The translations under genes and the position numbers were made by a program. Source: Bryobacterales bacterium (GTDB lineage Bacteria > Acidobacteriota > Terriglobia > Bryobacterales > UBA6623). Taken from it: DNA of 64,000 nt. Where the stretch lies: positions 259,432 to 323,431 of the forward strand of contig CBDBIU010000002.1 in NCBI GenBank assembly GCA_965206025.1, given 5' to 3'. A model generated the notes under the pieces. It was given only the letters and a program-made list of their open reading frames with translations, searched no databases and was not told where the DNA came from. This document shows, piece by piece, positions 1 through 64,000 of this stretch; the stretch's first letter is position 1; each line of letters opens with the position of its first letter.

Positions 1-244
1 TTGGGGCACGAACTTTCGAGCGTCGTCAGCCGGGTATCGCCCGGTTGAGATGGCCCGGTCGAACTTCTCGCCATCGGCGTTTGACCGCAAGGCCAATTTA
101 CGATATTATCTGAATAAACAGACAGTACAGTATTATCCATCAATGATGCTTTTAGGAGTGCACGCCTGCCCCCGCGCCCGGGCGGGATTTGCCACCATAG
201 TGGCGAATGCCCCGGGGCTTGCTGGGGGGCGATTGTGAGGAGCC

Positions 245-1153
245 ATGAAAGTTTTGGTGACGGGCGCAACCGGATTCGTCGGATCTCGACTCTGTGAGCG
301 GCTGCGGCAGCGGGGAGATACCGTCGTCGCTCTTTCTCGGGACGGGGCCTCGGCCCGGCGGCGCGTAGCCGCTCTCGAGCACGCTTACACCTGGGATCCG
401 CTGGCGGAACCGGCCGCCTCCGAGGCCTTCGCCGGAGTCGACGCGGTTGTTCACTTACTCGGGGAACCGGTCGCGGGGCGCTGGACGGCGGCCAAGAAAC
501 GCTTGATTTTCGACAGCCGGGTGCTGGGGACCCGCAACCTGGTGGAAACGATTTCCAAGCTTGATGTCAAGCCCAAGGTGCTCGTCTCAAGCAGCGCCAT
601 GGGTTACTACGGCGATCGCGGTGAAGAGCAGCTTACCGAGGAGTCGTCGGCGGGGGAAGGTTTTACGTCGGAAGTCTGCCGGGCTTGGGAGCGGGAGGCC
701 CTACGGGTGGAACCGCTCGGTGTAGGGTTAGCCAGGCTGCGAAGCGGCTTGGTGCTGGCGAAAGCGGGCGGCCCGCTGGCAGAGATGCTGACCCCTTTTC
801 GCCTCGGTGCGGGCGGGCCGCTGGGGTCGGGCCGGCAGTGGTGGTCCTGGATTCACCGGGACGATGCTGTCGGGCTTATCATTCACTTATTGGGCAGTGA
901 TTACAGCGGCCCCGTCAATGGAACCGCCCCCGAGCCGGTTCGCCAGAAGGAGTTCGCGCGCACTCTCGGACGCGTGTTGCACCGGCCGGCATTCATGCCC
1001 GCGCCGGCTTTTGCGTTGAAAGCCGTCCTGGGAGAATTTTCCTCGGAGTTGCTAGCCGGCAAACAGGTGCTGCCGAAAGTCGCGCAGCGGATCGGTTATC
1101 GCTTTCAATACCCTGATCTCCTCTCCTGTTTGCGGGCGGAACTCGGGAAGTAG
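245..1153 (+). CDS. YfcH/TIGR01777-like NAD(P)-binding epimerase-family protein
   Basis: 302-aa ORF. N-terminal Rossmann motif VTGATGFVGSRL; length and C-terminal ...RIGYRFQYPDL tail fit the SDR/DUF1731 group. Confidence 0.75.
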   Translation: MKVLVTGATGFVGSRLCERLRQRGDTVVALSRDGASARRRVAALEHAYTWDPLAEPAASEAFAGVDAVVHLLGEPVAGRWTAAKKRLIFDSRVLGTRNLVETISKLDVKPKVLVSSSAMGYYGDRGEEQLTEESSAGEGFTSEVCRAWEREALRVEPLGVGLARLRSGLVLAKAGGPLAEMLTPFRLGAGGPLGSGRQWWSWIHRDDAVGLIIHLLGSDYSGPVNGTAPEPVRQKEFARTLGRVLHRPAFMPAPAFALKAVLGEFSSELLAGKQVLPKVAQRIGYRFQYPDLLSCLRAELGK

Positions 1154-1237
1154 CGGGCTAGCGGGGCCTAAGACGCCACATTGCCGAGCCTCGCAAATTA
1201 TGGCGACAGGGCCCGTGTTCAGAGTGTTTAGACTCCA

Positions 1238-1259
1238 GGGGTACAGCATGCTGTACCCC
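1238..1259. terminator. Perfect 22-bp palindrome between convergent genes (candidate bidirectional terminator)
   Basis: GGGGTACAGCATGCTGTACCCC lies between the stops at 1153 (+) and 1300 (-). No strong U-tract follows. Confidence 0.4.
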
Positions 1260-1299
1260 TGTCGCTGTTTTGCGAGGCCCAATAGCTGACTTGCGCGTC

Positions 1300-2577
1300 T
1301 CAGGTCGACGCGCCGGCTCTGGCGAACACGTAGGGGCCTTCGGGGATCACGACGACGGATGCATCCTGGCCCAGTCGGCCAACCACATGATCGACGGCTC
1401 GCTGAGGATCGTCGAACGCAGGGCCCCAAAAACTGTGGCGGTCGTCGGGGTCGACGCCCGGTACACAGAACGCAAGGTTAGCTTTTTCGGCGACCAAGGC
1501 AAGCTTCTCGGCTTGCCATTGATCGATTACCACCGCGCTGTCAAGGAGTCTCTCCAGCAGGTTCTTGGAGTCGGGTGATCGACGAACCATAGCGCTGAAT
1601 TCGGCGCTGCCGAGACCCTCGCGGCAGGCCGCCACGAGCAAGATCGTGCCGCCGGGTTTGACGACGTGGGATGCCGCTGTCACACCCTTGACCGCCTGAT
1701 AGAAAGTCAGGTCCAGCGGGTATCCGCCCGAAGTGGTGATCACAACGTCGGCAGGCTCTTTCACGGCGGCCAACGTCGATTGGCGGACAAAGCCGACCCC
1801 GGCGGCGTGAGCCTCGAGCGGCTCGCCGGCAAAGACGGCGGCGATCCCGCGTGAGCGCGTCAGTGCGACGTCAACAATGAAATCATGGCCCGCCATGGAG
1901 GCGATCTCGATCAGTTCTCGATGCAAGGGGTTGTCGGGGAAGGAACCTTCGATGGCTTCGGGATCGCGCATGAAAAAAGGGCTGTGAAGCCGCTTGATGG
2001 TTTTCTCGCCCGACAGTCCGATAGAAAGCAACTTACGGCCGCCCGAGAAGCCGGCCATCAGGTGAGGCTCGACGAAGCCCAAGGTAATGTGCAGATCGGC
2101 GTCGAGCAATCGACGGTCGATGTAAACAGGCGTGCCGGTTTGGGTCTCTCCCAGATAGACGTTTTCGTCGTCGGCGCGGGCGCGGTGCGACTCCACCCGA
2201 TGGCGCGCCAAGATGTCGTCACCAACGATTTCCCCCAGCTCCTCACGAGTGGCCTCTCGATGGAGGCCCGTCGCTACGAGGACTGAGACCTCGGAAGATG
2301 GCATACCTCCCTTCTTGAGAGCAGCCAACACGTGGGGCAGGACAACGCGGTTCGGCGCGGGCCGCGTGATGTCGCAGACGGCGATCGCGGCGGACCGCTT
2401 CCCGCGAGCCAGCTCCTCGAGCGGGGGCGAGCCGATCGGATTCTGAAGCGCCTCGGCGATCGCTCGATCGGGTGATTCGATCTCCGTGCCAAACCGCGAC
2501 CGCAGTACGGTGGCGCGGAGACTGTCGGGGAGATCGACCTCGACTCCTGTCTGATCGAAATCCAGTTGGAGCCGCAT
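1300..2577 (-). CDS. LarA-family (DUF2088) nickel-pincer-cofactor dependent racemase/epimerase homologue
   Basis: 425 aa, the LarA length. Motifs ATGLHR, FVEPHLMAGFSGGRK and KRLHS align with the LarA catalytic His, cofactor-tethering Lys and Ni-ligand His positions. Confidence 0.75.
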   Translation of the reverse strand: MRLQLDFDQTGVEVDLPDSLRATVLRSRFGTEIESPDRAIAEALQNPIGSPPLEELARGKRSAAIAVCDITRPAPNRVVLPHVLAALKKGGMPSSEVSVLVATGLHREATREELGEIVGDDILARHRVESHRARADDENVYLGETQTGTPVYIDRRLLDADLHITLGFVEPHLMAGFSGGRKLLSIGLSGEKTIKRLHSPFFMRDPEAIEGSFPDNPLHRELIEIASMAGHDFIVDVALTRSRGIAAVFAGEPLEAHAAGVGFVRQSTLAAVKEPADVVITTSGGYPLDLTFYQAVKGVTAASHVVKPGGTILLVAACREGLGSAEFSAMVRRSPDSKNLLERLLDSAVVIDQWQAEKLALVAEKANLAFCVPGVDPDDRHSFWGPAFDDPQRAVDHVVGRLGQDASVVVIPEGPYVFARAGAST

Positions 2578-2615
2578 TCTATGGCCCAGCCATTCCCGAG
2601 GCGCAGCCGGCCGGA

Positions 2616-3482
2616 TCAGGCCGTCGCGCCGACCTCGCGAGCGACCCCTCGGATGAACCCGGCGGCTTCGTCATAGTCCTGCTCTTTCTCCAGGTGCTCG
2701 ATGATCAGCGGCATGTCGGGCGAGGCTTGTTCCATCCGCCTAATGTATGCGCGATAGTCGAGAACGCCGCGGCCCGGCAGAACCTCATGCAGAGTCACCA
2801 TGTTGGGCTGATGGTCTTGGATGACGTCTTTCGCGTGGCAAGAAACGATCCACGGCCCGAGCGTGTCGAAGCATCGATCAATCAGCTCGGCGGTGGAAAA
2901 ATAGAGCTGGGGATTGAGGATCGCATTCGCCGGGTCAAGGTGGGCAGCCAACCTCGGGTCGTCAACGGCGTTGATGAATTTCAGATAGACGTCCGGGCCG
3001 TTGAGGAACGTCCAGGGTGACATCTCGAGCGTCAGCTTCGTTCGTCGCGGGTTCACTTCCGCGAGTATCTCCCGGACCCAGGCGACGACGGCGTCGAAGG
3101 TGCTCTGGGCGAAGTTGTCAGGGTGAGGGGACACATGGCCCACTTCATCGTCTGTGCTGAAAGCCCCCACAACCGTGGCGCAACAAATCGCTCCTACTTC
3201 ATCGGCGACAGCGAGAGTTTCGGCAATGGTCTCGCGGTTCTGTTGCCGCTTCTCGGGCCGTAGGTCCAGCGGGTTGACCCAGGCATCGAATTCCGCCACG
3301 ACCACGTCGGCGCGAGCGAATTTTTCTTGGATCGTCCGGATCTTCTCGGTTTCCGAGATACTGACTTCCGGACAAGGCGCGCAACGATAGCCGCGCTTCA
3401 GGCACTCCGCCAGGTAGGCCTCGGGGTCGGCGAAATCCCCGTAGTCGGCTATCGTGGCGCCCAGTCTCACGGTTTCAATCAA
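2616..3482 (-). CDS. Sugar phosphate isomerase/epimerase (xylose isomerase-like TIM barrel)
   Basis: 288 aa with family-typical SCHAKDV and PLIIEHLE segments. TTG start overlaps the upstream gene by 8 nt. Confidence 0.7.
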   Translation of the reverse strand: MIETVRLGATIADYGDFADPEAYLAECLKRGYRCAPCPEVSISETEKIRTIQEKFARADVVVAEFDAWVNPLDLRPEKRQQNRETIAETLAVADEVGAICCATVVGAFSTDDEVGHVSPHPDNFAQSTFDAVVAWVREILAEVNPRRTKLTLEMSPWTFLNGPDVYLKFINAVDDPRLAAHLDPANAILNPQLYFSTAELIDRCFDTLGPWIVSCHAKDVIQDHQPNMVTLHEVLPGRGVLDYRAYIRRMEQASPDMPLIIEHLEKEQDYDEAAGFIRGVAREVGATA

Positions 3483-4359
3483 TCTCCTGCATCAGACGTT
3501 TCACGTACTCCACGTTGCGCTTCATGGCAACCCGGGGATCTTCCTCGCCTTGAAACTCGATGAGCATGTAACCGTCATATCGCCGACGACTCAACTCTTG
3601 CAGTGCGCCGGCAACATCGATGTCCCCGTCTTCGAGTGCCGTGTTCACATAGCGCCGGCCACTGTCGGCGTCGACGTAGCGCCCGACCGTTTCTTCCGGC
3701 CCGAGGAGCCTGTTGTTCTTCTGATGAACGTGGGCCAAATAAGGAATCGACTGCTCGAGAGCTTCCAATGGGTCTTCGTCAACGAATCTCGTTGCGCCGC
3801 AATCGTAAATGCGCCTCAGCCCCGGAGAGTCGATCTCTTGGCAGATGGCAGTCACTTGAGAGGCACGCCCTGTCAGCGCCCGCCCAGGGGCGTAATCGAG
3901 ATTTTCGATCAGAATTTTGACGCCGATATAATGAGCGTGCTCGGCGCACTTGCTGAGTCCGTCGATCATCCAGCTTCGCTGCTCGACGAGCGAGAAACCC
4001 TCCTTCACACAACCGGGTAGCAAGAACGCCATGGGCGCACCCAATTCGGCGGTCCGGTCCAGCAGCGCAAAAGCACTGTCGAGGGCCTTTTGCTGCTCGC
4101 CGGGGGGCACGGCCAGGTCAGCGTCGAAGATATAGCTGAAAACCGGCAAGCCTGCATCCTCCGCGATTTTTCGCGGATAGGAGGCCGGGGATTCCGTCCA
4201 GTAATCGTGCATCAGCTCGATGCCATCCATCCCCAACGTCCCGCTGAAAGCGATGAACTCTTCGGGCGTCAAGTAGCCCGCATGCGATCTGGGGACGAGA
4301 AAACCCTCTTTGTAAGCCCAATCCGCGTTATAGTCCGTGACGGTGATTCGGTTATTCAC
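3475..4359 (-). CDS. Sugar phosphate isomerase/epimerase (xylose isomerase-like TIM barrel)
   Basis: 294 aa with LAHVHQKN and MLIEFQGE segments. First gene of a three-gene minus-strand operon. Confidence 0.7.
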   Translation of the reverse strand: MNNRITVTDYNADWAYKEGFLVPRSHAGYLTPEEFIAFSGTLGMDGIELMHDYWTESPASYPRKIAEDAGLPVFSYIFDADLAVPPGEQQKALDSAFALLDRTAELGAPMAFLLPGCVKEGFSLVEQRSWMIDGLSKCAEHAHYIGVKILIENLDYAPGRALTGRASQVTAICQEIDSPGLRRIYDCGATRFVDEDPLEALEQSIPYLAHVHQKNNRLLGPEETVGRYVDADSGRRYVNTALEDGDIDVAGALQELSRRRYDGYMLIEFQGEEDPRVAMKRNVEYVKRLMQEID

Positions 4360-4480
4360 GATTGCCTACATACGATTTCGCCAAGCGGGCGCACGCCGAA
4401 GGTCCGATTGACAAGCCCCGCAGCACCACTATTCTTAGCCCAGAAGGTTGCGTCGAGCAACCCAGCGCTATGGGACTAGT

Positions 4481-4545
4481 GCTTACTATCATAAGGTAGC
4501 GATCGTTTATGGGGCGGCAATCCGGGGACCGCCCCCTCGCGGTCG
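4481..4545. repeat. ~65-nt repeat, copy 1 of 2 (partner at 19017-19080)
   Basis: GCTTACTATCATAAGGTAGCGATCGTTTATGGGGCGGCAATCCGGGGACCGCCCC recurs at 19017 with few differences. Contains a CATAA...TTATG stem and a GGGGCGG/CCGCCCC hairpin. Confidence 0.5.
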
Positions 4546-4636
4546 CGGCTCAGAAGGCTTTGTGAACAAAGCACTTCCGGTCCAGACGGATGGCCGTATG
4601 ATCCTTCGGGGGGGCAACCGGCGGGTCTCGGCGGCG

Positions 4637-5005
4637 TCAACCGGTCAGTTGCCGAACAACCGAATAGCCCATCATGATGGCCATCAAGACGGCGGTCAGC
4701 CACAGGGCGAGGGTGATCCACCCACTGGGGAGAACAGCCTTCGGCGTGTGCCTCGATCTCAAGTAGATCGTGACGAATCCGACGATCGGCAACATGAGCG
4801 CGTACATAAATCCGCCGATCTTGAGCATCACGACCGGGTCCTGCAAGAACGAGAAAAACACAGCGGCGAGGAACAAGATCACGAACATTGTGGCCCGTAT
4901 CGCCTTCAACCGCGCTCCATAGTTGTTGCGGTCAAACAGGCCGACGACTCGCAGGAAGTCGGCGAACACGAGGCCAAGCGCCATCGTTCCCGAGGCCGAG
5001 ACCAT
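4637..5005 (-). CDS. Hypothetical 4-TM membrane protein, possibly the 3' remnant of a transporter gene
   Basis: 122-aa hydrophobic ORF. Upstream (5171-5263, another frame) a further TM-like stretch LIASELWESGFVPFFLSASVLLVFAALL is cut off by stops. Confidence 0.35.
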   Translation of the reverse strand: MVSASGTMALGLVFADFLRVVGLFDRNNYGARLKAIRATMFVILFLAAVFFSFLQDPVVMLKIGGFMYALMLPIVGFVTIYLRSRHTPKAVLPSGWITLALWLTAVLMAIMMGYSVVRQLTG

Positions 5006-5433
5006 TCGCGACCTTGATCCAGCCTCTTGGCGGAGGCTCTGCTTGGTGAAAGTCGGGGACCGAGAATCGGATGACCGTCCTCATTTTTGGCGGAACCGAA
5101 CTTCACCATGGGCTGAGCCGTCTTCTTCTTAAGGCAAGCGATGGCCGCCGACGAGGCTTGACACACCCGTTAGCTTGAAAGAAGGGCCGCAAAGACCAGC
5201 AGTACGCTCGCCGAGAGAAAAAACGGAACAAAGCCACTTTCCCACAACTCACTTGCAATCAATGGATTACGGGATTCTTTCAGGCCGGCAGCGCAAGGCC
5301 TGAGCCGCCGGTTTCATGCCCGATGCGACGAATCTAGCCGCCCCGTTTGCCCGTATGCCCGGTCTACGCTATGCTTTCGGTTACCTATCATGGACGTTCC
5401 CTGAAGCGCCATGACCGAGCGGTCGTCGACCTT

Positions 5434-7584
5434 ATGAGTGAACTGGTTTCGTTCGTCCGAGATGGTGAGATCGGTATTATCACCGTGAACAATCCTCCCG
5501 TCAACGCGCTCAGTCCGGGCGTGCCCGAGGGGATTATCGAATTGATCGACAAGGCCGAGGCGGACGAGGCCGTGCGGGCCGTGGTGTTGATCGGCGCCGG
5601 AAGGACCTTCATTGCCGGGGCGGACATTCGGGAGTTCGGCAAGATCACCGCGGGCGAGAAGGAGCGCGGCGAGGGTCTCCATCCGCTAACGCGCAAGTTG
5701 GAAGGTTGCTCAAAGCCCCTAGTGGCCGCGATTCATGGAACCGCGCTGGGGGGCGGACTCGAAGTCTCCATGGCCTGCCATTACCGGGTGGCCGTCAGGG
5801 CCGCCCGGGTTGGCCAGCCAGAGGTCAAGCTGGGACTGATTCCGGGAGCCGGAGGCACCCAACGGCTTCCCAGGCTGGCCGGCGTCGCCAAGGCGGCCGA
5901 AATGTGCGCTCTGGGCGATCCGATCACGGCGGAAGAAGCACTCGCCTCGGGCATTCTCGACCGTGTCTTCGAGGGCAACAGGCAGACCGAGCTTCTCGAT
6001 CGCGCACTGGAGTTCGCCGCTGAAATCGTCGAGGAAGGCGCGGTCGCGTCAAAGACCCGAGACCGCGACGACAAGCTGGGCACTGAGCAAACCAACGCCC
6101 CAGTCCTGGCCGCGGCCCGGGACGTGGCGCTCAAGAAGCGCCGCGGGGTGATGGCGGCGCTTAAAGCCATCGATTCCGTCGAGGCGGCCACCCGCCTGCC
6201 TTTCGACGAAGGAATTAAGCGCGAGGTCGAGTTGTTCAAAGAATGCCTTTTCTCGGACCAGTCGAAAGCTCTGATTCACGCCTTCTTCGGTGAAAGAGCG
6301 GTTCGGAAAACCCCCGACATTCCTCCCGACACACCCGTGAAGGAGATACGGAAAGCGGCGGTCGTTGGCGCCGGCACGATGGGCGGCGGCATCACGATGG
6401 CCTTCGTTAATGCCGGCATACCGGTTCGGCTCCGGGAAGTTTCCCAAGAGGCGCTTGATCGAGGTTTGGCGACGATTCGGGAGAACTACGAGCGTTCGAT
6501 CAAGCGCGGCCGCTTCACTCGAGATTTCGTGGCCAAGCGGGTCAGGATGATCGAGCCGACCCTTAGCTACGCCGGCTTCGCGGAGGCCGACATCGTCGTC
6601 GAAGCGGTGTTTGAAGACCTTGCGCTCAAGAAGCAGATTTTCTCGGAGTTGGACGGAATCGCCAACCGCGACGCGATTCTGGCCACGAACACCTCCGCGC
6701 TCGACATCGACGATATCGCCTCCGTGACGTCGCGCCCCGAGCAGGTCATCGGAACTCATTTCTTTAGCCCGGCGAATCTGATGAGGCTGCTTGAGATCGT
6801 CAGGGGAAAAGCCACGAGCGCCGAGGTGATTGCAAGCTGCACGGCGCTGGCGAAGCGGCTGCGCAAGGTGGGCGTGGTGGTCGGCAACTGCCATGGGTTT
6901 GTCGGCAACCGCATGTTTGGCCCCTATATGCGCGAAGCTCAGTTTCTTGTGGAAGAGGGCGCGCGCCCGGCGGACGTCGACCAAGCGCTTTACGAGTTCG
7001 GCATGGCCATGGGACCGCCGGCGACGAGCGATTTGGCCGGGATCGACGTCGGCTGGCGCGTCCGCCAGGAAGCGAAACACCTGCAGCCGGAGGACGCCCG
7101 CCGGCCCCTGGTCGAAGACCGCCTGTACGAGCTGGGACGCTACGGCCAGAAAGCAGGCCTTGGTTGGTATCGCTACGACGAAAATCGAAACCGGACGGAG
7201 GACCCGTCGGTTTCCGAGATCATCGCCGACCTGGTCAGCCAGGCCGGCATTGAACAGCGCGAGATCAGCGGCGACGAAATCGTCGAGCGCACGATCTATG
7301 CGTTGGTGAACGAAGGCGCCAGAATTATCGAGGAGGGTTATGCGCTGCGCGCCGTCGATATCGACATGATCTACATTAATGGCTACGGCTTCCCGGCCTA
7401 TCGCGGCGGGCCGATGTGGTACGCCGACACCATCGGTTTGGAGAAAATTTACGAAAGGCTTCTCCACTACGAAGACCACCACGGGTACTGGTGGCGGCCG
7501 GCGCCCCTGTTGAAGCAATTGGCCGAGCAAGGCAAGACCTTCGCGGGGTGGGATGCGGAGCGGGGCGCGGGCTCGCGGGGTTGA
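5434..7584 (+). CDS. Bifunctional enoyl-CoA hydratase / 3-hydroxyacyl-CoA dehydrogenase (FadB/FadJ type)
   Basis: N-terminal crotonase fold (GIITVNNPPVNAL, FIAGADIREF) followed by an NAD-binding AAVVGAGTMGGGI dehydrogenase half. Start moved to the ATG at 5434 (MSELVSF). Confidence 0.85.
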   Translation: MSELVSFVRDGEIGIITVNNPPVNALSPGVPEGIIELIDKAEADEAVRAVVLIGAGRTFIAGADIREFGKITAGEKERGEGLHPLTRKLEGCSKPLVAAIHGTALGGGLEVSMACHYRVAVRAARVGQPEVKLGLIPGAGGTQRLPRLAGVAKAAEMCALGDPITAEEALASGILDRVFEGNRQTELLDRALEFAAEIVEEGAVASKTRDRDDKLGTEQTNAPVLAAARDVALKKRRGVMAALKAIDSVEAATRLPFDEGIKREVELFKECLFSDQSKALIHAFFGERAVRKTPDIPPDTPVKEIRKAAVVGAGTMGGGITMAFVNAGIPVRLREVSQEALDRGLATIRENYERSIKRGRFTRDFVAKRVRMIEPTLSYAGFAEADIVVEAVFEDLALKKQIFSELDGIANRDAILATNTSALDIDDIASVTSRPEQVIGTHFFSPANLMRLLEIVRGKATSAEVIASCTALAKRLRKVGVVVGNCHGFVGNRMFGPYMREAQFLVEEGARPADVDQALYEFGMAMGPPATSDLAGIDVGWRVRQEAKHLQPEDARRPLVEDRLYELGRYGQKAGLGWYRYDENRNRTEDPSVSEIIADLVSQAGIEQREISGDEIVERTIYALVNEGARIIEEGYALRAVDIDMIYINGYGFPAYRGGPMWYADTIGLEKIYERLLHYEDHHGYWWRPAPLLKQLAEQGKTFAGWDAERGAGSRG

Positions 7585-7669
7585 CGCCCGCGGCTCCCGC
7601 CGGGATTTGGATTCCCCGACGGTAGGTACCGGCGGTCGCGGTTTCACTGTCAGCCATCGAACGATAGGC

Positions 7670-8818
7670 ATGCGAGATTCGATTTGGTTTCAAACGCTCT
7701 CCGACGACCAACTCGGGCTACTCGACGAGTCGGATCCCTTGCCGAGATCGGCCGAAGTGGCCATCATCGGCGCGGGGCTAATCGGCGTCAGCGCGGCGTA
7801 TTTTCTCAGTCAGGCGGGTGTCGCCGACATTTGCGTCATTGATCGAGGGAGGGTGCTCGGCGAAGCCAGCGGAGCGAACGCGGGCGGACTCTGGTTTGCT
7901 CAACAAAGCCCCGAGCTTGGCCCTATCGCGGCACTGGCTCGCGCATCGAGTGTGCTCTACGACGAGTTGGCTTCACAATTTGACTTTGACTTCCGGCGTT
8001 GCGGGATGGTCGAGTTACTCGATGACGAAAGGCAGATCGTCGAAGCGGAAGCAAGGCTCGCGACCGTCAGGGAAGCCGGTTTCCGAGCCGAAAAGGTTGC
8101 CGGGAAGCACGCCCGATCGCTGGAGCCGGGCTTGGGATTCACCCCCTCGGGGGCGCTCTATTATCCGGATGAAGCTTGTCTGCACCCGGCCAGGCTGGGG
8201 GCCGAATTGATGCGGCACTTGAAGGGCAACGGAGTCCGTTTCTGCTTGGGAAATGAAGTAGGGGAACTAACGCCCCAGGTTCAGACTGCCCAGGGATCTT
8301 TGGAGGCGAAGACGACGGTCATCGCCTCGGGCGCCTGGACGCCCCAGGTGACCAGGGCTCTGGGATGGGAACCTCCGATCAAGCCGATGCGTGGGACTCT
8401 ATTGGCGGTCGAGCCTCTGCCGGAAATCCTCCATCACACGGTCCTGACCGCCAGATACTACTACTGGCAGTTGAGCTCCGGACACATTGGAGGGGGTGGG
8501 TCCATCGACGACGTCGGCTTCGAGCAAGGAGTCGATCCCGCTACGACTAAACTAATCCGCGAAGAGATGGAGCGGCTGGTGCCGGCCGTCGTCGGACAAC
8601 CAACGGCCTGCGCCTGGTCCGGGTTCCGCCCCTACTGCGAAGACATGAGGCCCGTCATCGGACCGGTTCCCGGGCAAGAAGGGACATTCGTTGCCGCGGG
8701 CCATTTCAAAAAGGGCGTCATGCTGGCCCCGGTAACCGGGAAGATCTTGGCCGATCTCATCACCCAGGGCAAAACGGATCTGCCGATGGGCCCACTCGAT
8801 CCCGCTCGGTTCAAGTAG
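7670..8818 (+). CDS. FAD-dependent oxidoreductase (DAO / glycine-oxidase-like family)
   Basis: VAIIGAGLIGVSAAYFL dinucleotide fold; ~380 aa from the internal ATG at 7670. Confidence 0.75.
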   Translation: MRDSIWFQTLSDDQLGLLDESDPLPRSAEVAIIGAGLIGVSAAYFLSQAGVADICVIDRGRVLGEASGANAGGLWFAQQSPELGPIAALARASSVLYDELASQFDFDFRRCGMVELLDDERQIVEAEARLATVREAGFRAEKVAGKHARSLEPGLGFTPSGALYYPDEACLHPARLGAELMRHLKGNGVRFCLGNEVGELTPQVQTAQGSLEAKTTVIASGAWTPQVTRALGWEPPIKPMRGTLLAVEPLPEILHHTVLTARYYYWQLSSGHIGGGGSIDDVGFEQGVDPATTKLIREEMERLVPAVVGQPTACAWSGFRPYCEDMRPVIGPVPGQEGTFVAAGHFKKGVMLAPVTGKILADLITQGKTDLPMGPLDPARFK

Positions 8819-8846
8819 GGCGAGACTTGGAACGCCCTTGGTCCGT

Positions 8847-8885
8847 TAGCCCGCTTTTCTCGCCATGTGGTGAGAAAGCGGGCTA
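8847..8885. repeat. Mini element consisting only of the two TIRs of the MITE-like family (hairpin)
   Basis: TAGCCCGCTTTTCTCGCC-ATGT-GGTGAGAAAGCGGGCTA, flanked by TA, between convergent stops at 8818 and 8909. Confidence 0.7.
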
Positions 8886-8908
8886 ACGTTGGCGCTGGTT
8901 CGCTCGGA

Positions 8909-9985
8909 CTACTCTAAGACCTTCACGCGGTGGTTCTCGCTGTCGCCGATGTAGACCCTCCCCTGGGAGTCGACGAAAACACCGTGAGGCCGCGCCAAGC
9001 CGCATTGCAGGGGATCGCCGTCGGGTCCGTCGTGTCGGGTCCCATCCCCCGCGACCGTGGTGATGGTTCCGTTCTTTTGGTCGATACGGCGAATCGTGTG
9101 GCTTTCGGTGTCGGCGATGTAGACGCCGCCCCCGGGGCCGACTGAGATGCCCTTCGGTCCCGACAAGAGGGCGTGCTTGGCGGGACCCCCGTCTCCCTGG
9201 TAACCCGGCTCGCCGGTGCCGGCCAGGTGATGAAGCGTCATCGCCTTCATCCTGATGCGATAGACGGCGTTGCCCTCTCGAAGAGCTACGTACATGTCTC
9301 CGCGAGCGTCGAAAGCAATCGCGCGCGGACCGTTGAGCGGAGTGCCTCGAACCGGTGCCCCGTCGGGCGTGGCGGCTTGGTCGCCGGTCCCCGCAAAGGT
9401 CTCGATCACGCCCGTCCGCAAATCAACTCGACGAATGCGATGGTTGCCGATGTCGGCGATGTAGAGTGACCCTTGGCCATCCATCTCGATACTGTGCGGA
9501 TGGTCGAGCAGAGCTTCAGTGGCCGGACCCCCGTCTCCACCGTAACCCGGCTTGCCTGTCCCGGCGAGAGTCGTGATTGATCCGGTTTTCCGGGACACCC
9601 GCCTGACGATGTGGTTTTGCATTTCGACGAAGTGCATGTTGCCTTCGCGGTCGAAACGCACTTCGTAAGGTTCATTGAGCGCCGCTTCGAGCGCCGCCTC
9701 GCCGTCTCCCGAGTAGCCTTGCTCGCCGTTTCCCGCCGCGGTGCTGATGATTCCCGTCTTCAGATCGAGCCTGCGGACCCGGTGGTTATCGACTTCGCAA
9801 ATGTAGAGGGCGCCGTCCGGCCCGATGGCAACGCCGTAGGTGTTGGCCTGCCGCGCAAGAATGCCGGGGCCGCCGTCTCCGGAAAAGCCGACTTCGCCCG
9901 TACCGGCTACGGTGCGAACCGTCTGCGGAAAGATCGGCGACGCCGCGAGGCCAAGGAGCAGAAAGGCGAGGAGACTCTTGGTCAT
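8909..9985 (-). CDS. Secreted NHL-repeat beta-propeller protein
   Basis: Signal peptide MTKSLLAFLLLGLAASPIFPQ. Six repeats of the pattern GDGGPA...L..P.G...D..G.LYIAD..NH.IRRV. Confidence 0.8.
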   Translation of the reverse strand: MTKSLLAFLLLGLAASPIFPQTVRTVAGTGEVGFSGDGGPGILARQANTYGVAIGPDGALYICEVDNHRVRRLDLKTGIISTAAGNGEQGYSGDGEAALEAALNEPYEVRFDREGNMHFVEMQNHIVRRVSRKTGSITTLAGTGKPGYGGDGGPATEALLDHPHSIEMDGQGSLYIADIGNHRIRRVDLRTGVIETFAGTGDQAATPDGAPVRGTPLNGPRAIAFDARGDMYVALREGNAVYRIRMKAMTLHHLAGTGEPGYQGDGGPAKHALLSGPKGISVGPGGGVYIADTESHTIRRIDQKNGTITTVAGDGTRHDGPDGDPLQCGLARPHGVFVDSQGRVYIGDSENHRVKVLE

Positions 9986-10031
9986 GAAGAATCGACAGGG
10001 GCTCACGAGGACTCCGTGAAGCGCATCAGCT

Positions 10032-10214
10032 TAGCCCGCATTTCTCACCACCTGACGGTCGAAGCACGCAATAGGCCCGCCATTACTGCGTTGCGCTTGC
10101 TCGCCGTGCTCAACGTACTGTTCAAGTACACCTCCGCGCGCCGAGCGGCGCGCGCCTTGTACCGAGGGGCCTCTCACGCACTTCGCCTCGCCACGTAGTG
10201 AGAAAAGCGCGCTA
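10032..10214 (+). mobile_element. MITE-like nonautonomous element, full copy A (183 bp)
   Basis: Termini TAGCCCGCATTTCTCACCAC ... GTAGTGAGAAAAGCGCGCTA are inverted repeats. Collinear with copies at 18772 and 57861, TA-flanked, no transposase ORF. Confidence 0.75.
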
Positions 10215-10529
10215 GGAGCCGCTGCCGTTCGTCTCGAAACCGCCTCGCATCAAGTCCGCTAGTTGATCGATGTTGCGCCCGAGAGCGTCGATTGTCTTGG
10301 TGGCGCGCTCCTGGGCCTCCTCCAGCCGCTGGATTCTCTCCTCCTGGTTCACCTGCATATCTTGTAAGCGCTGCTGTTGCTGGTCGAAGCGCACCTGGGC
10401 TTTGCCGATCGCGACTGCGTTGGTCGCCAGCTCATCCATTCTGACCGCAAGCGTATCCATTCTGACCGCGAAAACAGCCTCCTGCTCCAACAGAAACTGG
10501 ATGGTTTTCTCAACGTCCATTGGCTTCAT
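10212..10529 (-). CDS. Hypothetical coiled-coil protein
   Basis: 105 aa, heptad-rich (VRMDTLAVRMDELA, QQQQRLQDMQVNQEERIQRLEEAQ). No recognised family. Confidence 0.45.
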   Translation of the reverse strand: MKPMDVEKTIQFLLEQEAVFAVRMDTLAVRMDELATNAVAIGKAQVRFDQQQQRLQDMQVNQEERIQRLEEAQERATKTIDALGRNIDQLADLMRGGFETNGSGS

Positions 10530-10575
10530 TCTAGCGGATGGGCCACCCTGCTACAATCCACATTCAACAGGCAAG

Positions 10576-13267
10576 ATGCTTCTAATCGGCCCTCCAGGCA
10601 GCGGAAAAACTCATTACGTACTGGAGTGCCTCGAAGCCGCCGTCCGCGAAGCTCGCGCCCCCCGCGTCAAGCTCATCGTTCCCACCGCGAGCATGGCCAG
10701 GCACTTGCTGCACACGCTGGCGCGCCGTGGCCTGGTGGTTCCCGGCGATCTGGTCCAGACGATCGGCGACTTCGTTCGCGGGCTGACCCCTGATTTGCGG
10801 GAGCCGACGCCGGCGGCCAACTCCTGGCTGCTCGGGCGCGCCGTCCAGGCGGCGAATCGCGGGGAGTTTTCCGCCCTCCGGGAGGCGCCGGGGTTCCTTC
10901 GTTACATCGAGAGAACCCTGCGTGAGTTCCAGGCGGCGGGCTGCGACGGTTCTACGCTCGAACGCCTGACGACGACTCGCTACCAGGCCGCTTTCGCCGC
11001 CGTCTTCGTCGAGTACGAGAAGCTTCTCGAAAGGCACGGATACGCTCACCCGGCGGGGCGGTTGGCTCGGGCCGCGGATGAGGTTCGCCGCCGCGGTCTG
11101 GGCGATCCGCGGGAAATCTATCTGGACGGCTTCTTCCACTTCTCCCACCGCGAACGCCGGCTCGTGAGTGCGCTTATTGAACTTGCCGATCGTGTGGTCA
11201 TCACGGCTTGGCCTGATCTTGATCCCGGCTTCCGCGGGATGCCTGAACGCCGTCTTCAGAAGGTCTTTCGCCCCCAGGTTCAACCCGTTGTCGTTCAGGC
11301 CGCGTCACCCGAAAGGGAAGTCGAGGAGGTCGCGCGCAGGATCATCGAGGAAAAGCGCCCCTTCGAGCAAGTCGGCGTGATCCTGCGTACGCCGGAGATT
11401 TACGGACCCCTAATCCGAAGAGTCTTCGAGCGATTCCACATCCCCTTTCACTTGCGGATGCCTGAGCCGCTGGATCGTGACGCGACGATCCGCTTCTTGT
11501 GCAGCTTGTTTCGGTGCATCGCCAAGGGCTTTCCCGCCGAGGAAACACTTATGGCGCTCAAAAGCCCCCTTTGCCGTGTCGGGCTTGACCCTGAAATGGA
11601 CGCCTTCGAGTTCCGCGCACGAGAAAGCCTCCGCGACGACGGCCTGGGATTCCTCCGCGCGCGCGCCAAAGACTACCCTCTCGTCTGCGCCCGGCTCGAC
11701 GAGCTGGCGGCGCTGCTACCCTGGCGGTCCGCCATGCTCGCGCCGGATGAATGGGCCGAGCGTTGTCAGAGCATTGCTCGACAGTGGGTGAAGCTTCCCA
11801 CCGTCGAAGATGGCCGGCCCGTTACGAGCGTCGCTGAGCTGCGCCGCCGGGCCGCGGCGCTTTCAAACTTCGAGGCGGCCGCCGCGGAAGCCGCTCAGTT
11901 ATTGAAGCTGGGGGGTGCTGAAAACGCGGGCTTCGCAGGTTACCTGAAGGCCCTCGATGCGGTCTTGAGCCAAACGCTCTCCGAGCCGGCTGACCAGCGG
12001 AGGAATGTCGTGCATGTCCTCACAGCGTATGAGGCCAGACAGTGGGAGCTGCCGTTGGTTTTCGTTTGCGGGTTGGTGGAGAACCAGTTTCCCCGCCGCC
12101 GGTCCGAGGATTTGCTGTTCCCGAACTCCGATCGCGAAAGACTCCAAGGGCGCGGTTTTCCGCTGCGCACGACGAAGGACCAGGATGAAGAAGAGATCTT
12201 ACTCTTTCGTATAGCCACCAGCCGGGCAACGGAAAAACTGGTCATCACCTACCCGAGGGCCGATGGCGACGGCCGCCCCCTGCTTCGATCGTTCTTTCTC
12301 GATGGCCTCAAAGAAGAGGACCAGCCCGCTCCCATGGTGCGTCTGCACGAGCGCCACGTCGACTATGGGGCGCCGCGCCCCGCTCGTATCAGCTCGCCCG
12401 AGCTTGTGCAAGCCGTCGTCGAAAAGCACGATCATTTCAGCCCGTCTTCGCTGGAGCTTTTCCTGCAATGCCCCTATCAGTTTTTCGCCCGGCGGACCCT
12501 GGAGTTGGAGACTCGGCCGCCGCCGCCCGATCAGCGCATTGATCCGCTGCTGATGGGCACGATTATTCACCGCACGATCGCCCAATGGACCGGCGACTCC
12601 TCCCGAGCCATCGCAACCGTTTTCGGCCAGGTCTTCGACGAAACCTGTGAGAAGGCTGGTGTGTGGCAAAACTTTCGCACCGCCCTCATTCGAACCAACA
12701 TGCTCGCCGACCTCGAGCGCTTCGCCGGCGAGGAATCGGAAGCTTCGAAACTGGAGCTCCGGGAGAGGAAAACCGAGGAGGAGTTCGAGTACACGGTCGA
12801 TGACGGCGAGCACTTGCCGTTCCGTATTACCGGCCGGATCGACCGCTACGACGTGCTCGAAGGCAACTTCGGCCTCGTGGTGGACTACAAATACTCCAGC
12901 GAGGGGAGGATTCGACGCCTGATCGATGAGCACGACGCGGGAGCCAAGGTACAGGCGCAAATCTATCTGCTCGGGCTCGAGCGCGAGAGAGGGGTCCGTC
13001 CCGCGGGTTTGCGTTTTTTGGGGCTTCGAGACAAAACTGACCGTCCGCGGATGGGTCGTCAAGGGTCTGCTTCCCCCTCAGGCCGTTCTCGAAAAGGACA
13101 CGCAACTCACGGAAGCCGAATTCCGAGAGATGCTGACTCGTTCCGAGGAATTTGTGACCGCCAAGATCGGCGAGATTCGCCAAGGCCGCATCGAGGTCGC
13201 GCCCGCGGACCGCGATTTCTGTAAGAGAGTGTGCCTGTTTCGGGACGTCTGCCGGATTGAACCGTGA
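10576..13267 (+). pseudogene. addB: AddB-like helicase-nuclease subunit, reading frame broken by one extra T in a T6 run
   Basis: Walker A GPPGSGKT. RecB-type nuclease GRIDRYD...VVDYKYS. Cys set LQCPYQFF plus CKRVCLFRDVC. Frame switches at 13014-13019; removing one T gives ...RPAGLRFWGFETKLTVRGW... Confidence 0.75.
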
Positions 13268-16200
13268 CTTTCACCGCCGGGCAACAGCAAGCCGTTGAGA
13301 GCTGGGATCGGGGGGACATCTGCGTCGTCGCGGGGCCGGGATCGGGCAAGACGCTCGTTCTGGTGGAGCGCATACGCTGGTTAGTCGAAACCAAGGGCAT
13401 CGACCCGGCGCGCATTCTCGCCATCACCTTTACGGAAAAGGCCGCCCGCCAGATGCTCGAACGATTAGTCGGGGGGGCGGGACCCGATGGGGACAAGCGT
13501 CAGGCCTATCACCGCACACGGATTTCGACCATCGACGGTTTCTGTGCCGGGTTTCTTCGGGACCAAGCCTTGGAAGCCCCCATAGATCCGGAGTTCAAGG
13601 TGATGGACGCTTGGCAGGCGGAAATGGAGCTCCGTCACGTCGTCGGCAAGGTGCTCGGACACTATGCCGGCGAGCCGGCGTCTGCTCTCGGTTTCCTTAA
13701 GTCGTTCGCCGGTTCGCGCTCCCGGGCCGAAGAGATCAGTCTTTCGAGCGTGCATGAGCAGGTTTTTCGGCTCTATCAGTCGATGCGGGTGACGGGCGTT
13801 GCGCGAGGTCGGCCGAAGTCGAATGAAGGTTCGGATGCCGCGGAGTTTCAGGCGCAACGAGCGTGGATCAGCGGAGTTTTGGAGAAGATTGATCGCCAGT
13901 ATCGCAGCTGGAAGCGCGCCGCGGGCCTGGTGGATTTTCCGATCTCGCGGAGTTGGCCGTGGAGATCCTGGAGAAGGGTCACGGCCGGCGCCTGCCGTTT
14001 CAGCATATCCTCGTCGACGAGAACCAAGACACGAATCCGCTGCAGGCGAAACTGATCGCGCTTCTGCGGGAGCATGCTTCGGAGGGCTGCGTCCTGTTTG
14101 CCGTGGGAGACATTAATCAGTCGATCTATGGGTTTCGTGATGCGGACCCGGAGGTGTTCCGCAATTTTAGGGAAGCGGTCCGAGCGGGCGGGGGGGAGGT
14201 GGTCGAGCTCCAAGAGAATTTCCGTAGCCGTCCCGAGATTCTATTGGCGGCGGAACGTCTGTTGACCGGGGCCGCGGGGATCGAGACGCGTTCGCTGGTC
14301 GCTCAGCGCGGTTTGCCGCCAAAAGACGATCCGAGCGTCGAAGTGATCGTCGTTCGCCATCGCAACAAGTCGATTGCTCGGCAGAGAGAAGGCCGGCACG
14401 TCGCTACGAGAGTTATGGAACTGCGCGACCGTTTACGGATCGGCAACCCGGCGAGAACGCCCGCCTGGAGGGATTTCGCCGTCCTCGTGCGCACCCACAA
14501 CTTGGTCAGGGAATTTCATAAACACTTGCGCGAGGCGGCGATTCCCTGTCAGGTCGCCGGGGGCGCCGGATTTTTCGAAGCGCGGGAAGTGCGCGACTTC
14601 ATGTGCTTGCTGCAGGTGCTCTCGAATCCGCGGGATGAGATTCGTCTTGCGGCGGTGCTGTGCTCGCCGCTGGTTGGCGTCTCGGACGAAACGCTCCTGC
14701 GACTGAAACTCGATGGTCAGAACCTGGCGGACGTGCTGGGAGGAAAACTCGCCGTTCCCGGAGAAGATGGGCAGCGTCTGCGCACTTTCGTCGAGCGGCT
14801 CGCCCGATGGCGGGAGAGTTCGGACAGCATCCCCCCGGATCTGCTCATTTGGCGCATTCTTAGGGAGACGGGCTACGAAGCTTTCACGCTGTCGCAACCC
14901 GACGGCGCCCAGAAGGCGGCTGGCGTTCGAAAGCTCGCCGAGCTGTCGCGAAGCCTCCATAACACGGGGCGTTTCACCTTTGGACGACTCGTCGAGCGGC
15001 TCGCCGAGTGGCAGGCTTCCCGCCCGCGGCAGCCGGAAGCGGAACCTGGCGAGAACGCGGAAAACGCCGTTCAGATCATGACCATGCACAACGCTAAAGG
15101 CCTGGAGTTTCCCATTGTCTTCTTGCCTGCGCTGGATTACGTGTCCAGGGGGAGCAGCGATGCTTTAGCTTACCTTCCCGCGAGTGGCCTGGGAGTGAAG
15201 TGGGCCGACCCTCAGACCGGCGAGGGCGCGCCCGACCCGACGTTTCAAGCCAGTAGCGAGCGACGCAAGAAACGCGAGAAGGAAGAGAACAACCGTTTGC
15301 TCTACGTCGCCATGACCCGGGCAGAGGAGCATCTCGTTCTGAGTGCGGCGCTGCGAACAAATGTAACCGGGTCGGCTCGTCTGCTCAGAGACCGGCTGGA
15401 GCTGAAGCTCGATCCGTCGGACCAGGCTCCCCGCGAGGAAGAAAGAGACGGGCTGCGATTCCGCCTCATCCGCACCGGCCAAGACGCCGAACCGGCCCGC
15501 GCCGACCCGGCCGAGCTGATGCGGCCCGAGGTCCGCTTCGTTGATCCGTTGCAGCCCGGCGAGTCGGCGGACGCCTCGGCTTCAGTGACGTCGATCGCCC
15601 TCTACGCCCAGTGCCCGCGGAAATACTACCTGTCGCGATATCTTGGGTTCGAATCGGCGCCCGGGCCTGTCGCGTTTACACCCCAAGACGCGCCGGCGCC
15701 CGAGCAGGACGAGATGGAAGCGAGCGAGTTGGGCAGGCAGGCGCACAAGATCCTTGCCGGCTCGCTCGTCCCCGAGGATTCAAACCCGGAAGTGACGCGG
15801 CTGGCGAGGAATTTTCAGGAGAGCGATCTCGGCCAACGGGCAGAGGCGAACGCGGTGCGTGAGCAAAGTTTGGTCTTCGCCGTCGACGATCATTTGCTGC
15901 AAGGTCAAATCGACCTCTGGTTTGACGACGGAGCGGAACGCGTTCTCATCGACTACAAGACGGACCAGGTGACCGCCGAGGAAGCCGAGGGTCGAGCGCA
16001 AGACTACGCTTTGCAGATCAGGCTTTATGCGCAGGCGCTGACCCAAGCCGGCGGCAAGCGTCCGGATCGCGGCGTGCTTTACTTTCTGCGACCCAACGCG
16101 GCGGTGGACGTCGATGTCGGCCCGGGGGCGCTCGACGAAGCTCGACAAACGGTGCGAGATTTCTTCGCCGCCCAGTCCCGACAAAGCTTCCCCCTGCGAG

Positions 16201-16268
16201 TGGGAAAACATTGCTTTCGTTGCGCCCACTACGGGAACCTCTGTCCCGCCCGGGTTCCTCCCGAATGA
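13264..16268 (+). pseudogene. addA: AddA/UvrD-like helicase-nuclease subunit, reading frame broken by a 1-nt deficit
   Basis: GPGSGKT, LVDENQDTNPLQ, MTMHNAKGLEFP, nuclease GQIDLWFD...LIDYKTD. ORFs 13264-14055 and 13953-16268 join if one base is added near 13935-13940 (LVDF.DLAELAVEIL). Confidence 0.75.
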
Positions 16269-17758
16269 GCGAGACGCCCGGTTGGTTTGCTCAGAACGGG
16301 ACGGTGCTCGCCGTCCTGGTCGGGTTCGCCCTGGTAATGATCTTCTCGGCTTGGGCGGCCCACCGGCGGCCCGTCGACCGGCCGGGACCGATCGTCATCG
16401 CCGTTTCCTTTTACGCTACGTTTCTTAGCACCAATACCTTTCTCGGACAGGCAGGGTTCGGCTACAAAGTCGGAGTCTCTTGGCTGCTTGCCGGCGGCGT
16501 ATTCATTTTGTGTGCTCTCGGGGCATGGTTTGTCGTGGCCCGCCCGATGATTCGTGATGCGCGCCGCGTCTTGGGCGACCTAGAGGATCTCGATCAGGTT
16601 ACCGTCCCCGAGTATCTGAGGCGAAAGTATGGCAGTCCGGCGATCGGCTACGTCAGTGCGGGGGTGGTGTTCTTTGCCTCCCTGCTCTACATGCTGGCGG
16701 TGTTTAAGGGAATCGGGCACATCTTCAGCCGCATCCTTCACGTCTCCTACGAAGCAGCGGTTCTGGCGGTCCTCGTGCTGGTTGCGGTCTATACGAGTTG
16801 GGGTATGATCCGGGCCATCCTCCACACCGACGTCGTTCAGGGGGTCGTGATGGTGATTGGTGTGGCGGCTCTCTTTCTTGCTTGCGCAAGCAGGGCTGAT
16901 TGGGCGCTGCCGGCCGATAGTGTTGATTTGGACGCCTCCGGCCGGGCGCTGGGCGGCGCTTTGCTCGAATGGGACACGCTGATGTCGCCGCTGCTGATCG
17001 TGGGGCTCTCGCTGGGGACCGGCATCAAGCTCATGGTCGCGCCGCGATTGGTGGTCCGCTTTCTGCTGTTCCGCCACGCTGGGGAAAGCGAGATTCGCCG
17101 AGCGAAGTGGCTGACCGTGGGGCTGATGAGCTTGACGATACCGGCGGTCTTTGTGCTGGGTATCCTGGCTCACGGGATTATCCCCCAGGCCGAATCGCAA
17201 TTTTACTTTCAGCATACGGACGAAGTCGTGCCCTACCTGGTCGAGAACCTTTTCGGCGGCTTCTGGGGAGCCGTCGTCCTGGCCGGTTTTCTGTCGGCGG
17301 CGCTGTCGTCGATAGATTCGGTCCTGCACGTGGCCGGCTCGGCGCTGGTGGTCGATGTCTGGGCGAACTGGAGGTCCCAAACGCCGGCGCCGATGATTGC
17401 CAGGCTTCAGCGGGCCGTGATGATCCCGGTGGCGGCGGCGCCGGCGATTGCCGCGCTGAATCCTCCGGCGGACATCGTGCCTCTGACTGCCATGTCCGGC
17501 GCCTTGTTCGGCGGCTGTTTCTTCCCGGCGCTCATTATCGGTCTTTGGTCGAAGGGGCCCGGCCGAGGGGCCGTTCTGGCGTCGATTGTGGCCGGAGGAT
17601 CAGCCGTCATCGCCTGGCCGCTTGGTCTGGCGCGCATTTTGAGTCTTGAATCCGTGCACCCGGTGTTCGCGGGACTGCTCGCCTCCACGGCGGTTTACGC
17701 CTGTTGGCGGCCGAGGGCCGGCCCTTCTGAAACGACTCGACCCGCCGCCGGCCCCTAA
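16265..17758 (+). CDS. Sodium:solute symporter family (SSF) transporter
   Basis: ~497-aa polytopic protein with an SSF-like ...FLSAALSSIDSVLHVAGSALVVDVW segment. ATG overlaps the addA stop (ATGA). Confidence 0.7.
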   Translation: MSETPGWFAQNGTVLAVLVGFALVMIFSAWAAHRRPVDRPGPIVIAVSFYATFLSTNTFLGQAGFGYKVGVSWLLAGGVFILCALGAWFVVARPMIRDARRVLGDLEDLDQVTVPEYLRRKYGSPAIGYVSAGVVFFASLLYMLAVFKGIGHIFSRILHVSYEAAVLAVLVLVAVYTSWGMIRAILHTDVVQGVVMVIGVAALFLACASRADWALPADSVDLDASGRALGGALLEWDTLMSPLLIVGLSLGTGIKLMVAPRLVVRFLLFRHAGESEIRRAKWLTVGLMSLTIPAVFVLGILAHGIIPQAESQFYFQHTDEVVPYLVENLFGGFWGAVVLAGFLSAALSSIDSVLHVAGSALVVDVWANWRSQTPAPMIARLQRAVMIPVAAAPAIAALNPPADIVPLTAMSGALFGGCFFPALIIGLWSKGPGRGAVLASIVAGGSAVIAWPLGLARILSLESVHPVFAGLLASTAVYACWRPRAGPSETTRPAAGP

Positions 17759-18030
17759 GCCGTTTTCTCGCCGGGTGGCGGTCGAACTCCCTTGTCCCGG
17801 CTTTGTCACCCGCCAGGGCGGACTGATGCTTGTTTCTCTTGGGGTGTTTCTAAGGTGTCCGACCGTGTCACGGTTGCATGCTCTTGTGGCATACTATTCG
17901 GACTGACCAGCTGTAATCCGGATGCCGCGAGGGTCGTTACTGGGTCTTTGCACATCTCAAAATTAGCTGTTATGGCGTAGCCGCGAAGGGGCAAATACGT
18001 CATATCTCTTATTGAATCTGGCGGAGACTT

Positions 18031-18240
18031 ATGGACATCGGGGCGATCATTCGAGAACTCAGAAAAGAGCTGGAGCGCATTGACAGGCTGATTGTCGCCC
18101 TCGACACGCTGCACACGGGGCCACGACGAGGTAGGCCGCCCAAGCTGCTTCAACAACTTCGAGAAGCCTCCGAGGCGAGTAAGACGCCGACCAAAAAGTC
18201 GGTGAAAAAAACCAAGAAGAGTCGCAAGAAACCCTCCTGA
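18031..18240 (+). CDS. Small basic protein with an AT-hook-like RRGRPPK motif and a Lys-rich tail
   Basis: 69 aa. GGAGA 6 nt upstream of the ATG. N-terminal amphipathic helix, RGRP core, C-terminal KKSVKKTKKSRKK. Confidence 0.5.
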   Translation: MDIGAIIRELRKELERIDRLIVALDTLHTGPRRGRPPKLLQQLREASEASKTPTKKSVKKTKKSRKKPS

Positions 18241-18771
18241 AGAACTACCAACGGATCGCCCAATCAGCCGGGCATTTTCTCGTTCCAAAGCTATTTTCTT
18301 CGGCGCATTTCTTTGATTCTTACGGAGGATGAGACCGTCGATTTAGGTCGCTCGAACAGTTCTACGACGGAGTGGGGAAAGATCTCCTTCGATGCTGGAG
18401 TTGCGACTTGCAGCTGCTTCCGATTTGCCCGACATCCGGCGATCACAGGCCGTGTCGTAAGCCCTTGGCCGCAAGAACTGGCTGCAGCCCGCGGTGCGGC
18501 TGCTGGTTTTCGCCTCCTACCGACTGCTGGTGCGAAACAAGGGGTAATGGGTTCATGTCGGCAACCAATTTCTCCTTTTGCCTCCCGTAAAATGGAGCAA
18601 CTAATTGAAAACAAACGGTTAATCTTTCTAGGAAGAGGTCAGGAATTGGGTTTGTTCGGTAAACGTTTTCTCCTCCTTCTTTTCCCGTGTTGCCCCCCCT
18701 GCCGGAAACGTGAAGCGCAAGGGCCTTGCAGCGGTTCTATTTTATCAGCCGGGAACGAATCCCCACCCAGC

Positions 18772-18968
18772 TAGCCCGCATTTCTCACCACCTGACGGTC
18801 GAAGCATGCAATAGGCCCGCCATTACTGCGTTGCTCTTGCTCGCCGTGCTCAACGTAGGGTTCAACCCGCATTATTCAAGACAAGAAATGCGGCGCCGAG
18901 CGGCGCGCGCCTTGTACTGACGGGCCTCTCACGCACTTCGTCTCGCCACGTGGTGAGAAAAGCGGCTA
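18772..18968 (+). mobile_element. MITE-like element, full copy B (197 bp)
   Basis: Same TIRs (TAGCCCGCATTTCTCACCAC ... GTGGTGAGAAAAGCGGCTA), collinear with copies A and C, TA-flanked. Confidence 0.75.
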
Positions 18969-19016
18969 GACGGCCTAAGACATTGACAACATTAGGGGTT
19001 CCGTCACGGGACGGGC

Positions 19017-19080
19017 GCTTACTATTCATAAGTTAGCGATCGTTTATGGGTCGGCAATCCCAGGGACCGCTCCCGCGCGG
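19017..19080. repeat. ~65-nt repeat, copy 2 of 2 (partner at 4481-4545)
   Basis: GCTTACTATTCATAAGTTAGCGATCGTTTATGGGTCGGCAATCCCAGGGACCGCTCCC. Confidence 0.5.
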
Positions 19081-19602
19081 AGGCCTATTTTCAAAGTGGA
19101 AGAGCGGGTTAGCCGTGCGCTACGGAATTTCTTGCGCCAAATGAGCGGTCAGCCAGTGGCCGCCGCGGGATCCATGGCATTGGGAAACGGGTTGAGAGGG
19201 AACAGAAACGGGAATTCTGTCAAGCCCTGAAGGGCCGCTCGTCCCCGCGCTCTCCGGTTTCCGCGTCGCGCCTCTGCAAGGCCTTAAAACGTCGGACCGC
19301 ACGAACATTTGATCCTGAGGGACAGAATCAGAACCGCGATAAGCGACGGGAGAGAATCGCGCTTCAGACACACCAGCACATCTTGAGCAGGGTAGCCCCT
19401 GGACTACGAGATCTAGTACCCCCCCTGAAGTCAGCTCCCCCGGGCCAGATGAATCTTCATTTTCTTGCACTTACCTCTTGACATAGCTGCGTGCGGTGGG
19501 GCACTCTTGTAGTGGTCAACTTTGGTTTGATTAGGTTGATTTCGGTATAGTTTAGACCAAAGTGGATCAACAAAGCCGTTCTTCGCATGACTCGATGTGG
19601 CT

Positions 19603-20067
19603 ATGAACCTGTTCCGAGGTACCAAGACCGGACGCGTAGACGACAAAGGTCGGCTCAAATTCCCTTCTCTGGTCCGGCAGAGCCTCGAGCGGGAGTACAG
19701 CGATTTCGGTGTCTTCATCACCAGCCTCGATGGGGAAGTTACCAAGGTGTTCCCGATGGCCGAATGGGAGTCCGTCGAGGCCAGGTTATCGCAAAAGTCA
19801 ACCGAGAGCAAGGATGCCGACGGAGAAGTCAAAGACAAGATTTTATTCCAAACCAACCGTTTTGGGGCGGAAGAGACCTTGGACAACCAAGGACGTATCC
19901 TCGTGCCCGCGGTTTTGCGGGAATCCGCGGGCATGAGGGGCGAGGTAAAACTGCAGTGGCAGTCGAACCATATTTTGGTTTTAACCGCCGACCGGTTCGA
20001 TCAAGTGGCGGGAGACAAGCGGTTGACGGCGGAAGACTATCGCCACGCCGCCAACCTGGGGGTATAA
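19603..20067 (+). CDS. mraZ: Division/cell-wall cluster transcriptional regulator MraZ
   Basis: MNLFRGTKTGRVDDKGRLKFP N-terminus, duplicated SpoVT/AbrB-like halves, first gene of the dcw cluster. A GTG at 19597 is an alternative start. Confidence 0.9.
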   Translation: MNLFRGTKTGRVDDKGRLKFPSLVRQSLEREYSDFGVFITSLDGEVTKVFPMAEWESVEARLSQKSTESKDADGEVKDKILFQTNRFGAEETLDNQGRILVPAVLRESAGMRGEVKLQWQSNHILVLTADRFDQVAGDKRLTAEDYRHAANLGV

Positions 20068-20070
20068 TGC

Positions 20071-20955
20071 TTGCCGCATTACCCGGTGCTGTTGAACGAG
20101 GCGCTCGATTACCTTAACATCGATGCCCAAGGCGCCTATTTGGATTGCACGGTGGGCGAGGCGGGGCACGCCGAGGCCATCTTGAATCGGCTTACGACGG
20201 GCCGGCTGATCGCCATCGACCGCGACGGAGAAGCGGTTGAGCGGGCGAGAGAGAGGCTAGGAGGCTACGGGGAGAAGGTGAGCGTGTCGCAGGCCAGCTA
20301 CAGCGATATCGACAAGGTGGCGGGCGGCGAGCCGCTGCAGGGCATCCTGGCCGATCTGGGATTGTCGAGGCGGCATTTCGAGACGCCCGACAGAGGATTC
20401 AGCTTTCAGTGGGAAGGGCCCCTGGACATGAGAATCGATCAGCGCCAGGGACTGACTGCCGATCGGATCGTCAACACCTATGACGAGAAAGGGCTTGCCG
20501 ATCTGATTTTTCATTATGGTCAGGAAAGGAGGAGCCGAAGAATCGCTAGAACCATTGTTCGGGGGCGGCCGATCCGAAGCACCGCGCAATTGGCGGCGGC
20601 GGTGGAACGCGCCGTCCCTCGACAGCATCGGCGGCGCATTCATCCGGCGACCAAGACCTTTCAGGCGATTCGGATTGCGGTTAACGACGAGATCACGGAA
20701 CTGGAGAAGATGCTCGAACGAGCTCCCGCGTTGTTGGCGCCAGGCGGGCGGATGGTGGTGATCAGCTTTCATTCGCTCGAGGATCGTTGTGTCAAGGTCG
20801 CTCACCGGCGCTGGCGGGACCGAAACGTGTTCAAGGTTTTGACGCCGCATGTTGTCCGACCTTCGCGGCAGGAAATCAGCCAGAATCCTTCCAGCAGAAG
20901 CGCGAAGCTACGGGCTGCTGAGAGGACACCGACAATATGGCCACTGCAGAACTAG
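20071..20955 (+). CDS. rsmH: 16S rRNA (cytosine1402-N4)-methyltransferase
   Basis: HYPVLLNEALDYL, DCTVGEAGHAEAIL, DLGLSRRHFETPDRGFSF. TTG start. Confidence 0.9.
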   Translation: MPHYPVLLNEALDYLNIDAQGAYLDCTVGEAGHAEAILNRLTTGRLIAIDRDGEAVERARERLGGYGEKVSVSQASYSDIDKVAGGEPLQGILADLGLSRRHFETPDRGFSFQWEGPLDMRIDQRQGLTADRIVNTYDEKGLADLIFHYGQERRSRRIARTIVRGRPIRSTAQLAAAVERAVPRQHRRRIHPATKTFQAIRIAVNDEITELEKMLERAPALLAPGGRMVVISFHSLEDRCVKVAHRRWRDRNVFKVLTPHVVRPSRQEISQNPSSRSAKLRAAERTPTIWPLQN

Positions 20956-21590
20956 GACCGCGTCCGGCGAGGCACGCGCTCGCAACAACGGGTTTGTCCC
21001 CCCAAAAGCCCAAAGAGAAGCACGACAACGTCGTTGTTTTCGACCCGAATGGCCAAGCGTCCCGGGGTTGGTCCCTTGCTTCGGAGTCCGCCGATCCGGA
21101 ACCGGCAAGTGGGTTTACCTACGATGGGGTTCGCGCGGGACGCGCCATTCGGGCCGGGCTTTCTCGCCGCTCGGCCGCTTCGCGGCCGCTTCCGATGGAG
21201 CAGGTCTCCCTGTACGTGAAGTGGATCGACAATTCCGGGGTTCGCCGGCGCACGGATGTCGCCGAGAAGCGGATTTGGATCCGAGCGGTTGCTGTTGGGT
21301 TTCTGATGGTGGCCCTGTTGTTGCTCGCCTACGGTCCCCGTTCCGGGATACGACAATCGGGCTACCGGCTCGAGGAGCTGGAAAAGCGGAAACAGGGGCT
21401 CGTTGAGATTAATCGCCAGCTTCGGGTACGCCAAGCCATGCTCAGCGACCTGAAGCGCGTGAGCAAGCTGGCTTCCGAGCGCGGTTTTCGCGCACCTCCG
21501 CCGGACCGCTTTGACTGGCAGAATCGCACGATTTCGCCCGCCGGGGAGGGCGGCGAACTGGTTCATAGTCGGGACGACGAAACCCGGTAG
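20937..21590 (+). CDS. ftsL: FtsL-like cell division protein (single TM plus coiled coil)
   Basis: Sits between rsmH and ftsI. TM segment IRAVAVGFLMVALLLLAY followed by the coiled coil YRLEELEKRKQGLVEINRQLRVRQ. Start ambiguous (20937 or ATG 21195). Confidence 0.65.
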   Translation: MATAELGPRPARHALATTGLSPQKPKEKHDNVVVFDPNGQASRGWSLASESADPEPASGFTYDGVRAGRAIRAGLSRRSAASRPLPMEQVSLYVKWIDNSGVRRRTDVAEKRIWIRAVAVGFLMVALLLLAYGPRSGIRQSGYRLEELEKRKQGLVEINRQLRVRQAMLSDLKRVSKLASERGFRAPPPDRFDWQNRTISPAGEGGELVHSRDDETR

Positions 21591-21674
21591 TAGGATCGTG
21601 CCGGGCGGCTTCCGCCAATCAGCCCCTGCTGATTGGCTTCAAATCGATCGGCGAGAAATGGAAGGCACAGCCTC

Positions 21675-21730
21675 TAGCCCGCTTTTCTCACCACATGCTT
21701 CGACCGTCAGGCGGTGAGCAATGCGGGCTA
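21675..21730 (-). mobile_element. Internally deleted 56-bp copy of the MITE-like element, inverted orientation
   Basis: TAGCCCGCTTTTCTCACCAC-ATGCTTCGACCGTCAGG-C-GGTGAGCAATGCGGGCTA. The 17-nt core is the reverse complement of CCTGACGGTCGAAGCAT from the full copies. TA-flanked. Confidence 0.7.
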
Positions 21731-23904
21731 GGGATCATCAGTGTATTCTCCGCCGACCTTCCCGAATCGATAAACTTCGGCTGCTCAGGAGGCGGCTGAG
21801 CGGACACCCACCGTTTCGCCTGTTCACCTTCGCCTTAGCTGCTGTCGCTTGGCTCTTCCTGGTGCTTGTACGTCTGTGGTATCTACAGGTTGACCAGGGG
21901 GATCGCTTCGTCGAGAAGGCCAGGAATCAACACCAGGGAATCATCGAGATCCGTGCCGACCGCGGGGAAATTAGCGACCGGTTCGGGGAAAAACTCGCCT
22001 TCAGCACTCCGGTGGAATCCATCGCGGTCTTCCCTTCGCAGATACAAAATTCCGAGATCACGGCCCGCTTGCTGGCAAACGTTCTCGGAATAGACCGCCG
22101 CTTGCTCGATCGCAAGTTGGCGAAGCGGCAATTCCAATTTGTGAAGAGGCTGGCCGAGCCGGGCGAGGCCGAGCGGGTGCGAAATCTGAACCTGATCGGC
22201 ATTCACTTCGAGAAGGAAAGCAAGCGGTATTATCCCCAAGGGACGGTTGCTTCGCACATTTTGGGAGCGATCGGCGTCGAGCACCGCGGTCTGGCCGGTC
22301 TGGAGCAGACTTTCGATGATCCTCTGCAGGGCCAGCCGGGCAAACGGCTGGTGCACTTCGATGCCCGCCGGAGCCGCTATGCGGGCATCACCCTCGAGGA
22401 GCCGATTCCCGGCGCAAAGCTGGTGCTCACGATCGACCAAAGGATTCAAATGGTTGCCGAGGTCGAGTTGGCCAGGGCAGTTGCAGAAACGGGGGCCTCG
22501 GCCGGCACCATCGTCATCATGGACCCCCACAACGGCGAGCTGCTCGCGGTCGCCAACTGGCCGACCTTCAACCCGAACGAGCCGGCGCGAAATCGGCGGG
22601 ACCTAAAACGCCGCAAGAACTTTGCGCTCAGCACGCTGTTCGAGCCCGGCTCGAGCTTGAAGGCCGTGACCGTCGCCGCTGCTTTGGAAGAGAATCTCAC
22701 CCACCCCGACGAGGTGCTGGATTGCGAGATGGGAGCCATCTACGTCGGCGGACGCCGCATCCGTGACCACAAACCGTTTGGCGAACTGAGCGTTTCCGAG
22801 ATCCTGGCGAAGTCGAGCAATGTGGGAACCGTGAAGCTGGGCTTGCGACTGGGAGACCGGACACTGCATCGCTATTTAGTGCGGTTTGGATTTGGTCAAA
22901 AGACGGGATTGCCTCTTCCTGGTGAAACCGCGGGGCTTCTACGATCGCCCGAGCACTGGCAGGCGGATTCGATGGGATCCATCCCCATTGGTCAGGAGAT
23001 TGGCGTAAATGCAATTCAACTGGCGCGGGCGGTGTCGGTCATCGCCAGCGGGGGGTGGCTCGTCCAGCCGCGGATCATCGATCTGATGATCCACCCCGAC
23101 GGACGGGAACAGCGTCGGGAAGTAGCTCAACGGCGCCGCGTGATCTCCCCGAAGACCGCCGCAACCATGCGGGCCATGATGGAAGGTGTTGTTCGGGAGG
23201 GAACCGGCCGTCGCGCCGGAACCCCCGGCTACCGGGTGGCGGGCAAGACCGGCACCGCGCAGAAGGTGGACCCCGATACCGGCGCCTACTCGAAAACGGC
23301 TTATGTGCCAAGCTTCGTCGGCTTTGCGCCCGTCAATCAGCCGTCCATCACGGTTGTCATTGTTCTCGATTCGCCGATCGGCGACTACTACGGCGGCCTG
23401 GTCGCGGCTCCGGTCTTCCCCCGCGTCGCGACACAGGTTTTACGCTTTCGGGACGTCCCGCCCGAGCTCCCTGTTTCAGGACCTCCGCGGCCGGAGCCGC
23501 TGCCCCCGCCGGTGGAGATGGCGGACATGGTTGCGGCTGATCCTGCCCCGCGGGTCGAGGAATTGCAGGCTGGTCAGGTGATCCTTGTGGCCGCGGTGCA
23601 ACATCCTCGTACGCTGCCTCGGCAGAAGCATTCGCCCGGACCCGACTCTCCGCCGAGCAGCGGACGAGCGGCGACCTCGGGCAAGGGTGTTTCCGTCAGG
23701 GTCGCGGATCGCATGCCCGATTTTCGAGGGCAGACCGTTCGCCAAGTCGTCAGTCGCGCCACCGCTCTCGGATTGCAGCTCGAGTGGAGCGGCCATGGCC
23801 GGGCGAGGCGCCAGTGGCCGAGGGCGGGCGCCCCGGTTGCTCGCGGCCAGAAAGTCATTGTGGAGTTCGTCAGCACCTTGGCGGGAGACGTTCGCAAGCG
23901 ATGA
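21721..23904 (+). CDS. ftsI: Peptidoglycan D,D-transpeptidase FtsI (class B PBP) with a C-terminal PASTA-like domain
   Basis: SxxK (GSSLK), SxN (SSN) and KTGT motifs. N-terminal TM. C-terminal MPDFRGQTVRQVVSRATALGLQLEWSG. The start ATG lies inside the repeat at 21675-21730. Confidence 0.9.
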   Translation: MRARDHQCILRRPSRIDKLRLLRRRLSGHPPFRLFTFALAAVAWLFLVLVRLWYLQVDQGDRFVEKARNQHQGIIEIRADRGEISDRFGEKLAFSTPVESIAVFPSQIQNSEITARLLANVLGIDRRLLDRKLAKRQFQFVKRLAEPGEAERVRNLNLIGIHFEKESKRYYPQGTVASHILGAIGVEHRGLAGLEQTFDDPLQGQPGKRLVHFDARRSRYAGITLEEPIPGAKLVLTIDQRIQMVAEVELARAVAETGASAGTIVIMDPHNGELLAVANWPTFNPNEPARNRRDLKRRKNFALSTLFEPGSSLKAVTVAAALEENLTHPDEVLDCEMGAIYVGGRRIRDHKPFGELSVSEILAKSSNVGTVKLGLRLGDRTLHRYLVRFGFGQKTGLPLPGETAGLLRSPEHWQADSMGSIPIGQEIGVNAIQLARAVSVIASGGWLVQPRIIDLMIHPDGREQRREVAQRRRVISPKTAATMRAMMEGVVREGTGRRAGTPGYRVAGKTGTAQKVDPDTGAYSKTAYVPSFVGFAPVNQPSITVVIVLDSPIGDYYGGLVAAPVFPRVATQVLRFRDVPPELPVSGPPRPEPLPPPVEMADMVAADPAPRVEELQAGQVILVAAVQHPRTLPRQKHSPGPDSPPSSGRAATSGKGVSVRVADRMPDFRGQTVRQVVSRATALGLQLEWSGHGRARRQWPRAGAPVARGQKVIVEFVSTLAGDVRKR

Positions 23905-25418
23905 CCCTGCGGGAGATGCTGGGCGAAGGAATGGCGGTTGCGCCTGTGCCGAGGAAGGAGATTTCAGGCCTGGAATACGATTCCCGCAAGGTGGAGAAGG
24001 GCAACGCCTTCTTTGCCTTCCCTGGTGAGAAGGCGGACGGCCACGATTTCGTTCCCCAAGCGCTCGATGCGGGCGCGTCCTCGGTTGTGAGCGAGCGGCA
24101 GCCGCCTCGGCAGTGGCGGGACTTGTGGGTCCAGGTGCTGCACGGTCGAGAAGCTTTGGCCCGCTCAGCTTTGCACTTTTACGGCCGTCCGGATCGGCGG
24201 GTGAAGCTGACCGGCGTGACAGGGACGAACGGTAAGACGACCACGGCTCATCTAGTGGATGGCATCTTCGAGGCGGCCGGCGTCACGGCGGCTCGGCTGG
24301 GAACCATCGAACACAAGGTGGGCCGGCGCCGCTGGAAGGCGATCAATACCACCCCGGAATCGCTGGATCTGGTGAGATTTCTGGTCGAGCTCGAGCAACA
24401 AAGCGGAACCCATGCCACCTTGGAAGTTTCCTCGCACGCCCTGGAGCTGAAGCGGATCCATGGGATGGACTTTCATACGGTCGTCTTTACGAATCTGTCG
24501 CGCGATCACCTCGATTTCCACGGCACGATGGAAGCCTATGGCCGGGCGAAACAGCGGCTCTTCGAGGGCGCCGGGGGGGCGCCGCCGCGGTTCGGAGTCA
24601 TCAATCAAGATGATCCGCTAGGGAGGGACCTCCTTAAGCGAGCCGGATTCGAGACGCTCAGTTTCGGCTTGACGAGGGGAGCGGCGGTTTCCGCCGATCG
24701 AGTGGAAGCCCTTCCTGGGGGGCTGAGCTTTCTGGCCAGAACGCCCTCGGGGAACTTCGAGGTTGCTTCCCGGCTTCGGGGCCCATTCAATGTTCACAAT
24801 ATCTTGGGCGCGATCGCGGTTGGCCTGACCTATCAGTTTGATGTCGAGGTCATTCGGAGGGGCATTGCGGCCTGCCCGACCGTGCCCGGGCGGTTTGAAC
24901 CCGTGGACGCGGGCCAGCCGTTTTCCGTCGTCGTCGACTACGCTCACACCGACGACGCGCTGCGCAATCTGCTCGAGGCGGCCCGCCGGCTCCTGGAGCG
25001 CCAGAGGGAGCCGGGACGGATCGTGACTGTGTTCGGCTGCGGCGGCGACCGCGATCGCACGAAGCGGCCGGCCATGGGAGAAATTGCCGCTCGCCTGAGC
25101 GACCGGGTAATTGTTACATCCGACAATCCCCGCGGCGAAGACCCGCGGAACATCATCAACGACATTTTGGCCGGTCTGAAGCCTGTCGATGCTTCTTTTC
25201 AAGTGGAGCCGGATCGGGCTAAAGCCATTCGCCAAGCGCTTCTGGAGGCTCGGGAGGGCGACATTGTCCTGTTGGCCGGGAAGGGTCACGAGACTTACCA
25301 GTTGATCGCGGCCAAGGCCGTGCCGTTTGACGACCGAGAAGTGGCCCGCCGGGTGCTTAGAGAGCTTGGGTACGGCCTGAATGACGGATCTTCCCGAAGG
25401 CGGCCGATGGATGAGTGA
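23901..25418 (+). CDS. murE: UDP-N-acetylmuramoyl-L-alanyl-D-glutamate--2,6-diaminopimelate ligase
   Basis: [26 protein letters not shown] overlap with the ftsI stop. Confidence 0.9.
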   Translation: MTLREMLGEGMAVAPVPRKEISGLEYDSRKVEKGNAFFAFPGEKADGHDFVPQALDAGASSVVSERQPPRQWRDLWVQVLHGREALARSALHFYGRPDRRVKLTGVTGTNGKTTTAHLVDGIFEAAGVTAARLGTIEHKVGRRRWKAINTTPESLDLVRFLVELEQQSGTHATLEVSSHALELKRIHGMDFHTVVFTNLSRDHLDFHGTMEAYGRAKQRLFEGAGGAPPRFGVINQDDPLGRDLLKRAGFETLSFGLTRGAAVSADRVEALPGGLSFLARTPSGNFEVASRLRGPFNVHNILGAIAVGLTYQFDVEVIRRGIAACPTVPGRFEPVDAGQPFSVVVDYAHTDDALRNLLEAARRLLERQREPGRIVTVFGCGGDRDRTKRPAMGEIAARLSDRVIVTSDNPRGEDPRNIINDILAGLKPVDASFQVEPDRAKAIRQALLEAREGDIVLLAGKGHETYQLIAAKAVPFDDREVARRVLRELGYGLNDGSSRRRPMDE

Positions 25419-26821
25419 AAGGCTTTGTGAGGCTCAAGCTGTCTGAGGTAGCGAGCATGCTGGCGGCGCCCGCGGCTGTTGATCGGCCGGTGACAGGGTA
25501 CTCGATCGACTCGCGCTCCCTGCAGCCGGGAGATCTGTTTTTCGCCGTTCGCGGCCCGCGGCACGATGGCCACGGCTACATCGAGGCGGCCCTCAACAAA
25601 GGAGCGGCCGCGGCGGTTGCCGAGGAACGTTGGGCGGACGAGCATCGCCATGTACGTCCGGTTCTCGCCGTCGATGACCCCCCGCGGAGTTTGCGCCGGC
25701 TGGCTCACCGCTGCCGGGAGCGCTGGGGTGGCCAGGTGGTCGGCGTTACGGGCAGCAATGGCAAGACGACGACAAAAGATCTAGTCGCCGCGGCTCTTCG
25801 GACGCGCTATCGAGTGTCGAAGAGCGAGGGCAATCTCAACAATGACTTGGGCTTGCCGCTGTCGCTGCTGAGGGCCGACGACGCCTCGGAGATCGTCGTT
25901 CTGGAGATGGGCATGAACCATCGGGGCGAGATTCAGCGCCTGGCGGAAATCGCCCGCCCCACGGTCGCCGTGGTGACCAATGTCAACCCTGCTCATCTGG
26001 AGAATTTCACTTCCGTCGACGAGATTGCCCTGGCCAAGCGAGAGCTCGTTGAGAGCCTCCCCGAAGAAGGAACAGCCGTTCTCAACGCCGATGACCAGCG
26101 GGTTCGGGAGTTCGCGAAGGTTCACCGGGGCCGCTCGGTAACCTTTGGCGTGGACGCCGAAGCGGACTTTCGAGCGGAACCGGCCGAAGGCGAGAGCGCT
26201 GCGGGGGTAAGCTTCCGTCTGCGTGGCGGTGCCGGTGGCCGCGAAGGCCCGCCGCTGCTCTTCAGCAGCCCGTTGCTGGGCCGGCACAATGTCATGAATT
26301 TGCTCGCCGCGATTGCCGTGGCCTCTGTGTTCGGCATCAAGGCCGAAGAGCTGCCCGAGGCCCTGGCGAAACACCGGCCGGCAAGCATGCGCGGGGAAGT
26401 TGAGCGGCTGGGCGGCGTCCTGGTATTCAACGACTGCTACAACTCGAACCCTCAGGCCGTATTGGCCATGCTGGATGTGCTGCGGCGGACCGAAGCCGGG
26501 CGAAGAGTAGCCGTACTGGGTGAGATGAAGGAGTTGGGCGAGCGGGCGCCCCATCTCCACCGCGAGGTCGGCCGGGCTCTGGCGGAGGCCAAGGTGGACG
26601 TCGTCGTTGGGGTCGAGGGCGGCGCTCGCGCGATTGCCGACGAAGCCGTGAGGCACGGGTTTCCCAGCCGGGCCGCTCATTTTTTCGAAGACCCAGAAGA
26701 AGCGGGCGAGTTCTTGGCGACGTTTCTAAAGCCGGGGGACGTCGCGCTGTTCAAGGCTTCCCGCGGCGTCGCGCTTGAGAGAGCGCTCGAAAGGGTTAGA
26801 AAGCAGTTAGCTTCTTCCTGA
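25415..26821 (+). CDS. murF: UDP-N-acetylmuramoyl-tripeptide--D-alanyl-D-alanine ligase
   Basis: GVTGSNGKTTTKDL, Mur ligase architecture. GTGA overlap with the murE stop. Confidence 0.9.
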   Translation: MKGFVRLKLSEVASMLAAPAAVDRPVTGYSIDSRSLQPGDLFFAVRGPRHDGHGYIEAALNKGAAAAVAEERWADEHRHVRPVLAVDDPPRSLRRLAHRCRERWGGQVVGVTGSNGKTTTKDLVAAALRTRYRVSKSEGNLNNDLGLPLSLLRADDASEIVVLEMGMNHRGEIQRLAEIARPTVAVVTNVNPAHLENFTSVDEIALAKRELVESLPEEGTAVLNADDQRVREFAKVHRGRSVTFGVDAEADFRAEPAEGESAAGVSFRLRGGAGGREGPPLLFSSPLLGRHNVMNLLAAIAVASVFGIKAEELPEALAKHRPASMRGEVERLGGVLVFNDCYNSNPQAVLAMLDVLRRTEAGRRVAVLGEMKELGERAPHLHREVGRALAEAKVDVVVGVEGGARAIADEAVRHGFPSRAAHFFEDPEEAGEFLATFLKPGDVALFKASRGVALERALERVRKQLASS

Positions 26822-26857
26822 CTTGATGAAAAGAACAATGCGGCAAAGTTGAATTCG

Positions 26858-27991
26858 ATGCTCTATCACCTCTTCTACGAACAGCTCTTTCAGTACTTCA
26901 GCCCCTTCCGCGTCTTCGGCTACATCACTTTTCGCACGGCATTCGCCAGCATGACCGCACTCGGACTGGGCCTGATTCTCGGCCCCTGGCTTATTCGCAA
27001 GCTTCGCGACTTTCAAATCGGCCAGTTCATTCGCGAGGACGGACCCGAGTCGCACCATGACAAAGCGGGAACGCCCACCATGGGCGGCCTGCTGATCACG
27101 GTCTCCATTGTTCTGCCGACTCTGCTTTGGGCCAACTTGACGAACGTGTACGTTTGGATCGCGCTGTTCGGCTTGGTCGGATTCGGAGGAATCGGTTTTC
27201 TGGACGATTACACTAAGATCCGGCGCGGTCAGAACCTGGGTCTCACCGTGGGCCGGAAGATTCTGCTGCAGGTGCTGGTGACTCTAGCGATCGGTTCGAG
27301 CCTGATATGGCTTTTCTCGCGTGGAGATTACGATGCCCGTCTGGTGCTGCCGTTCGCCAAGAATCTCCGCCCCAATCTGGTGATCGAACCGCTGCTCGAC
27401 AATCCCTACACTTTCCCGTTCGCCTTTGTCCTGTTTTTCGTTTTTCTCTTCCTGGTGCTGGTGGGCTGCTCGAATGCCGTAAACCTGACCGACGGTCTTG
27501 ACGGCTTGGCCATCGGGTTGACGGTGATTTGCGCGGGCGCATTGACGGTGCTCGCCTATATCGCCGGCCACCGAGAGTTTGCCCAATATCTGGACGTCGC
27601 CCGTGTTCCGGCGGCTTCGGAGTTGACGATTTTTTGCGGCTCCATGGTCGGTGCCAGCCTAGCCTTCCTTTGGTACAACGCCCACCCGGCCGAAGTCTTC
27701 ATGGGAGATGTCGGGTCATTGGGAATAGGCGGTGCGTTGGCCATGGTCGCGATTCTCATCAAACAGGAGATCCTGCTGATATTCGTTGCCGGTGTGTTCG
27801 TGTTGGAGGCCCTTTCGGTGATTCTGCAAGTCGCCAGTTTCAAACTGCGCGGTAAGCGGATTTTCAAGATGGCCCCCTTGCACCATCACTTCGAGGCGCT
27901 GGGGTGGCCGGAATCGAAGATCATTGCCCGGTTTTGGATTGGCGGTTTGGTTTGGGCCCTGTTTGCCCTCAGTACGTTGAAGCTGCGATGA
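26858..27991 (+). CDS. mraY: Phospho-N-acetylmuramoyl-pentapeptide transferase
   Basis: [10 protein letters not shown]..., [13 protein letters not shown], polytopic. A TTG at 26849 is an alternative start. Confidence 0.9.
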
Positions 27992-29346
27992 ATCTTGAAA
28001 ACCAGCGCGTGCTCGTGGTCGGGCTCGGGGAGTCCGGCAAGGCGGCCGCCCGGTTTCTGGTGTCGCGCGGGGCCCTGGTCGCGGCAACGGACAGCCTGCC
28101 GGAGCACAAGCTGGCGTCCACGGCCCGGGAGCTGCGGGGTCTCGGGGTCCGGCTTGATTTGGGAGGCCACGCCGAGTCGCTTTTCATCGAGCAGGATTTG
28201 ATCATCCCATCGCCGGGCGTCCCCTGGGACCTGCCGGCGCTCAGCCGCGCGCGCGAGCTGGGAGTACCGGTGGCCGGCGAGCTGGAGGTCGCGGCCGCAT
28301 TCTTGCGCGGCCCCGTCATCGGGGTCACCGGGACGAACGGGAAAACGACAACGACCGCTTTGATCGGACACATGATGCTGGCCGCCGGGTGGAAAGCCCA
28401 GACCGGGGGCAATATCGGGACCCCCGTGCTGGCCATGGTCGACAGCTCCTCCGATGACGGTTGGAATGTGTTGGAACTCTCCAGTTTTCAGCTCGAAGCG
28501 ATGCAAAGCTTCCGCTCCCGCATTGCCGTCGTCCTCAACATCACGCCCGATCATCTCGATCGCCACCACAGTTTCCAGGCTTACGCCGCGGCCAAGGAGC
28601 GCATCCTGAGGCCGCAAACGCAGGACGACCACGTCGTTCTCAATGCTGACGACGAGAACTGCCGGCGGTTTGCGAGCTCCGTTACGAGCCGGGTCTGCTG
28701 GTTCAGCCGCACGCAGCCTGTTTCACCGGGTGCTTGGGTGGAGGGGAGCTGGATCGTTTTCGGCGGCCGCCGAGTCGTCGAAACCGAACTGCCGATTCGC
28801 GGTCCGCATAATCTCGAGAATACTCTGGCGGCGGTGGCTGCTTGCTCGCTGGCGGGCGTGGCGACCGAGGATATCGCGGCGGGGGCGGTCAGCTTTCGTC
28901 CGGTCGAGCACCGGCTCGAGTTTGTCCGCACCGTTGACGGGGTGGACTATTACAACGATTCGAAGGCAACCAACGTGGAGGCGGCGGTCAAGGCTGTTCA
29001 GGCCTTCGAAGGCGGGTTGTGGGTCATCTTGGGAGGAAGCGACAAGGGCGGCGACTATCGCCGTTTGAAGGATCATCTCGCTCCCAGGGCGCACGGGGTA
29101 TTGCTAATCGGCTCAACAGCGGAGAAGATTCAGCGTCAACTGGAGGGCTGCGTCCCCAGCCACCGGCTGGGAACGCTCGAGGCGGCGCTCGAATTTGCCA
29201 AGGAACACGCTGAGCCGGGCCAGACGGTGCTGTTGGCGCCCGCCTGCGCCAGCTTCGATCAGTTTGAAAACTATCGCCACCGCGGCCGTTTGTTTAAACA
29301 GCTCGTACGTTCGTGGAAGGAAGGTGAGCATGCCGAGACCACTTAA
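27988..29346 (+). CDS. murD: UDP-N-acetylmuramoylalanine--D-glutamate ligase
   Basis: [34 protein letters not shown] overlap with the mraY stop. Confidence 0.9.
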
Positions 29347-30406
29347 ATGCGACCGTGTTCTCTGCGCGACGATTCTGGCCCTTGTGTTCGTGGGCCTGAT
29401 TATGGTGTTTAGCGCCACCACCGGAAGGGCGGATGGGACGCTCAAATTCGGCGTCAAGCAGGTGGTGGCGGCATTGGTCGGGATCGGGGCCATGCGCGTG
29501 CTGATGTTCGCCGACTACCGCCGTTTTCGAAAACCGAAGATGATCATTTTGGCTCTCGGGGGCGTGGTCGCGCTGCTGGGCATGGTCTTGCTTGGAAGTG
29601 AGACCGCGGGGACGCTGCGATTCATCCAGCTGTGGATTTTTTCCATCCAGCCTTCGGAGCTGGCGAAATTGGCGCTGGTGCTCTTCCTGGCTTTCTTCTT
29701 GGAAAAGCGGGCCGATCGGCTGCATGAATGGCGCACGTTGGCGGCCGCCGCTTTCATGCTGACTTGTCTGTGCGCGCTTATTTTCGCGGGCCGTGACTTG
29801 GGAACGCCCATTTCCCTGCTTGTGATCGCCGCCGTGGTGCTCTGGACGGCGGGATTGAAGTTCCGCTACTTCATTGCGGCCGGCGTGCTGGCGGCGATCT
29901 TGGTCACGGTGGCTATTCGCGTTGAACCGTTTCGGAAAAACCGATGGTCCGCGTTCATGGATCCTGGTCTCGACCCCCAGGGGATCGGCTACCAGATTCG
30001 CCAATCCCAAATTGCGGTTGGCAGCGGCGGCCTTTTCGGGCAAGGCCTGATGAACGGAAAGCAGAAGATGAAGTTTCTGCCGGCGGCGCACACCGATTTT
30101 ATTTTCGCGGTGATCTGTGAAGAATTTGGGCTTCTCGGGGGGGCGCTGATCGTCGTTGGGTTTGGCGTCCTACTGTGGCGGGGGGTGTGGGTCGCTTTCA
30201 GAGCCCCTGATCGTTTTGGGTTCTATCTGGCGACGGGGATAACGGCCATGATTGTCTGTCAGGCAATGATGAATCTGGGTGTCGTGCTGGCGTTGTTGCC
30301 GACGAAGGGCATGCCGCTGCCTTTTATCAGCTATGGGGGCACATCGATGGTTACTTGTTTGACAGCTTCGGGAATCTTACTGAATGTCAGCCAGCGCGCT
30401 AGCTAG
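29330..30406 (+). CDS. ftsW: SEDS-family peptidoglycan polymerase / lipid II flippase FtsW
   Basis: 10-TM SEDS pattern, IQPSELAKLALVLFLA, PLPFISYGGTS. Start at ATG 29330 overlaps the murD end. Confidence 0.85.
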   Translation: MPRPLKCDRVLCATILALVFVGLIMVFSATTGRADGTLKFGVKQVVAALVGIGAMRVLMFADYRRFRKPKMIILALGGVVALLGMVLLGSETAGTLRFIQLWIFSIQPSELAKLALVLFLAFFLEKRADRLHEWRTLAAAAFMLTCLCALIFAGRDLGTPISLLVIAAVVLWTAGLKFRYFIAAGVLAAILVTVAIRVEPFRKNRWSAFMDPGLDPQGIGYQIRQSQIAVGSGGLFGQGLMNGKQKMKFLPAAHTDFIFAVICEEFGLLGGALIVVGFGVLLWRGVWVAFRAPDRFGFYLATGITAMIVCQAMMNLGVVLALLPTKGMPLPFISYGGTSMVTCLTASGILLNVSQRAS

Positions 30407-30626
30407 TGGACTGTCCCGGAGACGAGTTCACTATGGATTCGCAAGTGTCGGGATCGAGAGCCCGGCTCGATGTCGCCAGGAATGGCGACACGGCACGCAA
30501 GAATGCGTGCGCCACGTCGGCGGAGTGATTGGAAAGTCTTGTCTGGGACAGCTTCCCGGACCGGCCCCGGCGGTTCCGCGGGCGCTGTCGGGGCCGACGG
30601 CGAACGGCGCCGGCGGGCGGCCCACT

Positions 30627-31724
30627 ATGAAGCATGGAGCAACTTATTTGATCGCCGCGGGCGGCACGGGCGGGCACGTCTTCCCGGGGATCGAAGTGGC
30701 CCGCGAGTTGCGCCGCCGCGGCCATCAGGCAGTCTTTGTGGGTACCCGCCGGGGTCTGGAGAGCCGCGTGGCGCCGGAGTCGGGATTCCCGATCGAGTTC
30801 GTGCGGACGGACGCTCTCAAAGGAGTTTCGCTGGGACGGAGATTGCGAACTATTCTGCGCATGCCCGGCACTCTGGTCGAGGCGGCCTCAATTGTCGACC
30901 GGCACGGGCCCGCCGCGGTGTTGAGCTTGGGAGGGTATGCGGCCGGGCCGCTGGCGCTGATGGCGCTCATGCGCGATGTCCCGCTCATCGTCCTCGAGCC
31001 GAACGCTCGGCCGGGCCTATCCAATCGCCTGGTGGGGCCGTTCGCCGCTTGGTCGCTGTTGGGATTGCCGGGTGGGGAAAGCTACTTTGCGCGGAAGCGG
31101 TGTGAGTTTAGCGGCATCCCCATCCGCGAGGAGTTTTTCGGACTGCCGCCGAAAGCGCATCGCCCGCCCATGACGCTTCTGATTACCGGGGGCAGCCAAG
31201 GAAGCCGAAGCCTGAATCGCGCGCTGATCGAGGCGCTCCCGCTGTGGGATCGGCAGCGGCGGCTGGGCGGGATGCGCTTTCTCCATCAGACCGGTTTGAG
31301 CGAATATGAAAAGGTCCGCTCCGCGTACCAATCGCAAGGAGCGAACGCGCGAGTGGAAACCTTTTTTGACGACATGCCCGCTGCCTTCGGGCAAGCGGAT
31401 CTGCTGGTTTGCCGTGCGGGAGCCTCGGCCGTCGCCGAAGCCGGCGCGGCCGGAAAGGCTTCCATCCTGGTTCCGCACCCGTTCGCCGCCGACGAGCACC
31501 AGCTTCTCAATGCGCGGGCCGCGGAGCGGGCCGGCGCCGCGCGAGTGGTTTTAGACCGAGATCTCACGGGTCCCCGCCTAGTCGAAGAGGTCGACCGCCT
31601 AGCGGATGATCCCGATCGACTACGCCGGCTCGAGCGGGCCGCGCGCCGGCTGGCGACGCCCGGCGCGGCGCGGAAAATCGCGGACCGGCTTGAGGCGCAG
31701 AGCAGAGATCGGCGTAGAGACTGA
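30627..31724 (+). CDS. murG: UDP-N-acetylglucosamine--N-acetylmuramyl-(pentapeptide) pyrophosphoryl-undecaprenol GlcNAc transferase
   Basis: LIAAGGTGGHVFPGIEVAREL, TGGSQGSRSLN. Start taken at MKHGATY rather than the ORF-track start at 30384. Confidence 0.9.
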   Translation: MKHGATYLIAAGGTGGHVFPGIEVARELRRRGHQAVFVGTRRGLESRVAPESGFPIEFVRTDALKGVSLGRRLRTILRMPGTLVEAASIVDRHGPAAVLSLGGYAAGPLALMALMRDVPLIVLEPNARPGLSNRLVGPFAAWSLLGLPGGESYFARKRCEFSGIPIREEFFGLPPKAHRPPMTLLITGGSQGSRSLNRALIEALPLWDRQRRLGGMRFLHQTGLSEYEKVRSAYQSQGANARVETFFDDMPAAFGQADLLVCRAGASAVAEAGAAGKASILVPHPFAADEHQLLNARAAERAGAARVVLDRDLTGPRLVEEVDRLADDPDRLRRLERAARRLATPGAARKIADRLEAQSRDRRRD

Positions 31725-33137
31725 ATGCTTTTTAAGGAACCCATCGTTAAACACCGCCGCATCCACTTCGTGGGGATCGGCGGCATCGGCATGAGCGGCA
31801 TCGCCGAGATCCTGTTGAACCTCGGTTACGCAATCAGCGGTTCCGACCTCAAGAAATCTTCTTTGACGGATCACTTGGCCGCCATGGGGGCGCGAATCTT
31901 CGAGGGTCATGCGGCTGAAAACGTGAAGGGCGCCGACGCCGTGGTTGTCAGCTCAGCCATCCCGCGCGGTAATCCCGAGTTGGCGGCCGCAGGTGAACGC
32001 CAAATCCCCGTGATTTCACGCGGCGAGCTGTTGGCCGAGCTGATGCGCTTGAAATACGGAATCGCCATCGCCGGCAGCCACGGCAAGACCACGACGGCAT
32101 CCATGACAGCCGCCGTCCTGTACGCGGCCGAGAAAGACCCGACCGTTGTCGTGGGCGGACGCGTGGCCTCGATGGGATCAAACGCCCGCCTCGGCAACAG
32201 CGACTTCCTGCTGGTCGAAGCCGACGAAAGCGATGGGTCGTTCCTTCAACTGACGCCGATCGTGGCGCTGGTGACCTCGATCGACCGCGAGCATCTCGAC
32301 CACTACAGCTCGTTTGAAGCCGTGCAGGATGCTTTCGTCGAATTCGCCAACAAGGTTCCCTTCTATGGGTCGGCGATTGTGGCCATTGACGATCCCGGCG
32401 CTCGACGGATTCTGCCTCGCATTCGCCGCCGGGTAAGGACCTACGGATTTGCCGCGGACGCTGACTTGATCGCCTCCCGAGTGGAATGTGGCCACATGCG
32501 GAGCCGTTTCGAGCTGTCCTATCGGGGGCGAGAGCTGGGCAAGTTTAGTGTCCGAGGCGTCGGGGAGCACAACGTCCTCAACGCGACGGGCGCGGCGCTG
32601 GTGGGCCTGGAGTTGGAAATCTCGATGGATCGCATTCGCCTCGGGTTGGAATCTTTCAGCGGAGTCGAACGCCGCTTCCAAGTTCGCGGTGAACGGGGCG
32701 GCGTCACCGTCATCGACGACTACGGGCACCATCCCACCGAGATCGCCGCCACGTTGTCGGCGGCGCGCCACTGTGATTTCAAGCGCATTCACGTGGTTTT
32801 TCAGCCTCACCGCTACAGCCGCACCCAACTGCTTGCCGAGGATTTCGGCACCTGCTTTGGGGATTGCGACAGCCTGCACGTCGTGGACATCTATCCGGCT
32901 GGGGAGCCGCCCATTCCCGGCGTAAGCGCGGAGAAACTCGTCGAGCGAATCCGGGCCTCCGGCCACCCCGCCGCCGAGTACGTTCCCTCCCTGGAAGAGG
33001 CCGCCGAAAAGGCGGTGGCGGGCGCCCGGAGCGGCGACGCCGTTCTCACCCTTGGGGCAGGCAGCATTTCACAGGTCGCCGAGAAAATTGTGAGTCGTCT
33101 GGAATCCCGCGCGACGGGAGTCATCACGACGCGTTGA
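31725..33137 (+). CDS. murC: UDP-N-acetylmuramate--L-alanine ligase
   Basis: IHFVGIGGIGMSGIAEILLNLGY, AGSHGKTTTASM. Confidence 0.9.
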   Translation: MLFKEPIVKHRRIHFVGIGGIGMSGIAEILLNLGYAISGSDLKKSSLTDHLAAMGARIFEGHAAENVKGADAVVVSSAIPRGNPELAAAGERQIPVISRGELLAELMRLKYGIAIAGSHGKTTTASMTAAVLYAAEKDPTVVVGGRVASMGSNARLGNSDFLLVEADESDGSFLQLTPIVALVTSIDREHLDHYSSFEAVQDAFVEFANKVPFYGSAIVAIDDPGARRILPRIRRRVRTYGFAADADLIASRVECGHMRSRFELSYRGRELGKFSVRGVGEHNVLNATGAALVGLELEISMDRIRLGLESFSGVERRFQVRGERGGVTVIDDYGHHPTEIAATLSAARHCDFKRIHVVFQPHRYSRTQLLAEDFGTCFGDCDSLHVVDIYPAGEPPIPGVSAEKLVERIRASGHPAAEYVPSLEEAAEKAVAGARSGDAVLTLGAGSISQVAEKIVSRLESRATGVITTR

Positions 33138-33157
33138 GCGCGCCGCTGGTCGAAAAC

Positions 33158-34018
33158 ATGGCCCGAAGAGGAAAGACAACCGAACGAGACAAGGACGGCG
33201 CCCGGGGGCCTTACCTTCGCCGCAGATCGCCGGTACGCGTCCGAAGGGATCTGCTCGGCGTCCGGCGGCCCTGGACACGGGGGTTCCTGCTGTCGCTCGG
33301 GGCGATCGTCTTGGGTCTTTCGGCGGCCTACGCGATGGACTCCTATCTGCGTTTCAACGCCGCTTTCGTCTTCGCCGAGGATGGCGCGGGACTCCGTGTA
33401 ACGGGGTTGCGCTTTCTCCCCGAGCGCGGCGTCGAGGAGGTCTTTGAGCCCGACCGGGGAGACAGTATTCTCGAAGTTCCGCTCGATGAACGCGCCCGGC
33501 AACTTGAGGATCTCAGTTGGGTCGAGCGGGCGGCCGTTCTGAGGGTGTGGCCCGATCGGATATGGGTCCGCATCCGGGAACGAAAGCCGGTTGCCTTTGT
33601 TCGCTCCCAGGAGGCTTCCGGCCCCCGCGCTCAACCCAGGCTGATTGATCGCTACGGCGTATTTCTCGACCCGCCCGCGGGCCCGGAGTTCTCGCTTCCC
33701 GTGGTCACGGGAATCAGCGAATACATGTCGTTGCCGAACCGCCTACAGCGTATCGTCCTGTTCGAGTCCTTGGTGGCCGATCTCGACAGCAAGGAGCCGC
33801 GATACAGCTCCTTTGTTTCCGAGGCGGATGTGAGCGATCCCCAAAACGCGCGGGTGACGACGATTCATGAGGGAGATGTCATTGAGCTGCGGATGGGACG
33901 GCGGCTCTTCAGACATCGCTGGGAAGTCTTTCTCAGATACGTCGAAACCTGGAAGAAACAATACGGTCGCGTGAATTCCGTCGACCTGCGATACCGAGGA
34001 CAGGTAGCCGTTCGCTAG
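33158..34018 (+). CDS. ftsQ: Cell division protein FtsQ (POTRA domain)
   Basis: Basic N-terminus, TM segment LLSLGAIVLGLSAAY, POTRA-like ...WVERAAVLRVWPDRIWVRIRERKPVAFV. Sits before ftsA. Confidence 0.8.
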   Translation: MARRGKTTERDKDGARGPYLRRRSPVRVRRDLLGVRRPWTRGFLLSLGAIVLGLSAAYAMDSYLRFNAAFVFAEDGAGLRVTGLRFLPERGVEEVFEPDRGDSILEVPLDERARQLEDLSWVERAAVLRVWPDRIWVRIRERKPVAFVRSQEASGPRAQPRLIDRYGVFLDPPAGPEFSLPVVTGISEYMSLPNRLQRIVLFESLVADLDSKEPRYSSFVSEADVSDPQNARVTTIHEGDVIELRMGRRLFRHRWEVFLRYVETWKKQYGRVNSVDLRYRGQVAVR

Positions 34019-34022
34019 CGCC

Positions 34023-35228
34023 ATGCCCAAAAGACACGACTACCTGGTGGGCCTCGACCTGGGCAGCCACCGCACGCGCTGTTTCGTGGCCCTGGAAGAG
34101 CAGACCCGGCTGCGTTTTATCAGCCACGGTTCCGCTCCTTCGGCCGGCTGGAATCGCGGGGTGATCGCCGACCAGGACCCGGTGCTGTCGTCGGTGGAAG
34201 AGGCACTCCAAACGGCGGAAGAGAACGGCGGCATGCTGATCGAAGCCGCCGTCGTCGGGATCGGCGGGCCGCATATCGCCAGCAATGTCAGCCACACTTA
34301 TCTGAACCTGCCCGCCGACGAAAGCGAGATCCGGCAGGATCATGTCGACGTGATTGTGAAGGACGCGGGTCACGCAGCGGTGAGGGACGATCGCACGGTC
34401 GTTCAACTCATACCGCTCGAGTTCGCTGTCGATCGCCAGCCGGGACTCAGGAATCCGTTGGGGATGCCCGGGCGAAGGCTCGACGCGCACGTGCAGGTGA
34501 TCTCGGCCCTTGCCCAGGCTCACAACAACATCCGAGCCGTGGTCAACCGGGCCGGCCTGGTCGTCCAGGAAACGGTCTTCGAGCCTTTCGCTTCCGCCTA
34601 TGCGGTGTTGGAGGAACAGGAGCGGGAGATGGGGGTGGCGGTCGTCGATATGGGCGCGGGTTCTCTCGACGTGGCCGTCTATGTCGAGAACCAGCTTCGC
34701 GTGGCTAGCTCGATCCCCATCGGGGGCGAACACTTTGTCAATGACGTGGCGAGCATCCTGCTGACTTCCTCCACCGAAGCGCGACGGCTGATCGAGCAGT
34801 ACGGCTGCGCGTTGGCCGACCAAACGCCCGAGAACGTGATGATCGAAGTCCCCGCTGTCTCCGACGGCTCTTCCCGATCGAAGCCGCGAAGACTGCTCAA
34901 CGAAGTGCTTCAGGCTCGGGCTGAGGAGGCGTTTGGATTGGTTCGACAGCATCTGCGTCGAGCGGGCGTGGAAAGCCGGCTCATTGCCGGCGTTGTTTTG
35001 ACCGGCGCGCTGGCCTGCATGGCCGGATCTTGCGACGTCGCCGAAAACGTGCTCGACGCCACGACGCGGATCGGACTTCCACCCCGTTTGGAGTACATGC
35101 CCGAGGAGCTCGACGATCCTAGCTGGACGACGGCGATCGGACTGGCTCTTTACGCGCAGCGGCTTCGGCTGCACCGGCAGAGACGGCGGGACCGGGTGAC
35201 CGAGTGGCTGAAAACCATCCTTGAGTAG
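34023..35228 (+). CDS. ftsA: Cell division protein FtsA
   Basis: Actin-fold LVGLDLGSHRTRCFV, VVDMGAGSLDVAVY. Confidence 0.9.
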   Translation: MPKRHDYLVGLDLGSHRTRCFVALEEQTRLRFISHGSAPSAGWNRGVIADQDPVLSSVEEALQTAEENGGMLIEAAVVGIGGPHIASNVSHTYLNLPADESEIRQDHVDVIVKDAGHAAVRDDRTVVQLIPLEFAVDRQPGLRNPLGMPGRRLDAHVQVISALAQAHNNIRAVVNRAGLVVQETVFEPFASAYAVLEEQEREMGVAVVDMGAGSLDVAVYVENQLRVASSIPIGGEHFVNDVASILLTSSTEARRLIEQYGCALADQTPENVMIEVPAVSDGSSRSKPRRLLNEVLQARAEEAFGLVRQHLRRAGVESRLIAGVVLTGALACMAGSCDVAENVLDATTRIGLPPRLEYMPEELDDPSWTTAIGLALYAQRLRLHRQRRRDRVTEWLKTILE

Positions 35229-35403
35229 TGGGCGAACAGCCGCGGCCGTGACGGACGCAACCTGAGATGACGATTCACGTAAAATGGGGGGATTCGGGAG
35301 TAGCCGAAGCTTGCCCGCCAGGATCAAGGCTTGCGTTTGCGCCCGTCTCGCAATGCTGGTTTGTCGACCCGTTGGACCAACAGCTTTGGCCAGGAGATAG
35401 CCT

Positions 35404-36639
35404 ATGGGAAACGATGGCGTAAAGTTCACTTTTGACGACGACACGCGCACCAATGCGCGCATCAAAGTCATCGGCGTGGGCGGCGCCGGATGTAACGCCG
35501 TCAATCGCATGATCGAAGCCGGCGTGGAGGGGGTGACTTTCGCCGCCATCAACACCGACGAGCAGGCGCTGCGCGTCTCGCAGGCGCAGGTCAAGCTGCA
35601 GATCGGATCGCGGCTCACCAATGGCCGCGGCGCCGGTTCCGATCCCGACATCGGCCGCGAGGCCGCTCTCGAAGACACCGAGCGGCTGATCGAACTGCTC
35701 GGAGAGTCCGACATGGTTTTCGTGACGGCGGGCCTGGGCGGGGGAACGGGGACCGGGGCCGCGCCGATCGTCGCCTCGCTGGCCAACGAACTCGGCGCGC
35801 TGACTGTGGCGGTGGTTACGAAGCCGTTTTCCTTCGAGGGCGGCAAGCGCATGGCTATCGCCGACAAAGGGTTGGCCGAGTTGGCCGAGACCGTGGATAC
35901 CGTCGTCACCATTCCTAACGAGCGTTTGATCGAGGTTGTCGAACGCGGCACGAGCTTTTTTGAATCCTTCCACATCGCGGACGACATTCTGCGCCAGGCG
36001 GTACAGGGTATCAGCGACATTATCACCATCCCGGGGATTATCAATCGAGACTTCGCGGACATCCGCACGATTATGCATGGCATGGGTTACGCTGTCATGG
36101 GAACGGCGGTCTCGGGCGGCAACGCCGCCGCGGTCGAAGCCGCGCGCAAGGCCGTTTCCAGCCCGTTGCTGCAAGACACCAGCATTGAAGGTGCGCGAGG
36201 CATCCTCATCAACATCACCGGCTCTTCCAAAATCTCGCTGCACGAGGTTCACGAAGCGTCTACGATTATTCAACGCGCCGCGGATCCGGAAGCCAATATT
36301 ATTTTTGGAGCCGTCCTCAATGATTCGATGGGCGAGGAGGTGAAAATCACCGTGATCGCCACTGGTTTCCGCAGCGAGAGCCTGGGGATCAGCAAGAAGA
36401 TGTCGGATGCCGCCGCGGCGTCGGCAGCGGAGTTGCGGCCGACGCTAAAAGAGGCCGCGGCCAACGTGCAGCGTGAGGCGCCCGACGCGGATCAGGAGGC
36501 GGAAGAGGCCGCAAGCGGCATCGCCGCCGAGCTGGACGAAGCGGAGCCGGATCCCCCGGGGGCCATCCCGCAGCCCGCCGACCCAAACGATTTGGACGTT
36601 CCCGCCATCTTGCGCCGGCGTACCGAACAGCCGCGGTAG
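35404..36639 (+). CDS. ftsZ: Cell division GTPase FtsZ
   Basis: [17 protein letters not shown], tubulin signature [13 protein letters not shown]-terminal [10 protein letters not shown] peptide. Confidence 0.95.
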
Positions 36640-36891
36640 CCGAACCCCAGAAGAAAGGAATGGCTTCGAAAGCGGTGACCTAGCGCGGCATCTTTGCTCT
36701 CTCCGCTAGCATGCTCGCGCGCTTGTCGGACAGGCTCGCGGCGGAATGGCATCATCCCATGGGCCAAGAAAAAAGCCCGCGAAACCTTGCCTCTGCCAAA
36801 AGGCTCCTTTAAGATGGTATTGTTTTCTAGGCTGAAGGCCGCGGCGCCGATCGGTTCGCCCCCAAGCGGCTTGCCCGACTCCCTCGCCCAG

Positions 36892-38718
36892 ATGAGATCC
36901 ATGATTCCTAGCGTGAAGAAGAAGTTTTCCCTGATTTTGACTGCCGTTGTCCTGTCGGCCATGGGGTCTTGCGACATAGGAGAGCCCGCCAAGGAGGTCT
37001 TTCCCGTACTGGCCGGACCTTTCGTTTATGACTCGCTGGCCATGTCGCCGATCCTTGCCACCTCCGTCGGCTACCACGTGCACGTCGAGGGGGCCGACGA
37101 GGAAGGCAAGGGCGGCACGGAAATTAAGCTCGACGGGCTTTTGGACGACTATTCCCCGGCTGCTATCGCCAAGCGCGTTAACTTCTACAAGCAATTCCGC
37201 AAGAATCTCCGGCAGGTGAACCGCGACGAGCTCAACGGTGATGAGTGGGCCGATTACGCCGTCATCGAGAACCACATCGGCAGCGAGCTGCTCGAGCTGG
37301 AAAAAATCCGCAGCTACGAGCACAACCCCACCCTCTACGTCGAACTTCTTGGCATGGCTCTTTACCGGCCATTGGTGCACGAGTACGCGTCCAAGGAGGA
37401 GCGTTACCGGCACATCCTGGCTCGGCTCGAAAAGACCCCGGCGTTCCTCGATCAAGCCAAGGAAAACCTGCGCTCTTCGCCGGAGGTTTGGACGACCGTC
37501 GCCCGGGAAGAGAACCAGGGCAATATCAACCTGGTGGAGAAGGTCATCCCCGTCAGTCTTCCCGTTTCGTTGCGCGCCGACTACAGCGCCGTCTCGAAAA
37601 AGGCGCTCTCGGCGCTGCGGGATTTCGATCGCTTCCTGGCGGACGAGCTAGCGCTCCGCACTGGCTATGACTGGCGGTTGCCCCCGGATCTTTACGCCGA
37701 GAAGTTCAAGGTCCGGCTGACGACAACCAAATCGCCGGAAACCGTACTCTCGGAGGCGGAACAGAAATTCAAGAGCGTACGCAGCGATATGATCGACGTG
37801 GCGAGAGGCATCCACAAGGAAATCTACGGCAACCAGCGTCCACCGACGGAGCGGGCTTTGATGGCGGACGTGCTCGACGTCGTGCAAGACGAGAACCGGC
37901 TCAGACGCGGGGACCAGATAATCGGCCAAATCAAAAAGGACCTGGCCGAGTTGCGGTCATTCACGAATGAAGCCAGTCTGTCGCCTCTGCCGTCCGGGGA
38001 AAACCTGCAGATTGTTGAAACCCCCGAGTTCATGAGGGGCGTGTATTCGGTGGCCGGCCTCATGGGGGCCCCCCCTCTACATCCCCAACTTGGCGTCTTC
38101 TATTGGGTGACGCCGATTCCCTCCGACTGGTCCCGCTCCCGAGTCAATTCCAAGCTTCGCGAATACAACCTGTTCGCTTTGAAGCTGCTCAGTGCCCACG
38201 AAGCGATACCCGGCCACTACACGCAGCTCGAGTGGGCCAACCGGATCGAACCCGAGTCGAGACGCCTTTTGCGCGTCGCCTACGCCAACGATTCCTACGT
38301 CGAAGGCTGGGCGACTTACGTGACCGAAATGCTCATGGATAACGGCTATCAGAGCGACAGCAACGAGTTAAAGCTGGTCTGGTACAAGCACCTGCTCCGC
38401 GTGATCGCCAACGCCATCCTCGACATTCGCCTGCACACCAAGAACATGTCCGACGATGAAGCGCTCGAACTGTTGCGCAGACAGGCGTTTCAGGAGGCCG
38501 AGGAAGCTCGCGGCAAGCTGTTGCGCGCTAAGCTGACCTCGGCGCAGCTTCCCCTCTACTACGTCGGCTGGAGGGACTGGCTGCGAGTACGGGACCATTA
38601 CCAGGAGGAGACACAAGACTTCCGGCTGGTATCGTTTCACGACAAGGCTCTCTCCCAAGGCCCGGTGCCGCTCCCCGAGTTGGGTTACTTAGTCGCCAAT
38701 AGGCCGATGCCGAAGTGA
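36892..38718 (+). CDS. DUF885-family lipoprotein
   Basis: Lipobox-like LSAMGSC after MRSMIPSVKKKFSLILTAVV. The HEAIPGHYTQ motif is characteristic of DUF885. Confidence 0.7.
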   Translation: MRSMIPSVKKKFSLILTAVVLSAMGSCDIGEPAKEVFPVLAGPFVYDSLAMSPILATSVGYHVHVEGADEEGKGGTEIKLDGLLDDYSPAAIAKRVNFYKQFRKNLRQVNRDELNGDEWADYAVIENHIGSELLELEKIRSYEHNPTLYVELLGMALYRPLVHEYASKEERYRHILARLEKTPAFLDQAKENLRSSPEVWTTVAREENQGNINLVEKVIPVSLPVSLRADYSAVSKKALSALRDFDRFLADELALRTGYDWRLPPDLYAEKFKVRLTTTKSPETVLSEAEQKFKSVRSDMIDVARGIHKEIYGNQRPPTERALMADVLDVVQDENRLRRGDQIIGQIKKDLAELRSFTNEASLSPLPSGENLQIVETPEFMRGVYSVAGLMGAPPLHPQLGVFYWVTPIPSDWSRSRVNSKLREYNLFALKLLSAHEAIPGHYTQLEWANRIEPESRRLLRVAYANDSYVEGWATYVTEMLMDNGYQSDSNELKLVWYKHLLRVIANAILDIRLHTKNMSDDEALELLRRQAFQEAEEARGKLLRAKLTSAQLPLYYVGWRDWLRVRDHYQEETQDFRLVSFHDKALSQGPVPLPELGYLVANRPMPK

Positions 38719-38825
38719 ACTTGACCCCCGACCCCACCCCTCCGGTGGACGTCGCCGCCCCACAATTAAGCAGAACCGGCGGGGCCGGGCGCCCTGAGCC
38801 GGACTCCAGATATTCTCAAGTGGAT

Positions 38826-38856
38826 TAGCCTCGCCAGGCGGCGAGAAAAGCGGGCT
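38826..38856. repeat. Degenerate mini copy of the MITE-like TIR pair
   Basis: TAGCC-TCGCC-AGGC-GGCGAGAAAAGCGGGCT resembles the 8847 hairpin with an internal deletion. Confidence 0.4.
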
Positions 38857-38865
38857 GGCGCCAGT

Positions 38866-39057
38866 TCACGAGGAGGCGGCTCGGTCCTTCTTTCTGACGC
38901 CCCACCAGGTCGCGAAAACAAACCAGATCACCGAGCCGGCCAGGAAAGCGTCCTGGTAGGTCTCGACGTCGATGCGGCTGAAGAAATAGAGGATCGGTGC
39001 GACAATACAGGCGGCCATACCGCCACAAGCTATGATCAACAGCAAGGCTCTCAGCAT
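38866..39057 (-). CDS. Hypothetical small 2-TM membrane protein
   Basis: 63-aa hydrophobic ORF. Starts 2 nt after the end of the decayed permease reading frame. Confidence 0.4.
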   Translation of the reverse strand: MLRALLLIIACGGMAACIVAPILYFFSRIDVETYQDAFLAGSVIWFVFATWWGVRKKDRAASS

Positions 39058-39059
39058 CG

Positions 39060-40414
39060 TTATCTACTCCGGAGTTTTCTCAAGGTCGTATAGCCAACCA
39101 AGGCTATCAAATAGGCGGCGAGCGGGGCGCCGAAAATGTGGAACGGCGCCCAGAACGCCGACCCCACGGCCAGCGGTCACATGAGCGTCGCAACGGGGTC
39201 AAAGGATCGCTTTCCCTGTTCGGCCCGATAGCGCTTGATTCCAAGTTTCGGGAAAAGAAAGTGCTCGGCTACTACAAAAGCGCCCGGCGCGGCGAGTATC
39301 GTGCTCCACGTCGCTACGTAGTTCAGCAGACGCATGACGATGATCGGGAAGCAGGACAGTATGACCGTGAACAGACCGGCCATCAGAGTTACTTTCCAGC
39401 GCGGCCAGTTCGGCGTGACGCATTGCAAGGCCAGGCCTGATCGGTAGAGCGTCGGGTTAGCGGTGGTCCACCCCGAGATAAGCACCGCCAGCGCCCCGGC
39501 CGCCCCCAGTGCCTCATAGGCCATCAAGCCGGCGTCCATCTGGCGTCCGACGGCGGCCACCATGACGCCGGAGCAGATCCAAGCCAGCGTGTGTCCCAAA
39601 TACATGCCAAAGGCGGAAGCAGGCCGTAGCGCCAGTGTCGGGCGTAGCGGAACATGGCCATATCGCCCAGTCCGAGGTTGTAAGACGAATTGGACAGCCA
39701 GGCGAAGAAAACGATATGCCAGAACGTATACTTCTCTTGGCCCGGCGTCGGTACGCCGGTCCAAACGCGGGTCTTGCAAATCTCCCACAAGTTGCTCAGA
39801 TCATGGTGAACGCCCAATCGCGACAACATCGCAACCGCTCCCGCGATGAAAACGACCGAGATCCACGGTGAGCAAAGTTCGGAGAACTGGCTAAGTTTCT
39901 CGAATCCCCAAACCGCGAGGACGGTCATGGCCAGGCCGATCGTGAACGTGATGAGGATCCAACCCACGCTTGTCGGCAGCACGTCGCCGAGATCAGGGCT
40001 ATCAACTCCCACCGCGAGAGCTATCGAGGTGGCCGCGACCGACACCATGGCGCTCGAAATGATGCACTGGTACACCGCGATGAGCACGTTGTAGATAGCG
40101 GTGAACCCGGGCCCGGCAATTCTACGCAAGTACCAATACATGGTCAGGCGCGTTGAAGTAGCAATCGGAGCGCAGACAAAGGTCCACGACATCACCGAGA
40201 GCACGTTGCCGAACAGCAGTCCCCAAATCACCGCGGTTGCACTCACGCCATGAAGCACAAAGAACGCGCCGATCACGAATTCCGTCGCGGCGACGTATTC
40301 CCCGGCGAACAGGCCGGCGAACCTCCACGGACTCTGGAACTTGTCGGGCGTGACCGGCTCGCGATCGAACTCGTAGAGCCGATCCATTTGGTCGGTGAGA
40401 TTAGCGAGTTTCAC
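39060..40414 (-). pseudogene. Permease (NCS1 / purine-cytosine-permease-like) with a frameshift and an in-frame TGA
   Basis: Polytopic ORFs 39524-40414 and 39177-39788 join as ...RHWRYGLASAFGMYLGH... if one base is restored near 39618-39624. After the TGA at 39177-39179 the same frame continues PLAVGSAFWAPFHIFGAPLAAYLIALVGY to a TAA at 39060. Confidence 0.6.
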
Positions 40415-40688
40415 GATGCTGCTCGGCGCGTGGTCCGCGGGTAGGGGTCTTCAGGGGATGCTTGCTCGATACGGCGGCTAGTCGAGCTATCGTAGCGCAC
40501 TTTATGCGTGTAGGGCGCGGTCGATTGTCGGTCGCCCACCCGACAAGCACGGCTATCGTGACGAGCCGAAGAAACTTGCGAAACACGGCGAGACATTGTG
40601 CAATGCAGTGGAGAGGGAGTATGCTTTTGTGGGCAGCCTGGAGCCCTCAGCCACTGCCCCAGATCGGTTCACCGGGGAGCCACGCGTT

Positions 40689-42950
40689 ATGTTGATCAAA
40701 GCCTTTCGGTTCGTGTCCGCAGCCCGGTTGTTGGCCGCGTTTGTTTGCTTGGTGCCCTGCGTCTGGGCGCAGGGTGAAATTCCGTTACAACCTTTGGCGC
40801 AACAGGTCCGCCAGATCGAGGACGCCCTTAACTTTCTCGGGCAGCCGCTGCCGGCGGAGGTCCATCGCCAGATCAACAAGGCGATGGGCATGGAGGACGA
40901 ACGACGAGCCGTCTCGCGGCTACAAGAGGTCTTGGATCCCTACGTTCTCGCCGTGGTCGACATCAACCCAGAGAGCCGGGTCAAAGTCAGACAAGGGGCG
41001 GCCAAGCCGGTGCTGGTCGAACAGGGCACCAGACTTTTCTTGGTCAAGGTGCTCAACCAAGCCGGGGTTACCGCGCCGCTGGTAGTGGAGAGTCCGAACA
41101 GTGGGCCGAAATCCATCAAATCCCAGTCGGAACCCGAGCCCGAGATGGAGTTGACCCCACAGAAGGCCAAGGAGCGCTGGGCCGACCTTGCGGTCTACAA
41201 TAGGCCTCCCATGGCCGAGAGGCTTTCCGGGCTGGGCGTTGAGTATCAGGTCCTCGAAGCCTACAGTCACGATCGAGGACAGCGTTCGGCCAAAATCTCC
41301 TTCCACGTCGGCCAGGGGTCCCAGGACATCGGCTTTCGCAACGAGATCCTGGTGCTGTTCGACATCCAACCGTCGCGCCCGATCACTTTGCGCGTCAAAA
41401 ACGAGAGCGGCAACCCGGCGATCGCCAGCTTCATTATCAAGGACCGCGCCGGCAGGTTATATCCGAATCCTTCGAAGCGTTTAGCGCCCGACTTTCCCTT
41501 TCAGCCGCAAGTCTATCGCGCCGACGGAGAGAGAGTCCGCCTGCCGGCAGGTTACTACACGATCGAGTATTCAGCCGGGCCCGAGTATTTCACGCGAACG
41601 AAGGAACTGAATATCGATGAAAGCGGTCCCGCTGAGCTTTCCTTTCAGTTGCAGCGCTGGATCGATCCTTCGAAATACGGTTGGTGGTCGGGCGACCATC
41701 ACATCCATGCCGCGGGGTGCTCGCATTACAAGAATCCGACCGAGGGCGTCGAACCCAAAGACATGATCCGGCAAGTCTTGGGTGAGAGCCTGAACATCGG
41801 CGCGGTGCTGACTTGGGGTCCTTCGTGGTACTACCAGAAGCAGTTCTTTAGCGCCGCCGATGATGCCGTGTCCGAGCCCCAACGGCTGCTGCACTACGAC
41901 GTGGAGGTTTCGGGATTTCCCTCCAGCCATGCCGGCCACCTGGTGCTCATGGGACTCAAGGAAGACGACTATCCCGGCACCACGCGGATCGACGACTGGC
42001 CTTCGTGGGACCTGCCGATTCTCCGCTGGGGCAAGTCGCAGGGCGGGGTCGTGGGCTTCTCGCATTCCGGTTGGGGGCTGGACGTACTCAGCGAGGAGCT
42101 TCCCAGTTACGAAATGCCCGGCTTCGATAGCATCGGCGCCAACGAATACATCGTCGACGTAACCCACGATGCGGTGGACTTCATCTCGACCGTCGATACG
42201 CCCTATGTTTGGGAACTCAGTGTCTGGTATCACACGCTCAACGTCGGTTTCCGAACTCGCATCAGCGGCGAAACCGATTTCCCCTGCATCTACGACAACA
42301 AGGTTGGCCTCGGCCGAAGCTACGTGAAACTCGACAAGCTGACCTACCGCGGCTGGATCGACGGTGTCCGCGCCGGCCGCACCTACGTCAGCGACGGTCT
42401 CAGCCACTTGATCAACTTCAGTGTGAACGGGGTCGAGGTGGGCGATGGCGAGAGCGAAGTGCGCTTGAGCGAGGGGGACAAGGCACGCATTGAGGTCAAG
42501 GCCGCGGCGTACCTCGATCTGTTTCCTGATCCCAAATTTCACAACCTGCGATACGACGAACAACCGTACTGGCATCTGGAACGCGCCCGCATTCGAGGAA
42601 CCCGGAAGGTGCCCGTGGAGCTGATCGTCAACGGCGAGCCCGTAGCGAGTCGGGAAATTCTCGCCGACGGACAGATTCGCGACTTGGAGTTCGACGTGGA
42701 GATCCGGAAAAGCAGCTGGATCGCGCTGCGCATTCTGCCTTCCTCGCACACCAACCCTATTTTTGCGCTGGTTGACGGAAAGCCGATCCGCGCCTCTCGC
42801 CCGAGCGCCGAGTGGTGCCTGGCGGCGGTCGATCAATGCTGGAGCCAGAAAGCACCCAAAATTCGCGAAGCCGAGCGTGACGAAGCGCGCAAGGCGTACG
42901 ATCACGCGCGGGAGGTTTATCGAAAGCGCCTCGCGGAGTCGGTTCCCTGA
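40689..42950 (+). CDS. Secreted metallohydrolase, PHP / CehA-McbA-like
   Basis: Signal peptide MLIKAFRFVSAARLLAAFVCLVPCVWAQ. WWSGDHHIHAAGCSHY metal-binding style motif. Family assignment is from memory only. Confidence 0.5.
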   Translation: MLIKAFRFVSAARLLAAFVCLVPCVWAQGEIPLQPLAQQVRQIEDALNFLGQPLPAEVHRQINKAMGMEDERRAVSRLQEVLDPYVLAVVDINPESRVKVRQGAAKPVLVEQGTRLFLVKVLNQAGVTAPLVVESPNSGPKSIKSQSEPEPEMELTPQKAKERWADLAVYNRPPMAERLSGLGVEYQVLEAYSHDRGQRSAKISFHVGQGSQDIGFRNEILVLFDIQPSRPITLRVKNESGNPAIASFIIKDRAGRLYPNPSKRLAPDFPFQPQVYRADGERVRLPAGYYTIEYSAGPEYFTRTKELNIDESGPAELSFQLQRWIDPSKYGWWSGDHHIHAAGCSHYKNPTEGVEPKDMIRQVLGESLNIGAVLTWGPSWYYQKQFFSAADDAVSEPQRLLHYDVEVSGFPSSHAGHLVLMGLKEDDYPGTTRIDDWPSWDLPILRWGKSQGGVVGFSHSGWGLDVLSEELPSYEMPGFDSIGANEYIVDVTHDAVDFISTVDTPYVWELSVWYHTLNVGFRTRISGETDFPCIYDNKVGLGRSYVKLDKLTYRGWIDGVRAGRTYVSDGLSHLINFSVNGVEVGDGESEVRLSEGDKARIEVKAAAYLDLFPDPKFHNLRYDEQPYWHLERARIRGTRKVPVELIVNGEPVASREILADGQIRDLEFDVEIRKSSWIALRILPSSHTNPIFALVDGKPIRASRPSAEWCLAAVDQCWSQKAPKIREAERDEARKAYDHAREVYRKRLAESVP

Positions 42951-43089
42951 CCGGGCAAGGGAACGCGTTGCGGAGCGAGACGGTCGAGCGTGTGCGAGTG
43001 CGGGAAACTGAACCTGTGAAGGACAGTGACAGGCCCAGTGTTTGACCGACTATTCTCCACCAGTTCGCTCTCGTATGCGGGCGGCCTCG

Positions 43090-45201
43090 TCAGTACACGC
43101 GCTCGGTGCGGCGGGGGCGCCGATAAGGCTTTTCGAGATACTTGCCGGCCTCCGCTTGGGCGCCCTGCGTGTCGTCGCGGATCCGGACGGCGAGCTGATA
43201 CTCGTTGACGGCTCGTTCCCGTTGCCCGGTGATGTCGAAGATCTTCCCTAGATTGACGTGGGACCAAACCTGGGTCCAGGCGGGCTCCTGGTCCCCGTTG
43301 AGCGATTCGCGAAACTCGTTGGCCGCCGACTGATAGTTGTTCTGCAGAAAGAAGACCTCGCCGATGCGGTAGTGGGCCAGTGAGCTGTAACGGTTGATCT
43401 GCAGGGCTTTCTGGTACTCGATGAGGGCATCGTTGTAATAGCCGTACTCGACGAGTTGCTCGCCTTTGCGGATGGCCACACGCACGCGAATCTCGTTGTC
43501 GAATCGCAGGATGCGGTTCTTGGGATCGAGGATGACCCGTTTCGGCTTGCCGAACGTGTCAATGGTGTAATCGGAAGAGACGCCGACCACCTCGATGACC
43601 TCGAATTCGGGTTCCCCTTCGGTCTCGATCTTCAATTCGACTGGCATGCGAAACGTGTCCATGTCTTGCTTCACCTTGCCGAGGACGCGAAAGCCCTTGC
43701 CTCCGCCGAGCCGGTAGATCGTATACTCCTGGTTGAACTCGGGCGTGCCCCTCGACTCGGTCCACTGAATGAAAAAGGGCCCCAGATTCTCGCCGCTGAC
43801 GGCCTCCGCGGTTTCCAGAAAGTCGTCCGTCGTGGCCGAACGCCAGGCGAACTTCTCGATGAATTGCCGCAGAGTACTCTGGAACGCTTCGTCGCCGAGC
43901 ATCCAGCGCAACATGTGGGCGACGAGCGCGCCCTTGGCGCCCGCCAGGGCGCTGATCTCGAGCGAAAAGTCCGGCAGCCGCCCGGACTGAATGATGGGAA
44001 TCTCATCGTAGGTCAGCGCGTTGATCCGAATGTCTTGCATCGTGGCGTCAAAGGCCTCTTCGCCCTCTTCTTCCTCCACCTGCAGAGCGGAAGAATATGA
44101 CGCCAGGCCCAGGTCCAGCCACGTGTGGTTGCGGTTCCCCGGGGATACCATGGCCCTCCACCACTGGTGCGCTACCTGAGTGCCAAGCAGTTGACGGTTC
44201 ACTTCTTGACCGATCCCAAAGGGGCTGAGAAAGATGATTCCGGGGGCGGAATACCCCGTAGGGGCGGACTCTCCCATTTCGACGACCGCGAGCGATGTCG
44301 TATAGGGCGCGCCGAACTTGTCGGTGAAGAACTCGACGAAAGATCCCGCGGCATCTCCGTAGGCCATGCGCAGCTCTTCGTCCACCGAGTGAAAGTAAAC
44401 GTCGATGGAACCCGACCGGCCGTCCACGCGGAGCGGCTCATCGGGCAGAACGGCGACGCTGCCGGGAAACGAAGGACGGTCGAACGTGAATTTTTGCTTT
44501 TCCCTGCCGTCTTCGGCAAAGTCACGAGTCGGCAGGCCGCTAGCGACGACGTGATACCCCCCGGCCGTCGTGACGCTGATGGTGGAGGCGAAACGGTCCG
44601 CGCCGTAGCCGTTGACGGGGAACCAACGGCCGGGGTAGAGCAACAGGGCGCGATCGGGTTCGATCGAGGCCAAGCTGACTCCCTCGACGGGCGAGTCTTC
44701 CGTTCCCTGCAAACGTCCGTCGTAGAAGAACGTCACGCGGACGGGCTCGCCGACGGGCAGCGTGTCATAAAAGTTCAGCCGGATCGTGAAATCCTGCCGG
44801 TAGCGCACCGCCGGCACTTCCGAGCCGTCAGCCGCCTCGACGCGACTTAGATTGAGGCCGTTGTGCAACTCGAAAACAACCAAGTGAGTTTCTTCTCGGG
44901 GGAGGAATGTAACTTCCGTCCGCGCTTCGAGAACCTGGGTTTCGAAGTCGATCTCCACATCGATGTCGTAGGACTCGACGTCGATGAGCGGCCGCTCGGC
45001 CTGCGCATAGATTGAGACGGGCGCAAGCGAAAAGAGTGTTAAGACGGAAACGATCTTCCACCAGTCGGGCGCGCGCCGCGCCGGCGGCCCCCAGCGCCGC
45101 TCGGCGCCACCATTCAAAACACGTCCGGCGACCCTCAGCCGACGGGGAGGGATTCTTCTTCCCGCCTGGCGGGTGTCCCGGTCAGGTTTAGCCTGCTGCA
45201 T
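43090..45201 (-). CDS. M1-aminopeptidase-like protein with a degenerate zinc site, fused to C-terminal TPR repeats
   Basis: Collinear with the M1 fold, but the HExxH-18-E region reads TQVAH...WLDLGLA. C-terminal TPRs (YNDALIEYQKALQI..., NYQSAANEFRESL...). Start uncertain (ATG 45201 overlaps lpxB; TTG 45117 is an alternative). Confidence 0.65.
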   Translation of the reverse strand: MQQAKPDRDTRQAGRRIPPRRLRVAGRVLNGGAERRWGPPARRAPDWWKIVSVLTLFSLAPVSIYAQAERPLIDVESYDIDVEIDFETQVLEARTEVTFLPREETHLVVFELHNGLNLSRVEAADGSEVPAVRYRQDFTIRLNFYDTLPVGEPVRVTFFYDGRLQGTEDSPVEGVSLASIEPDRALLLYPGRWFPVNGYGADRFASTISVTTAGGYHVVASGLPTRDFAEDGREKQKFTFDRPSFPGSVAVLPDEPLRVDGRSGSIDVYFHSVDEELRMAYGDAAGSFVEFFTDKFGAPYTTSLAVVEMGESAPTGYSAPGIIFLSPFGIGQEVNRQLLGTQVAHQWWRAMVSPGNRNHTWLDLGLASYSSALQVEEEEGEEAFDATMQDIRINALTYDEIPIIQSGRLPDFSLEISALAGAKGALVAHMLRWMLGDEAFQSTLRQFIEKFAWRSATTDDFLETAEAVSGENLGPFFIQWTESRGTPEFNQEYTIYRLGGGKGFRVLGKVKQDMDTFRMPVELKIETEGEPEFEVIEVVGVSSDYTIDTFGKPKRVILDPKNRILRFDNEIRVRVAIRKGEQLVEYGYYNDALIEYQKALQINRYSSLAHYRIGEVFFLQNNYQSAANEFRESLNGDQEPAWTQVWSHVNLGKIFDITGQRERAVNEYQLAVRIRDDTQGAQAEAGKYLEKPYRRPRRTERVY

Positions 45202-46304
45202 ATCACCTCCGCGGCTCGCTGGGCGGCGGGCATTTCGCCCTCAAGACTGCGCTTCACCGCCTCCAAATCCTGCTTCATTCGCTGCCGCGCTTGCTCACTT
45301 TCTAATAGTCGTCCCGCTTCGCTTGCCAAGCGTTCTCCGGTGCAGTCGCTTTGGATCAGCTCGGGAACGATTTTCCTCTGGGCCAACAGATTCACCATGC
45401 TGTAGAAGGGAACGTCCACCATCATTTTCCCCACCATCCAACTCAGCGCCGTCACGCGGTAGAAGACCACCATCGGGGCGCCCAGCAAAGCCGCTTCGAC
45501 CGTGGCGGATCCGCTGGCGACCATCGCAAGATCAGCGTTCGCAAGTGCATTTTCCGTTTCGCCCTCAATCACTTGGACGGCTGGATCTGAGATGCGTTGC
45601 GCAAAAAATGCCCGTCCGGTGGTCGTCGACGCCGGCAACACGAAGTTCATCGGCCGTTGCTGGGTAAGCCGGGCGACCGCATCGAGAACCGGTCCCAGAT
45701 GCCGGGAAGCCTCGCCCCGGCGGCTGCCCGGCAAAAGTGCGATCAGCGGTTTCTCCGGCACCAGCCCGTGCCGGGAACAGAATTCCTCCCTTGACAAGGT
45801 CGGGTGGAGCGATCCATAGAGCGGGTGCCCCACAAACGTCGCCTCCACGCCGTGGCGGCGAAAGAATTCCTCCTCGAAAGGAAAGATGCAAAGCAGATGA
45901 TCGACGAAATCCCGCAGCAAGCGCACCCGCCGTCGTCGCCAAGCCCAAATCTGAGGGGCCACGTAATAGACCACCGGAATTCCCGCGCGGTGGAGTTTCT
46001 TCGCCAGCCGCAAGTTGAAGTCAGGCGAGTCGGTAAGGACGGCTAGTGCCGGCTTCTCCGCGACGGCCGCGGCCGCCAGCCGGCGAAACCGCCGGTAGAT
46101 GCGGGGAATGTCCCGCGCCACCTCGAAGATGCCCACGACAGCCAGGTCTTCGGCCCGGATCACCGGCCGCACGCCCGCTTCCCGCAGCCGCCGGCCGGCG
46201 CAGCCGAAGAACTCAGCCTGGGGCAAGCGCTCGCGCAGCTGTTCTACAAGCTGAGCGCTATAGCGGTCCCCCGAAGCCTCACCGGCCGAAACCAGAATCT
46301 TCAC
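45135..46304 (-). CDS. lpxB: Lipid-A-disaccharide synthase
   Basis: MKILVSAGEASGDRYSAQLV N-terminus; ~390-aa GT19 pattern. Confidence 0.9.
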   Translation of the reverse strand: MKILVSAGEASGDRYSAQLVEQLRERLPQAEFFGCAGRRLREAGVRPVIRAEDLAVVGIFEVARDIPRIYRRFRRLAAAAVAEKPALAVLTDSPDFNLRLAKKLHRAGIPVVYYVAPQIWAWRRRRVRLLRDFVDHLLCIFPFEEEFFRRHGVEATFVGHPLYGSLHPTLSREEFCSRHGLVPEKPLIALLPGSRRGEASRHLGPVLDAVARLTQQRPMNFVLPASTTTGRAFFAQRISDPAVQVIEGETENALANADLAMVASGSATVEAALLGAPMVVFYRVTALSWMVGKMMVDVPFYSMVNLLAQRKIVPELIQSDCTGERLASEAGRLLESEQARQRMKQDLEAVKRSLEGEMPAAQRAAEVICSRLNLTGTPARREEESLPVG

Positions 46305-46347
46305 TGGACTCAGTGTATCGAAGGCAGGGCTTTTTCTTCATGGGCGT

Positions 46348-46386
46348 TAGCCCGCCTTTCTCACCACGTGGCTGGCGGAAGCGGAA
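46348..46386. repeat. Degenerate mini copy of the MITE-like element
   Basis: TAGCCCGCCTTTCTCACCAC followed by a decayed right arm GTGGCTGGCGGAAGCGG. Confidence 0.45.
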
Positions 46387-46542
46387 GCAAATACCCGCCG
46401 TCAGGGATGTAGGTGCGCGATTCACCGCCCCCCCTTGCCGACATGCTGTACGCTGGGCGATGTACACAAACTGTTGCCGCCAGCCATGGCCGCCGGGCCT
46501 TTCGCCCCAATCGTTGTGACAGTTGTGAAAAACTCGGGCTAG

Positions 46543-47088
46543 TCACAAGCCCGCACGTTTCTCCCGCATCCTGGCGTTAAACTCTTCGGACTTGCCTCGC
46601 GGGATGCTCAGTGATTTCCAGTCGTTGCCGCGGAAATGTTTCGCCAGGAGAACGATCTGCCCGGCGTGAACGGCCGAATGCGACATGGCGCGGTTGACCG
46701 CCTTGACGACGGAATGCGCTTCTTCCCGAATGCAGACGGTCTTCGCGAGATCATCGTCGGCGAGACTCTCGAGGGCGTCGAATAAGCACTGCCAGCCTTC
46801 TTCCCAGCGCTTGACGATCGTCGCCTTGGTGTCGTCACTCACGTCGAATTCCGTGTCCCGGTGGCGGTCAGGCTTTTCGCCGTCCGAGGTCAAAAAGTCC
46901 GTGAAGCGCGAGCGGAGGTTCCCGCCGACATGTTTCATCAACGCGGAGATGCTGTTGGCTTCTTCGTCAAGGGTTGCGAAGAGTTGGTCATCGCTCAGTT
47001 GCGCGATGGCCTTTTCGGCGAGTCTTTTCAGGTCGCGAAACTGCCCCGCGACATCGGTCAGGTACAGCTCTGCGATGTTGTTCTTCAC
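46543..47088 (-). CDS. DinB-superfamily protein (DUF1572-like)
   Basis: 181 aa with ...MKHVGGNLRSRFTDFLTSDGEKPDRHRDTEF..., typical of DUF1572. Confidence 0.65.
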   Translation of the reverse strand: MKNNIAELYLTDVAGQFRDLKRLAEKAIAQLSDDQLFATLDEEANSISALMKHVGGNLRSRFTDFLTSDGEKPDRHRDTEFDVSDDTKATIVKRWEEGWQCLFDALESLADDDLAKTVCIREEAHSVVKAVNRAMSHSAVHAGQIVLLAKHFRGNDWKSLSIPRGKSEEFNARMREKRAGL

Positions 47089-47123
47089 TCCTCACCTCCG
47101 ATGAAAACGCCCTTCAAGTCCGG

Positions 47124-47351
47124 TCACGCGGCGCATTCTCGATTTATCACTGCACGACTTTCGCCACGGGCTGCTAGCCGCTTCTTCACCTGCTCAGGCT
47201 TGTGCGTGGAGTAGTTGTCCCGGATCAGATGCAGCTCCAGCGCCGGTGGCGTTTCGCGGTCGATCTTGCGTAGGAACTTGAGGAATTCCTGGCGCCGACG
47301 CCACGGCAGACACTCTCCGATCACCTTGCCGTCGAGCACATTGAAGGCGGC
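47124..47351 (-). mobile_element. Relic of an IS630-family (Tc1/mariner-type DDE) transposase gene
   Basis: AAFNVLDGKVIGECLPWRRRQEFLKFLRKIDRETPPALELHLIRDNYSTHKPEQVKKRL matches the central IS630 transposase block. The N- and C-terminal parts are missing. Confidence 0.7.
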
Positions 47352-47374
47352 CCCTCGAAGTGCTGGCGGGTCGG

Positions 47375-48007
47375 CTACACCCCCAACTGCCACAGAATAT
47401 ACCCCAGGGCCTCTCGGGCATAGTATTTGCCGCGGGTCCACCTGTTGTCGCTGCCCCGGCTGCGGGGAGAGCCGTAGACTACGAGCCCTGTGGCTTCGAG
47501 CATGCTCTTGATGCGGTGGATGTGGTAGCCGTCGCTGACCACAATGCAAGAGGCAAGCCCCTTCTGCTTCATGATTTCGGCTACAGCCGCGGTGCTTTCT
47601 ACCGTCGATCGTCCTCGTGAGTCGGCGATCACTGCTTCGGCAGGCACGTCCTGTTGCAGGAGATAGTCCCGGCCGACTTCCCCTTCAGCAAACTTCGAGT
47701 CGCGTCCATGGCCTCCGGTGGTGATGATGCGAGGCGCCAACCGTTGCCGATACAGTTCCAGCGCATGGTCGAGCCGGGCCTTGAGAACCGGGGAGGGCCG
47801 CCCCAAGTATTGCGCGGCTCCGAGCACCACGATCGCGTCCGCGGGTCGCGCCTCGTCGACCTGAGCCTGGCGCCAAACCTGGTAGTAGACCGTGGCGAAG
47901 TAGGAGGCACTCAGCGCGGCGAGGGTCAGCAAGGGAATCAGCAGCAGCTTCCGGCGCCTCGAGCGCCGCGACCCATCTACGACAGGTGTTGGGCTAGACG
48001 TTGCCAC
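47375..48007 (-). CDS. YdcF/ElyC (DUF218) family protein
   Basis: TM anchor followed by ADAIVVLGAAQY...RIITTGGHG...VVSDGYHIHR. Confidence 0.75.
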   Translation of the reverse strand: MATSSPTPVVDGSRRSRRRKLLLIPLLTLAALSASYFATVYYQVWRQAQVDEARPADAIVVLGAAQYLGRPSPVLKARLDHALELYRQRLAPRIITTGGHGRDSKFAEGEVGRDYLLQQDVPAEAVIADSRGRSTVESTAAVAEIMKQKGLASCIVVSDGYHIHRIKSMLEATGLVVYGSPRSRGSDNRWTRGKYYAREALGYILWQLGV

Positions 48008-48627
48008 GGTAGCGATCCTTGCCTCACAATGCGAGGGGGGCTGACGGTGAGGTCCAGGATGGTCGACGGCTGAAGGCGAGGAGCCGAGCCGCCATCAACA
48101 ATATAATAAACGCTGTCTCTGAGTTGCCGGGCCGCCTCAGCGGCCGTCGAAGCCGGGGGCCGGCCCGAGAGATTCGCGCTGGTTCCCGTCAGCACACCGC
48201 CGGAGGCGCGGATGATCGCCCGCGTCAATGGAGCAGCTGGCACGCGAACAGCCACCGTGCAGGTGCCGGCCGTAATTTCGCGAGGAACTTTCGGTCCCGC
48301 GGGAAGGATCACCGTCAGAGGCCCGGGCCAACATTCAGCGGCGATCTTCGGCAGAGGGGCGGGCACACCCGCCACGAGCCGCGGCAACCGCTCCAACGAA
48401 TCGATCAGCAGCAGCAGGGGCTGATTCTTGTCCCTCTTCTTGACGTGGAAGATTCGCTCGACGGCTGCCGGACAAAAGGGGTCCGCGGCTAATCCGTAGA
48501 CGGTATCGGTGGGGATGACGAGCAATTCCCCGCGACGGATCGCGGCGGCGGCTAGGCGCACCCTCCGCCACTGCGGCCTCGCCGGATGGATGGGCAAGAT
48601 TCGGGCGCGTCTGAAACTGGCGGCCAC
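47977..48627 (-). CDS. tsaC: L-threonylcarbamoyladenylate synthase (TsaC/YrdC family)
   Basis: LVIPTDTVYGLAADP, VAVRVP, LTGTSANLSGRPP. Confidence 0.85.
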   Translation of the reverse strand: MAASFRRARILPIHPARPQWRRVRLAAAAIRRGELLVIPTDTVYGLAADPFCPAAVERIFHVKKRDKNQPLLLLIDSLERLPRLVAGVPAPLPKIAAECWPGPLTVILPAGPKVPREITAGTCTVAVRVPAAPLTRAIIRASGGVLTGTSANLSGRPPASTAAEAARQLRDSVYYIVDGGSAPRLQPSTILDLTVSPPRIVRQGSLPWQRLAQHLS

Positions 48628-48857
48628 AAAGCAATTCTATTACGATTACAACGGGCGTCGAGTTTCACCCCGGCCACAGTCGTAGCACCTAACCCCCCTC
48701 TGCATCAAATAGTTCCCGCAGTTTACCGCATACCGCCGCCAACAGCCCAAATCGCCGAATGTAGCGGTTTCAGGGGTGCTCCAGGGGGTAGTGCGGGCTG
48801 CAAGTGGTTGATAAGTGGTGCCAGGGGGCACCACGGTAGGGGTGTAATTGTCCTACG

Positions 48858-49697
48858 ATGAAGGTCGCCGTGGCCGTGTCGAGCCGAAGGGTCGTTTCGA
48901 GCCCCGCCAACAATCTGCTGAAGGACGTCCGCCGTTCGGTCGCCCAAGGCACGCTCACCGCGGACGGATTGTGGGTGGCGGAGAACTTCCACCTTCTCGA
49001 AGAAGCGTTGCGAAGCGACCTCGAAGTACCGACGGTTCTCGCCTCGACAAAGGTCCAGGGCGCTGTCGAACGCCATGTCGGCAAGCTGAAAAGCGTCCGC
49101 CTGACCGTAGTCGCCGAGCCGCTGTTCCGGCGGATCGCCGGAACCGAGTCCACGCAGGGAGTTATCTCGCTGGTGCGTCCGCCGGCTTGGCGGCTGCAGG
49201 ATGTGTTTCGACGCTCCCCGCTGGTGGTTGCCCTAGACGGATTGCAAGACCCCGGCAACGCTGGAGCGATCGTGCGCTCGGCCGAGGCCTTTGGCGCGAC
49301 GGGGGTCATTTTCCTGGCCGGTACGGCAAGCCCGTTCAACGCCAAGACCTTGCGCGCTTCCGCCGGATCGCTGTTTCGAGTGCCTTTTGTGTTCGGCATC
49401 GACACGAAGATCGTCCGGGCAGCGTTCCGCCAGCGAAAAATCCAAAGGGTGGCGGCCACGCCCCGCGCCAAGCTGCAACTCGACCGCTATGGGTGGAATG
49501 CGCCCACCGTGCTCATGATCGGATCGGAGGCTCACGGCGTGAGCGAAACTTTCCTGCAAGGCGTCCAACGGATTCGCGTTCCCACCACGGGCGTCGAATC
49601 ACTAAACGCCGCCGCGGCCGCAGCGGTGATCCTCTACGAAGCGGCGCGGCAAAGAGCGCGGGGTGACTTAGGCGAAACCGCCCGGCGCGGCCGATGA
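48858..49697 (+). CDS. TrmH/SpoU-family RNA 2'-O-methyltransferase
   Basis: LQDPGNAGAIVRSAEAFG, LMIGSEAHGVS, ESLNAAAAAAVILYE. Confidence 0.8.
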   Translation: MKVAVAVSSRRVVSSPANNLLKDVRRSVAQGTLTADGLWVAENFHLLEEALRSDLEVPTVLASTKVQGAVERHVGKLKSVRLTVVAEPLFRRIAGTESTQGVISLVRPPAWRLQDVFRRSPLVVALDGLQDPGNAGAIVRSAEAFGATGVIFLAGTASPFNAKTLRASAGSLFRVPFVFGIDTKIVRAAFRQRKIQRVAATPRAKLQLDRYGWNAPTVLMIGSEAHGVSETFLQGVQRIRVPTTGVESLNAAAAAAVILYEAARQRARGDLGETARRGR

Positions 49698-51019
49698 GCC
49701 TATTCGAACCCATCGACGCAAAGCTCGACAGCACGGACCCGACTCGTCCTTTGGCCGAGCGGATGCGCCCCCAGACGCTGGATGAGTTTGTTGGACAGGA
49801 GCACATTCTTGGGCCCGGAAAACCCTTGCGCCTTCAGGTCGAACGCGACCGGCTGAGCTCGATCATCCTTTGGGGTCCTCCCGGCGTGGGGAAGACGACG
49901 CTGGCGCGGATCATTGCCAAGAAGACTCACTGCGTATTCGTTCCCTTCAGCGCGGTGCTGAGCAGCATCAAGACGGTAAAGGCCGTCATGGCCGACGCCG
50001 AGCGGATGCGCCGGCAAGGCCCTCGCACCATCGTCTTCGTCGACGAGATTCACCGTTTCAACAAAGCCCAGCAGGACGCCTTTCTGCCCTACGTCGAGCG
50101 AGGCGACATCACTTTGATCGGGGCGACGACCGAAAACCCCTCGTTCGAAATCATCTCGGCTCTGCTGTCGCGCACCAAGGTTTACATTCTGCGAGCGCTG
50201 ACGGTGGAAGAGATGACGCGAATCTTGCGTCGCGCTCTGGAAGACAACCAGCGAGGGTTGGGGCAAGCCGATTCGACGGTCGGCGACGATATGCTCGAGC
50301 GGATGGCGCTGTTTTCGAACGGCGACGCCCGGAACGCCCTGCAGACCCTCGAAACCGCTGTCGCGGCGGCGGCCGGCTCACCGATCACCGAAGAGCTGCT
50401 CGAGAACGTTTTGCAGCGCAAGATGCTGCCCTACGACAAGGCCGGGGAAGAACACTACAACCTGATTTCGGCGCTGCACAAATCCGTTCGCTCGAGCGAT
50501 CCCGACGCCGCTTTGTACTGGCTGGTGCGCATGCTCGAAGCCGGTGAAGACCGGCTTTACATTGCACGCCGGCTGGCAAGGATGGCTTTTGAAGACATCG
50601 GCCTCGCCGACCCGCGCGCACTGGAACAAGCCATGGCGGGGGTCGAGGCGTTTCGCTTCATCGGCGAGCCGGAAGGCGACCTTGTGCTGGCGCAGGTGGC
50701 GGTCTACCTGGCGATGGCCCCCAAATCCGACGCCGTCTATGGCGCCTACAACCGCGTCAAGCAGGATGTCGAGGGGGCCGCGGCCGAGCCCGTGCCGATG
50801 CAGCTTCGCAACGCTCCCACGAAACTCATGAAAGACTCGGGGTACGGGGAAGGCTACCGCCACGCCCACCAATTCGAGGATGCCGTCACGGACATGGAGT
50901 GCCTGCCCGACTCCCTGCGCGGACGCCGCTACTACTCCCCGACCGGCCGCGGCTTCGAGAAGCGAATTGCCGAAAAGCTGGAGGAGCTTCGCAAGAGAAA
51001 GGGTCACGAGGACGAGTAG
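49694..51019 (+). CDS. rarA: Replication-associated recombination protein A (AAA+ ATPase)
   Basis: LAERMRPQTLDEFVGQEHILG, ILWGPPGVGKTTLARIIA, VFVDEIHRFNKAQQD. Confidence 0.9.
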   Translation: MSLFEPIDAKLDSTDPTRPLAERMRPQTLDEFVGQEHILGPGKPLRLQVERDRLSSIILWGPPGVGKTTLARIIAKKTHCVFVPFSAVLSSIKTVKAVMADAERMRRQGPRTIVFVDEIHRFNKAQQDAFLPYVERGDITLIGATTENPSFEIISALLSRTKVYILRALTVEEMTRILRRALEDNQRGLGQADSTVGDDMLERMALFSNGDARNALQTLETAVAAAAGSPITEELLENVLQRKMLPYDKAGEEHYNLISALHKSVRSSDPDAALYWLVRMLEAGEDRLYIARRLARMAFEDIGLADPRALEQAMAGVEAFRFIGEPEGDLVLAQVAVYLAMAPKSDAVYGAYNRVKQDVEGAAAEPVPMQLRNAPTKLMKDSGYGEGYRHAHQFEDAVTDMECLPDSLRGRRYYSPTGRGFEKRIAEKLEELRKRKGHEDE

Positions 51020-51175
51020 CGGATACGCCTCCGCCACGCCGTAAGACGACCGATGTCCAGCGATGCGCGATTCGTTCGGGGCCGCCAGGGGGTCCCGCCC
51101 CGCTTCCAGCGGCGATTCTTCTGTGGCGCATCCACTTTCCCCTTGACAGCCGAAAGAAAATCTAGCGTACTGTAA

Positions 51176-51193
51176 ACATACCGTACAGTATGT
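51176..51193. promoter_or_regulatory. Candidate TetR operator 1 (imperfect palindrome)
   Basis: ACATACCGTACAGTATGT lies 30 nt upstream of the tetR-family start, nested in TACTGTA-N9-TACAGTA. TTGACA at 51143-51148. Near-identical to the site at 51892 in inverted orientation. Confidence 0.55.
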
Positions 51194-51222
51194 AAATTAG
51201 CTGAGCATCAGGAAATCCAGCC

Positions 51223-51846
51223 GTGGCCGTCAAGCAAAACCCGGAACAGACACGCCAGAGGATCTTGGCCGCGGCGTTCGAGGAAGTCTATCGCAACGGC
51301 TTCCGCAGTGCCAGCTTGGAGCGTATCCTAGCTGACACGGGCCTGACCAAGGGGGCTCTCTACCACCACTTTCCGCACAAGGACGCTCTGGGGCACGCTG
51401 TCATCGACGAGGTCCTGCACCGACAGATCTGGGACCGGTGGATCGAGCCCATGTTGCAGAACGAGGATCCGATCACGGGCCTGCAGAGCGCTCTTCGCGG
51501 GCTGACAGCCGATGAAGTGAAGTTTGTGTGTGAAAAAGGATGTCCACTCAACAACTTAGCGCAGGAAATGTCTCCGGTGGACCCCGTCTTTCGGGAAAAA
51601 ATTCAGGCCATCTACCGCCTGTGGCGGGAAAAAATCGGAGAGGCGCTGGCGCGCGGCCAAGGGCGGGGCTACGTTCGCGAAGACATCGATTGCGGCAAGA
51701 CGGCCACATTCATTATCTCTTCCCTAGAGGGTGCGGCCGGCCTCGCTAAGGGCATGGGTGAGCCGGCTGTTGTCGCCGCCTGCGTGGAGGGAATCGACGG
51801 CTACTTGGAGTCACTCCGATCGCATCAACTAGTCCCCGTTAGCTGA
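51223..51846 (+). CDS. TetR/AcrR-family transcriptional regulator
   Basis: N-terminal HTH RQRILAAAFEEVYRNGFRSASLERILADTGLTKGALYHHF. GTG start. Confidence 0.85.
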   Translation: MAVKQNPEQTRQRILAAAFEEVYRNGFRSASLERILADTGLTKGALYHHFPHKDALGHAVIDEVLHRQIWDRWIEPMLQNEDPITGLQSALRGLTADEVKFVCEKGCPLNNLAQEMSPVDPVFREKIQAIYRLWREKIGEALARGQGRGYVREDIDCGKTATFIISSLEGAAGLAKGMGEPAVVAACVEGIDGYLESLRSHQLVPVS

Positions 51847-51891
51847 GAGACCATGATCCTATCCGTACGCAGAGACAAGGCTCACCCAATT

Positions 51892-51909
51892 ACATACTGT
51901 ATGGTATGG
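51892..51909. promoter_or_regulatory. Candidate TetR operator 2
   Basis: ACATACTGTATGGTATGG. Its reverse complement CATACCATACAGTATGTAA matches operator 1 (CATACCGTACAGTATGTAA) at all but one position. Lies 33 nt upstream of the RND gene. Confidence 0.55.
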
Positions 51910-51941
51910 AAATCGACTTCTGTTTTCAGGAGAAATAGGAG

Positions 51942-54305
51942 ATGAACGAACAGAAAGATTCCTCGACACTTGCCGAGCGCTACTCCGCTTGGGTGATGCG
52001 CCGTCGCTGGTTCGTGCTTGCAGTCTCGCTGGCGATCGGAATGCTGGCCGCCAGTGGCGCGACTCGGCTGGGATTCATCGACGAGTACCGCGTTTTCTTT
52101 GGACCCGACAACCCACAGCTACTGGCCTTCGACGAAGTGGAAGCCATCTACACGAAGAACGACAACATCCTGATCGTCGTGGAAACGCCGGACAACAACG
52201 CCTTCAGCAGGCAGACTCTCGCAGTGGTCGAGGAAATCACAGCCGAAGCCTGGAAGATTCCCTTCGCCATCCGAGTCGATTCGCTGACCAACTTTCAGCA
52301 CACCTATGCCGAAGGCGAGGACGACCTGATCGTCGAGGACCTGGTCACGGAAGCGAACGGACTCAGCGCGGAGCAACTGGCTCAAAAAAAGGTCGTCGCG
52401 CTGAAGGAGCCGCAGGTGCTCAATCGCATGGTGACCCGCGCCGCCGATGTGGTCGGCATCAACGTAACCCTTCAGCTGCCGCGCAAGGAAGCCGACGAAA
52501 CGGCCCGCGCCGTGGCATTCGCTCGCGAGTTGGGCGCCCGGATCGAGGCGGAAAACCCCGGTTTCAAGATCCGCATGACGGGCATGGTCATGCTCAACAA
52601 CGCCTTTCAAGAGTCGGCGATGAAGGACATGGCAACGCTCACGCCGCTGATGTACGTGGTCATCATTCTCGTCATGGCGGTGCTTCTGCGGTCGGTTTCC
52701 GGCACCTTGGCAACCGTTTCGGTGATCGGCCTCTCGGTAACAAGCGGGCTCGGTCTTGCCGGCTGGGCTGGGATGTCCCTGACGCCGCCTTCGACCGCCT
52801 CGATCACCATGATCATGACGCTGGCGGTCGCCGACTCGATCCATGTGCTCGTATCGATGATCCAAGAGATGCGCCGCGGGAAAAGCAAGCGTGAGGCGAT
52901 CGCTGAAAGCCTTCGAATCAATTCGAACCCCGTCTTTCTGACCAGCATCACGACGGTCATCGGGTTCCTGAGCATGAACTTCAGTGAAGTGCCGCCGTTG
53001 CGTGATTTGGGCAACATCGCCGCCACGGGCGTTGCGGCGGCGTGGTTCTATTCGATGACTTTTCTGCCGGCCCTCATCTCGATCTTGCCGCTGAAAGTCA
53101 AGCAACGCGAGGAGCAAGCGGCGCCGGCGTTGGTAGACTCGCTGGCCGAGTTCGTTATTCGAAAGCGCAAAGCTCTGCTGGCGGGCGGCGCCGTCACCGC
53201 GCTGGCACTGGTGGGCATGCTGCCGTTGAACGATCTGAACGACCAGTTTGTCGACTACTTCGATCACTCGATGGCATTCCGCCAGGATTCAGACTTCGCC
53301 ATGGAGAAGTTGAGCGGCATCTACCAGATTCATTATTCGCTGGGCGCGGGGGAAAGCAGCGGCATCAGCGAGCCGAGCTACTTAGAAAAGTTGGAAGAGT
53401 TCGCCCAGTGGTATCGACGGCAGCCGGGCGTTGTTCACGTTTTCACCATCAGCGACGTGTTCAAACGGCTCAACATGAACATGCACGCCGATGCCGCCGA
53501 ATATTACCGCATTCCAGCCGGCCGCGAACTCGCGGCGCAGTACTTGCTGCTCTACGAAATGTCGCTTCCCTACGGACTGGACCTCAACGACACGATCAAC
53601 GTCGACAAATCGGCTACGCGGTTGATGGTCACCACGCAGAACGTCAAGTCGAAGCACCTAATCAACCTGGTGCAGTCGGGTGAGAGCTGGCTGCGGGAAA
53701 ACGCTCCGGCGCACATGTTCGCCCGCGGAGTGGGACCCGGCGTGATGTTCTCCTACATCTCGGCACGCAACATCCGCGGCATGCTGATCGGGACGCTGCT
53801 GGCCATCGGCTTGATCGGCGTTACGCTGATCGCCGCGCTGCGCAGCGTGAAGTACGGGCTGCTGAGCTTCCTGCCCAACCTGATTCCGGGCGCCATGGCC
53901 TTCGGGCTATGGGGAGGGCTCGTCGGGGAGGTGAACCTCGGCCTATCGATCGTCAGCGGCATGTGCATCGGGATCGTGGTCGACGACACGGTACACTTTC
54001 TCAGCAAATACATTCGCGCGAAGCAGGAACACGGGCTGTGCTGCGAAGACGCGGTTCGCTACGCCTTCAAGCGAGTGGGCGCGGCGCTCATCGTAACGTC
54101 AGTGGTACTCGCCGCCGGCTTCACGGTTCTGGCGCAATCCACGTTTGGATTCAACGGCGACATGGGCCAGATGGCGGCGATCATTGTCGTTATCGCCCTA
54201 ACCGCGGACTTGCTGCTGCTGCCTCCGCTGCTGATGCGGGTCGAAGGAGGTGATTCCCAGGCCGACAAGGAAAAACTACAACAGGTTGAGTCCGGCGTGG
54301 CCTGA
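51942..54305 (+). CDS. RND-superfamily exporter (MMPL/COG1033-type, two 6-TM bundles)
   Basis: 787 aa with two hydrophobic bundles separated by large loops. AGGAG RBS. Confidence 0.75.
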   Translation: MNEQKDSSTLAERYSAWVMRRRWFVLAVSLAIGMLAASGATRLGFIDEYRVFFGPDNPQLLAFDEVEAIYTKNDNILIVVETPDNNAFSRQTLAVVEEITAEAWKIPFAIRVDSLTNFQHTYAEGEDDLIVEDLVTEANGLSAEQLAQKKVVALKEPQVLNRMVTRAADVVGINVTLQLPRKEADETARAVAFARELGARIEAENPGFKIRMTGMVMLNNAFQESAMKDMATLTPLMYVVIILVMAVLLRSVSGTLATVSVIGLSVTSGLGLAGWAGMSLTPPSTASITMIMTLAVADSIHVLVSMIQEMRRGKSKREAIAESLRINSNPVFLTSITTVIGFLSMNFSEVPPLRDLGNIAATGVAAAWFYSMTFLPALISILPLKVKQREEQAAPALVDSLAEFVIRKRKALLAGGAVTALALVGMLPLNDLNDQFVDYFDHSMAFRQDSDFAMEKLSGIYQIHYSLGAGESSGISEPSYLEKLEEFAQWYRRQPGVVHVFTISDVFKRLNMNMHADAAEYYRIPAGRELAAQYLLLYEMSLPYGLDLNDTINVDKSATRLMVTTQNVKSKHLINLVQSGESWLRENAPAHMFARGVGPGVMFSYISARNIRGMLIGTLLAIGLIGVTLIAALRSVKYGLLSFLPNLIPGAMAFGLWGGLVGEVNLGLSIVSGMCIGIVVDDTVHFLSKYIRAKQEHGLCCEDAVRYAFKRVGAALIVTSVVLAAGFTVLAQSTFGFNGDMGQMAAIIVVIALTADLLLLPPLLMRVEGGDSQADKEKLQQVESGVA

Positions 54306-54346
54306 CGCCCCGCGAGCCCACAATCACTACGATCAGGAGAAACAAC

Positions 54347-55147
54347 ATGAGCAACAAAAGATTGACCACGATGACTGTAGTCCCCGTCTTGACGATGGCG
54401 CTGCTCGCCCCGCCGCTGCCGGCGGCAAGTGTCGAGGAGCGAGGCCACCAGATCGCCGCCGAGTGGGACAGGCGAGACACGGGCTGGAAAAACATGACCG
54501 CAAATCTGCAAATGGTACTCCGCAATCGACACGGCCAAGAAAGCACGCGCCGGCTGCGGACCAAGTCGCTTGAGATGGAAGGTGACGGAGACAAGCTGTT
54601 GATAACGTTCGATCACCCGCGCGACGTGAAGGGAACCAACTTCCTAAGCTTCACGCATGTCACCGGGCCGGACGACCAATGGCTCTATTTGCCCGCGCTC
54701 AAGCGGATCAAGCGCATCGCGTCGAACAACAAGTCCGGCCCTTTCATGGGCAGCGAGTTCGCCTACGAGGACCTAGCTTCGCAGGAAGTCGACAAATACA
54801 CTTACAAGTTCTTGCGGGAAGAGACGGTAAACGGGCGACCGGCGTACGCGGTCGAACGCGTCCCTATCGACAAGAAGTCCGGTTACACGCGTCAAGAAGT
54901 CTGGTTTGACAAAGAGACTTACCGGCCCGAGCAGATCAAGTACTACGATCGCAAAGGCGACCTGCTCAAGACGCTCGCCTTCAGCAAATACAAGCAGTAC
55001 GTCGACGAATACTGGCGGCCGGACGAACAGTTCATGGAGAACCACCAGACCGGCAAGAGCACCCTCCTCGTCTGGGAGAACTATCAATTTCAGACCGGGC
55101 TCGTCGACCGCGACTTCGATCGCAACAGCCTGCGCCGGGCGAGGTAA
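54347..55147 (+). CDS. LolA-like outer membrane lipoprotein-sorting protein
   Basis: Signal peptide. DDQWLYLPALKRIKRIASNNKSGPFMGSEFAYEDL is typical of the LolA-like family that accompanies COG1033 exporters. Confidence 0.65.
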   Translation: MSNKRLTTMTVVPVLTMALLAPPLPAASVEERGHQIAAEWDRRDTGWKNMTANLQMVLRNRHGQESTRRLRTKSLEMEGDGDKLLITFDHPRDVKGTNFLSFTHVTGPDDQWLYLPALKRIKRIASNNKSGPFMGSEFAYEDLASQEVDKYTYKFLREETVNGRPAYAVERVPIDKKSGYTRQEVWFDKETYRPEQIKYYDRKGDLLKTLAFSKYKQYVDEYWRPDEQFMENHQTGKSTLLVWENYQFQTGLVDRDFDRNSLRRAR

Positions 55148-55154
55148 TCCTCGA

Positions 55155-56366
55155 ATGACCTCCCCAGGACGCGGGGCGCCGCCGCGGCTCGCCCTGCTAC
55201 TTCTGGCGCTGACGGCATCGCACGCCCACGCCTGGGAGTTCAGCGGTGAACTCGGCGTGGAAGGCCGGTTGTTTCCCCAAGACAGCCCGCGGGAAGAGGT
55301 CGGCTATCGCGCGAACGTCTCCGTCATGGCAGAGCCGGAATTTTACCAGGACTGGGACAACGGCAAGCAGTCGTTCACGTTCACGCCATTCGCGCGCGTT
55401 GATCAGCGCGATGCGAATCGAACCCACTTCGACATTCGCGAACTCACTTGGCAATACAGCGAGCGAAGTTGGGAGTTGCGAGTTGGGATACGAAAACTCT
55501 TCTGGGGGGTGGCCGAATCCAACCACTTGGCCGACATCATCAACCAGACTGATCTCGTCGAGAACCTGGACGGCGAGGAGAAGCTCGGCCAGCCCATGGT
55601 CAACTTCGCGCTTATCAAGAACTGGGGAACGCTCGACTTTTTCGTGCTGCCGGGATTCCGTGAACGGACCTTCTTCGCGCCGGACGGCCGCCCAGGCGTC
55701 CCCTTCCCGTTCGACCACCGCAACGCTACATTCGACTCCCGAAAGGGTAGAGGCCACGTCGACTTCGCGGCCCGTTGGTTTCATTCATTCGGGCCGGCCG
55801 ACATCGGCATCTATCACTTCCGCGGCACGAGCCGCGACCCGCGTTTTTTTTCGAGTGATCTCGGCGACGGAAGAACCGTCTTCCGTCCCCACTACGACCT
55901 CATCAACCAAACCGGCCTGGATCTTCAGATCACAACGGGTGGCTGGCTGTGGAAACTCGAAACCATCAACCGCCATGGCCAGGGCGACCGTTTCCTGGCT
56001 CTCGTCGGCGGCTTCGAGTACACCTTCGGGAACATCAAGGCTTCGGGGATTGACCTCGGAGTGCTGGCCGAATACAACTTCGACGAGCGCGATGAGGAAG
56101 CCTTGACGCCCCTCGAAGATGACATCTTCTTCGGCTTCCGGGTCGCGTTTAACGACGTCCAAGACACGCAACTGTTGGCGGGAGCGGCGATTGACCGGGA
56201 ATCGGGAGCGAGTTTCGTGAACATCGAAGCCGCCCGGAGATTCGGTTCTCGTTGGACGCTCGACGTCCAGGCGCGTATGTTCGTCGGCGTTCCACCCGGC
56301 GATCTATTCTTGTTCGGCATCCGCAATGACGATTACCTCCAGGCAACCTGGTCGCTTCATTTCTGA
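55155..56366 (+). CDS. Putative outer-membrane beta-barrel protein
   Basis: Signal peptide ...LLLLALTASHAHA, alternating amphipathic strands, C-terminal ...TWSLHF (terminal Phe). Confidence 0.55.
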   Translation: MTSPGRGAPPRLALLLLALTASHAHAWEFSGELGVEGRLFPQDSPREEVGYRANVSVMAEPEFYQDWDNGKQSFTFTPFARVDQRDANRTHFDIRELTWQYSERSWELRVGIRKLFWGVAESNHLADIINQTDLVENLDGEEKLGQPMVNFALIKNWGTLDFFVLPGFRERTFFAPDGRPGVPFPFDHRNATFDSRKGRGHVDFAARWFHSFGPADIGIYHFRGTSRDPRFFSSDLGDGRTVFRPHYDLINQTGLDLQITTGGWLWKLETINRHGQGDRFLALVGGFEYTFGNIKASGIDLGVLAEYNFDERDEEALTPLEDDIFFGFRVAFNDVQDTQLLAGAAIDRESGASFVNIEAARRFGSRWTLDVQARMFVGVPPGDLFLFGIRNDDYLQATWSLHF

Positions 56367-56392
56367 CCCCGCTCACGGCCTACCACCACATC

Positions 56393-56442
56393 TAGCCCGC
56401 ATTTCTCACCAGTTGAGGGTCGAAGCACGTTATAGCCCGCCC
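56393..56442 (+). repeat. Truncated left end of the MITE-like element
   Basis: TAGCCCGCATTTCTCACCAGTTGAGGGTCGAAGCACGTTATAGCCCGCC matches the first ~50 nt of the full copies, then diverges. Confidence 0.6.
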
Positions 56443-56877
56443 GGCGGCAAAGCTACTTTTGTACCCGACTGGTCCGATTCGTCGAATTTGCGCATCCGAC
56501 CGCCCCGCCGTACGCGAAACCAACTTGAAAATCACTGATTCCCTTTGGGTTACACGAAGTTGGGTTTGTTTGGTAATTCTTGTTGTCTCGTTGGTTCGCG
56601 GCTTCCGGCGACCCGTGCTCGAGTAGGCCCCGAATGCTTCGTGTACTCAATTACATTGTACCTTGCCGATCCAAGGAGGCCCCGGTGCCGATGGGGCTAA
56701 ACTGCTTTTAGTGAGACACTTAGGGTGTATGACATGGACCCCTCGTTTCTCGCCGCCGGGCGGCCGAAGCAGGCCATACACCCGCCGTCTGGTGACGACT
56801 CAAAGTAGGGACAAGGCTCGCGCTTGTCCTCCATCAACTGCCGGTCACGCTTGCCGCCCGCGCGGGCGTCTTCTACC

Positions 56878-57852
56878 ATGGGTCTAGAGGACTTCTTTTT
56901 GCGAATTGTGGTTTCAGGCGCGGCCGGGTTTGTCGCGTCCCATCTCTGCGACCGCCTTCTGGCCGAGGGCCACCAGGTGGTTGGGCTCGATGATTTCTCC
57001 ACCGGCCGGGAAGAAAATGTCGAGCACCTGCGGTCAAACTCGGAATTCGAAGTCCTCGAGCAGGACGTCTCACGGCCGTTTGAGGTCTCCGACCCTGTAG
57101 ACCTCGTTTTCCACGTGGCCTCGCCGGCCAGCCCGTTCGACTATCTGAATCTTCCCATCGAAACCTTACTGGTCGGGTCGGCCGGGACCAAAAATCTTCT
57201 CGATCTCGCGCACCGTAAGGGGGCGGGATTCTTGTTGGCCTCGACGTCGGAGTGTTACGGCGATCCGCAAGAACATCCGCAGTCGGAGACCTATTGGGGG
57301 CACGTCAACCCCGTCGGACCGCGATCGGTGTACGACGAAGCCAAGCGCTTCGCCGAGGCGCTGACGATGGCCTATCACCGCAAGTACGGCCTCAATACGC
57401 ACATCGCCCGCATCTTCAACACTTACGGGCCCCGTATGAAGCTCAACGATGGGAGAGTCGTGCCCGCCTTCCTCGACCAGGCGCTACACGGCAAACCCCT
57501 GACCGTCTTCGGGAACGGCTCCCAGACTCGCAGCTTCTGCTATGTCTCGGATTTGGTCGAAGGGCTCTGGCGCCTCATGCGAAGCGACGAGCATTTCCCG
57601 GTAAACCTTGGCAATCCCCAGGAGATGACCATCCTCCAGTTCGCTGACCTGATCCAACAACAAATGGGCACGGACCATGAGATCCAGTTTCTCCCCCTGC
57701 CGGAGGACGATCCCAAGCAACGCCGCCCGGATATCACGAAGGCTCAGACAGTGTTAGGTTGGCAGCCGCGGATAAGCTTGAAAGAGGGCCTGCGGCAGAC
57801 GATCGAATACTTCCGTTCCAAGGAACTAGTCGCCCCGACGGCCCGCCCATAG
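56878..57852 (+). CDS. UDP-glucuronate decarboxylase (UDP-xylose synthase), extended SDR
   Basis: [32 protein letters not shown] catalytic Yxxx[13 protein letters not shown]. Confidence 0.85.
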
Positions 57853-57860
57853 TTCCCCAC

Positions 57861-58057
57861 TAGCCCGCATTTCTCACCACCTGACGGTCGAAGCACGCAA
57901 TAGGCCTGCCATTACTGCGTTGCGCTTGCTCGCCGTGCTCAACGTAGGGTTCAAGTACGCCCGCATTATTCAAGCAATGCGCACCGAGCGGCGCGCGCCT
58001 TGTACTGACGGGCCTCTCACGCACTTCGTCTCGCCACGCGGTGAGAAAAGCGGGCTA
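57861..58057 (+). mobile_element. MITE-like element, full copy C (197 bp)
   Basis: TAGCCCGCATTTCTCACCAC ... GCGGTGAGAAAAGCGGGCTA. TA-flanked, between the decarboxylase stop and the aspS stop. Confidence 0.75.
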
Positions 58058-58177
58058 ACTTACTTCCCAACAAAGGACAACAGAGTCGCCGGATCGATCC
58101 CGTTGCCTGACGGCAACAAGGCACAAGCAAGAGGAAAGATTACCGCCGGAGACGGCTTTGGAGGAAGGGGCGGTTCA

Positions 58178-60024
<1,847 letters not shown>

Positions 60025-60025
<1 letters not shown>

Positions 60026-60534
60026 TAGAGGCTCTCCCGATGTTTTTTGCTGAGACCCACGTAGCTCTGAGTTCGCCGCCGAACGCCCTCTCGCTCTTCG
60101 TCCCTCGTGGCTCGCCGCACCTTGGCGGGCACGCCCATCACGACACAGTTGGGCGGTATTTCGGCTCCTTCCACCACCAGGGATCCCGCGGCCACGATGG
60201 TTCCCTTCCCCACTCGGGCGCCGCTCAAGACGGTAGCTCCCATGCCGATTTGAGCCTCGTCCTCGACAACGCAGGCGTGCAGCGTCACCGAGTGGCCGAC
60301 GACAACCCGGTCGCCCAGCCGAAGAGGTTTGTCGCCATCGACGTGCAGGCAGCAGTTATCTTGGATGTTCGTCTCCTCCCCGATTTCGATACGGTTCACG
60401 TCGCCGCGCACGGTGGCGTTACACCACACACTCGAGCGCGCACCGATTCTCACCTCCCCGATCACTTCCGCGCTCGGATGGATAAAAGCCGAATCACTGA
60501 TCTCGGGGCGCCGGTCGCCGAACGGACGAATCAT
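60025..60534 (-). CDS. Gamma-carbonic-anhydrase-like hexapeptide-repeat protein (YrdA/PaaY type)
   Basis: 169-aa left-handed beta-helix repeats, ...[11 protein letters not shown]...GHSVTLHAC... Confidence 0.8.
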
Positions 60535-60961
60535 GGTTGACGAGATGGGGAGTTAACGGGGCGTTTCGATCCCAATGAGCCGACGGCTGCGCTCCTGTTA
60601 TCCCAGAACCCCGAGCACCGAGCCCGCAGAGTGAGCGAGCGGTCCGGAGATGAGGCCGCTCACCGTGGACGAATCCGCGCCCGACCCAACACCATCGCCC
60701 GGAAACGAGAACAGCGAGGACAAAGTTCCCGTTCCAGCTCAGGCAAAGGCCTAACTCGCTCTCTCTGTGCGTACAAATCTTTTGTTTTCAGTGCAAAGGG
60801 GATTACTCGCCCCTCCGCGTACAGCTTTCCAGCGTAACATACCCCGAGATCACCACTCTCCGACCGGTCGGGGATCACCTCCTGCCAAACTGGCCTACCA
60901 CCGCAATCAGAGGCAAGCTCAGGTGTGATATTTTCAAATAGATTACTCTTATTTACAGCTA

Positions 60962-61378
60962 ATGGCCAAGTACAAGTCGTTACCATCCGCCTTACGGGCC
61001 TATGAAAAATGGGCTGCCCCTGTGTTGTTGGGATGGCTTCTTCCCGGCGGGGGACACTTTTACCTGAAACGCTGGAGCCGAGGCGGGCTTTTACTGTTCG
61101 CCATTGGAGGGATGTTTGCCTTCGGCCTGCTCACCCGAGGCAGAATGTTTGACCCGATTACAGGAGACCCGTTCACAACCGTTGTCAACTGGGGAGGCTA
61201 TCTCAGTGACATGGCTACCGGATCGCTCTACTTTTTGACCACCTGGCTAGGTTATGAGCAGCCGCGCTATGCGTCCGCGGTAGCCGACTACGGCACAAAA
61301 TTCCTGGTATGCGCCGGGTTGCTCAACGTGCTGGCCATCCTCGACGCCTTCGAGATTGCCGTCGAAAACAAGTCCTGA
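60962..61378 (+). CDS. Hypothetical membrane protein
   Basis: 138 aa, 3-4 TM segments, LPGGGHFYLKRWSRG motif. No family assignment. Confidence 0.5.
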   Translation: MAKYKSLPSALRAYEKWAAPVLLGWLLPGGGHFYLKRWSRGGLLLFAIGGMFAFGLLTRGRMFDPITGDPFTTVVNWGGYLSDMATGSLYFLTTWLGYEQPRYASAVADYGTKFLVCAGLLNVLAILDAFEIAVENKS

Positions 61379-61560
61379 TGTACATAAGCCTGACCCATCT
61401 TCAAGCCGCCCTTCTGTTCGCCTTCTTTGTCGCGATCGTTCTCGGTATAGTCGGGCGCGGCACGGACAAAGCGCGCCTGCGTTACGGATTCCAAGTCTTC
61501 GCCTACTTCGCGCTGGCCATCTTCGGATTCGGCTGGCTGATGTATCTCGGCCACGGCTAA
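61378..61560 (+). CDS. Hypothetical small 2-TM protein
   Basis: 60 aa starting MYISLTHLQAALLFAFFVAIV. ATG overlaps the upstream TGA (TGATG). Confidence 0.45.
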   Translation: MYISLTHLQAALLFAFFVAIVLGIVGRGTDKARLRYGFQVFAYFALAIFGFGWLMYLGHG

Positions 61561-61627
61561 CCGGTGGCGAAGCCACTGGGCCGCGCCCGAGCATTCGTGG
61601 CGAAGCGGCGCCCTGTTTTTGAGGACC

Positions 61628-61676
61628 CGGGCTTCTCACGCACCTCGCCTCGCCGTCGGGCTAGAAAAGCGGGTTA
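61628..61676 (+). repeat. Solo right end of a variant subfamily of the MITE-like element
   Basis: CGGGCTTCTCACGCACCTCGCCTCGCCGTCGGGCTAGAAAAGCGGGTTA is almost identical to the right end at 62853-62901. Confidence 0.6.
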
Positions 61677-62062
61677 GAGGGTGTCGCGATTCCTCCGCTT
61701 CGCCGAGATTTCAGATCGTGTGCTTCTGAGCATTTCCGCCGGGCCCGCTGCATTGGGAACAAGGCGGACGAGTCGCTCGGCGTAGGGCGGAGCGCGGTTG
61801 AATTGGCGCTGCTGTAGGTAAATGCTGACCCCTCGGGGACCGGCAAAGGAGGGATACGCGTTCCATGGGGAGAATAGCTCTCTTTGGTGCCAGACCTGGA
61901 TGAATCAGCAGCACGTAAGCGCCCGGGTGGCGGAGGGAGGCGGGGTGTATACTGTTACCGAGCCAGGACCAAAACGATCTGGCAACAAGGAGGGAGTATG
62001 TTTAAACACAAAGGATATTGGATTGCGGCAGGCGTCGTTGCGGCAGTAGCGCTAACGCGGCC

Positions 62063-62728
62063 GTGATTCCCTCAGACTTCTTGTGGGCACAACAAGATGA
62101 GGCTAAGGATTGGGCCATGAACACGACAATCATAGAGGCCTGCAGTTGCCCGATGTTTTGCCAGTGCTACTTCAACGCCGAGCCGGCCGCTCACCATGTC
62201 CACGGCGCTGAAACACACTTTTGTAAGTTCAACATGGCCCACCGGATCAACAAGGGACACTACGGAGATGTAGCGCTCGACGGCGTGAAGTTCTGGGTGT
62301 CGGGTGACCTCGGCGAGAACTTCGGCGACGGCGAGGCCGATTGGGCCGTCCTCACATTCGAACCTTCGGTAACTGAACAGCAGCGCGAAGTTGTCAAGAT
62401 CGCCTTAGGACAAGTCTATCCCGTCACATGGAAATCCTTCAGCGTCGCCGAAGACGCCCGCATTGACTGGAGTGCCGGCCAGGGTCAGGCGGAAGCGCGC
62501 CTCGACGGGGGCAAGATTGCCGAAATCGCACTTTCCGGTTCCTCTGGGATGACCGACGAGAACGTCGTCTTCAAGAACCTGAGATATTTTGGGGCGCCGC
62601 GCAACGACGGCTTTATCATGATGCCGAACAAAGTTCAGGCCTATCGCGTGGGCGACAAAGCGTTTGAGACCAATGGCACTACGGGTTTCATGATCACCTA
62701 CGGGATCTCGTCAAAAGACATGCAGTAA
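62063..62728 (+). CDS. DUF1326-domain protein
   Basis: WAMNTTIIEACSCPMFCQCYF matches the Cys-rich N-terminal signature of DUF1326. Start uncertain (GTG 62063 or ATG 62117). Confidence 0.6.
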   Translation: MIPSDFLWAQQDEAKDWAMNTTIIEACSCPMFCQCYFNAEPAAHHVHGAETHFCKFNMAHRINKGHYGDVALDGVKFWVSGDLGENFGDGEADWAVLTFEPSVTEQQREVVKIALGQVYPVTWKSFSVAEDARIDWSAGQGQAEARLDGGKIAEIALSGSSGMTDENVVFKNLRYFGAPRNDGFIMMPNKVQAYRVGDKAFETNGTTGFMITYGISSKDMQ

Positions 62729-62795
62729 AGGACGCTTCCTTTCGCGGCTTATTCCGGTGGCACCAAAATACGAGTTGGCTAGGCTGCACCCGCGA

Positions 62796-62901
62796 AAGTA
62801 CGCCCGCATTATTCAAGAAATGCGGCGCTGAGCGGCGCGCGCATTGTACTGACGGGCTTCTCACGTACCTCGCCTCGCCGTCGGGCTAGAAAAGCGGGTT
62901 A
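62796..62901 (+). repeat. Right half of the variant-subfamily MITE-like element
   Basis: AAGTACGCCCGCATTATTCAAGAAATGCGGCG...GTACTGACGGGCTTCTCACG...GGGCTAGAAAAGCGGGTTA is collinear with the right half of copy C. The left half is absent. Confidence 0.6.
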
Positions 62902-62970
62902 GGGCGAAACCAACGTCCTCTGAGCCTCGTACCTTGCTAGTGAAACGAGTCTGCGGTACTGTTGGGCGAA

Positions 62971-64000
62971 ATGGTCTTACCGTTGTGCATGATGGCGCTT
63001 GTGATGGGGGCCCTGGTTCCCGCCGCGGCGCAACAGCCGCTTGGCGCGGAGCCACCATCGTCGCCCGCGGCGGAGTCGACCAAGCGCTTTCCGCTCCGTG
63101 CGATCGTCATCGAAGGGAACAATCACTTTCCGACCGACGCCATTGTTGAGGCTACCGGCTTGGAACTGGGCCAACCGGTCGCGGACACCGACTTCCGGCG
63201 GGCCATAGGTAAGCTGCGGGATACGGGCGCGTTCGAGGTTTACGAGTACCGCTTCGGACCGCACGAGGGCGGTTACCGCGTAACTTTCAAACTGCAAGAG
63301 GCCTCGCCTCTCTACCCGCTGCGAATGGAAGGCTTCGGGGCGACCGAGGCGGAGCTCCGAGATCTGCTCGAGGAGAAGGTCCCCTTGATCGGGGAGAGGG
63401 TGCCCGCGGCGGGACCCATGGTCGATCGAATCGGAGCCGTGCTCCAGTATTTCTGGCGTAAAGCCGGCAACCGTTCCAAAGTAGTCGGCAGCCTGGCTCC
63501 CCTTGCTGAAGATGAGTTTGAAATGATCTTCAGGCCGCGCTCGGCGATCAAGACCATCGCCTTCTCGACTTTCGAGCACACCGGAGAGCTGTCGCCGCTC
63601 GACCTACAACGCGTGTTCAACCAAATCGCCATGGGTGTTCCCTATTCGGAATCACGTTTGAAAGAGCTCTTGCACTACAACATCCGTCCTCTCTACGAGG
63701 AGAAAGGACGGCTGGAAGTCAGCTTTTGCCCCTGCCGGACCGAGCCCGATCCGGACTCGGAGGGTCTCCTCGTCCGCATCGAGGTACAGCCGGGCGATCT
63801 CTATGCCTTCAACTCCGTGGATCTCGAGGAATCCTCGACGGTCCATCACGAGATGCTGAATTCCTTGATCGAGATCAACCAAGGAGAGAGGGCCGACCTA
63901 GGTCGTGTTCGCAAGGCGATCGCCGGCATCGAGCGACTGCTCAAGGCCAACGGTTTCATGAACGCCGTCGGTAGGTTCGACAGGAAGCTCGATACCCAAG
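62971..64000 (+). CDS. BamA/Omp85-like POTRA-domain protein, 3'-partial (continues beyond the window)
   Basis: Not in the ORF track because no stop is reached. My translation from ATG 62971 is open to the window end: signal peptide MVLPLCMMALVMGALVPAAAQ, then POTRA-like FPLRAIVIEGNNHFPTDAIVEATGLELGQPV... Confidence 0.6.
   Translation, partial: MVLPLCMMALVMGALVPAAAQQPLGAEPPSSPAAESTKRFPLRAIVIEGNNHFPTDAIVEATGLELGQPVADTDFRRAIGKLRDTGAFEVYEYRFGPHEGGYRVTFKLQEASPLYPLRMEGFGATEAELRDLLEEKVPLIGERVPAAGPMVDRIGAVLQYFWRKAGNRSKVVGSLAPLAEDEFEMIFRPRSAIKTIAFSTFEHTGELSPLDLQRVFNQIAMGVPYSESRLKELLHYNIRPLYEEKGRLEVSFCPCRTEPDPDSEGLLVRIEVQPGDLYAFNSVDLEESSTVHHEMLNSLIEINQGERADLGRVRKAIAGIERLLKANGFMNAVGRFDRKLDTQ

Follow-up and report, generated by a model that had tools for sequence, protein, structure and literature searches.

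The 64-kb stretch of DNA analysed here, which comes from a soil acidobacterium (Bryobacterales, Acidobacteriota) and is referred to as the window, carries four full-length copies (183–197 bp), two mini TIR–TIR derivatives, and approximately five fragments of a single family of repeats (Table 1). Three collinear copies are positioned at 10032–10214, 18772–18968, and 57861–58057, where a previous sequence-only reading had placed them. With copy 3 as the blastn query, the first of these is matched at 87% identity and the second at 91%. Further matches are located at 8847, 21675–21730, 38830, 46348, 56393, 56740 (weak), 61628, and 62796, and include all of the derivatives listed in the sequence-only reading (8847, 21675, 56393, 61628, and 62796). 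The match at 46348–46541 is an additional, fourth full-length copy, which belongs to a different subfamily. The 11 loci in 64 kb correspond to about one locus per 6 kb. The 20-mer TAGCCCGCATTTCTCACCAC has 10 matches in the window with up to three mismatches, compared with 0.03 expected from shuffles, and the earlier count of 10 or more loci was correct.

The repeats are 33–200 bp long, below the limit of about 600 bp for MITEs, lack the capacity to encode a transposase, and are bounded by TIRs of 17–20 nt. As had been proposed, the elements do not include a transposase gene, and no transposase homologue is present anywhere in the window. The two ends quoted previously as mutual reverse complements agree at 19 of 20 positions and differ at position 9, with A opposed to T. 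Real right ends contain one to three changes beyond the mismatch at position 9, and the right terminus of copy 2 has one G deleted. The derivatives show that the repeats of the window decay into mini and truncated forms.

The claim that all copies are intergenic holds for genes called on the basis of GC3, none of which is overlapped by an element, but not for one start codon in the list of open reading frames. The ATG at 21721 of an FtsI-like reading frame (21721–23904) lies within the right TIR (...GCAATGCGGGCTAG, 21711–21731) of the 50-bp mini element. A gene is called from the same start position in the related contig L210. Either the start codon of the FtsI-like gene is supplied by the MITE, or the true start is located downstream.

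Table 1 Features of the repeat family in the window, and transposase loci in related contigs (coordinates refer to the window unless a contig is named).
Feature	Position	Strand	Description
MITE copy 1, full-length	10035–10211	+	Element proper CCCGC...GCGCG; TTAG 10031–10034, CTAG 10212–10215; neighbouring genes divergent
MITE copy 2, full-length	18775–18965	+	197-bp variant with central insert; CTAG 18771–18774, CTAG 18966–18969
MITE copy 3, full-length	57864–58054	+	CTAG 57860–57863, CTAA 58055–58058; between convergent epimerase and AspRS genes
Full-length copy of second subfamily	46351–46538	+	Clusters with L057 2056–2248; same TIR type; flanks TTAG, CTAG
Mini TIR–TIR derivative, 33 bp	8850–8882	.	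Flanks TTAG, CTAA; neighbouring genes convergent
Internally deleted derivative, 50 bp	21678–21727	.	Flanks CTAG, CTAG; kept in L210
Right-end fragment	38830–38857	+	In a region that differs by an indel from L006/L210
Left-end fragment (truncated copy)	56396–56438	+	Preceded by CTAG; orthologous fragment in L209
Right-end fragment	61628–61672	+	Variant terminus GGGCTAGAAAAGCGGG, followed by TTAG
Right-half fragment, ~100 bp	62796–62897	+	Variant terminus GGGCTAGAAAAGCGGG as at 61628, followed by TTAG
Empty target site	40478–40481	.	Single CTAG; 200-bp MITE at the same place in a 95% identical relative
Transposase sites at synteny breaks	L209 13523–16653; L206 18378–20638; L211 11525–12469, 19218–19655		
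Distant Bryobacterales IS of the IS1380 family	L048 2102–3774; L095 1004–2677, 6175–7791; L212 11889–13334		

Insertion polymorphism between close relatives

Positions 20387–40521 and 47376–60534 of the window are 93–96% identical to contigs of the Bryobacterales MAG CBDFJA01 (L006, L209, L210, and L211). The proteins encoded by the window share 90%-identity clusters with many long-read contigs, and orthologous loci were found through the members of these clusters. The best match in a metagenome scan with AspRS has a protein identity of 76%, which is too distant for the comparison of empty sites, and neither the AddB-like protein nor the AspRS of the window has an exact database record.

The window contains a single CTAG at 40478–40481, in contrast to a 95% identical relative, in which a 200-bp MITE is flanked by CTAG on each side (L006 6094–6293, equivalent to L210 20209–20408); the surrounding sequences match on both sides of the insertion. 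Copy 3 is absent from relatives that are approximately 89% identical to the window (L206–L208), in which the spacer between the epimerase and AspRS genes is 123 bp long. The site reads CA-CTAT-ATTTTCC in these relatives, compared with CA-CTAG-MITE-CTAA-CTTACTTCC in the window. The two presence/absence polymorphisms relative to close relatives show precise insertion. Copy 3 (L209) and the 50-bp mini element (L210) are common to the window and its 95–96% identical relative. The possibility that the truncated copy at 56393 is derived from a full copy retained in the relative was rejected, because the copy is truncated in both genomes.

The dispersal of the repeats over 11 loci and the empty sites identified by comparison with L006 and L206–L208 are properties of MITEs. 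The polymorphism between closely related genomes bears out the earlier description of a non-autonomous, TIR-bounded, multi-copy mobile family. The sequence-only reading had also suggested that related strains should contain empty sites with a single TA. Empty sites are present at two loci; however, the site at 40478 is a single CTAG, which is not diagnostic of TA.

The segment 8820–10012 of the window, which includes the 33-bp mini element and an NHL-repeat gene (8909–10006), is missing from a 96% identical relative (L211 11150–11255). A MITE and an IS481-type transposase gene follow the ThiO-like gene of L211 in the place of this segment, and MITE sites seem to be places where rearrangements accumulate. 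Synteny breaks in close relatives contain genes or fragments of genes for IS3-, IS21-, IS481-, and IS630-type (PF13358) transposases. In two Bryobacterales MAGs, a copy of the MITE is split by a group II intron (L081 2237–4360 and L014 5567–6539); the intron of L081 includes a 506-residue-long reverse-transcriptase/maturase reading frame (2549–4069).

Element termini and the duplicated target

Full-length IS that encode a DDE transposase of the IS1380 family carry at both ends, without any mismatch, the terminal 17 nt of the MITE (CCCGCATTTCTCACCAC). IS with identical ends are present in a Planctomycetaceae MAG and in metagenome contigs, and those with slightly diverged ends occur on Pseudomonas and rhizobial plasmids. 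The 1.75-kb IS of the Planctomycetaceae MAG (L012 1515–3268) has CTAG in front of CCCGCATTTCTCACCAC at its left boundary and CTAG after GGTGAGAAATGCGGG at its right boundary. Its 475-residue-long transposase matches the profiles PF13701 (E = 5.6e-162) and NCBIfam NF033539, “IS1380 family transposase” (E = 1.7e-116). Proteins 85–96% identical to the L012 transposase are very abundant in metagenomes; they head the list of metagenome matches (8000 matches listed, E ≤ 1e-50), and are typically encoded on contigs of 1.7–2.0 kb, a length that is the signature of a multi-copy IS. The IS copies fetched from this list, L201–L205, have the same 17-nt ends as the IS of L012. The MITEs thus have their TIRs in common with an autonomous element, over 17 nt at both IS ends in L012, L202, L204, and L205.

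Relatives of the L012 transposase encoded on finished plasmids, with sequence identities of 50–59%, belong to IS with related ends. The IS of Pseudomonas putida pKF715A and of a Stutzerimonas megaplasmid start with CCCGCATTTCTCACAG after CTAG and have a perfect 20-nt inverted repeat. The ends of a Bradyrhizobium IS and of a rhizobial IS are CCCGCATTTTTCACA and CCCGAATCTCTCAAAG, respectively, and that of IS1380A is CGCGGAAATCTCACA, preceded by its target TCGA (L114). The MITE end CCCGCATTTCTCAC starts with CC, as is typical of the approximately 15-nt-long related TIRs of the IS1380 family. It is identical to the end of the P. putida IS over 14 nt and to that of the Bradyrhizobium IS at 13 of 14 positions; the corresponding segment of IS1380A is CGCGGAAATCTCAC. 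The TIR of the window is thus a terminus conserved within a single clade of the IS1380 family, which explains the recurrence of the 20-mer across phyla.

The repeats of the window are very probably non-coding, 183–197-bp-long MITEs of the IS1380 type, the outer 17 nt of which are TIRs recognized by one clade of IS1380-family DDE transposases. The similarity between the MITEs and the full-length IS ends after approximately 17–20 nt, and their interiors are unrelated. Because the similarity is confined to the TIRs, it does not establish direct descent of the MITEs from the IS by internal deletion. A full-length IS would provide the transposase in trans; this enzyme would bind both TIRs and insert the element into YTAR, in most cases the palindrome CTAG, by cuts with a 4-bp stagger, which would duplicate the target tetranucleotide. 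From the identity of the TIRs, we infer mobilization in trans by a transposase of this clade and, with it, the present or past occurrence of a cognate IS in the lineage of the window. A cognate transposase was not found in the 64-kb window or, among the tblastn matches listed, in about 60 fetched Bryobacterales loci. The IS1380-family genes of Bryobacterales loci among the matches listed (L048, L095, and L212) encode proteins that are 25–30% identical to that of L012 and belong to IS with other ends. The ends of the L048 and L095 IS are CCCGCATTTTCAATTT, and their insertion was accompanied by 5-bp duplications (ATCAA and TTCAT).

The presence of TA next to every copy, which was described in the sequence-only reading and is confirmed here, had been the basis for assigning the repeats to Tc1/mariner–IS630. 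According to this alternative, the repeats are Stowaway-like MITEs with G...C termini, which are mobilized by an IS630/Tc1-mariner transposase and duplicate TA only. However, this TA forms the central part of a tetranucleotide next to the element, which is CTAG, TTAG, or CTAA. A CTAG target looks alike after duplication of 2 bp (TA) and of 4 bp, so that the two can be told apart at non-canonical targets only, and the CTAG empty site is consistent with both. The flanks of 91 non-redundant paired MITE copies were compared. In 50 of these, the left and right 4-mers are the same (39 CTAG, 7 TTAG, and 4 CTAA), as expected for target-site duplications of MITEs. The 11 identical pairs other than CTAG were not reached in any of 10,000 permutations (p < 1e-4). 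A left T at position 1 predicts a right T (12/10/4/65; Fisher p = 2e-6), and A at position 4 on one side predicts A on the other (Fisher p = 0.004).

Full-length IS provide additional information about the target. Two copies on finished rhizobial plasmids (L196 and L197), inserted at independent sites, are flanked by TTAG on both sides, and a related copy (L199) is flanked by CTAG on both sides. Because the flanks of the MITEs covary as direct repeats, and IS copies are enclosed by TTAG, the element proper is CCCGC...GCGGG and insertion duplicates all four nucleotides of YTAR, which is CTAG in most cases and has TA only as its core. Members of the IS1380 family have CC ends and generate 4–5-bp duplications, which fits the 4-bp duplication of YTAR, whereas IS630/Tc1-mariner does not. 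The base following GCGGG varies among the copies of one IS (L202–L205), which suggests that it belongs to the flank rather than to the element; this evidence is weak, because metagenome assemblies of repeats can be chimeric. For the same reason, the mixed flanks of L202–L205 (CTAG/TTAA and CTAG/CTAA) were left out of the evidence for the duplication. A megablast search of plasmids with the full-length P. putida IS identified two full copies, which are too few for duplication statistics.

The flanking 4-mers differ from each other in 41 of the 91 copies. In the most common discordant class (TTAG/CTAG and its mirror image CTAG/CTAA; 11 of 91), the G or C next to the element is kept and the outer base varies. 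Copy 3, with flanks CTAG/CTAA and the empty site CTAT, belongs to this class. The discordant flanks are tentatively attributed to decay, because the window copies differ from each other by 9–13%. This class is the one pattern that is explained more simply by a duplication of TA only, which accommodates about 12 copies, the mini element at 8850 (TTAG...CTAA), and copy 3 without extra mutations. By analogy with piggyBac, the combination of a donor-like CTAG on one side with a target-like 4-mer on the other could instead, with lower probability, be the footprint of 4-nt overhangs brought along from the donor site.

In favour of mobilization by IS630, the close relative also contains fragments of DDE_3 (PF13358) genes. 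However, the TIR (CCCGCATTTCTCACC ends) does not enclose the fragments of L209 and L211, and none is present in the window; they do not represent the IS630-family transposase with matching ends for which the sequence-only reading had suggested a search. The TIRs are ends of the IS1380 family, unlike those of any IS630 element seen. The base beside GCGGG tracks the opposite flank (seven TTAG/TTAG and four CTAA/CTAA; p = 2e-6), and the finished IS copies carry TTAG...TTAG, which is at odds with a duplication restricted to TA. Neither a TA-only duplication nor IS630-matching TIRs characterize the family. The assignment to IS630 is largely refuted and must be regarded as very unlikely.

The flanking CTAG has decayed to CTGG or CCAG in approximately seven copies from the set of 91 elements. 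Changes in this direction are expected from very-short-patch-type repair, a process by which many bacteria become depleted of CTAG. In L079 (1851–1888) and L021 (4428–4429), two abutting elements have one CTAG in common (...GCGGGCTAGCCCGC...), an arrangement that would result from the insertion of one element into the CTAG duplicated by another.

Hairpin fold and distribution of the elements

The full copies each fold over their entire length into a single imperfect hairpin (z scores of −5.1 to −9.5 relative to dinucleotide shuffles). An oriented alignment of 37 sequences includes two Bryobacterales sublineages, a subfamily from Gammaproteobacteria (86–95% identical among six MAGs), one element from Deltaproteobacteria, and one further element from Acidobacteriota. 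In the RNAalifold consensus of the 37 copies, 95% of the cells are paired, compared with 36–47% when the partners are slid by one to three columns. Changes on both sides are found in 18 of 33 pairs, relative to 9.1 ± 1.7 in shuffles. The arms of the hairpin co-evolve, as observed in few independent lineages, and the covariation could stem from arm-to-arm copying during the formation of subfamilies. The central insert of the 197–200-bp variants (CCCGCATTATTCAAGnAATGCGG; window 57958–57980, 18866–18890, and 62811–62835; L006, L005, L011, and L038) resembles a tiny TIR–TIR pair, composed of 8 nt from the start and 8 nt from the end of the TIR, at the tip of the hairpin.

One strand folds better than the other, by 5–40 kcal/mol, in all 37 copies, and this strand is opposite to the “+” orientation used for the window. 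The G-U wobble positions that cause the asymmetry are mostly shared among the copies, and are therefore inherited; the asymmetry was rejected as independent evidence of selection on RNA. The elements are located in 24 tandem, 14 convergent, and 8 divergent gene contexts. In tandem contexts, the better-folding strand shows no bias relative to the sense strand of the neighbouring genes (14 against 10). The elements do not contain a promoter or terminator consensus, and the sole terminator-like match, at 58076–58090 on the minus strand, is outside copy 3. No Rfam family matches the window at gathering scores, and none matches two of the copies at E ≤ 1. The check that the sequence-only reading had proposed against a structured-RNA family thus identified no described RNA counterpart.

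The scan for TAGCCCGCNTTTCTCACCNC in one genome per species, with groups assigned from record titles, identified at least 112 stretches: at least 45 in Bryobacterales/Solibacteraceae, at least 14 in other Acidobacteriota, at least 13 in Planctomycetota, at least 34 in Gammaproteobacteria/Pseudomonadota, at least two each in Verrucomicrobia and Alphaproteobacteria, and at least one each in Deltaproteobacteria and unclassified records. Most of the matches listed are inverted pairs positioned 130–260 bp apart, and correspond to MITE-like elements. The taxon labels are those of MAG records; the closed chromosomes OY762279, OZ219866, and OZ252030 are included. The colinear 182–183-bp form is present in three groups, Acidobacteriota, Gammaproteobacteria, and Deltaproteobacteria, with mutual identities of approximately 68–72%. 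The MITE had no matches in plasmids in a distant blastn search and just two in viral contigs.

The end-to-end fold (z = −5 to −9.5), the covariation of the arms (double changes in 18 of 33 pairs), the length of 182–183 bp kept across three groups at 68–72% identity, and the better folding of one strand in 37 of 37 copies are features expected of a structured nucleic acid used by the host. The hairpin could be under selection as an RNA, acting as a stabilizer, processing site, or attenuator, or as a DNA structure, in addition to or instead of the mobility of the element, and the TIRs would be incidental. However, the insertion polymorphism and target duplications demonstrate mobility, the positions are neither orthologous nor fixed, and the gene contexts are mixed. 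The absence of an orientation bias and of an Rfam match, the mostly inherited wobbles, and the derivation of the covariation from a handful of subfamilies also speak against selection by the host, which is improbable. REP/BIME-like palindromes spread by a RAYT transposase (IS200/IS605-type Y1) are likewise intergenic, palindromic, and abundant; however, the elements are 180–200 bp rather than 20–40 bp long, lack the GTAG/CGTC head, duplicate their target, and end in TIRs of the DDE type that are identical to those of IS1380. The duplication and the matching TIRs exclude this origin, which has next to no likelihood.

Within the preferred reading of the repeats as IS1380-type MITEs, the hairpin may matter beyond the TIRs. 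It is doubtful, although conceivable, that the approximately 182-bp form is not mere debris, but a single architecture combining IS1380 TIRs, a covarying hairpin, and a conserved length that has persisted or spread across MAGs of at least three groups. If so, the hairpin would be required for efficient mobilization by a clade related to piggyBac, or would function as a transcript.

Comparison with known mobile elements

The repeats are MITEs in every tested respect, and their termini and target duplication make them non-autonomous members of the IS1380 family. They are an ordinary kind of element, represented by a new family member with a few unexplained details. The literature searched contains no description of an IS1380-derived MITE or of the family from the window. 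IS1380 appears to be added to the IS families that have spawned MITEs, and a very abundant repeat of Bryobacterales is assigned to its correct family. With a locus roughly every 6 kb, the repeat will fragment assemblies, give rise to rearrangements, and cause mis-annotation, as in the case of the start codon inside a TIR. The 33–50-bp TIR-only mini elements are natural substrates for determining the requirements of the transposase.

The closest counterparts of the window MITEs are members of the IS1380 family (IS1380A, IS1247, and ISEcp1; PF13701 and NF033539), the termini of which start with 5'-CC and have 15–20-nt TIRs ending in ...TCTCAC. Both duplicate 4 bp at a palindromic tetranucleotide, which is TCGA for IS1380A and CTAG/TTAG for the window MITEs, and the 17-nt ends of the MITEs recur in full-length members (L012 and L201–L205). 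Unlike them, the window MITEs lack a transposase gene, are one tenth of the length, and have an unrelated interior. IS1247, ISEcp1, and the IS of L048/L095 differ in generating 5-bp duplications without a preference for CTAG.

Correia/NEMIS elements of Neisseria, ERIC, RUP, and MITEAba12 are also short, non-coding, TIR-bounded, abundant, and intergenic, form long hairpins, and give rise to derivatives that are truncated or have lost internal segments. The target duplicated by Correia and IS630-type MITEs is TA, and the ends of other MITEs match those of IS5, IS4, IS1, or Tn3. By contrast, the family from the window matches the ends of IS1380 and duplicates YTAR.

The eukaryotic piggyBac elements, which have TTAA-flanked MITEs of their own, insert into TTAA, a palindromic target with a central TA, duplicate its 4 bp, and have ends organized as TTAA-CCC...GGG-TTAA. 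The window MITEs resemble them in their CTAG/YTAR specificity, 4-bp duplication, and CCC...GGG ends. The hairpin and overhang chemistry of piggyBac is not known to operate in IS1380. IS1380 transposases have been used as the prokaryotic outgroup of piggyBac (PMC10813416). The family described here has a prokaryotic host and differs from piggyBac in the use of CTAG/YTAR rather than TTAA as the target; it documents a CTAG/YTAR-specific clade of IS1380 that duplicates 4 bp, and sharpens the parallel with the TTAA-specific piggyBac of eukaryotes.
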